The notes under the pieces were generated by a model, which did no database searches, was not told the DNA's origin, and saw only the letters and a list, made by a program, of their open reading frames with translations. A DNA stretch of 49,060 bases from Tubulanus polymorphus (Eukaryota; Animalia; Nemertea), in contig NC_134031.1 of assembly GCF_964204645.1 (NCBI RefSeq), forward strand, positions 21,574,217 to 21,623,276, given 5' to 3'. Position numbers and translations under genes: made by a program. Positions 1 to 49,060 of this stretch are shown here, piece after piece. Position 1 is the stretch's first letter; every line of letters begins with the position of its first letter.

Positions 1-2
1 AT

Positions 3-173
3 GCTTCATTTCAGTTAGGATCGGTTATGACATTAATTTCTACTGGTGTCATAACATTTTCGAACATCAAGCCTATGGAATATAAATCAGGTAAGAACGA
101 AACAGATGTACTACAACCAAACAGCGAAACAGAAAATGAATCAGAACAAAAATTAACTAAAATAAATGAGTGA
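3..173 (+). CDS. 3' end of a Polinton ORF of unknown function (partial)
   Basis: Open frame from the window edge, ASFQLGSVMTLISTGVITF...EQKLTKINE*, overlapping the next ATG at 166. Confidence 0.45.
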   Translation, partial: ASFQLGSVMTLISTGVITFSNIKPMEYKSGKNETDVLQPNSETENESEQKLTKINE

Positions 174-531
174 TAGCGTTAAGAAAAAGGCTAGATCCGA
201 GAAACAAATTATATGGGCAAGAGAATTAGGTAAAAGATCTTCAGAATTAAAAAAAGCTAAAAAAAGAAATTAACTGATATAAATGAATCACAGACTTTAT
301 CTGATATTGATTCAAATAATAATCCATCTGATTCTTCTAATGCTGGAAGTAATTATAAATTATATATTACAATTGGATTAGTAACAGTTATTATATTATC
401 CGGTGTAATATATAAATCAAAATTCAAATCTGATGATAAAGATGATTCCAATGACAATAAACCTATTATACCAGAAAATAAGTCAAATCATAAAGTCATT
501 GAAACTTAATCTAAATTATTATTAATGGATT
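166..531 (+). pseudogene. Small Polinton membrane protein, frameshifted
   Basis: TAAATG start; basic N-terminus MSDSVKKKARSEKQIIWARELGKR, frameshift near the A-run at ~260-270, then hydrophobic LYITIGLVTVIILSGVIY; stop at 507-509 (a further stop at ~530). Confidence 0.5.
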
Positions 532-539
532 AAAATAAG

Positions 540-1630
540 ATGAAAAAAGAACAATATTTAAGAGATTTATATTATAACCCAGAAAGTGAAGTATCATATT
601 CTAACGTTTCAGAATTATGGAATAAAATTAAATCTGATGATGAAAATGGTAATATAAAATATAGTGAATTGAAATCATGGTTACAAAATCAACCAACATA
701 TCAAATCCACCAGAAAATGGATAAAACTTATTTAACAAGAAAGGTTATGGTTTCATATATCGATCAACAATGGCAAGCAGATTTAATTGACATGAAGAAC
801 TTAGAGGAATACAACAAAGGATATTTCTGGATATTAAATGTTATAGACATATTCAGTAGATACGCATGGTCAATTCCAATCAAAAATAAAACTGGAATAG
901 AAGTAACAAATGCTTTTAAATCAATATTTAAAGAAGCTATTCCAGATAAGATACAATTTGATGAAGGTAAGGAATTCTATAACAAACATTTTAAAAAACT
1001 ATTATCTGATAACGATGTAGATTATTTTTCAACACACTCAGATAAAAAAGCATCTATTATAGAAAGATTTAATAAAACATTGAAAACTAGAATGTGGAAA
1101 TATTTTACTGCTAATGAAACATATAAATATATCGATGTATTAGATGATTTAGTGAAAGGTTATAAAATTCTAAACAAAGTTCTATAAATATGAAACCTAT
1201 ACAAGCTAGAAAAGAAGATAATTCAGAAATAGTTTGGAATAATTTATATGGCGCATTTGTTACACATGATTTCGGAGAACCTAAATTTAAAATTGGACAA
1301 CACGTTAGAATATCTAAATATAGAAAAACATTTTATAAAGGTTATACCCCTAATTTTACAGAAGAAATATTCAAGATTAAAAAGATAATATTAACTAAAC
1401 CATTTGTTTATAAATTAGAAGATTTAAAAGATGAAGAAATATTAGGTTATTTCTATGAACAAGAATTATCACTTGTACCAAATCCAGATGAAATAGAATA
1501 CAAAATAGAAAAATTATTGAAAACAAAAACTCTTAAAGGAAAAAAGTATTCTTTGGTGAAATATAAAGGATATGATGATAAATTTGATGAATGGATTTTA
1601 TCTAGTAAAATTAAAAGAATAAATGAATAA
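540..1630 (+). pseudogene. int: Retroviral-like (rve) integrase with C-terminal chromodomain, one frameshift
   Basis: QWQADLIDM / IQFDEGKEF / SIIERFNKTLK give the D-D-E triad. ORFs 540-1187 and 1190-1630 join by a 1-bp indel near 1165 (restores GY.NSKQSSINMKP). Chromo-like tail YKIEKLLK...SLVKYKGYDDKFDEWI. Confidence 0.92.
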
Positions 1631-2234
1631 AGATTTATTTATATTTGAACCGCATAATATGTTAATAACTGGAGTAACCAATTGTGGTAAAACACATTTC
1701 ATATTAGATTTGTTAGAAACTATTTATAAGAATCATTTTGATAATATAATATTATTCTGTCCTACTTATGAAATGAATAAAACATATAATAGAGATATAG
1801 TTAAGATGAAAAAGTTTATTATATTAAATCCTAAAACAGTAAAAGAAAATTTAGATAATTGTATAACAATAGCAATTCATACTTATAAAGGATCAAATAC
1901 ATTATTCATTGTAGATGATTGCGCAAATTTACATGATTCAAAAGTTAGAGAAATTGAGTTATGTTATCTAGCTTTCTCTGGGAGACATTTTGGGATAACA
2001 ACATGGGTTTTAAATCAAAAATATAATTCAATTGTTAAAGACTTTAGGGAGAATATAAGATTTCTAGTTTTATTTTACAATAAAGATAGAAAATCTATGC
2101 AACAATCATTGGAAGAAAATCAAATTATACCTACTGAATTACATGATGGATATATGAATAAATTAAAGAATAATAAAGGTTCAAAATTATTACTGAGATT
2201 ACAATTTCCATATGAATATAAATTTATAAGATAA
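1623..2234 (+). CDS. A32/FtsK-like genome packaging ATPase
   Basis: Walker A GVTNCGKT, Walker B LFIVDD, GRHFGITTWVLNQ and FREN motifs; adjacent to the integrase as in Polintons. Confidence 0.9.
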   Translation: MNKDLFIFEPHNMLITGVTNCGKTHFILDLLETIYKNHFDNIILFCPTYEMNKTYNRDIVKMKKFIILNPKTVKENLDNCITIAIHTYKGSNTLFIVDDCANLHDSKVREIELCYLAFSGRHFGITTWVLNQKYNSIVKDFRENIRFLVLFYNKDRKSMQQSLEENQIIPTELHDGYMNKLKNNKGSKLLLRLQFPYEYKFIR

Positions 2235-2251
2235 CTATTTATAATTTGGAA

Positions 2252-2599
2252 TATTATAGAAACTAATTTATATATCTATGTACAAGACGTACGAGTAAGA
2301 AAGTAAGATTCTTAGATTCTTACGTACGTCTAGTACATAGATATATAAATTATTAAATGAATTATGTAAAAATGAATAAATTATATGTTTTCTCTTAATA
2401 ATAATAAAAATAGATTATATTATAACTATTTCTATACTTAGATTAATAATTTTTTTTTAATTTAAATGTTTTTAATTTTTATGAAAACTATTATATGTAT
2501 CTATGTACTAGACGTACGAGTAAGAAAGTAAGATTTCTTGGATTCTTGGATTCTTACTCGTACGTCTAGTACATAGTTATATAAATTAGTTTTATAATA
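2252..2599. repeat. Two related long hairpins filling the convergent intergenic region
   Basis: Hairpin 1: 30-bp arms 2264-2293 / 2323-2352 (1 mismatch). Hairpin 2: perfect 26-bp arms 2501-2526 / 2551-2576. Both share CTATGTACWAGACGTACGAGTAAGAA. Confidence 0.9.
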
Positions 2600-2600
2600 A

Positions 2601-3809
2601 TTATTCTAATTTTGTTTCTAATATATTTATAAAATCATCTCTGTTTATATCTAATTCACCAAAAGTCTTAGGTAGATTTATTAATTTTAATTGAGCCATC
2701 TTAACATAATAATTAGTAGGTATATTAGCTTTTTCTCTTAATTTTTCTAAGTATTCATCAAAATCATCATTATCAAAATCAAATTGATATCCAAAATGTT
2801 TTATCAGATAACTTAAATCTATTTTTCTAATATATAATAATTTATATATTTGTTTAGGATTATCTTCTGCATAAGCTAATAATTTATCATATAAAAACTT
2901 ATAGAATATATAATATTGGTTAGTTTTAGGATTAAAATATCTGATATATTTATTTGGGTTATTTAACAATGGTATCATACTCACCATTTTATAAACATTA
3001 ATTAGATGTAACTTTGATTTATAATGAGTATTTTCATCAACAGGATCAATTTTCTTATTACAATATTGGCACGTTTTATTTCTTTCTATTTCTTCTAATT
3101 TCTTTTCATGTTCTTCTAACTTCCTTTCATTTTCGATATGCGCTTGAGATTTTTTATGTTTAGAAAAATTACTTTTAGAAATATCTAAATAACAAATGTT
3201 ACAATGTTTTTTAGAATCATCAATTGTTTCATTATCATTAGTTTCAATTGTATCAACATTATCTGTTTTATTATCTATGGTATCATTTGTTTCAATTGTA
3301 TTAACATTATCTATGATATTATCTATTATATTATTATCAGATATATTATTATCATTATTATTCTTTTCTTTTTCTATATGTTTATTTGATTTCTTATGTG
3401 ATGCCCAATTTTTATATGATATATATTTCTTACATACATCACAATATTTTTCATTTGTCTTTTTGGTTTTGATATCAGGTTCAATCTTATCATTATTAGA
3501 TGTAGAAGGTATTACATTATTAGATGTAGAAGGTATTACATTATTAGATGTAGTAGGTATTACATTATTAGATGTAGAAGGTATTGCATTATTAGATGTA
3601 GAAGGTATTACATTATTATCAATTACATTACTTAAATTATCAACAACACCACTTTTATTATTATCGATTTCTATTAGTTTAGTTTTATAAATTTTGAAAA
3701 TAGGATCAAATATCAAAGCTATATTACAAGGTATTACATAATATAAACCATCACTATTTTCATGTGTATCGATGTATGGAATATGTTTATATACTTTACC
3801 TCCTTCCAT
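2601..3809 (-). CDS. Polinton accessory protein with three U1/matrin-type zinc fingers and NN(V/A)IPSTS repeats
   Basis: Intact 402 aa; CDVC..H..H, CNIC..H..H, CQYC..H..H; 24-bp coding tandem repeat x5 at ~3490-3620. Confidence 0.8.
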   Translation of the reverse strand: MEGGKVYKHIPYIDTHENSDGLYYVIPCNIALIFDPIFKIYKTKLIEIDNNKSGVVDNLSNVIDNNVIPSTSNNAIPSTSNNVIPTTSNNVIPSTSNNVIPSTSNNDKIEPDIKTKKTNEKYCDVCKKYISYKNWASHKKSNKHIEKEKNNNDNNISDNNIIDNIIDNVNTIETNDTIDNKTDNVDTIETNDNETIDDSKKHCNICYLDISKSNFSKHKKSQAHIENERKLEEHEKKLEEIERNKTCQYCNKKIDPVDENTHYKSKLHLINVYKMVSMIPLLNNPNKYIRYFNPKTNQYYIFYKFLYDKLLAYAEDNPKQIYKLLYIRKIDLSYLIKHFGYQFDFDNDDFDEYLEKLREKANIPTNYYVKMAQLKLINLPKTFGELDINRDDFINILETKLE

Positions 3810-3841
3810 TTATTATATAAATTTTTATTAAAGTTAAAATT

Positions 3842-5094
3842 TTAATACATAACACTATTTAATTGAGAATTTACAATATTTAATTGTGCGTCAGATATAA
3901 TATAAATATGCATTTTGAAATTTAGGCTTCCTTTTTTCTTTGTCATGAATAATTGTATTCCATCTTAAGTGTTTTGTAATTTTTTTTCCAGAACCATGTA
4001 ATGAATTATCCTCTGTTGTTCTAAAATCTAACCATAATGCATATTTATTGCCGGTATAATAATCAATTTGATTAATATTACAATTTTCAGATGATTTCAC
4101 TTTTTCATTCATAAAATGTTTTCTAATTTCTGGCCATTGATCTATCATTCTGATTCCTTGACAAAATATTTTATTTGCTATTCCTTCGATTTTCTACTAT
4201 TTCTACTTTTGTTATTTCAGGATTATAATAATTATCAACATTTATTGCGCCATTAGTATATGTTGCAATGGTAAAAAATATTAATATACTTTCAATAGAT
4301 CTTCTTGGGAAGTTAATATTCTCATTAATAATCTCATCATTTGCATTAATAGTTACGGTTTTAAATTTATCAATATAATCATATAATAATGAAAATCCTT
4401 GATTGTATTTAGTTTGAATTATACTTGAAATATTTTCATCAGTTACTGTATCATATTCTAAACATATATTCGATAATTTATAACTCATATCTTTATTAAC
4501 GCTAGATATTACAATTTCATTAACAGGAGCAAATGTTATTTCGAATATAACATCTTCTTGAATTGCGTATTTATATAAAGGTGCATTATTATTTATCAAT
4601 TCAAAGTCTAATGGAATTTTATATTTGCTTCCATATATACTTTTTATCAATTTATCTGTAGCATTAGTTAATATTGCATTATGTGCTTCTGATCTTAATT
4701 TATTTTTGTTTTCTGATTGCATGCCTTGAAATATCATATTATTTCCATTTTCTTTAGTTAACCATAAATCTTTATAATGCATAAATAAATTATAATCATC
4801 TAATGAGAAAACTGTTTCTGGACCAATCTTTATTGTTAATTTTTTAATCAAATACCTTCCAACATTATCAACAACATAATTATTATTATTACCGATTACT
4901 TTTATATCGGCTGATAAAATAATACTATTTGGAACATAAAAAGTATTTTGTGTTAATCTAGGAATTCTAACATATAAAGTTTCATCAGGATTAATATTAG
5001 AAGGGTTATGAGTAATTATATGATGTGATCTTTCTGCTTTAATAGCATTAGATATTCTATGATTCTTAGAAGGATTTATATTATTTCCACTCAT
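3842..5094 (-). pseudogene. Major capsid protein (predicted double jelly-roll), frameshifted
   Basis: ORFs 4171-5094 and 3891-4148 plus a third frame (...IYIISDAQLNIVNSQLNSVMY*) join to ~415 aa; beta-rich motifs LIKKLTIKIG, YKIPLDF, VIFEITFAP, YKLSNICLEYD; size and position fit a Polinton MCP. Confidence 0.75.
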
Positions 5095-5114
5095 TTATTT
5101 AACAAAAAAATTAA

Positions 5115-5840
5115 TTATTTAATTTTTATCATGTTTACTAATCCACCTTCACTATTTTCTAAAATGAAATTAACCCAACCATTATTGTTTTGTTGTTGTA
5201 TATTATTATAATATTTTGGTAATTCATTCCAATTTATTGTTCTTATATCTGAATTTGTCATTTGTATTTTTCCAAATTCTTTAGTATATAATATTCCTAA
5301 TCCACCCATTGTTCCAATTTTTGCTCTAAAATCTTTATTTGCATTAATATTAAATTCATTACATATTTTATAAAACTTAGAAAAATTAATATTATTATTC
5401 AATTCTTTAAAATATTTTGAACCTGGTAAAGGACATTCTAATTCATCTAATATTAATTTTATTTGAAAATATGTATGAAATCTAAAAAGTGATAACATCA
5501 ATGGTAAACTTGGTTTGTTTAAATGATCATTCCAACTAATTCCAAATCCTGTTGTTGCGCAATAAACAGCAAAATTTAATTGGTTATGCCAATACTTCAT
5601 ATTCGATTTTAATAACCATTGTTTTGCCTCATTTAAATTTTTGAAATTAATTGTATACCCATGAAATATATTTTCCATCTTTACATGAAAATTATTACTT
5701 TCAGTAACATAAATATATAAATCAATTAATGAATTTAAAACTTCATTTCTATATGTAATATCTTTATTAAAATCTATTGCTGGAATATTATATTTAATTG
5801 ATGTATTATATTGGAAAGCTTTTGGAAAACTATCTACCAT
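5115..5840 (-). CDS. Polinton protein of unknown function
   Basis: Intact 241-aa ORF in the structural block (WHNQLNFAVYCATTG; FRFHTYFQ) with the shared upstream motif. Confidence 0.7.
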   Translation of the reverse strand: MVDSFPKAFQYNTSIKYNIPAIDFNKDITYRNEVLNSLIDLYIYVTESNNFHVKMENIFHGYTINFKNLNEAKQWLLKSNMKYWHNQLNFAVYCATTGFGISWNDHLNKPSLPLMLSLFRFHTYFQIKLILDELECPLPGSKYFKELNNNINFSKFYKICNEFNINANKDFRAKIGTMGGLGILYTKEFGKIQMTNSDIRTINWNELPKYYNNIQQQNNNGWVNFILENSEGGLVNMIKIK

Positions 5841-5856
5841 TTATATAATAAAAAAA

Positions 5857-6281
5857 TTAATAATTTATTAATTCTTTTAATAATTTATCTTGTTCTTCAA
5901 CTGTTATATGACCATTTAAACTTATTATATAATCTAGTGTATTTTTTAATTTATTAATTTCTTTTATATTTGTTTTAATTTTTTCTTTATTACTTTTTAT
6001 ATTTAATTTTGAACTTATACCGGTTAAAACACTTGAACTTAATCCTAGTACGCCAATTGATATAGCTAAAGGTGTTAATGGACTGAATATTGCTACAAAT
6101 GTTATTACAGAACTAATTGTAACCGAACCACTGATAATAAGATAATATATAATTTTACTTTTAAATATTTTTTCTTTTTAACTTTTAAGTCACTTTCAAA
6201 TTCTAATATTTGTTTTTCTAAATATATTTTTAATTTAGTTTTATTTATATCATTAGGAATATTATCAATATTATCATCCAT
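5857..6281 (-). pseudogene. Two-TM small protein, frameshifted (absent from the ORF track)
   Basis: ATG at 6281; 1-bp loss near 6153; restored KKKYLKVKIIYYLIISGSVTISSVITFVAIFSPLTPLAISIGVLGLSSSVLTGISSKLNIK...; stop 5857-5859. Confidence 0.65.
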
Positions 6282-6301
6282 TTATTTAGCAAAAAAAATT
6301 A

Positions 6302-6655
6302 CTAATTAGTAAACTTATAAGCAACAAATATAACAATAACTGTTCCCCCTAAAATCCATATTATTTCATATTTCTGTTGTTCTTTACTTGGGGTATAATA
6401 ATCTGATAATTTAGGTTTGTATAGATGTAATTTTTCTTTATTGGTTACCGCGTTATATAAACTCATTGCATCATCAACTGCTTTATTGTATTTCCCTAAC
6501 GCTAAGTTATGTCTTTTTTGTTCTGTTAATGATCCATTTTTATCAATATGCTTAAATAAATAACCACCGCCAGCTAATGCTAAAGCGTTAACAATTGCCG
6601 ATCCAATAATAGTTATAACTGCAGAAGCCATTAATTTAATAAAATAACTATGCAT
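6302..6655 (-). CDS. Small membrane protein (N- and C-terminal hydrophobic segments)
   Basis: AVITIIGSAIVNALALAGGGYLF and IIWILGGTVIVIFVAY. Confidence 0.7.
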   Translation of the reverse strand: MHSYFIKLMASAVITIIGSAIVNALALAGGGYLFKHIDKNGSLTEQKRHNLALGKYNKAVDDAMSLYNAVTNKEKLHLYKPKLSDYYTPSKEQQKYEIIWILGGTVIVIFVAYKFTN

Positions 6656-6877
6656 TTATATGGGAGGAATATATTTTTGTTTTTCTAAATAATCAATAGT
6701 TAAATTAGATAAAGTAACTGCTAATGTTAATTTTAAAATATCATTGATATCAAATCTATCAACATTAACACTTCCCATTTTAAATTCTTTTTTTAATACC
6801 ATTGAATAACTAACAGTTCCAACTGATAGTAATGCTCCATTATATAATCCAGTTATTATCCACTTATTATCACTCAT
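6656..6877 (-). CDS. Small hydrophobic Polinton protein
   Basis: 73 aa; its stop TAA abuts the next ATG; shared upstream motif. Confidence 0.65.
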   Translation of the reverse strand: MSDNKWIITGLYNGALLSVGTVSYSMVLKKEFKMGSVNVDRFDINDILKLTLAVTLSNLTIDYLEKQKYIPPI

Positions 6878-7154
6878 TTATTTATCAAAAAAATTACTAT
6901 CATCAAAATATTTAGTTAACTTATTTATGATTAAATCAACATTTATTTCATTACTAGTTTCATTTGTATATATTTCAATTATTATTTTTTTAATATCATC
7001 GATGATAAAATCTTCATCTAATTCATAAAATCATAAAGATTCTCTAATTAAATTAGTAATCTTATTAAAATACATCATTAATGTTAAATTCCATTTCTTT
7101 CTCATGTTTAAAATCAAACCCAAAACATATGCTCGGTCCAACAGTTATATTCAT
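6878..7154 (-). pseudogene. Small acidic ORF, disrupted
   Basis: Shared upstream motif then MNITVGPSICFGFDFKHEKEMEF...; needs one frameshift and one stop read-through. Confidence 0.45.
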
Positions 7155-7170
7155 TTATATAGTGAAAAAA

Positions 7171-7929
7171 TTACTCTCTACATCTTATAACTAATTCATA
7201 AATTACAGGAAAGTTATTCAAATCAATTAAATATCCATTGTGATTTCTTATTTCTAATTTAAAATTATTAAATTGAGGAATATAAGGTTTAAAATCACAT
7301 TCTGTTAAATTATAATTTATTTGAGTTCCAAATTGTTTAACATTTTTTAGCGGTAAAATATTTAGTATACTAGAACTACAAATTGTTTCTTTAGTTGCTT
7401 CGAAAGTTTTTGTAGGCTCGATTAAATTGCAATAAATATAAAAGTGTGTAAAAGGTATTATATTTGAATTACCATCTACGTTTCCTGTAACGGTATCTGG
7501 TACAATTCCTAACAGTTTAGCTATAGGTTTTTTTACCATAAATGCATGTTGACTTTCATCATATACCTTTATTTTAATTTTATTTGTGCTATCACTTTTT
7601 ATAAATCTAATTACAAATTTATCATCTCTTCTAATTTTCAACCGTGCTCTTCGATTAATTTCTTGAGCTAATTTATCTAAATTATATAATCCTGGTTTTG
7701 AAATTAGATGAAACCATTTATCTACATTTCTAATATGAATTAAAACAGTATTATCTTCAATAGTTTTATCCGATATATTATAAAAAGAATTACATAAACT
7801 TATATTTACTAATTTTAAATCTACACAATTCTTGAATTCTCTATCTAATTGTACCAGTAAATTATGAGATTTATAATTTGTAAGTTTTCTAGAATCAACA
7901 AATATTCTGTATTCTTTTAATTCTACCAT
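7171..7929 (-). CDS. Minor capsid (penton, single jelly-roll) protein
   Basis: IFVDSR N-terminus, LKLVNISL, FYIYCNLIEP, ILNILPL, FKLEIRNHNGYLIDLNN C-terminus as in Polinton pentons; 252 aa. Confidence 0.7.
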   Translation of the reverse strand: MVELKEYRIFVDSRKLTNYKSHNLLVQLDREFKNCVDLKLVNISLCNSFYNISDKTIEDNTVLIHIRNVDKWFHLISKPGLYNLDKLAQEINRRARLKIRRDDKFVIRFIKSDSTNKIKIKVYDESQHAFMVKKPIAKLLGIVPDTVTGNVDGNSNIIPFTHFYIYCNLIEPTKTFEATKETICSSSILNILPLKNVKQFGTQINYNLTECDFKPYIPQFNNFKLEIRNHNGYLIDLNNFPVIYELVIRCRE

Positions 7930-7946
7930 TTATTTTACATATTTTC

Positions 7947-8303
7947 TCATTCGAAATCTATTTCATGGTGCCCTTTTTCATTCTTACCTGTATTGTATAT
8001 GAAATAGAAATCTCCAGAACATAATTCTTCTAAATCTTCACTTGATAATCTATGAAATCTATCTGGTAAATATGTTCTGAATTTATATGTATTTCCTTTT
8101 AATCCTTCATATTCTAAGTGTATAACTAATTTATCTCCATATTTGTTAGTAACTGTATCAATATTTGTAATTAGATATTTCTTATGGATTATTAATTCTT
8201 TTAACTTCTTAAATTTATAATCTACTGATTTGACATTTGAAGTATCTTTTATTCTATCTAGAAATGATTTGTTGTTCTCACTGTGTGCTTGTTTACTCTC
8301 CAT
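7947..8303 (-). CDS. Small protein downstream of polB, possibly OB-fold ssDNA-binding protein
   Basis: Beta-rich 118 aa (KYLITNIDTVTNKYGDKLVIHLE, TYLPDRF), acidic end, co-oriented with polB. The SSB function is inference. Confidence 0.5.
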   Translation of the reverse strand: MESKQAHSENNKSFLDRIKDTSNVKSVDYKFKKLKELIIHKKYLITNIDTVTNKYGDKLVIHLEYEGLKGNTYKFRTYLPDRFHRLSSEDLEELCSGDFYFIYNTGKNEKGHHEIDFE

Positions 8304-8831
8304 TTTAATAACATATTTTTATTAAAATTTGATTAACACGTTAGAATTCTTTTCATTATCTCGTTCTCTTTTGTCTCTTCTCTTTTAAATTTTAAGTATT
8401 CATCTAAATTGCAACCATAAGCAACTGTATGAATTCCATCATCTAAAATATATCTTTTATCATCAAATGGGTTTAGACTTATCTTTTCAATTTCTTCAAT
8501 AAACATTTCATGATCTTCAGATCTTAAACATCTCATCTTATGTTTTCTAACTTCTTCATTGAATAAACAATTGATGTAATCTTTGAAATGAATATTCTTT
8601 TCTACTACACTTTTGGTTATTCCTTTTAACTTTTTAGCTTCATGTTCTTTAGTTTTATATGAATACATTTTAGATCTAATACCAATGAATTCAATCATTT
8701 CTTCGCCACCTAATTCATCCTTAAACTTCCCTGGAACTTTTTTATTATCATTGCTAAACAATTCCTGATCTTTAGGATAATTACTGAAATCAAAATGATG
8801 TTTTAATGTTTTTAAATCATTAGTTATGTTA

Positions 8832-11511
8832 CGGTTCCTGAACTTCGCTGAAAAAGCTGAAACACTAAAACGATGAAACGCTGAAATAAAAACGCTGAAA
8901 TTTCAGGGAATTTCCGAAAAACGCCGAAATATCAGGGAATTCCCGAAAAACGCTGAAATCGTGCTAGGTACCGACAATACACGTTTTGAAATTCTTTCCG
9001 GTCCGGTGTCCGCTGCCGAGTCCTGAACCGTGTTTTAGACTCTACCTTCGGTTACAGAGACATGCCTTGAGGTCGTTGTCATGTTTGACTTGATCGATTG
9101 CGGATTGCGTGGATTGTTAGATGTGTTTTTTGTTTTATGCGCATATACCGGTACGATCTAACAATGAAGTTATCACTTCATTTGAATAAATTCTTAATTA
9201 CAGTAATATCAATTGTCAATATTTTTTCTTATGTTTGGTGATTTCTTCCAACTTATCATTGCCAAGTCTCATACAAAAGTAGTAGTGAAAGTACAGCTAG
9301 TAAGGCTGAACCTGATAACCCAAATTAAGTGCTAGCATGAAACTTATGATTATTTAGATTCTATTTCAGTGTGAATAAAGGTTCAACCGTCATAGTATAC
9401 TGTACTTAGCGTTACTACGATTGGGTGCCATATTTCTACAATCTCTACAAGGAAGGAGTCTTGGAGTGTCTCGTTCCCGGGTAGGCATCCTCGCTTGCCA
9501 GGGGACCAGTATCGCTCCCACACTCACTTCCACCAGCCCCCTGGCCTCACGACGCGCGATTTCATTACCAGCGCTTTAGCGAATGACGTCATAGGCCTAT
9601 ATCAACACGCGACAATACTTCCGTTTTCGCTACGTGTTCGCTGATTGGTCCATTTACCGGGAAATTCCATAGATGCCCAATGTCATTTGTAACAAGCGCT
9701 GTGATTGGCCCGACCTGATTCTGGTCGGCTAGTAACGACTCGTGAGGTCAAGCGGTTCGGAGAACAGCTTTAGTGTAGCGGGTTCGAATCCCTTGACAGG
9801 TGAAGATGCCGGGTAGGGTACGGGGTAAAACCTGGTTTACTTTCTCTGTCTACTTGCTGGAGACTACTATCAGCAATGTATTGCATGCATTGATTTGTCT
9901 GGCTTATGAGAGTCGAACAACGTTTTCCCATACACAGGCTTGGCCTTAGTACTAGATGAAGTCTAGGCACTGCACATTGTGGATTGACTGGAACTCTAAA
10001 CTCACAAAATTAAACGAGTCAACAAGAAAGATCCTATAATTTGACGTTTGTCTAATTATATTATTTAATAGCTTAAAATAATACTTAACACATTCTACAA
10101 GAGTACACAAAAGAAATCAGTTCTTACATTATATCAGAATCAATAGTTCGCTTAACTCGGGCTTGAATTCTGGTTCCATTGCTTCATATTCTAATGAAAT
10201 TCACTAGCATACCTTAGAATATCGCTTAGCTTAAGATAAAAAATTTGGTACCAGGAAAACGAGGAAGTAAAGTGGGTGTACTGTACATCCGATATTGACT
10301 TATTTCTCTCTGGTTGAATCAAGTTATTACTGAAATAGCATTCGAATAGCCATTTTGTTTTTAAAAATTGTGTCGTTCAGCTATCCTGCTGCAAATTTCG
10401 CAGTTGAAGTTAACTAGTGCCAGCTGATTTCTCAGTATCTCAAATTTGCACATTCTTAGCCCGAGTCTAAAAATAGAAAAAAGTGCATTTAAAGTAGGAA
10501 ATAAAAGAATAGTGGCTAATACACCCTGGAGATATAGCCTATGGGGTGGGCCTAGTTTGAAAGCACTGAGGTCCGAGGGAACAGCACTTTGTAAATAAAT
10601 ACTGAAATTAAACTTACAAAACACCCAATACTTGAGATTATGTACTTGACAAGAAGTGTGTCCAGCTAAGCAAATCAACTTTGTCTATGACTCCTCCTTT
10701 TATAGATACCGTAGTAGTCTAAAAATAAGAATCGGTACATTTTTCTAACAGTTGGTATGTCATTTTTTGAAAAAAAAAAACTTATTATTATCACAACACA
10801 GCAAATAAATTACAGTTGTTGAATGGTTTGCACGATTTAGATTAATTGGTTGATGCTAATTAGTATGATCTATAAGTAGGGGCCTACTGCAAGTCATTGG
10901 CGTCAATCCATTCCATTCACGGTGAATTAAAAAGAGATTTAGTTAGATCCCTTTGTCCAAAAGCTGCATCATTAATATAACTAGCTGTCAAATTTAATTT
11001 ACCTCCTTCAGAGAATGCCATAGTCCGTCGCCCATTAATGTGTTGACAAAAGAAAAGTTGCTTATAATCCTGTTTTATACATGGTCATGAACGATACGTC
11101 TTGCAGAAGTAAACCATATTCTTGGAATATTGAGCATAGTGTTTAAGTTGGCTTGCACGGTTTGTGAATGGGTTTTCCTCATCATGCTGCCTGTATGGAT
11201 TAAAAATCCGGATTTCAAGCGAATTAATTTGTCCAACAAGTGGCCCTCTAGAAGTATACTCCACACATACCGCCCATGTATGTCTCTGTAACCGAAGGTG
11301 GAGACTAAAACACGGTTCAGGACTCGGCAGCGGACACCAGCCCGGAAAATATTTCAAAACGTGTATTGTCGGTACCTATCACGATTTCAGCGTTTTTCGG
11401 GAATTCCCTGAAATTTCGGCGTTTTTCGGAAATTCCCTGAAATTTCAGCGTTTTTATTTCAGCGATTCAGCGTTTCAGTGTTTCAGCTTTTTCAGCGAAG
11501 TTCAGGAACCG
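8832..11511. mobile_element. Non-autonomous DNA transposon, ~232-bp TIRs, 9-bp TSD (Mutator/MULE-like)
   Basis: TIRs 8832-9063 / 11280-11511 (CGGTTCCTGAACTTCGCTG...); TSD GTTATGTTA at 8823-8831 and 11512-11520; no transposase ORF. Confidence 0.92.
9740..10020 (+). mobile_element. Possible tRNA-derived SINE relic inside the TIR element
   Basis: A-box-like GAGGTCAAGCGG (~9744) and B-box GGTTCGAATCCC (9781-9792); A-rich tail near 10000-10020. Confidence 0.3.
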
Positions 11512-14500
11512 GTTATGTTATCATTTTTTATCTTTAATATGTAAGAATCTGTATCAAAATATAATATTTCTATATGTTTTTCTCCAAAAAGTGGTTGTAA
11601 TACATTATAATAGAATTCATACATTAGTAATTTTGATAATTCTAAAACTGAAGCGCCAACATAGATTGGTTTATTAAATTTCATTGATGTTCTTCTCATT
11701 TTAACTGCAGCTAAATTTTCATCAAATATTCTGTTACCAATGAACTTAGGATGTGTTTGTAAATGTCTAATTCTTTTACCATTACTGACTAACTCAATAT
11801 CATTTCTATTTCTAATATTTTCACAAGTCTTACCATAGAATGCATTATTCATTAACTTGAAGAAATCTTTCTCGAAATCAGTTTTAGCTTCAGTTCTCTG
11901 TTTGGTGTTAAAATCTATATATTTTTCTAACCACTTAGATTGACTAAATGAAATATATCTATGTACTTTTTTTAGAACCATTCCTTGATTCAAATAAAAC
12001 TTTAACATTCTATAATGTACTACATAATTATATTTATCTTCTTGAGTTACCATTAACTTTTCTGTATGAATATGATTTTCGGTTTAATTCTTTTTTGGTA
12101 ATTTGATAATTCTTCATGAGTTACAGTTTTATGTTCTGGACAGTATGCTAGATTTCTAGATTTAAATTTAATATGTTCAGGATATTCTAAATCTACAACA
12201 AAGAAGTAACCAGTATCTGAATCATCTGCAATATCTAGAATTCTTTTCTTCCAATCAAATTTATCATTATTTTCATTCTGTAAAACTTCACTTATTTCAA
12301 ATACTCCATAAGGTTGTGGTTCCATCATTGCTCAACCATACAAATTATTTGCATCTATATATAATAACTTATATCCGGGGTTATCATTTACATTGAAATA
12401 TCTATCACCTAATACACCTGAAACTCCTCCTCTTATAGATTTTTCAGATAATAATAATTGATCTATATTTGTTAACAAATCCATTTTTATATCTGTAAAT
12501 TTTAATCCACAATCCCATGTTAATCCTGGACTTGAATAACAATGACAAGGATCAATATTAAAATATTTTAGGTTTACATCTCTAAACCTTTCGAATATAT
12601 CGGTTAATAATAATACATCTGATTTTAAATATAAATCTACTAATTGCCCATGATTTTCTATTTTGAAATGATTCCAAATATTCAATGTTCTATTATATAC
12701 TTCATCTTTAACGTATTCATTTTTTAATTCATCATAGAATTGTTCTTTCAATAATTCAGTTATGTTAAAATCATTATGTGATTTATAAAATGAATATGGA
12801 ATTGCGCCTTAATATCTCATTAATTGGAAATCATCATTATTTGGATAGTGTTGCTTTAATATCTTTAATTCATCATCAACTAATGATTTTGATAAGTTAT
12901 CTAATGAACTATTTAAAAATCTATATGAATCTATAAATCTTAGGCAACCAAATTGGAATGATATATAATTCTCAGATGTTTTAGCTAACATTCTAAATTT
13001 ATAAGTTGGTATTTTATCTTTTGATCTATTTGAATTTAATCTTTCTATTTCATTATTAATTTCTTCTATTTCATGGCATAACTGTTTGATGAATAAATGT
13101 GCATCATATCCTGATAGATTATGAAATATAACTGGTACAAAATTGATTTTCTTAGCTTGTAAGTTACAATTCTCATGCGCTGCGCCTCTAAACTTTCCAT
13201 TCAAATGATCATGGTCTCTTACTTTTTTATCTTTATAATTAAATATCTTTTCACAATAATAACATTTATCTGCAAACGCAAATTCTTCTTTATCTTCTTC
13301 TGTCATTATAATTTCTATATTTGTATTCTATAATTTACTAAATCTTATTTCATATTCAATTAATAAGTCACAAAAATGATTGATAACATTTTCATTTCTA
13401 TAATCATAATATTCACTTTCAATTAGTTCTGGTTAATCAGATTTAATATATAACCCGAAAGCTGCAGCTGATTGATGAATCTTTTTAATAGTATTTGTTT
13501 TTGGTGGTTCTTCAGAATAATCATTTTCATTAGAATTTAATTTCTTTCTTTTATAATATATTTCTTTTCTATCTTGATCAGTTAATTCTTTATTTAATGA
13601 TTCAAAATCTCCATATATTACAAATGGTACATTATTTTTGTAATCATATTTTTTGAATTCTAATATTTTATCCTTTTCGTTTGGTAAAACTAATTTACAA
13701 TAATCATGATTTTCACATAATTGTTTATGATTTAATAATGTACTTTCATTACTGAATCTATGTAAACATTTTCTACATAGATATATTTTATGGTGATCAT
13801 TTTCTGATTTAAATAATAAATCGATTTGTTTAATCCACATATAATGATTCTCATAATATAGTATATCTATAACACCATTTGAATCATAATCTTTCGATAG
13901 ATATAAAGGTTCTTATGTATAATGTTTTATATTGTTACCTTTTGTATTTGGTAATTTGATTAAATCAAATACATTTATTCTTAAATTATTATCTCTTTCT
14001 ATTTTTGGGATGTTTTTAATTATAACAGGATACTTATCCATCTTATAATTATTTTCAAATTGTTTATAATTTGTTAATCTATAAGTATGTTTATTATAAT
14101 CTTCAACTGGGTGTAAACAACTTATAAATGTCCATAGAAAACATTTATCATCTTCATTTTGTACATTTATTACAGCATTAGTTTTAAATGGTAGTTTAAT
14201 ATAACTCGATGCTTCAATATCTGGTTCTTTATAATATGATACATTATTTTCATCGATTGGTTTTGATTTAGTTAACTTATTATATTTTGTGTTATAAACA
14301 TGTAAAGTCATAAATATTATTTCATCAAATATTAAACCAGATCCTTCAAAATATTTCTCTTCTATTTTAGTTTTTACTTCATTATAACATTTATCTAATT
14401 TATCATCTATATGTTGTTTTGAAATAATATGTTGTGAATGAGAATTTATATTATATATTGGTTTATCTTCAGATTTTATGAATTTAACTTTTGATGAAAT

Positions 14501-15267
14501 ACTTATTTTAGGATATTCAACATCAGTAATTATTTTTGTTATTTCTTTCATATTTTCTAAATGTTTTATATTTTCTTCTAATGTTTTTCCTTTATGAAAT
14601 TTAAACACGATAGCTGCTGGACCAATATCACTTTTAAATGCTTCGGTTATCTCTATATCTTTTTTATTATCTAATGAATTAATATAATTTCTTACATCTT
14701 CCATGTATGGTCTTTTATTGTTTAATTTATTTTTTATGCTTTTAATTGTCTTCTGTTTCTATCATTATCTTTATCAAAATAATCTACACCTAAAATATCA
14801 TTATTCTTATTTCTAATATGACTTTTAGATTTTAAATGTTCATTATAATATCTTTTATCACTGAATGATTGATTACATGTATCACATTTGTATGTTTCTT
14901 TTTCATTCTTTAATTCATCTAATTTAGTTTCTAATATATCATCTTTATATTCTAATTTCAATTTATTCTCTAAATGTGTTTTAGTTTTATTGTGTCTGTC
15001 TTTTTGGGATTTATCTATATTGATATTACATGTTGGACAGTAGTACTTATTTGCTTCCATTTTAATATCAAATTTTTTTTTTTAAATTGATTTTAGAAGT
15101 TCAATGATTTATATCATGCATTATTTCAATCACACTTTACTAACACTTTCAATGTTTAAAAATCTAACTCACACAAATATGAATATTGGAATAATGTTGT
15201 AAATATATACTTTTATATTGAATAATCTATCAATTCAAATGTTATTCATTTATATGTTTATTTTAAG

Positions 15268-15677
15268 AGTAATAGGGGTAATGGGCTTTCAGGTTAAAGG
15301 TTGAATGGTTGAGTTCATTAAAAACAAATATTAAAAGTAATTTAAAACTATAATATATTTTCATAACCGTGTGTATTTCAGTTGAATAATAGAATAATTA
15401 TTATTATTAAAATATATTTGATTATATGAATTTGTGTATTGTAAATAAATCAATTGGTCGCGGAGCGGAGCGGTAGCGAAGTGGAGCGACCAATTGATTT
15501 AATACAATATGCTTTTGAAATTTAAATTATTGATATCTTAGAATAAATATTTAGTTATAATATAAAATGCACACGGTTATTAAAATATATTATAGTTTTA
15601 AATTACTTTTAATGTTTTGTTTTTTAATGAGCTCGACCGTTCGACCTTTGGCCTGAAAGCCCATTACCCCTATTACT
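15268..15677. repeat. Fold-back palindrome at the Polinton terminus
   Basis: ~110-bp arms AGTAATAGGGGTAATGGGCTTTCAGG... / ...CCTGAAAGCCCATTACCCCTATTACT; central 15-bp stem 15447-15461 / 15486-15500. Confidence 0.9.
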
Positions 15678-15945
15678 AGCATTTGATAAGGTTCAACATC
15701 AGCCATTACTAAAGAGGCTATTAGGAAACAGTATCAATGATAGGTCGTTAAAATGGCTCAGCAGTTATATCTGAACGGAAACTTGTAACCGAAATCAACG
15801 GAACGCCTCATCTTGGAATGAGACGGTCTAACTAGTGGAGTCACGCAAGGTAGTATCCTAAGTCGTCTTCTGTTTAATGTCCTGACAAATGACATACAAA
15901 GTAATCCAAAATATACCAGACCGAGTAAATTTCCAAAACGACCTT
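15678..15945 (+). pseudogene. Captured LINE (CR1/L2-like) reverse-transcriptase fragment, copy 1
   Basis: Translates to AFDKVQHQ..., KWLSSY, SGVTQGSIL, LFNVLTNDI; frameshifted. Confidence 0.75.
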
Positions 15946-15980
15946 AACACACTGTTCGACCAAAAAACTTAATGTTCCGA

Positions 15981-18245
15981 CAAAACCACGGGGACAAAAC
16001 CAAAATTATGAATTGTCGCGGGTGACAAAACCAAATTATTGAATTGTCACGGGCGACAAAACAAAAATAATGAATTGTCGCGGGCGATAAAACCAAAATA
16101 ATGAATTGTCGCGGGCGATAAAACCACAATAATGAATTGTCGCGGGCGTTAAAACCAAAATATTGAATTGTCGCGGCGATAAAACCAAAATAATGAATTG
16201 CCGCGGACGACAAAAACAAAATATTGAATTGTTGTGTGCGACAAAACCAGAAAAATGAATTGTCGCGGGAGACAAAACCAAACTAGGGGTCCAGGGACAC
16301 CATGCTCACTTGGGAAGTGGTTTCAAATGCTCAACAATCTAACAATTTTAATACATAACGCCCTCTAGTGACCATATACAAAAACCAATGACCTCGAAAC
16401 CCACCACAATCATAGAACATGTGAGCAGCTATGATTTTGTAATTGATTGTGATAACAAAATATGCCTCGTTACCAATTTAATATGTAAATACTAAGTTAT
16501 TCTACTATTCAACGCCCCTGGTGACCATATGCAGAACCCAATGACCTTAAAACTCACCACAATCGTAGTACATGTCATGAAATACAACTTTGCAATTGAT
16601 CATAGTAACAAAATATGCCTAGGTACCAATCTAATAAGGAAATACTAAGCCATTCTACTATTCAACGCCCCCTGGTGACTATATGGAATAACTAATGTCC
16701 TTAAAAACTCACCACAATCATAGACGATGTCATGAACTACAACTTTGCAATTGATCATGGTAACAAAATATGCCTTGGTACAAATATAATATAGCAATAC
16801 TAAGTTATTGTATTATTCAACGCCCCCTGATGGCCACATACTGGCCACAACCAATGACCTTGAAACTCACCAAAACCATAGAACACGTTATGGGCTACAA
16901 TTTTCCAATTGAATGTAGTAACACAATATGCTTAGGTATCAATTTAATGTGGAAAAACTTTTTCCCACCTACGAATGAGTACTGATGACACCAAGATGGC
17001 CGCCAATTGCGTCATAATTGGCTGATCAAAAATACCTGTCCCAGGTATAAAACATACCTCTCTAAAGAATACCCATCAGCAATTGCAATGAGAAATGGCA
17101 AACCAGTAGGAAGCTACGTGACCTAGAATTCTGGCCAAAATTGACATTTTGGGCACTAAAAAGGTCATAGGACGGCCATCTTGAGTCAGATCGACCCAAT
17201 TTTCTTATGCTGATGGGCCTTTGGTAGATTCAAATATAAACGAAAGATCAAGGTAATTGATCAAAGCGTCTTCGAAATTTCCCACGAAAACTTCGAAAAT
17301 GTTTAAAAAGTGCTGATTTTGGCAAACAACAATGGTTGCCAGTCGGCCATCTTGAATCTGACAGGGCCAGCTTTTGGGCTGACGATGTGTCTAGGGTAGA
17401 CACATGTATAAACCAAATATCAAGACATTCCCTTGAAGCGTCTTCAAAACTTCCCAAAATAACTGGATTCCGTCTATGGACCGACGGACGGACGAAAAGT
17501 GAACGTAATAGCCCGCTGGGACTAAATCCCCAAGTGGACTGAAAAAGAATTGTCGCGGGTGATAAAACCAAAATATTGAATTGTCGCGGGCGACAAAACC
17601 AAGCTAATGAATTGTCGCGGGCGATAAAACAAAAATATTGAATTGTCGCGGGCGATAAAACCAAAATAATGAATTGTCTCGGGCGACAAAAACAAAATAT
17701 TGAATTGTCACGTGCGACGAAACCAAAATAATGAATTGTCGCGGGCGATAAAACCAAAATAATGAATTTTCGCGGGCGTCAAAACCGTAAAGAAGAATTG
17801 TGGCGGGCGACAAAACCAAACTAATGAATTGTCGCGGGCGACAAAACCAAAAAAAGAATTGTCGGGGTGACAAAACCAAAATAATGAATTTTAGCTGGAG
17901 ATAAAACCAAAGTAATGAATTGTCGTGGGCGATAAAACAAAAATATTGAATTGTCGCGGGCGACAAAACCAAAATAATGAATTGTCGCGGGCGATAAAAC
18001 CGTAATAATGAATTGTCACGGGCGATAAAACCAAAATAATGAATTTTCTCAGGCGACAAAACCAAAATAATGAATTGTCGCTGGCGATAAAACCAAAGTA
18101 TTGAATTGTCGCGGGCGACAAAACCAAATTAATGAATTGTCGCAAGCGATAAAACCAAAATAATGAATTGTCGCGGGCGATAAAACCAAAATATTGAATT
18201 GTCGCGTGTGACAAAACCAAAATAATAAATTGTCGCGGGCGACAA
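15981..18245. repeat. ~31-bp tandem satellite (AAAACCAAAATAATGAATTGTCGCGGGCGAY), split by an insertion
   Basis: About 10 units at 15981-16283 and about 22 units at 17542-18245. Confidence 0.95.
16283..17541 (-). mobile_element. HINE/DINE-1-type element with four ~154-bp internal repeats
   Basis: Minus strand starts AGTCCACTTGGG..CCCAGCGGGCT (subTIR + IR), then (GTCC)n; ends CCCAAGTGAGC + small stem-loop; repeat units start ~16357, 16511, 16664, 16819; inserted in an A/T run with no TSD. Confidence 0.75.
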
Positions 18246-21200
18246 GATCAAAATCATTGTTTTCTCGCGTTATTTTAGTTTTGTCGTTTTGTCGTAATGT
18301 CGCCCTCATTTGCATATTCGTGTTTTTTATCTTACCAGCCACCATACTAAAGCTTTAAGGTCGCCTAAAACTCGATAAACACTTCAAGCGACACAGCGAA
18401 CGATCTCCTTTCCCCCACAGCGAACGCTTACTCCGAATGTCAAGTGTGAGTCAGCATACGGATAGGAGTGTGTTATATACTTGTATTTAGTAAATACCTT
18501 GTGGATTTGACAATGATCGGTATGTACTGTAGGAAATATAGAGTATTGATGGTATTGATATAGAGGCCCGCGGCCGAATAAAGTAATATATTTTTTTATT
18601 TTTATACCTCGTCGACATAACAGCTTTTCTCCGCTATATCTCTTCGGCGTGTTTAGTTTAGGCCTACGACTCCCCGGTACACTTATGATTTATCTTAGTA
18701 AATATACGGTTAATTTGGTAAAGAAAAATAGGTATTGCTAAACTAACTGCTTGACGCCCGCAGCCAAATCACTGGTAGTAATAAATTAATTTGTACTCGA
18801 TTTGATTCTCATGATGAGGAGAAACTCGCAGCTGATCCCCGGAACGACGATGTAGTAACACACGTCGATTCGTCGATGTTTACGGCTCGACAGTGCTTTT
18901 AAAATCTAAAGTAGTAAATTTCCAGTGTATCGGTAATATGATTTGATGAGGAAAATGGGCTATTGTTAAAATCACTGTTTGAAGACCGCGACTGAATTTG
19001 AAGTCTGCGGCAATAAATTAGTTCATTTATACTTGAATTGATAATCGAAGTGACAGTCGGCCTGCGGGTTGATTTCGGGATGACGACTCGAAAAACATGT
19101 CGTTCCATTGAATGGGGCTAAATTTTCGATGTTTACGGCCCGACAGCGATTTTGTAACTATGATTCGTGAAAAAACACGCGGAACGCAGTCTCAAATGTT
19201 TTGTGACTTTCTCAAAATGTATCAAAAATTTAAGTAATTTTTAGTTCATAAGTCTTCAAATATTCATAAATGAACAGTTAAAAATTGTTGAAACATGTCG
19301 ACTCAGCCGTAAAATCACCCATTCACAGTCCCGAATGTGGGATAATGTCGGGCTTTAGAGAACATAATGCCCCCGAGGTCTTCACATTTACAAAAAAAGA
19401 TTATGTAAGCGTGTCGCGCGTTACACCGGATAGGCACACAATAGAAATATGAGCCGCACGTTCATTTGATCATCACCAATTAAGAGGACCGCTATTGTGA
19501 AAATTGACTGCGGGAGGAATATTCCTCCCAAAGTCAATCGATGGAAACTTGACCAAGGGGTCTGATATTCAAACAATTGACTTTGGGAGGAATATTCCTC
19601 CCAAGGTCAAACGAAGAGAATTTGACCTTCAGTTCTGATATTCAAAGTATCGACTTCGGGAGGAATATTCCTCCGACTGTCAAACGAAGAAAAATGGACC
19701 TAGGTCTGATATTCGAAATATTGACTTTGGGATGAATATTCGTCCAAACCTCTAACGCTAAAAACCTGAGCTTTTAGAATGATAGGTCTACATAAATTAT
19801 ATTGATGTAATTGTTTTTAATAAATAGTATACTATAGCGACGAAACCAGACATATTTAGGCAATTTGATTGTTAATATACACTGTATTTGAGGGTCTGCG
19901 ACAAATAATTTTAGAAAGTTAAATAGCTGTAGTTCAGGTTCTAATAATGAGCCTAATATAGTCTTCACATCGCAATCAGTTGTTAGAATGCATCTTCCTT
20001 TTTCTTGTTTTGATCTGAGACGACTAGTTAAATTTTTTTCTTGATTGATTCACGCTGGGAGGTCTACATCAAATTATATTGTTGATCAAATCAATTATGT
20101 TTCAACTGCGAATTCACATTTGATATTGATATTAATAATCAATATTACTCGTCATTATATAGCGCACTGCTGCAAATTGTAACCAGTGTGCTTTTCACGG
20201 GTATAAAATTAACACAAGTTGAAGAAATCGAATTTGAAATACGAGGATTATAAAAAATAAGTTGAAGGTAGGGCGGAGAGATCTGACGAAAAGAAACAAC
20301 AAACGATATGGGCGCCAAATTGACCCATGCCTAATTGCCCGACCAAATAGTCCGACCTGACCTGAGTCAATTTAAGCCGAGTCAAATTAGAGCGTGTTAA
20401 TTTAAACTGGTTCTGGAAGTCAGTCACTTCGCTTTGCTTAAGTATGGACTCGTTTTAGAGTCTCTTCAAGCATTGTTTAGTATCGAATGAATGGGTTTGC
20501 ATTTGAATGTGAAATAAATTTGAACATGAAAATCAGCGCGCTCTTTGGTAAGCCATGAAAACAATTAAAGTCGGACCCTGATTCGAGCCAATTTTTTTGC
20601 AAATTAGCCATTGTCCTAGTTTTAACTTCTGATTTGTACCCTGTATAGGCCGGTTAATATTTCTGTTTGTACTCTTTCATACAAATTCGACAGATATCAA
20701 ATGGCATCTTTGATTACAGACACTGTTGACCGGTACACACCAATATGTCCATCCATCCGACATACGAGCAATCATCTCATTAATGAGATAATTGCTCGTA
20801 GATCCGACAGCTACGTTTTACAACTAAGAGTGCATAAAATCAGATTCCTAATGATATTACATGTATTACTATTAAGAATAAGCTATTAATATATGAATAA
20901 ATTCAAAAAGAATTTAGAAAATATCCTGCTTTGAATGGCTTTTAATTAAATATTGGAAAGGGCGATTTTGAAGGGGGAATTTTATCTGCGGTGTCACTGC
21001 TAATCGAGTAATCAAGAAGCACAAACTCCCTAAGGTGATAAAGTGTTTTAAGCAGATTCTTTTCCGATTGTGATCCCAATATATGAATTGCACATGGAAC
21101 TATTATGTATAAACACCTCTCACAATTTACGTAACGACTGAGTGGCGTCCTTTTGCACAAGCTATATTACACCATGATGAAAAGCCTTTTATAGTTTAGA

Positions 21201-21600
21201 GTTGGATTTCTCGATGTATAAATGCAAGGAGGGTCAGAAGCTTTATGCTCAATAACATTAGGTTCCTATAAATGTTTGCTATGGATTTCAAAATAAAAGA
21301 AAATGTACGTTTAAATGAGATATCTGTTTCATTACTCGTGATATATCGAGGAATCTCTGCAATAAAATTTGACGATTTCAAAATTATTACAAAATGAGCA
21401 AACTTTGTGATATCTGCTAACAGTATAAATTCAAGCGTACATGCGGATTTGAGTGATATGTAATAAATATCGTAGCGAATAATCAAAGTGAGAAAAGTAT
21501 CTACCGTAGCTAGAGATGATAATGAGTCCCATATCCAGAATATCTGAACCAAAATATCTCCCTAAAAAACCTTCAACCATTCAAAAAAACATAGGAATAT

Positions 21601-22360
21601 GGTTGTAGGTAAAAATCTCCCTGGTAAAAATCCCCTAGGTAAATATCCCCTGTGTAAAAACCCAAAATATTCAAAGTAGGTAAAACACCCCACTCGGTGA
21701 TTTTCAAAGACATTTCAAAGCAAAATGTTTCTCCAATTTTATTAATTTGCTATGAGACTGAAATATGTTAGAACTGTGCATTGAAATCTTTCGTTGCGAT
21801 AAATCCTTAAGTAAAACTCTTAGCATAAAATAAATTGTTAGAATTGATAAGAATAATACATTTTTATTTGTAATATCTAAAGATTCGAACAGGAGTATTT
21901 TTGAACTGCGGACTCTTGTTAACTGTGGTATATTTCAGATGTGCGATGCCAAAAATTATTAGAAATAATGTTCTTTTGATTTGAAATATTTTAGATTCAA
22001 GCTAGTGTAATATATTTGAAATGTGCGATGAACCCTTTCATTAAGCTGTGCGATCACTTCATTTACCAATTTAGTAGTAATGAACAATGTTAATTTTGTA
22101 GTTTGTTTTAATTCAAATAGTATATACTATAGTTTGTATACTCATGATATCATTATGGTGTTTCACAGTAAAATATGAATAAATTGGATATATGTAACAA
22201 TAATATGAATTAATTGACCTTAAGATTGTATCTACAATCCATTCAAAAGGAGGGGGATTTCTACCTACACTAAAGAATCGGGGATTTTTACCGAGAGGAT
22301 TTTAACCTAGGGGATTGTTACCTAGGGTATTTTTTACCCAGATGATTTTTGCCGCTAACC
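21601..22360. mobile_element. MITE with imperfect TIRs made of ~14-bp sub-repeats (MULE-like)
   Basis: GGTTGTAGGTAAAAATCTCCCTGGTAAAAATCCCC... versus ...GGGGATTTTTACC...GATTTTTGCCGCTAACC; TSD not clean. Confidence 0.6.
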
Positions 22361-23959
22361 ATAGATGTAGTTTGTAATTTTGAATAATGGTCTTGGAAAT
22401 GCACTAATTATGAACAATTTACTTTGTTTTGTTGAATTAACTACGTAATCAATTCACTATAGAACTATGGTGGATCCTAACAATGAGTCTGGCCTGCTAT
22501 TCCAAATTCTTTCCGAAAATTATATTGCTAAGATATTCCTAGTCTTCTTCATTTAGCATGAACTCTAGATGTTGGGCCTGGATGTATTTCGGATTTATTA
22601 AATGGTATCATGGGCGTGGAATGTTTGGGCGGAGGTATTATGCTCCAGTTTCACGCGTAAAACAAAAAAATATATATATCCATACATAGGTCATTGCATT
22701 ATAGAAATTAAACTGTTGACAAGTTGTAATAAATCTCTATAGATGAAACAATTTTAAAGAAAATGCATTATATATGTTTGTAGTTTCTATTCAACTACTA
22801 TTGACTGTGCGCCTCGGGCTCAATCAACTCGTCATCTCCATGATTTCTATCACACATCATCAGCTGCCATTGAAATATTTGATTTGGCAGTCCTATCAAA
22901 AGTAGCGTAAATTGATACATGCGAATAATTGATGTTTCCAAAGGGTTTTTGTTACTGGCTCGTTTACATGGGAATGGTCGAAATTCCCCGTTCAGATTCC
23001 CCCGAGAAATCTCATTGAAGAGGTTATGATTTGCTGCTGTTGGCCTGTTTTTTCGTTTGTATTGCAAAATTTAGTCCAAACTAACTGGAATCGTTTTAAA
23101 TTGATTTCTGTGAAAATTTTCAATTTTTCCCCACATGTGTCAACAAGTGCCTTTCAAATCAGGATAGATTCCGATTGCGAAATAATGATTGTAGCAATTT
23201 TTTTAGTATTATTTATCTATGGTTTGATACATCAAGATTTCAGTAAAAAGGACAACTTTATCGTTTATGTTAGCGAAGCTTGGTATACAAGCAGGCTGAC
23301 AATAACAAGCCACTGAATTTTATGGGGTTAGTCTTTGTATAGCTCTTTATCTATAGAAAGTCAGTGATTAAGCCCTAAGTAAATATTGCTCAATTAAAGA
23401 GAATTCATTATGACAATGTACAAGCGATGACAGGCCTATGAGGCACCCGTAAATCAAAAAAATATTTCGCTGTGCGATGCGAAAATTATTGAAAATAATA
23501 AAACTTTTAATTTGAAATTGCTTAAATCAAAGCTAGTGTAATATATTTGAACGTCCTAGCGATATATTTGTCCTGTGCGATAACTTTTAGTATTAATTTA
23601 GTATTAATGAAGTATATTAATCTTTGGGTGAACGGAAAAAATGGCCTAGGGAAAAATTGGGAAAAATTGCCGCTAAATAAATATTAGAATTTGCTCCTTT
23701 TGTAATAACTTTGAATTGTCAAATTCAACTGGACATTGGTGTATGCTGAATATCACGAACAACGAAACATTTATCCTTAAAAACGTTGATTTTCTTTTTC
23801 ATCTTTCTTTATTTCAATAATAATCAATCGATTTTTAAGTCGAATTTATTACCAGGATAGCGACTTAATGTGTATGTGCTTATAAGTCAACTAGTTTCCG
23901 AACCCATGGTATGTCAATCAAGACAGATCTTCGTCTAGAAAAAGTAGGATGCATTCTAT

Positions 23960-23998
23960 CATGGACTCTAAAACGATTGATTCGTTTTAGAGTCCATG
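23960..23998. mobile_element. 39-bp P-element-like remnant (17-bp perfect IRs, 7-bp TSD)
   Basis: ATTCTAT-[CATGGACTCTAAAACGA ttgat TCGTTTTAGAGTCCATG]-ATTCTAT. Confidence 0.75.
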
Positions 23999-26537
23999 AT
24001 TCTATCCACTAATTTCAATGTAAGGACTATATAAGGCTACATGAATCAATACGAAAGTATGTATACCGCAGGTCACTTAATCTTAAGCTTGATTGTGAGA
24101 GTTGTTTAAACACAATGGTCACATGAGTAATTATTGGTTGTGCGACAATGGGAGAAATCTGCCTTAGACATCTCATCCCGATATCCGGAGTCCTGGGCTT
24201 AGTAACTTATGTTTAGAATAAATTTTATCCGATATTTTTATAACAATGTTTTTCTCTCTCTCTCTCTCTCTCCGTAAATTCCGGACGTTTTCTGGGTGCT
24301 AACGTTCAGTGGCCAGTAGGCTGGATTGTGTTTTCTCTTATTTCATAAATCACAATGCATATAAACTAAAACTGAACTGAATTGAAACTGAGTTCGGTTA
24401 GCAGTATAAACCTCCTAACTTTCGGAATTATTTATAAAAGAGTGAAACATCAACCCTTAAAGAATACACTTGTATAAATGAGAAAATGCACACTAGGACA
24501 ATGGCTAATTTGCGACCTTAAAATGAAAGAAAGACTCGAATTTCTTTTATCACACTCGTCACGCGAATCTCCTAATTACTCTAATAATGAGAGAAAACTT
24601 CAGACGAATTAAATGTATCAGCTTTATAATTGAATGATGATTATGTACGCGTAACTTCAATGATTTGTATCGATCTGTAAATGAAATTTCCATTTAAAGA
24701 ATGCATTTATCAAATTACGTCCATTGAAAATGAAATTAGCTAAACTCGAGCCATATTACTATTTAGATTTATCGCAGTTGTCTTGTGAAAATTTATAACC
24801 AATCTTTATATAGTCCCCTGTAAAATCTAAACTCAATTTCTATATTTTACACGTGATTTAATTACGATTTCTCAACTTCGTATTTATTCTATAATGAGAA
24901 GCGCACTGATTAAATCTGATTTCAACAGATTGTCGAAAAAGTTACAGCAATTTACTGTTAGAGAAAGAAAATACTAAATCTATTAAGTTTTCTAAAATTA
25001 TATGTAAGTGTCATACCATCTCATGCTCTAGGATATTGTGTATCGTAACATTTGAAATTCCTAAATCTACCTGGCTTCATTAGGTACTGTTTTTTAAAAA
25101 GAAAAACAAATAACACCCAACGCACCAATACCTATAATTCTAAAAGTTCAGGTTATAACGTTTAGAATATTCCTCCCTAAGTCAATACTTTGAATATAAG
25201 ACCAGAAGGTAAAATTCTCTTCGTTGGACTTTTGAGGGAATCGTTTGAATATCGGACCTCTTGGTCGAGTTTCCATCGATTGACATTGGGAGGAATGTTC
25301 CTCCCGAAGTCGATACTTTCAATATCAGAACTGAAGGTCAAATTCTCGTCGTTTGACCTTGGGAGGAATATTCCTCCCAAAGTCAATTGTTTGAATATCA
25401 GACCCCTTGGTCAAGTTTCCATCGATTGACTTTGGGAGGAATATTCCTCCCGCAGTCAATTTTCACAATAGCGGTCCTCTTAATTGGTGATGATCAAATG
25501 AACGTGCGGCTCATATTTCTATTGTGTGCCTAGCCGGTGTAACGCGCGACACGCTTACATAATCTTTTCTGTAAATGTGAACACCTCGGGGGCATTATGT
25601 TCTCTAAAGCCCGACATTATCCCACATTCGGGACTGTGAATGGGTTGATTTTACGGCTGAGTCGACATTTTTCAACAATTTTTAGCTGTTCATTTATGAA
25701 TATTTGAAGACTTATGAGCTAAAAATTACTTAAATTTTTGATACATTTTGAGAAAGTCACAAAACATTTGAGACTGCGTTGCGGGCTATTTGTAGATCTC
25801 AGTGAGCTGAACGATATTATATGGATTGTATATGAAACAGCGGTAAGGTAACAACGCATATGTTCTTTTGGTAAAAATAGTGTGGAAGAAAATAATAATA
25901 ATAAATATAGCTGCAACGCAGCGATACCGGGTTTTCTGCACAGTCTTAGAATCCAGTTCAACGGTAGATTTCGACAAAGCATTTGATAAGGCACAACATC
26001 AGGCATTACTAACCAGGCTATTAGGAAACATCATTAATGATAGGTCACTCAAATGGCTCAGCAGTTATCTCTGAACGAAAACTTGTAGCCGAAATCAACG
26101 GTACGCCTCATCTTGGAATAAGTCAGTCTAACTAGTGGAGTCACGCAAGGTAGTATCCTAAGTTGTTTTCTGTTTAATGTCCTGACAAATGACATACACA
26201 GTAATCCAACATATACCAGACCGAGTAAATTTCCAAATCGAACTTAACGCGCTGTTCGACCAAAAAACTTAATGTTCCAACCAGAAAATCTTGTTCGAAT
26301 GAAAATAATTCTGTTTGAACGAACAATACGCTTTTTGCTTGAACCAAAAATTTTCTTCATTCTGACAGAAAATGTGTTCGAATAAAAAGCTATGTTATTG
26401 TTGAAATGAAAAATTTGGTTGAGCGAAAACAATTTTTTCGAACGAATGTTTGAATGAAAAAAATTCTGTTCGATTGAACGAAATACTTAATACTTTCGGT
26501 TCGGAGAAAAAACTTTTTTCAATATACTTGTTCGAAC

Positions 26538-26970
26538 AGTAGAGCAAACGGAACGGTGTGAGAGAGAATTATTACCTGCAATTCCTTGTTCAGTAGTACA
26601 GAAAATTCCGATGGAAACGAAAACACAGTCAGAACCTATAATTGAAGTACCTGAAGTATCAATCGAGGAACTATTAGAAATTACCGGAAACTGGAAAGAA
26701 GAAACGACCGTAGTGACGCCGAGCCTAAGTCCTTTCAACAGTCCGCAGAAATTAATTCCGACAGAAAAGTTGCGACCAAAAACGTCAGAGCGAGATGCTA
26801 AACCATGGACAATTCCGTTGATACCAGTTGATGTGACGTCGGACCCGAGAAAGAAAATGATCGAACACAGGCACGTTGGCGAGATGTTTGGGGGGGAATT
26901 TGTCTTAGTTTATCCGGTAGGAAGCAAGGTGGAGTGTGAATTTTGTAATATTTTGAAGAAGAAGTTTTAA
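26538..26970 (+). pseudogene. 5'-truncated third ORF of a Gypsy remnant
   Basis: Frame open from the junction at ~26538; Pro/Ser/Thr/Glu-rich, ends HRH...YPVGSKVECEFC; followed directly by PPT and LTR. Confidence 0.55.
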
Positions 26971-27020
26971 TTAAATTGTTATGTAATATAGTTATTTTCT
27001 GGACGAGGACGTCCAGATCT

Positions 27021-28546
27021 GGAGGGGGGTAGTGTAGCGTTTGTGCAATTGTATGTATTTATTCAAATGTATTGAATTGAATTGAATGGAATAATATTTA
27101 GAGGGGGGCGGGATAGGTTTGTTAGATGTTACTCTATTTACTTTTGTTGAATTTAAGATGTATACTGTATATAGATATTGTGTATTGATATGTTGTATAG
27201 ATGGGGGGTGGGATCACTTACTTTAAATGTGTATTTTTAACCGGCTAAGTATCCGTAAATTTTAATCATGCTGGTAGTGTCCGTAGCACGCGAGTGGCGG
27301 CGCTATCAGCTGGTGTGTCGGTTGTCATGTCAGTTGTTGGGCTAGCGGGGTGGGGTAACCAGGCTGAGCTGCCCGTTGTCATGCTGAGATGCTGGGGTCA
27401 ACCGATTATCATTATTTAACGATATTAACTGTTTTACCGGTCGTATTGACTCCCATCATTTCAGTTTGGCAGTTGACAGCCAGACTTGGTAAGCATCAGT
27501 TGATTCGTCGGTCAGCTCCGGTCTTTGACCGGGCTGACCGACATTCATGTAATCGGTTCACTATTGATAATTAATAAGTCAGTCAGGCCGGCCGTCTCCT
27601 TTTTATCGTTTTCAACGATGATTGTGATTGACAGCTTGGATTTGTCTGAACTTCCATTAATTTACTATTCGAACCGTATTTGCGTGATTTGATTGTCGAT
27701 TCGAATTATATGATAATACGTTTACGTAATAGGTTTTTGTTCTTTTACGAGATACTTAGACGGTAGATTCGATAAAGAAAAGAATAAGTTATATAGTAGA
27801 ATTAACCTAATATTTATTCACTTTGAATTATAATAAGAAAGTATGACTTTAATAAATTAATAATTAGATTCAGTATTTTATATGCGGCTTCAGACTTATC
27901 TATTGAGAATGGTCAGAACCTTAATAAGGACTGAGGAAAAATTATTTATGATATCAGCTTTTTGACAAGATTGAAATGGTGGAGACGAATAGCAGAGGAC
28001 TATTTAGTAGGGACTTTGAGCCTACAGCCCATAGGTGGGAGAATCTATGGTAGGATTTTGGACTGCCATTAGTATGAAGTGAGGGTTACGGGATTATTCT
28101 ATAGACCGGTCGAATGTAGGGTAGATCCAGGTATAATTTGGGGTGGCCAACTCAATTATATGCTGTGGGCCTTACGGGCATGTAAGATACATGTTGCTGA
28201 GGATAACCGTATACCGGAAAATAGGCTACTCGTGCTCGGTATGCACGATCTTAACATAGCAGACTATAATTTTCAAATCGTGGCTGTTTTATAGATTTAT
28301 CTCTCTCGGTTTTTCATGAGGATCATCTCTTGCGGTGAAATATTATTTCCCTTTTTGGTTTCACTACCAGAAATCATTCGACGTAAGCGAACTCCGTAGC
28401 GGGCTTGGAAGACTTTAGATTTTACCTTCAAGACCTCCTGACATATTAGATGAATGACGATTGAAGCAGCAAATTGATGAGCAGAAGAATGACCGCCATA
28501 TTAGAAGAGAGAGGGCAGCACCGTGTTGCCCCCGTTTTCCGCTACA
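27021..28546 (+). mobile_element. PPT plus ~1.5-kb 3' LTR of a truncated Gypsy-like element
   Basis: GGAGGGGGGTAG (27021-27032), then TGTAGCG (27033) ... CGCTACA (28546). Confidence 0.65.
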
Positions 28547-28689
28547 GAGATTTGACAATTTATTTACAGGTAGGAGATAAGACCCAATCCTGAACTGGAA
28601 TAAACTGGTCACTAAGTCGTCATCAAGCCGATTTATATAGTTTTCAAATTTGATATCCTTCTTATATTGTCTAAAATTAATGTATAACG

Positions 28690-30027
28690 GGTTATTATTC
28701 TGCCTTGCTGGATGAGGAGCGCCACCTAGGGGTCAGCTGATAACATGGCTATGTCGATTCACATGGGATACTACGCGACAAGTTCTAATGTACCAAGGTT
28801 AGGGGATATGATACCGAGAATAACGAAGATACGGTACTTTTACCATGTTCAAATGGCCGGTAGTTTGCCGGTTAGCATACTACTGAATAACAATCGAAAA
28901 AACTGATGCTGAATGAGTTTTCAACATTAACGCCCCTAGTGGTTAGAATAGGAATTAATTATGTTAGGAATTCGTTGTATCTTATATCCAGGTACATGTA
29001 TATCAATTTTCATAGAGACCCCTTTATCCGCTTAGTAGCTATCAATGAAAATGCATTTCCAGCAAAATGTAGGTGGCACTCCTGGAGAACCATATAAGTT
29101 ACCTACTTAAACCATACATAAATACAAGTATCTTGAAAAGGGCTACTAACCACACATTGCAACCTCGATTCTATCACCAACGGTTAAGGACCTAAGAGCA
29201 AAAATCGTTGTTTTCACATTCCCCTAGTGGCAGTTGTATGAACTAATCATGCAGGATGGCATATTACACACATGTCTTTGTACTTGTACCAAGTTTTGTG
29301 ATTTTCATAATAAACAGACCGCATAAAATGCGAAGAATGGATGCTGAAATCGATTTTTCAAAATTAACGCCCCCTAGTGGTTAGAATGGGAACTAATCAT
29401 ATGAGGGGTTCGTTTCGTTTAGTAACCAGGTACATGTGTATCAATTTTATAGAAATCCATTGATACCCTTAGTCGATATAGATGAAAATGCGTATTCCAG
29501 CATATTATAGGTGGCGCTACTGGAGAACCATATGAGTTACATAGTTATACCATACATGAATAAAAGCGTCTTCGCAAGGGCTACTGATCACTCGTTGCAA
29601 CCACGATTCTATCTCCAACGGTTAAGGAGCTAGGAGCAAAAATCTCATTAAAAAATTTGGGGGCCCATTTTCGAGCCCGTAGAGCCCAAACGGTTAATCG
29701 CAGATAGGGCGTGCCATTGACTTTTGTAACCTCCGGGCTGTTATGAACAACTTTCGTGCTCGCCCGAAGCTGAAAAGTCAAAGACAAAAAATTTTCTCAC
29801 ACAGTAACTTTTCGATGTCACGATTTTCAAATGTAAAACATCCCCTGGTGGGTGAACGGGGTCCCCAATCAAAGATCCCTTCGACTTACCTCAAGGTACC
29901 TGTGTGTTCCGTACATCTCACGTAAGTTTCAAGTAAATCCGTTGAGCAATATTCTTGTTACTAACGGAATTCGAAGTATCAAAGCCTATATATGATGCTC
30001 TAACTTTTGTTGCCGAAGCAATATATG
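28690..30027 (+). mobile_element. Probable HINE-type repeat with a ~437-bp-period internal duplication
   Basis: Direct repeats ~28926-29215 and ~29363-29650 (ATTAACGCCCCTAGTGGTTAGAAT...); 3' stem-loop TTGCCGAAGCAA-TATAT at ~30011-30027. Confidence 0.45.
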
Positions 30028-30489
30028 ATCTTGGAGTTTCAATGATTACTCCAAGATATGATGCTCTTTAACATACGGCACAAACAAGGCCATAAAAATT
30101 CCTCAGTTGCGTTTAGTCGAGCAATGTCCTAATTCAACAATCGATTCGTAGAAGGAAGAGATAAAAATATCACTACTGCTTACGTGTTTACTACAGATCT
30201 AGAACAACACAGCTCTATCGATAAAGGACACAGACACAAACACACGTATTTAGGAGCCGCTGTGGGAATGACACGTAGGCAATACACATACGTAGATGGA
30301 TACTGTTAGAATCGGGCTTAAATTTCGATGTTTAGAGGCTCACAGTGAGTAAACAGTGCATTTCGGATTAATATTATATACAGTATTTGTCAATGCAGCG
30401 TAGTACTTGTGATACCGAATGGTTTCACCGACAGTGAAAGTAAGTTGCAGTTGTTTATATCCTTTCAGTAAGATCCAGTTTGAAAAAGA

Positions 30490-30491
<2 letters not shown>

Positions 30492-30580
<89 letters not shown>
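30492..30580. repeat. (AAT)n microsatellite
   Basis: About 29 perfect units next to the Helentron-like terminal hairpin. Confidence 0.98.
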
Positions 30581-31530
30581 CAGCAGGAATACAATAGGGT
30601 TTCTGCGAAGGCAGCAGAAACCCTAAATATAGCTGCAAAGCAGCGATAACGGGTTTTCTGCACAGTCTTAGAATCCTGTTCAACGGTGGATTTCGACATA
30701 GCATTTGATAAGGCACAACATCAGCCATTACTAACTAAACAGGCAATTAGGAAACAGTATCAATGATAGGTCGCCCAAATGGCTCAGCAGTTATCTCTGA
30801 ACGAAAACTTGTAGCCGAAATCAACGGAACGCCTCATTTTGGAATAAGTCGGTCTAACTAGTGGAGTCACGCAAGGTTGTATCCTAGGTCGTCTTCTGTT
30901 TAATGTCCTGACAAATGACATACACAGTAATCCAAAATATACCAGACAGAGTAAATTTCCAAAACGATGTTCCGACAAGAATATCGTGTTCGAGTGAAAA
31001 CAATTCAGTTTGGTTGAACAATACGCTTTTTGAACCAAAGCTTTCTTTATTCTGACAAAAAATGTGTTCGAATGAAAAGCTATGTAATTGTTGAAATGAA
31101 AAACTTTTTGTCCCGGCAAAAAAATTTGGTTGAGCAAAATGAGCAAAATTCGACCGAATGTTTGAATGAAAACAATTCTGCTCGATTAAACAAAATACTT
31201 AATACTTAATTCTTAATACTTAATACTTTTGGTTCGGAGAAAAAACTTTTTACAATATACTTGTTCGAACGAAAAACTTAATGTTCTGACAAGAAAATTC
31301 TGTTCAAGTTGAAACGATTCTGTTCGATCGAACGATTGTTCGAACGAAAAACTTTTCGTTTGGAAAAAAAAAGTTTGTTCAACTTTGTTCTAACGATTTT
31401 TCAAATTGGTTCAATCGAAAAGAATATTATTGGTTGGAACGAAATAAATTTTGTTCCGACGAAAGAATTTTCAAGCGAAAGGTCTTTTTAACGAAAAAAA
31501 AGATATTTCTGGGGCTCCGCAGTAACTTAA

Positions 31531-31848
31531 AGCCGGACGTAGGTCGGCCTTGTGACGCGATGCGATCCTCGCGTTGCATCGCAAGTTTCGGTGCAAGTCC
31601 GTTGCGATACGATTGTGTGCAACTAGTTTCTGCCAGTCGCAAGAGCGCGTAGGTCGGTTGTGACAGTCGTGTCGCGTCGCAGAAAGTAGAACACGTGTGA
31701 CTCCTTGAAACTGGCGTTGCTGACAGTCGCAACCCTTCGCAAGGGAGCGTAGGTCGACGAGTCGTGGTGACACAATCGTCGCTGGCGGTCACAGTGAATG
31801 GCGTCGCAGTGAGTCACAAGCCGTCGCAAAGCCGACCTACGCCCGCCT
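31531..31848. mobile_element. PIF/Harbinger-type MITE
   Basis: TIRs AGCCGGACGTAGGTCGGC / GCCGACCTACGCCCGCCT, flanked by TAA (31528-31530, 31849-31851). Confidence 0.75.
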
Positions 31849-33227
31849 TAACTCATTAGGAATTAATGAAATACCCGTTTCATTTATGATGAAAAAACTC
31901 AAATGAAAAGTCTGGCTTTTAAAGCTGTCTGCTCAGACGAAATTTTCAAAAAAAAATCTTCATTTTTGCCAATAAAATAGACAATTGTGATTGATCGTTG
32001 CCAGTCAGAACCAGTTAATCACTAATTAACGTGCATTTTAATAAATCTGGTTCCTCATATACAGTGAACTTAGCTTTAACCTAGTAGAGGCTACTAGCCT
32101 ATGTAGGCCTATGTATATGCGTAGGCCTAACATCCGGACTGATTTGTCGTAGGCCTATTGAATAACAACTCTCCTAAATATCGTAAATTTTGTTTTGAAG
32201 TTCAATCCAATGAGACCGTTAATATACGCAACATTTATACTGTGTTTGTTTGAGACAGTAAATGTCAGTACCGGTAGGCCTAAAGCCTTAAGGTCGCGTA
32301 AAACTCGATAAACACTTCAAGCGACACAGCGAACGATCTCCTTTCCCCCACAGCGAACGCTTACTCCGTATGTCAAGTGTGAGTCCAACATACGGATAAG
32401 AGTGTTCTATATACTTGTATTTAGTAAATACCTTGTGCATTTGACAATGATCGGTATGTACTGTAGGAAATAAAGAGAATTGATGGTATTGATATAGAGG
32501 TTGAAGCCCGCGGCCGAATAAAGTAATATATTCTTTTATTTTGATACCTCGTCGACATAACAGCTGTTCTCCGCTATATTTCATCGGCGTGTTTAGTTTA
32601 GGCCTACGACTCCCCGGTACACTAAAGATTTATCTTAGTAAATACACGGTTAATTTGGTAAAGAAAAATAGGTTATTAAACTAACTCCTTGAAACCCGCA
32701 GCCAAATCACTGGTAGTAACAAATTAATTTGTACTCGACTTGATTCTCATGATGAGGAGAAACTCGCAGCTGATCCCCGGAACGACGATGTAGTGACACA
32801 CGTCGATTCGTCGATGTTTACGGCTCGAAAGTGCTTTTAAAATCTAAAGTAGTAAATTTCCAGTGTATCGGTAATATGATTTGATGAGGAAAATGGGCTA
32901 TTGTTAAAATTACTGTTTGAAGACCGCGGCTGAATGTGAAGTCTGCGGCAATAAATTAGTTCATTTATACTTGAATTGATAATCGAAGTGACAATCGGCC
33001 TGCGGGTTGATTTCGGGATGACGACTCGAAAAACATGTCGCCTCATTGAATGGGGCTAAATTTTCGATGTTTACGGCCCGACAGTGCTTTTGTAACAATG
33101 ATTCGTGAAAAAACACGCGGAGTATTTGTAGATCTCAGTGAGCTGAACGATATCATACGGATTGTATCGACAACAGCGGCAAGGTAACAAAGCCTTAGTT
33201 CTTTTAGTGAAAATAGTGTGACATAAA

Positions 33228-33470
33228 ATAATAATAAGAAGAAACACGCGAATCTCAATAGGGTTTTCTGTGATGTAACAGAAAACCCTAATAATAATAA
33301 TAAGAAACGCGCGAATCTCAATAGGGTTTTCTGTGATGTAACAGAAAACCCTAATAATAATAAGAAACACGCGAATCTCAATAGGGTTTTCTGTGATGTA
33401 ACAGAAAGCCCTAATAATAAGAAACACGCGAATCTCAATAGGGTTTTCTGTGATGTAACAGAAAACCCTA
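33228..33470. repeat. Four tandem ~60-bp copies of the Helentron-like terminal hairpin
   Basis: (AAT)nAAGAAACACGCGAATCTCAATAGGGTTTTCTGTGATGTAACAGAAAACCCT x4. Confidence 0.95.
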
Positions 33471-36400
33471 AATATAGCTGCAAAGCAGCGATAACGGGTT
33501 TTCTGAGCAGGCGTGCTATTCATTGTTTGAAAAGTGGATAATAGAAATATATCAATACGGGATACGCATTTGATGTGTCAAGTCACACCAATGCGGTTTA
33601 ACATAACATAATTTTTAGTTATAGTCAAATTGGGGGTTGCTCGGGTCGTTTAGTTGTCTGCGGGGTCGATTAGATTGGTTACCCGTCTGTAACATTGGTT
33701 ACGGAAACGACTCGTCAGCTTGATGAGTTGTATGTATTATGATTGTGCGCCACCTGCATTTTCCAAAATAATGTTCATATAATTATTTGAAGGGAGGATT
33801 GAAATCAATTATCAACGTACATCTGAATATGTAATAGTCCTTAGTAACTTTCTGTTGCAGAGGGCATAGAAAAGATTTTGAAATTATTTAATTAAAATAT
33901 AAATTTTATTTACGAAAAATAAACTATTATGGTCAGTACAAATTGAAAATTCATAGTGTATTTTTAAGAACAAGCTTACATAGCTTACAGAAAACATCAC
34001 GTACATTTGAATTTTATAAGTGATGGGTAAAAATCAACGTGTGACAGAAAAAAATGTAGTTAATTATTTAACAATATCGAAATATGTGCCCTTTTTTTAA
34101 ACTAATGGAGTGATACGCAGTTAATCACATGGCCCGTATTAAAAGATAGAACATACAAGTTGGATATTTATAAGTCGAAACATGTGAACAGAAACTAAAA
34201 CTTTGATGTCAGTGACCAGAGTATGGAATTACACAACGACAATTGGCTTTAAACTCAACAAACATTATTAAAGAATGTTTCAAACAAAATGCTTTATATA
34301 ACGACATGAATAAACTTGTTTTACAAAACAAGAAAGTACATTTTGAACTTTTGAATGGTCGAATCCCATTTATTAACAGTAACCTGTGATGTGGCGATTC
34401 TCGGAGCCATCCTTCTTGATGACGTCACTAACAAGTGGTCACGGCCGTACGCGTGCACTCATTTCTTTGAAAATCGGAGCGGGACCTGGTGACGCTGCGC
34501 CCCGCCCCCTTCGCGCTGAGAAATATCTTATTCCCAGTCAGCAAAGACAGGTTCTAAAGATCATAGAGTGCATCGCTGGAGGGTTTCCGATCCATATAAT
34601 TGAATTTGAATTGGTGCGCGGTGGCGCTCTCAATGCGGAAGTTTTTGTCATTCCGAATTTTTCAGTCGGCGACGGACGTTTATCGTTGTAAGTGATGTAA
34701 TATGTAAAAAATACAGGGAAACCTATCTCAATTTGTTTCTAGCGATGCAGCGGAACTAATAAGGAACATTTTGATATATAACATGACCATAGTACACTAT
34801 CCCTGATGGAATAATAAGCTCCACTCGACAAACTCGTTCCCGTGCATTTTTATCTCTGTTTCAGCACACACACAGCCCCTCTACCATCAATGCCTAACCC
34901 CTGTTCGACCAACTGTGGTCGTTTTCCTTTATAACATATGCCTAATTGTAAAAGATAAGCATTAATCTAAGTTAATGCTGCATCTTTATCATGAAACCTA
35001 AGAAAGATTATTCTATTATTTAGGCCTATTCAAAGTTTCTGTCCACTACAACGTGGAAAAGAGACCCAGTCAAAATTGTGCATCATGCTTTGACGAAGAA
35101 ATTGGTTCTAGGCTATAAATTTTACGACTCAAACGAATCTTTTCCTCAACAAAGCCGCTTTTAGTTTGATGCAAAATGTCATTTGCTTTTAAAATGTGTA
35201 ACTAGGCCTAATCAAAAGGATATTTCAAAAGCAAAATTTGCCGGGCCAAGAGCCATATTGAATTCAATTTTTTCCGAACCATTATGCCTCTTTCATCATA
35301 ACATTATTTATCATATTTCAAGATCTTAGGCCTACAAGTAGAGAGAGGGCCTACGACACGTTGGGTTCAGAACGGAATTTTAAGATTTATTTCATTTAAT
35401 TCCAGGTTTTCACTGTAGATTATCAAAGACATGTGGCGTTGTGGGAGTTCATAGTTGTTTGATAATCCATCATTTGTAAGTGTAAGGCTATTTGAGGGAT
35501 TCGAAACCGACATTTTGTAAATTTTGTAGCTTTATTACGTTTAATTCCAGATGTTTATCATGACACGTTTCATTATGGGGGTTTGTCAGCGAGTCGGTAT
35601 GCTGTCGGCAGAAGTAGTTTGAAGAAGTTAATTTTTTAGTTGTATTTTGTTTGATTCTAGGTGAATAGGACATGATTCATTTTGGGAGTTTGTCCGCGAG
35701 TTTGTATACTGTCAAATGAAGTTTCTTCGTCAATTTGTCGTATGTAAGTATCAATCTATAGGTTATATATTAGGGGTTCCATACAGAAATTTGGTGAATT
35801 CCTCAGATTTATTTTAATTCATTCCAGGTTGTCATCAGAGAAATATGTACTTTATTTCATAGGTTGGTCTTTGATTGAAAACTAAAAATGGATGATAGTT
35901 CTAAATTTGATGTTGATTCACATGACCAATCTAGCAAGTATTGCTCACTTGTCTTTTAGAATAAGAGACCTATTGCATTAATCCTTCAATTCAAGTTGCT
36001 ATACAACCTTTTATACAGATATTTACTTTATCAATATAAACATGTATTTGCCACTAGCCATACAATTCAGTAAAACTTTTCCCGTCCAGATTTTGAAACA
36101 TCATTTGACTCAATTTTTCCTCCTAGCAAATTGCTTTAGCTCATTCCAATGTTCGCAGTAAAAGTGAATTGTAGCATGTATGATTCCCATCCATCAATTT
36201 TGTCTTGTTTCGTTTTTTTAGCGAAAATCTCGAAAAAGTCGTGACGTCGAGGCAGGTGGTGGCCAGAAAAAGATATATTCTTGGGAAATATTTAAAGACG
36301 CATGGCAAACACACTTATTGTTCACTTTTTTCCTATCCTTATTTTGAAATTGAAGTATTTTAATAAACTATTGATTTATTTTTGTTGATCAACGCATCTA

Positions 36401-38959
36401 GTTTTGTTGTTTTCTTTCTTAATTTACATTTGAATTGGATGGTCATCTTGCGTAGGAGTCAGTTTGTCATCGAAGCAATAGTATAACTTGTTGACGTCTC
36501 GGATGCAGCGGGGCAGGGCGGTCATTATATTGTGGACTTATCCAAATTACACTTACACAGCCCAACGTGTTTCAGTGTGTAAATTCCGTCGTACTCTGCA
36601 TTATAAGACAGTGAGGAATTGAGTTTTAGTCACCTGAGCCCTCGGCTTGATTCGACCAAAAAGACCTTAACTGACTTCATAGAATTTGATTATGAGTCAA
36701 GGATTTTCTAAATTTCTGAATGCTTTCTCTGGTTTTAAGATCAATTCAAATTCAATCTTCAAAATATTTTATTGAAAGAAATTCTACTGACGACAGATTT
36801 TGAAATGAAGGATATATCCAGGCAAATAATTACAGCAAAATTAACTGATGATCATCAAGGTGAAGTTTTCATTCATCTTCGGCTAATTTGTCTACCCCTG
36901 ATGATTGAAGCATTTTGGTTACTCGCGCCAATTAGTCAGCCACAGTCGATTTTCATGCCATCTGACCTCTTTCCATCTGTAATTAAGCAATCAAATGTAA
37001 GAATTACTTAGGTAAGGAGCGAAATAATATACAGATATCTTAGGAGGCTATCTGTAATCATGAGTTTGTTGTGAAAATCTATTACTCCAGTCTCGTAGAG
37101 CATAGACACCAAGCCACGTGGCATTGGTATTTTAAGGGCTATTCAGTTTACTCCAAAACAAGTCAATGATTAACATTAAAAAAGCTTCATATCAAGGGTA
37201 TGTCTCAGGACTCGTGACGCCCATGAATTATCATCCCATAATTACAATGAATCCAATTCTGCATGTACGTTAGCACGACTGATTACTAATCCAAATATTG
37301 CATAACAAAAAAAACAATTACGCAAAACGTCAAGTACTTACAGCATCTGAGACAGTTCGATTCAGTTAGAGTGTTAAGTTACGTCTTTGGCTGTCAATGT
37401 CGAAAAAGCCTAATTTGAAACATACATTTGCGCACTGTGGTTTAATATTCCTGCAAGAATCCGCAAAGGAATTGAAGACCGTAGTGACCAGTTCATTCCA
37501 CGAATAATAGCTGGAAAGAAGGTAATCAAAATAAATTGTCATGCACATTCAGTGTAAACCAGGCCGTAACTAGCTGCTATTAAGGCATTCCACTGACTGG
37601 TTCTACCCATTATATTTAGGGCCTAAATCTATTCTAGGTGCATCCCCCAAAAAGCTAGGCATTAAGTAAGTAGCCAACAATGATCATTGCTTCACCGAGT
37701 AGGCCTACTCATTTGCTACCATACTCATATTATTAAAGAAATCATTTAATACATTCCCTGGTTAACGGATTCTCACCTTAAAATACATAAACTCCGCTGT
37801 CGTTGTCATCGACCCGAGTCGTCACAGAACGCGTAAAATTCCGTGTGAAAATTCCTACAATTTCTGTCCATATCACGTTGATTTGAGCCAGAAATCTCAG
37901 GAAATGTAGCCAACGTAACCAACGTAAATTGATTTACGAATAGAATTAATCAATTGACTCATTTTAGAAATCATGGTTTCGTGAAATTCATTAAAGTCCT
38001 AAAACTGCTAGATCGAGGGACTAGATGAGTGAATCTGTGCATCTATAGTGTAGGAGTATGTAGTCGAGCCTCGTTAATGCGATCCGGTTTTCAACGGAAG
38101 CATCAGTAATACGATGGGTTAAGAGATTCGGGAAATCTTTCTGGTAGTAATTTTCTATAGAAGTGTTTGCTTAGTACGATCACGTTAATCCGGGACTCGC
38201 TGGGTGTAGCGATTCCTTTTATTTCCTTTTTAGTATCGTGCTAGCGGCGTTCGACTATTTTATCACTTTTTGATCCTTTTCTTCTTTTTCCTCACGCGGG
38301 ACGCGTGAAAGCTGGGAGGGGGTGGTGTTGCGGAAATTCCCCTGTGATTGCACCGAGAGCGCCAAATTCAAAATCAATTTCCTTTAATCGCCATAGATAG
38401 CGTCACGAAATAATCGCCACAGATAGCGTCATAATGTCATAATGTTATAACTACTTTATCAAACGTTAATCATCCGTCTTGTTCCTTTATGGCTGTTATA
38501 TATCCGGGCCAAATTTCCAGTTTATGCTGCGGCACGATATCGCGTCCGGTCGAGTTGTGTTCGGTTAAGGATTTCACCCAGACTATGTTCTTACCGAGTT
38601 TTAAACTATCCGGGGAATCACGCTTCCGCAGTTGTTATACCGCGTGAGGAATAGAATCCTTATTTCTTGAATCTTCTTATACTAGACCATTTTAGTCGTC
38701 AAATTATATTGTGAAATAGAATTCCGATCTGAAGGCCGAGTCGCCCAGATTTTCGGTCCGGTTCAATTCGGCACTCCGCGGTGCGGTCCCGTCGGGTGCT
38801 CCCTCTTCTGGCGGTTATTTTTCAACTATTCGAACGATAAATCCATTCACGGGTAATAAATCCCTCTTTTTTTAAGATTTAATGCTCGGTTCAGGCCGGA
38901 ATTCTTATTAACTAATTTATGATGGAAAAGTTAGATCGAGCGTCGTTGTTGAGAAACTT

Positions 38960-39080
38960 AATCACGCGTGATCGTGACGTCACGCCGTACCACGTGATTT
39001 TCAACCTATTGGAGCGTAGCGGGGACAAAGGCGGGTAGCCAATCAGGATAACGCGGGGACAATGAGCCCTATATAAGGCG
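38960..39080 (+). promoter_or_regulatory. Pol II promoter-like cluster, probably part of another LTR-like repeat
   Basis: GTGACGTCAC (38974), CACGTG, GCCAATCA (39038) and TATATAA (39070) in canonical order within CpG-rich sequence. Confidence 0.4.
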
Positions 39081-39837
39081 GGCAGCGCGCTAGTTTGGGA
39101 TTCTGACCTGAGCGTCGACCACTCGCATGGTTCAATTTAGCTCTCTCTAACCAACGAATACTATATTCCAAGTTACGATGTAAGCGCTACCTCTTACGTC
39201 CCGATAGGGACCCCCCGTCTTAGGGGATGTGATCACTTGTTACTACAGTTAAGATAGTTGATATATTATTATCATTGCCTTGCCGCGGCCTTGATTGCCC
39301 GGTTTTTGCGATTACCGCCATGTTCTTTTATCCAAATTCCTTATCCTAATCTATCATTATTAGAATGTCTTATCAAGGGTTGCTCCTAATGACGACCTTG
39401 TAATTTCAAACTAAGTGGAATGTCCCGGGTGGGTGGATTTCGGCGACGGTGGCTGCTGTTCGGTAGATGTCCTCGCAGTATCGGTTTGCCTTCAGCCGAT
39501 GGTACTAGATGGAAGACGATGGCTACTGGTGTGGATGGTACAGCCGCCCTGAGGGACTTGCCGGTGTAAGATGAGGCTTGGTGTGGAAGATTCAACCGCT
39601 GACGGGAATGGTTCATTGGTCCGTGGAACGACGAAGAATGAAGCAGTGTCTACGCAATCCACCGAAAGATGTCCGATGGGATTCTGCAAAGACTGCAGGC
39701 TGGCCGGGTACCGACCCTGACCGACCCTGTCACTGGACCCACCCCCCCCCTCTTACCTTAATCCTTCCTTTGTTATTCGGGGCTTTTCCGTCCTATATCT
39801 CGTATAGTATTATCGATCGACGATCGACTGTTTTAGT

Positions 39838-41857
39838 TGTAGCGGAAATTCGTTTCACTTCGTTCTGTTCTTTTTATTTTTCACCTGCAGAGTCCTCCCC
39901 AGCTCAGTCTAAAATTCATATTAAATTCCTATTAAAAGTTTGTATGATGTAAAATAAAACCTTATTATGTATTTGTAACTCTGAGACAAGAATGTTTAAT
40001 GCTTTGGACTTCGGTCTGGTGGATTAGAAACTATTTTTATTTCTATCTTAATGAAATATTGTATGATTTAATCTGAATTCAAAAACTGTACCTAAAGACC
40101 TTTTCTATGTGTTCGGGTCACTCCCGGTTTGTATTTTTCGAGTTAATGTGCCTTAATCGATGTTCCCGTGCTTAAATCGATATTTTTATGCTGTGCTCTG
40201 TGCCCGAGATGGCGCCACTATACGGTTCTTAATTATATTGTGTGCTCGGGGTGCTTTGTTTTAACCAATTAGATAAGGGTACGTCATAATCTGGGCTCTA
40301 TAAAAGGCAAAAATGTGCTTTATTAATTAGTCTCGGTGCACATTCTTAGGTGTGTATTACTAAGATTTTGAACTATGGGGGGAGGGATTAATCTAATTTT
40401 CTTAGTAAGTCATACTTAGCACTGATTCTCTTTAAGTATTTCTTGGTCCTTATTCTCAAAGTTGTTTTTCTTCAAAGATGTTTTCGGAAAACAATCTTTC
40501 AGGGTTCAAGGAGGTTTTCTCCTTCGAATTATTCCCCGAAAGTATTCTTCTTTCCGATTTCCTCTCTTGGTTTTTCCCTCAACTTTTGAGTTTTCGGAGT
40601 AGTGACCATCTCTTACATAAACATAATAGGAAGAATGATTAAATAAATACTTAACTGGAACTATGATTAAATATAGCGAAAATTCTTATCTTTATTAAGA
40701 GCACTTAGAGTTACATCTTCTTTAGCGTAAAACGAGCGCAGGGTTTAAGTAACTATTGTTGAGTCGTAATGTTAGAATATCTGAAATCTTTATTCCTAAT
40801 ACTATTGAATTCTGGTGCGAGTCGTGCACTTGTATTAAGGGCAATATGCCCTTGTTAATCTCCTCCTTTGGTGGCCGGTTGGCCATCTTATCTACCTTAA
40901 ATGTTGTAAATAAGAGATAACCTCGAGGTTGTGTATATATTGTTCATTGTTCGAATATTTCCAAGAAATAATAAATAGTATTCAAGAGAATATTATCATA
41001 TACATAAAATTCTAAATCTTTGCCTTTTTCCCTAAACTATTTTTTTTTGTGTCGGATTTACTATCAATTGAGGAAAGGATTTTCTTGTGCATTTTTGGGA
41101 TTCTGTGACACCATAAAATATTCTTGAAGAATCTTGTGGGTTGGAGAGTTTAGGGCATCATGTAAGTCTTCAAAAAGGGGAAGCATTGAGGGCACCCTCT
41201 AGTGGGAGAGGCCAAATATTGGTGAATGCTCCTCGTTTTATTTAGTTGGTATCTATTATTCTTTTTGAAGCTAAACGCCTGATCAGGTCGGCTGTGGAGG
41301 CTGGAAATACTTGTAGCGCTGGACGCAGTCCTGTATTTCCTCCTCAGTCGGAGAGAAAGCTAGGGGATTTTTATTTTATTTGACTCATTCATGATTCTTC
41401 TATTAATTCTTTTGGTCACAGTTTTTCATAAATGCACACGCCTTTTTCATGGGTGATTTGTGAGGACATTCAGTCACCCGTGTTACAATTATGACTTATC
41501 ACTGAGAATTAGGACTCCTTTAAGTATTCTCACTCACCAGAGGAAGACTTGGCCTTATTTTTGCGCGTTAAATCTCATGGAGGAAAACAAGAGAATTTTC
41601 CCCTTCTAGCTTCTCTACTTCCCAGATGCTAGTGACGTGAGCGAACCCTAGAAGCGACGCCTATATGCAACTTTTTCCTTAAATGTATAGGATTATAGAA
41701 AGAGAGAGAGAGAGAGTTACCTGTATTCCCTCTTGGTCAAGGAAATTCCGAGAGTTGAGACCTTAGACTTGACATTATGAATTTTAACGGAAACGGAAGT
41801 AGATTTTTGTAGTCACTTGCCAGAGCACGCTACCCCGGATCCCGGTATTCCGCTTCA
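39838..41857 (+). repeat. 5' LTR (2020 bp)
   Basis: TGTAGCGGAA...TTCCGCTTCA; first ~990 bp repeated at 48073-49060 with roughly 20 differences by eye; TATAAAA at ~40298. Confidence 0.93.
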
Positions 41858-41859
41858 AA

Positions 41860-41877
41860 TGGTGGCAGCGGTGGGAT
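41860..41877 (+). other. Primer binding site, tRNA-Leu
   Basis: TGGTGGCAGCGGTGGGAT, complementary to the 3' end of metazoan tRNA-Leu (…ATCCCACCGCTGCCACCA), 2 nt after the LTR. Confidence 0.88.
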
Positions 41878-42158
41878 TTTCTTCGATATAAGCACATACG
41901 TGCATTATTACTATTTTTTTTTTATCGATACGTTGTAGAGGTTTAGCCTCCCTTGGTGAGTGAGTCTCCGTAGAGTAATATAATCCGACACCCTCCCTTT
42001 TCTCTTATCATTTGAACTACATTAAACTATAACGGTTAGGTCAGGAAGTTTAGTTAGGTAGAAACCACAGCAGAGTTTGTTTATCGTTTTTCCGTGATAA
42101 AACTTTCTTTCATTCTTTTCATAGCGTATTTGTCTGTGAGTCTTTCGTGTGAATAAGA

Positions 42159-43133
42159 ATGAGTCGTCCGGCTACCCGCTCCATAACTAGATCTCTTGAT
42201 AGAAGTAGAAGTGCTGAAGATATTCGCCATTTAGCCGAAGCCAGGGATGAACCGGGTATACAGAGTCTGTCTAGGGGTGACGGACCTGGTGTTAATTCCT
42301 CGGCGATGAATGTAGTATGTCCAAATGTTTCCTCCGAGGCCTACAATTATAAAATGAAACCTGAAAGTTATAATGGTGATACTAGCTGGTCTGATTACCG
42401 GTTAAGTTTTGAGACCGTTTCTCGTATTAACTCGTGGCCTGATCATGCAAAAGCCGATTATCTTTTTGCTTCACTTCGGGGTGCAGCTAGACAGTTGGTC
42501 TGTGCAAAACTTTCCTCAGGTGAAGCACTTAATTACTTTGAGATGTGCAAAGTTCTCGAATCAAGGTTCGGCAAAGGTGCCCATTCTCAGACCTATTTGG
42601 CTGAGCTCAAGAATCGCCGTCGTAAAAGACATGAATCCTTGCGAGAGTTGGGTCAATCTATTCTTGTTTCATGTGCACTTGCGTACCCAGATTTTCCGGG
42701 GGACCAACGCGAACAGATGGCGCGTATGCATTTTATTGAAGCTTTAGAGGATAAGGAAATGAGATTAAAACTGTGGCAAACCAACTACCAAAGCTTGGAC
42801 GAGCTTATTAGTTTCGCTCTACGAATAGAGGGTATTCAGCTTATGGAAAATGAGCGGGAGGATAGATCCAATATTCCTGTTTATCAGGTTCGCTCTTCCG
42901 CGGCTGCTAGAAATGATGAGATTACGCGCCTGCGTCAGGACTTTGAGAGGCTTAACGCTAATATCAGTAAAGTCGTGTCGCAACAAAATGACTATCCTGA
43001 GTACAGGTTCAAGCAGTGTTATCGATGTTTAAGATATTGCCATATAGCGCGCCATTGTAGGAACCCCCCTTCTTCTCATCCTCATAGAGAGAGTTTAAAC
43101 GAGAAGCGGCTGGTCCAACAGGGGAAAGATTAG
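42159..43133 (+). CDS. gag: Gag
   Basis: KPESYNGDTSWSDY capsid motif, RRRKRHESLREL, CCHC knuckle CYRCLRYCHIARHC. Confidence 0.9.
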   Translation: MSRPATRSITRSLDRSRSAEDIRHLAEARDEPGIQSLSRGDGPGVNSSAMNVVCPNVSSEAYNYKMKPESYNGDTSWSDYRLSFETVSRINSWPDHAKADYLFASLRGAARQLVCAKLSSGEALNYFEMCKVLESRFGKGAHSQTYLAELKNRRRKRHESLRELGQSILVSCALAYPDFPGDQREQMARMHFIEALEDKEMRLKLWQTNYQSLDELISFALRIEGIQLMENEREDRSNIPVYQVRSSAAARNDEITRLRQDFERLNANISKVVSQQNDYPEYRFKQCYRCLRYCHIARHCRNPPSSHPHRESLNEKRLVQQGKD

Positions 43134-46100
43134 CTGACTTTGGTGTGTCCCTTTCAAAAGTAGTTCCTTCGGTTAAATCGGATATCAACTTACCTAGTTC
43201 CATGTATATTCCTGCCTCGATTTGGGGAGTTCAGGTCAAATATCTTGTAGATACTGGAGCTCACGTAACTATTCTTAGCCGTCATGTCTATTCTTAACTT
43301 AGAGACAAAATTAAACTGTGTAATTCTAGTGTAAATTTAAGAGCAGCTGATAATCTTCCAATCAAGGTTTTAGGATCCGCCGTCATACCTATAGGTTTAT
43401 TCGACTCCAGTATCACCTGGGAAGTCGTCGTGGCGGACATCAAAGATGACGCCATTCTCGGAATGGATTTCTTGTCAGCATATGACTGTCATCTTCACCC
43501 TAGGCATCAGACAATCACGTGCCAGGGTCATCAGATCAGTGTTGAAAATTCTCCTTCTAATCCTGTGTTAGTAAGAAGTATGGATAAAATCAAGGTTCCC
43601 CTCTAACGGAGGTAATCATTCCTTGTTATAAGAGAGGTTCTCATTCATTGGCCAAATGGGCTATTGTTGAATCTAATCATAATTGGAAATTAGGTATTGA
43701 TCTTTGTGTAGCTCGAAGCATAATTGATACTGATTGTGAAGCGATCCCTGTCAGGGTGGTCAATTTAAGTGATTCTTCACGTATCATTTATCAGAATTCC
43801 CCTCTCGCTACCCTCTCAGGAGTAAGAGCTGTATGGTCTGAATCCGATTCAGTGTCTAAGGTAGAAAGTACTAACCCGGAGAGTCTCAAGGATAAAAATC
43901 AAGCGGAGCCCGATCACCTCAAAGATCTTATAAAACGTAGTTGCGAGGGGTTGGATCCGATACAGTCCAATCAAGTTAAGAAACTGATTTTGAAATACTC
44001 CGATGTATTCGCTAAATCTGACTTGGATTTGGGAGAAGCCATGGGGGTTGAACACACTATTGACACGGGACATCTTCCGCCTATTAAACAGAAAGTTCGG
44101 CGGGTCCCTCAGGCTAAGCAACCTGAATTGAATTCATTATTAGGTAAAATGCAACAATCTAACGTGATTGAAAAGAGCAATTCTGGCTGGAATTCCAGTA
44201 TCGTACTAGTCACCAAGCCAGACGGTTCGCTCCGATTGGTTAATGATTTCCGAGATTTAAACCAACACACGGTTGCCGATGCCTATCCATTACCTAGAAT
44301 AGACGATACTATCCGATCTATGTCGGGTGCTGTTTTCTTTTGTCAGGCCGACCTACAGAGCGGCTATTGGCAAGTTAAATTATCAGAGAATGACCGTGGG
44401 AAGACTGCATTAGCTACCCCTCATGGGTTTTATCAATATCGTAAACTACCTATGGGATTGAAAAATTCTGCCGCTACTTTTGAGAGACTTATGGAAAGAG
44501 TTCTCGAGGGTCTTTTGAATGACATTGTTTTAGTTTATTTAGATGACATCATTGTTTATGGGCGTGATTTTGAGACCATGTTGACTAACCTTGAGAAAGT
44601 TTTTATTCGTCTTCGTTCAGCTAATTTGAAACTCAAGCCCAAAAAGTGTAATTTCTTCCGTCGTAGAGTTCAATTCCTTGGTCATGTTGTTTCTGACAAA
44701 GGTGTCTCCTGTTCGGAAGAGAAAATCAAAGCTATTAAAGATTGGGTTAGACCCTCTACTCAAACCGAGACTAGACAATTCCTCGGTTTGGCTAGCTATT
44801 ATAGGGCATTTTGTCCTAATTTTGCTTCCATAGCTAAGCCACTTCATTCCTTGACTGAGAAGTACAAGGTGTTCCTGTGGACTGAGGAGTGTGAGAATTC
44901 TTTCCTTAAACTTAAGGAGATGTTAATAACAGCGCCGGTACTAGCTTTTCCTGACCCTAAGCTTCCGTATATTCTGGACACGGATGCCAGTGGCTGGGGT
45001 ATAGGTGGCGTTTTGTCTCAACTGGACGAATCCGGTCGTGAGAGAGTCATTTTCTATGGCAGTAGAACCTTGAGTAAAACTGAGAGAAACTATTGTGTTA
45101 CGCGTCGAGAGTTACTAGCTGTGGTCGTTTTTGTGAAATTCTTCCGATATTATCTGGAAGGTCATAAGTTCACGGTCCGCACCGATCACTCCTCCCTCCG
45201 CTGGATGATGACCTTCAAAGAACCCGACGGGCAAACTGCCCGATGGCTGTCTCTCCTTTCGAGTTTCGAATTCGATATCGTACACCGTGAAGGGCGTAAG
45301 CACACTAACTGTGACGCTCTTTCTCGCACTAATTGTCCGCAGTGCCAGCGTATGGAAAGTAAATGCTCCGGTAGTAACGAGAAGCCAAACAAACTCAAAG
45401 ATCTCAGGGTCAATGCAATTTCTCCTGATACACTTCCTGAGGCTGAGTCCCATGTGGCTAAATTTCTTCCCTCTGACGAGTGGGAGCCACAAAATTTGGC
45501 TCAAGCCTGGTCCGAGATTTCTGCTCTTAGTCCTGCAGCCAAGTTCTATTGGGCTCGGTGGAATTCCATCACAGTAATTGATGGTGTTTTGCATATAACT
45601 AAGAAGAGAGAGGGATTCCCTGACTCTGTACTTACTCTTTTACCTCTCCAATATAGAAAAAGTGTGTTCGAAAATATTCATTCCTCTGTAACGTCCGCAC
45701 ATTTAGGTATTCGAAAGACTACATTCAGTATGCACCGACGTTTCTTCTGGCATTCTATTTTGTCAGACATTAAATCTTTCTGTCGTTGCTGTGAAGATTG
45801 TCAAGCTAGAAAGTCGTTATCTGAAAAGAGGGCCAAAGCAAAACTGATGTTATATAATGTAGGTGCTCCTCTTGAGAGAGTAGGAATCGATATCTTAGGT
45901 CCGTTACCTGAGTCCAGATCTGGTAATAGCTATATTGTGGTGGTTTGTGACTATTGCACAAAGTGGGCGGAAGCCTACCCTATTCCCAATCAAGAAGCCG
46001 AAACAGTGGCTGAGCAGCTTGTTACGAATTTCATTAGTCGATTTGGTGTCCCTAGATCCTTGCATTCGGATCGCGGACAAAACTTTCTTTCTTTCCAAGT

Positions 46101-46852
46101 TGATGACAGAGTTATGTGCCATTTTACACATTCGCAAGACCAACACTACTCCTTATAGACCCTCTTCTAATGGTCTCGTCGAGAGATTTAACAAGACGCT
46201 AGCTCAGAGTTTGAGAACTCGTGTGAATGAGAAACAGGATGACTGGGATGAGCACTTACATTTCATTACTATGGCTTTTCGAGCTACAGTACATGATGTG
46301 ACCGGATTCTCACCCAATTTTCTCATGTTCGGACGTGAAGTCGATATGCCGGTGGACCTTATATCTGGCCGTCCAGCGAACCAGGTGGCTTTTCCGTTTA
46401 CTCAGTATGTAGCTGAAATGAAGCGCGAGATAGAATCTGCATTTGAGATTGTCCGAATTAATATAGGAAAGAGAGGAAAGAGAAATAAACGGAACTACGA
46501 CTTACTTAGATCTGGATACGGTGTCGGGGATCAGGTATGGCTATTCCGTCCTGCTGTAGCGGTCGGCTGTAGTAGAAAGCTTTCGTCTTTCTGGAAGGGT
46601 CCATTCCCCGTCATCGAAGTAATTAATGACGTGGTATACAGGCTGTCGGTTCAGGGAAAGTCCGTTACAGCTCATTTTGATCGTCTCAAGCCGTATCATG
46701 CTGGTAACGTTTGTCCTCCTGAAATTAGAGACAAGAAAATGAGTGAAAGTAATTTTAGAAATTCTGACTTAACCCAGTCGGTGTATGATTCGTCAGATTC
46801 AGTTGTAACACGTTCGGGACGTCACATTAAGCGACCATCTCGATACAATTGA
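43094..46852 (+). pseudogene. pol: Pol (protease, RT, RNase H, integrase), disrupted
   Basis: LVDTGA and ILGMDFL (PR), YLDD (RT), DTDAS and TDHSSL (RH), HHCC plus GID/HSD/VERFN (INT), GPF motif; stop at ~43295, frameshifts at ~43600 and ~46090. Confidence 0.95.
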
Positions 46853-47211
46853 GATCTCTTTGTTGTTGTCTGTAAGGGTTAACCTTAGTGTTCCTAAGGG
46901 CCTGTTGGGTGCATTGATAATTTGTACTAATCATTGAATATGTATACATAGTAGTAATTAATCTTAAAAATTTTTCTGCTGTGGGTTTCTTATCTTTCTT
47001 GCGGTAATCTCGTGAGATGTAACTCGTTTATAGAGATGTATTCCTTCTTCCTTCTCTTGGAGGGGGTTTAAAACTATTCTCCACCCTTTTTCTGGCTAGG
47101 ATGCCACCTTATATACTCACTGACAAGTGGGTTCAATTCGGGTGAAGTTACTTAAGCTATATATATACATATGAACTTTGTTTTCTCTTTTTCTATACAT
47201 TTTCAGTGAAT

Positions 47212-48006
47212 ATGGACGCCCAGGACAAGTGGACGTGCCACGACTGCGGTCTTAGCCCTAGTAATACGTACAGGAAGTCACGCCACCAGGTGTCTTGCAC
47301 CTGGAAGCTTTTCGGTCGCAAAACGTATCCGGCCGGCACGGTATTCTCATGCCTTATGTGTGGATTTAGTAATCCGAAAGAGGCGAGGGTAATCACACAT
47401 ATATCAAAATCGCATCGCGACCGCGTTAGAAGGAACGGTAACACTTATGTCGGCTTGATTCGTTCGTGTGTGCCGGAGGGAGTGCCTCGGACGGTTTTCC
47501 CGGGCCTCCCTACCGCTAGTTTCGTGTCCGACGTCGGACTGGATGAGACTAGAGAATCGTCTGTGTCAGAACTCCCGAAGAAGTTCCCGTTTTTTTCGTT
47601 ACCGCCGCCGTATTCGCCGCCTCCGCCGCCTAGTTCGCCGCCTCCGCCCATCGAAACACCTACGTCGTTCGATTGTCTGAACATTCCGCTAACAGGACAA
47701 GCTGCGCTGTGCAGCTTTGATGTATCGACTGAGATCATTCTTGACGGCATTGAGGAACCTGCAAACTCATCCTTACTCATGCGAACATCTACACCCGTAC
47801 CAGCTGAAGACGCGGTTCCCGTGGAGATCAACCCTGCAGTACTTTCCGAACCTTCGTGCGCTGTCGGTAATTCTCCGGTCTCCGAGCAATGTGGCGCTGT
47901 TCCGCATGTTCACGAATTTCGCGGACACCACCTCGAGATATCGGTCCCGGTTGGAGTCCCGATTAACTGCCCGTTGTGTCTTCACCTGGTCAAATCTTTT
48001 GAATAA
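47212..48006 (+). CDS. Third ORF: N-terminal zinc fingers, Pro-rich linker, C-terminal HxH...CxxC; not env
   Basis: Intact ~264 aa between pol and PPT; CHDC..H..C, CLMC..H..H; preceded by a polypyrimidine tract and CAG (47180-47206). Confidence 0.75.
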   Translation: MDAQDKWTCHDCGLSPSNTYRKSRHQVSCTWKLFGRKTYPAGTVFSCLMCGFSNPKEARVITHISKSHRDRVRRNGNTYVGLIRSCVPEGVPRTVFPGLPTASFVSDVGLDETRESSVSELPKKFPFFSLPPPYSPPPPPSSPPPPIETPTSFDCLNIPLTGQAALCSFDVSTEIILDGIEEPANSSLLMRTSTPVPAEDAVPVEINPAVLSEPSCAVGNSPVSEQCGAVPHVHEFRGHHLEISVPVGVPINCPLCLHLVKSFE

Positions 48007-48060
48007 CCTTATATATATACTTTACCTTTGTCGCCTTTTCTGAGAGGGTCGCTCAGGGCT

Positions 48061-48070
48061 GGTGGGGGGC
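48061..48070 (+). other. Polypurine tract
   Basis: GGTGGGGGGC just before the 3' LTR. Confidence 0.85.
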
Positions 48071-48072
48071 TT

Positions 48073-49060
48073 TGTAGCGGAAATTCGTTTCACTTCGTTC
48101 TGTTCTTTTTATTTTCCAGCTGCAGAGTCCTCCCCAGCTCAGTCTAAAATTCATATTAAATTCCTATTAAAAGTTTGTGTGATGTAAAATAAAACCTTAT
48201 TATGTATTTGTAACTCTGAGACAAGAATGTTTAATGCTTTGGACTTCGGTCTGGTGGATTAGAAACTATTTTTATTTCTATCTTAATGAAATATGGTATG
48301 ATTTAATCTGAATTCAAAAACTGTACCTAAAGACCTTTTCTATGTGTTCGGGTCACTCCCGGTTTGTATTTTTCGAGTTAATGTGCCTTAATCGATGTTC
48401 CCGTGCTTAAATCGATATTTTTATGCTGTGCTCTGTGCCCGAGTTGGCGCCACTATACGGTTCTTAATTATATTGTGTGCTCGGGGTGCTTTGTTTTAAC
48501 CAATTAGATGGGGTTACGTCATAATCTGGGCTCTATAAAAGGCAAAAATGTGCTTTATCAATTAGTCTCGGTGCACATTCTTAGGTGTGTATTACTAAGA
48601 TTTTGAACTATGGGGGGAGAAATTAATCTAATTTTCTTAGTAAGTCATACTTAGCACTGATTCTCTTTAAGTATTTCTTGGTCCTTATTATCAAAGTTGT
48701 TTTTCTTCCAAGATGTTTTCAGAAAACAATCTTTCAGGGTTCAAGGAGGTTTTCTCCTTCGAATTATTCCCCGAAAGTATTCTTCTTTCCGATTTCCTCT
48801 CTTGGTTTTTCCCTCAATTTTTGAGTTTTCGGAGTAATGACCATCTCTTACATAAACATAATAGGAAGAATGATTGAATAAATACTTAACTGGAACTATG
48901 ATTAAATATAGCGAAAATTCTTATCTTTATTAAGAGCACTTAGAGTTACATCTTCTTTAGCGTAAAACGAGCGCAGGGTTTAAGTAACTATTGTTGAGTC
49001 GTAATGTTAGAATATCTGAAATCTTTATTCCTAATACTATTGAATTCTGGTGCGAGTCGT
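48073..49060 (+). repeat. 3' LTR (partial)
   Basis: Direct repeat of 39838-~40825. Confidence 0.96.

What the first reader, a model, noticed from the sequence alone, without database searches (positions are those of the whole stretch)
3809..7950. Polinton structural genes carry poxvirus-type late promoters: candidate helper-dependent (virophage-like) element
Seen: five minus-strand starts in the structural block read TAATTTTTTT-GTTAAA-TAAATG (5094, MCP), TAATTTTTTT-ATTATA-TAAATG (5840), TAATTTTTTTT-GCTAAA-TAAATG (6281), TAATTTTTTT-GATAAA-TAAATG (6877) and TAATTTTTT-CACTATA-TAAATG (7154). TAAATG also starts the genes at 166, 1623, 3809, 6655 and 7929, i.e. 10 of 13 identifiable starts. The exceptions are integrase, polB and the putative SSB; the last two have an A-run plus TTAAAATG. 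T at -3 runs against the Kozak preference. Established: the vaccinia late promoter is a T-run, ~6-bp spacer and TAAAT(G); TTTTTNT is the pox early terminator; virophages share promoters with their helper viruses. Inference: no RNA polymerase is visible in this part of the element, so it may be transcribed by a cytoplasmic pox-like virus, with separate replication and late gene classes.
Basis: partly seen in the sequence, partly recalled or inferred. Interest (0 to 1): 0.85.

Follow-up and report, generated by a model that had tools for sequence, protein, structure and literature searches.

The report
Polinton lineage with poxvirus-type promoters
A decayed virus-like element (Polinton), likely in an animal genome, and its close relatives start nearly every gene with the short signal that poxviruses use for genes switched on after DNA replication, so it was likely transcribed by a pox-like helper virus rather than by the host.

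Summary
In this decayed Polinton 10 of 13 gene starts read TAAATG, against 27 of 548 other ATGs; five have a T-run 6-7 nt upstream. Four related loci have TAAATG at 26 of 27 starts. In 100 other Polinton-type loci it is 36 of 672, and 4 of 67 in the AT-rich ones. The upstream stop codon supplies the TAA in only 2 of 36 cases. A matrix trained on poxvirus sequence upstream of TAAATG, without the hexamer, scores the clade's starts at z 7.9, and internal TAAATG sites and control Polinton starts at about 0. No RNA polymerase or TBP gene was detected. Best reading (0.6): post-replicative pox-type promoters read by a cytoplasmic pox-like helper. The replication-versus-late split fails as stated: integrase and the 8303 gene have T-run TAAATG in relatives. 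A T-run versus A-run split exists but does not follow function cleanly. Against pox specificity: other giant viruses share part of the profile, and T-runs are avoided in coding strands, as poly-T terminators would be. No helper or transcript was seen.

The parts
5092..5113 (-). T-run type promoter-like site (T7, 6 nt, TAAATG) of the major capsid gene
   Evidence: the same type in all four related MCP genes L001-L004
5838..5859 (-). T-run type site (T7, 6 nt, TAAATG) of conserved gene g5840
   Evidence: near-identical site at the L001 orthologue
6279..6301 (-). T-run type site (T8, 6 nt, TAAATG) of broken gene g6281
   Evidence: L001 orthologue has T6, 8 nt and weak SLATT-domain hits
6875..6896 (-). 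T-run type site (T7, 6 nt, TAAATG) of 73-aa gene g6877
   Evidence: L001 orthologue T8, 5 nt
7152..7173 (-). T-run type site (T6, 7 nt, TAAATG) of broken gene g7154
   Evidence: the L001 orthologue has an A-run type site
3807..3826 (-). A-run type site (A5, 9 nt, TAAATG) of the zinc-finger-like gene
   Evidence: the same type at the gene after MCP in L002 and L003
7927..7945 (-). A-run type site (A4, 9 nt, TAAATG) of the likely minor capsid gene
   Evidence: L001 orthologue A6, 9 nt
8301..8320 (-). A-run type site with TAAAATG of gene g8303
   Evidence: the L001 orthologue has T6, 8 nt, TAAATG
15058..15083 (-). A-run type site (A11, 8 nt, TAAAATG) of polB
6653..6658 (-). TAAATG of g6655; here the TAA is also the stop of g6877 (the window's only stop-start case)
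163..168 (+). TAAATG of broken gene g166
540..1630 (+). rve integrase with chromodomain, broken into two frames; start one base off TAAATG
1623..2234 (+). A32-like packaging ATPase, TAAATG start overlapping the integrase end
   Evidence: (Pox_A32, E 1.7e-11)
2255..2597 (.). two long near-perfect hairpins between the convergent ATPase and zinc-finger genes
   Evidence: (z -17); hairpins of other sequence at the same junction in L002 and L003 (z -10, -9)
2601..3809 (-). 402-aa zinc-finger-like protein of unknown function
   Evidence: Atlas hits under 0.9, lead only
3841..5094 (-). major capsid gene, double jelly-roll, broken in its 3' third
5115..5840 (-). conserved gene g5840, 241 aa against 442 aa in L001
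6302..6877 (-). two small hydrophobic genes (117 and 73 aa) shared with sister Mavericks
7171..7929 (-). likely minor capsid gene
   Evidence: iterative profile joins a family present in many control Polinton loci; 'minor capsid' is inferred, not folded
8333..15060 (-). protein-primed polB, broken by stops, frameshifts and an insertion
8832..11511 (.). transposon insertion in polB, 232-nt inverted repeats, 9-bp target duplication
15268..15677 (.). 410-nt foldback with AG...CT ends at the right edge of the element (terminus or inserted miniature element)

Best explanation
The element is a decayed integrated Polinton whose genes start at poxvirus-type post-replicative promoter-like sites, and it was likely transcribed in the cytoplasm by the RNA polymerase of a co-infecting pox-like virus, as a virophage is. 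Shown: TAAATG or TAAAATG fused to the start codon in 12 of 13 window genes and 26 of 27 genes of relatives; an upstream core that is a T-run ending 5-9 nt before it or an A-run ending 8-11 nt before it; no early-type motif; no polymerase or TBP gene detected. Inferred from vaccinia (PMC12917281, PMC6211774, PMC7163114, passages): the polymerase would read TAAA as the initiator, start in the A-run and slip to add a 5' poly(A) leader, so the T at -3 would not be in the mRNA and the poor Kozak context costs nothing. Inferred: all genes would need post-replicative factors, because an unpackaged parasite has no access to virion-borne early machinery; A-run sites may be intermediate-like and T-run sites late-like; the T-run may also end the upstream transcript. 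This copy is dead (MCP, polB and integrase broken).
For: Enrichment at starts. Conservation in L001-L004 with rearranged gene order. Rare in 100 control Polinton-type loci: 36 of 672, 4 of 67 at GC<=0.30, and only 3 of 55 loci with five or more ORFs reach 30%. Stop-start in 2 of 36; T-run present in divergent gene pairs and inside an upstream coding sequence. Pox-trained matrix on positions -20 to -1: clade z 7.9, window alone z 5.0, T-profile r 0.61; internal TAAATG z 0.3, control TAAATG starts z 0.2. Orthopoxvirus core loci have 10 of 24 starts TAAATG, with both T-run and A-run cores and a back-to-back pair like L003 5548/5568. The published vaccinia late promoter is a T-containing core, 5-7 bp, TAAAT(G/A) (PMC5294985); the intermediate G8R scaffold has an A-run then TAAAATG (PMC12917281), like polB and g8303 here. 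No AAAATTGA or pox early motif at 0 of 11, 0 of 6, 0 of 16 and 0 of 7 clade starts. Polinton-like viruses next to the mavpol2 capsid clade occur in entomopoxvirus occlusion bodies (PMC11296320).
Against: No helper, transcript or 5' end was observed. None of 167 ORFs from six poxvirus core loci hits the window or relatives. Four non-pox giant-virus loci also score z 3.1 on the pox matrix, and L122 has 6 of 12 TAAATG starts (these loci were picked by a motif scan). L028 has 7 of 7 TAAATG but no pox-like upstream profile (z 0.8), so the hexamer alone is not diagnostic. T6 runs are depleted in sense coding strands (L001 2 against 8.0+-1.9; L002-4 2 against 10.5+-2.2; window 1 against 4.0+-1.8), which fits poly-T termination as in ASFV (PMC7163114); from recall, poxvirus post-replicative transcription does not stop at T-runs. 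The Polinton motif is more regular than poxvirus promoters: 1-3 T5 sites per AT-rich pox locus. About half of the clade's sites also contain TATA just before the start, the ASFV late initiator. Only five clade loci were readable, two nearly identical. The pox training set is orthologous genes, not independent.
Confidence: 0.6

Rival explanations
1. The promoters are read by a cytoplasmic helper that is not a poxvirus: an asfarvirus-like or other giant virus with a T-rich core, a TATA/TAAA initiator and poly-T terminators.
For: ASFV late initiator is TATA, late 5' UTRs have a median of 9 nt and poly-T ends transcripts (PMC7163114). T6 runs are avoided in sense coding strands. Sister Mavericks have T6-8 + about 6 nt + TATA/TAAA a few bases before the ATG (12 of 40 against 3 of 1599; pattern drawn up after seeing them, and two hits are duplicated genes). 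Other giant-virus loci score z 3.1 on the pox matrix.
Against: TAAATG fused to the start codon in 36 of 40 clade starts is the described poxvirus signature (PMC5294985, PMC3061580). The pox matrix fits the clade better than those giant-virus loci (z 7.9 against 3.1).
Confidence: 0.18
2. The element is autonomous and nuclear: host RNA polymerase II, perhaps with an element-encoded factor, reads a compact AT-rich promoter, and the likeness to poxviruses is convergent.
For: It integrates, so a nuclear phase exists. Earlier unchecked notes of this scan describe other Polintons with their own TBP and a private box. Several clade genes have no known function.
Against: No TBP or TFIIB hit among 16 window proteins and 18 clade proteins. 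The motif abuts the ATG, while a Pol II TATA box lies about 24-30 bp before the start site (PMC7163114, PMC5294985). In L003 two start codons lie back to back 19 nt apart, each with TAAATG. T at -3 is nearly fixed.
Confidence: 0.12
3. The pattern is not a promoter: AT bias, an in-frame stop before the ATG and a poly-T terminator after each gene produce it.
For: In the window all five T-runs directly follow a TAA and lie at or just after the end of the upstream gene. Sense-strand T-runs are depleted.
Against: AT-rich controls lack it (4 of 67). Only 2 of 36 TAA are upstream stops. T-run sites occur where no gene ends (L001 10981, divergent pair) and inside an upstream coding sequence (L001 4328). 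Spacing is kept when intergenic gaps range from 3 to over 100 nt.
Confidence: 0.07
4. The element encodes its own RNA polymerase in the part missing from the window, like yeast cytoplasmic linear elements, which use a TAAAN initiator.
For: Yeast elements have pox-like initiators and their own polymerase (PMC6211774). The window cuts the element's left end.
Against: L001 and L003 extend to that side and show only small genes. Proteins matching L001's capsid and kinase, and a polB, lie on contigs of 16,883 nt. If that is one contig, about 1.3 kb is left after polB; I could not read it.
Confidence: 0.03

Closest known systems
Entomopoxvirus-associated polinton-like viruses AHEV_PLV1 and CBEV_PLV1 (Barth et al. 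2024, PMC11296320)
   Same: Polinton-type capsid module; proposed hyperparasites of poxviruses; capsids placed next to the mavpol2 clade.
   Different: They were found in occlusion bodies, AHEV_PLV1 has no known integrase, and the paper has no promoter analysis (0 hits for TAAAT, motif, transcription in the main text; 0 for promoter in the supplement). This element is integrated, has rve and pPolB, and its helper is inferred from sequence only.
Vaccinia intermediate and late promoters
   Same: TAAAT(G) initiator overlapping the start codon; T peak at -10/-9; T-run and A-run cores; back-to-back pairs.
   Different: The Polinton sites are more uniform, with A at -1 in 36 of 38 and longer T-runs, cover nearly all genes, and sit in an element without transcription machinery.
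Mavirus/EMALEs with the CroV late promoter; pacmanvirus transpoviron
   Same: Integrating or episomal small element that carries its helper's late promoter (passages in 10.1101/2025.10.09.676808, PMC11788076).
   Different: Protist hosts, different motifs (TCTA, TATATA), and helpers that are known; mavirus reactivation is shown by experiment.
Animal Mavericks/Polintons (adintoviruses, PMC8502044)
   Same: pPolB, rve integrase, packaging ATPase, double jelly-roll capsid; shares small genes with L038, L042 and L057.
   Different: No maturation protease seen in the window or relatives; canonical relatives do not fuse TAAATG to the start (1 of 77 in nine host-derived loci).
Yeast cytoplasmic linear elements pGKL1/2 (PMC6211774)
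   Same: Protein-primed linear DNA with a TAAAN initiator.
   Different: They encode their own polymerase and capping enzyme and have no capsid.

Membership tests
Maverick/Polinton | protein-primed family B polymerase | tested here: met
   DNA_pol_B_2 E 9.5e-5 (below cutoff) in a fragment; 74-86% identity over most of its length to intact relative P0219; broken here
Maverick/Polinton | rve integrase | tested here: met
   PF00665 E 9e-10 plus chromodomain
Maverick/Polinton | packaging ATPase and double jelly-roll capsid | tested here: met
   Pox_A32 E 1.7e-11; model of relative P0002 pLDDT 79 matches SGIV, PBCV-1 and mavirus capsids, E 1e-11 to 1e-15
Maverick/Polinton | terminal inverted repeats and 6-bp target duplication | tested here: inconclusive
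   left end is outside the window and no genome is held; a foldback lies at the right edge
Adintovirus (Starrett 2021) | adenain maturation protease | tested here: inconclusive
   none among the ORFs scanned, but no complete member was read
mavpol2 capsid clade | capsid groups with mavpol2 references | not tested
   no reference sequences on hand; the label is recalled. The capsid tree has a 50-row clade, support 0.98, apart from L042 and L057
Poxvirus late promoter | TAAAT(G/A) initiator at the start codon | tested here: met
   10 of 13 and 26 of 27 starts
Poxvirus late promoter | T-containing core 5-7 bp upstream | tested here: met
   5 of 13 window starts and 11 of 27 in relatives with T>=5 at 5-7 nt; matrix z 7.9
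Poxvirus late promoter | initiation within TAAAT, 5' poly(A) leader, need for viral late factors | not testable with these tools
   no RNA holder listed
Poxvirus intermediate promoter | AT-rich core, about 12-bp spacer, TAAA | tested here: inconclusive
   A-run sites end 8-11 nt before TAAA; the published core has no consensus (PMC12917281)
Virophage-like (helper-dependent) element | no own RNA polymerase | tested here: met
   no hit; no complete member read
Virophage-like (helper-dependent) element | replication depends on a co-infecting large DNA virus | not testable with these tools
   no helper identified

The most novel reading that the evidence does not exclude
A whole branch of integrated animal Mavericks are endogenous virophages of cytoplasmic pox- or asfarvirus-like viruses. 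This clade has TAAATG fused to the start, its sister elements have T-run + TATA/TAAA a few bases before it, and the other Mavericks examined have neither (1 of 113). The promoter would then tell which helper each lineage uses, and point to undescribed pox-like viruses in their hosts.
Probability: 0.3. Interest if true: 0.9.

Novelty: new variant of a known kind. Interest (0 to 1): 0.72.

Why it matters
Whether animal Polintons are autonomous or depend on a larger virus is open, and no helper is known for an integrated one as far as my ten literature searches show. A lineage-wide poxvirus-type promoter gives a cheap test (reporter or in vitro transcription with vaccinia factors) and a sequence marker to sort Polintons by helper. 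If true, animals carry integrated parasites of pox-like viruses, which could act as inducible defence as mavirus does in protists, and pox-like viruses would exist in hosts where none is described.

Tried and rejected
No whole genome is held, so copy number and helper markers in the host could not be searched. The capsid found no relatives in viral contigs; the wide capsid alignment was too diverse to search with. No reads were laid, so variation between copies is open. A strict 20-base motif scan of viral contigs gave 20 stretches: mostly phages and giant-virus bins where the match is not at a gene start, two copies in one orthopoxvirus terminal repeat in non-coding DNA, and L122; not used as support. 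The record behind L109 is not held for whole-record search. The kinase gene of L001 has no named poxvirus relative among 38 hits. The polB tree puts L028 and L068 (TAAATG starts) near the clade with weak support (0.34-0.89), and L074 and L086, without the motif, lie between: one origin is not shown. L167, the closest ATPase relative of L028, has 2 of 11 TAAATG. g8303 as SSB: model too poor. Rfam: 0 matches in 1-16000. Atlas hits for the zinc-finger protein are under 0.9. Four of five look-ups in earlier findings: three blank, one repeat.


Full report
What is there. Window 1-15,260 (GC 0.20-0.27, apart from an insertion) is a Polinton cut at its left end. It has an rve integrase, an A32-like ATPase, a zinc-finger-like gene, the major capsid, five small or unknown genes, a likely minor capsid, g8303 and polB. 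A natural relative of the capsid folds as a double jelly roll. The copy is dead: capsid, integrase and polB are broken, and polB carries a 2.7-kb transposon. The host is likely an animal (LTR elements in the flank; named polB relatives are spiders, a bivalve and insects); I did not determine it, and no genome is held.

Observation. All quoted sites are exact. 10 of 13 curated starts are TAAATG against 27 of 548 other ATGs (p 1e-10). T>=5 + 5-7 nt + TAAATG is 5 of 13 against 2 of 548. For the curated set I left out antisense ORFs and internal ATGs of broken genes. Of six sense-strand T6 runs in the element's minus-strand block, five are these sites.

Relatives. One metagenome scan gave four loci (capsids 70-74% identical to the window's). 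Curated starts with TAAATG: L001 15 of 15, L002 3 of 3, L003 7 of 7, L004 1 of 2; an automatic ORF call gave 25 of 27. L002 and L003 are nearly identical. Gene order differs between loci. The TAA is an upstream gene's stop in 2 of 36 cases. Sites also occur in divergent pairs and inside upstream coding sequence, so stop-start coupling and a plain terminator do not explain them.

Controls. A polB alignment fetched 100 Polinton-type loci (33, 67), all ORFs of 100 aa or more counted, flanking host ORFs included. TAAATG starts: 36 of 672; 4 of 67 in 14 loci at GC<=0.30; only L028, L043 and L060 of 55 loci with five or more ORFs reach 30%. So the trait is lineage-specific and not an AT effect, but it is not unique.

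Likeness to poxviruses. I fetched natural core-region stretches of 7 orthopoxvirus and 35 chordopoxvirus records. About 40-60% of starts in the AT-rich ones are TAAATG. From 17 of these 42 loci (123 distinct 20-mers, orthologous genes, not independent) I built a matrix of positions -20 to -1 without the hexamer. Against position shuffles the 33 clade starts (L002 left out as a near-duplicate) score z 7.9 and the ten window starts z 5.0. 66 internal TAAATG sites score 0.3, 26 TAAATG starts of control elements 0.2, L028 0.8, L043 0.2, and four giant-virus loci 3.1. T peaks at -10/-9 and dips at -6 and -3 in both sets. This agrees with the published late promoter (PMC5294985).

Two classes? Integrase has T-run TAAATG in L001 and L003, and the window's integrase start is one base off the motif; g8303's orthologue is T-run type. 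There is another split: T-run cores (spacer 5-9, mode 6; capsid in 5 of 5 loci, g5840, g6281, g6877, kinase, integrase) and A-run cores (spacer 8-11; polB, zinc-finger genes, minor capsid, ATPase in relatives). g8303 and g7154 switch type between loci. The A-run + TAAAATG form resembles the vaccinia G8R intermediate scaffold (PMC12917281). A late/intermediate division is possible but does not sort replication from virion genes. No early motif was found.

Against. No helper, RNA or poxvirus-derived gene was found (only the pox core region was compared). T6 runs are depleted in coding strands in the clade and not in two AT-rich controls, though also in L009 and L043; this suggests poly-T termination, described for ASFV (PMC7163114). 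Sister Mavericks show T-run + TATA/TAAA a few bases before the ATG (12 of 40 against 3 of 1599; 1 of 113 in others; pattern drawn up after viewing). That widens the finding but fits an asfarvirus-like helper as well. An element-encoded TBP, described for other Polintons in unchecked earlier notes, was not detected here.

Mechanism. Most likely (0.6) the excised element replicated in the cytoplasmic factory of a pox-like virus, whose polymerase read TAAA as initiator and added a poly(A) leader directly before the AUG. These steps are inferred from vaccinia. Another giant-virus helper 0.18, host Pol II 0.12, no promoter 0.07, own polymerase 0.03. Helper dependence of some kind is about 0.78.

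Literature. Ten searches found no report of poxvirus-type promoters in a Polinton; most subscription papers are not held. Seen: PMC11296320 abstract, term passages, part 2 of 7 of the body, and a supplement search; passages only for PMC12917281, PMC5294985, PMC11788076, PMC6211774, PMC8906413, PMC7163114, PMC8502044, PMC3061580, 10.1101/2025.10.09.676808, 10.64898/2026.07.28.741278 and 10.64898/2026.10.13.758929; one reference-list passage of PMC4542343. Preprint supplements were not seen; the promoter tables of the Halocafeteria preprint could bear on motif novelty. The labels mavpol2 and Mutator-like, and the statement on poxvirus late termination, are recalled. An earlier unchecked note of this scan (e1-8580207, another genome) reaches the same idea; it is a lead, not independent evidence, and its claim of a poxvirus polymerase subunit was not seen in my loci.

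Verdict. A real, conserved, lineage-specific poxvirus-like promoter signature in a helper-style element; function untested. New variant of a known kind; interest 0.72.

Noticed in passing
window 2255-2597; L002 3030-3220; L003 3680-3860: Long hairpins at the junction of convergent genes (two in the window, z -17); the position is kept in relatives with different sequence. Possible transcript ends or replication signal.
   Followed up: partly
window 15268-15677: 410-nt foldback with AG...CT ends at the element's right edge; terminus or miniature transposon; no second copy in the window.
   Followed up: partly
window 8832-11511: 2.7-kb transposon with 232-nt inverted repeats and a 9-bp target duplication in polB (Mutator-like by recall).
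   Followed up: partly
L042, L049, L057, L084: Sister Mavericks (GC 0.39-0.46) have T6-8 + about 6 nt + TATA/TAAA up to 12 nt before the ATG: 12 of 40 starts including L038; 1 of 113 in 13 other Maverick-like loci.
   Followed up: partly
L028 (IMGVR_UViG_3300020002_000020): Polinton-like contig at GC 0.38 with 7 of 7 TAAATG starts but no T-run core.
   Followed up: partly
L043 and L060: Near-identical virion genes with 5 TAAATG and 5 TAAAATG starts each, but polB genes in different parts of the tree: likely a polymerase swap.
   Followed up: no
L001 10340-10981; L003 5568-6083: Accessory deoxynucleoside kinase (PF01712) in L001 and a weak HNH gene in L003; the L003 gene starts 19 nt from the divergent integrase start.
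   Followed up: partly
L109 6001-6022: Exact match to the window's long motif in non-coding DNA beside the tandem repeats of an orthopoxvirus terminal repeat.
   Followed up: no
window 42159-46852; 15883-18368: Gag/pol-like LTR retrotransposon ORFs, and 31-nt tandem arrays in the flanking host DNA.
   Followed up: no
L038-L104: Many bacterial or archaeal MAG records carry Polinton polB contigs, likely host contamination.
   Followed up: no
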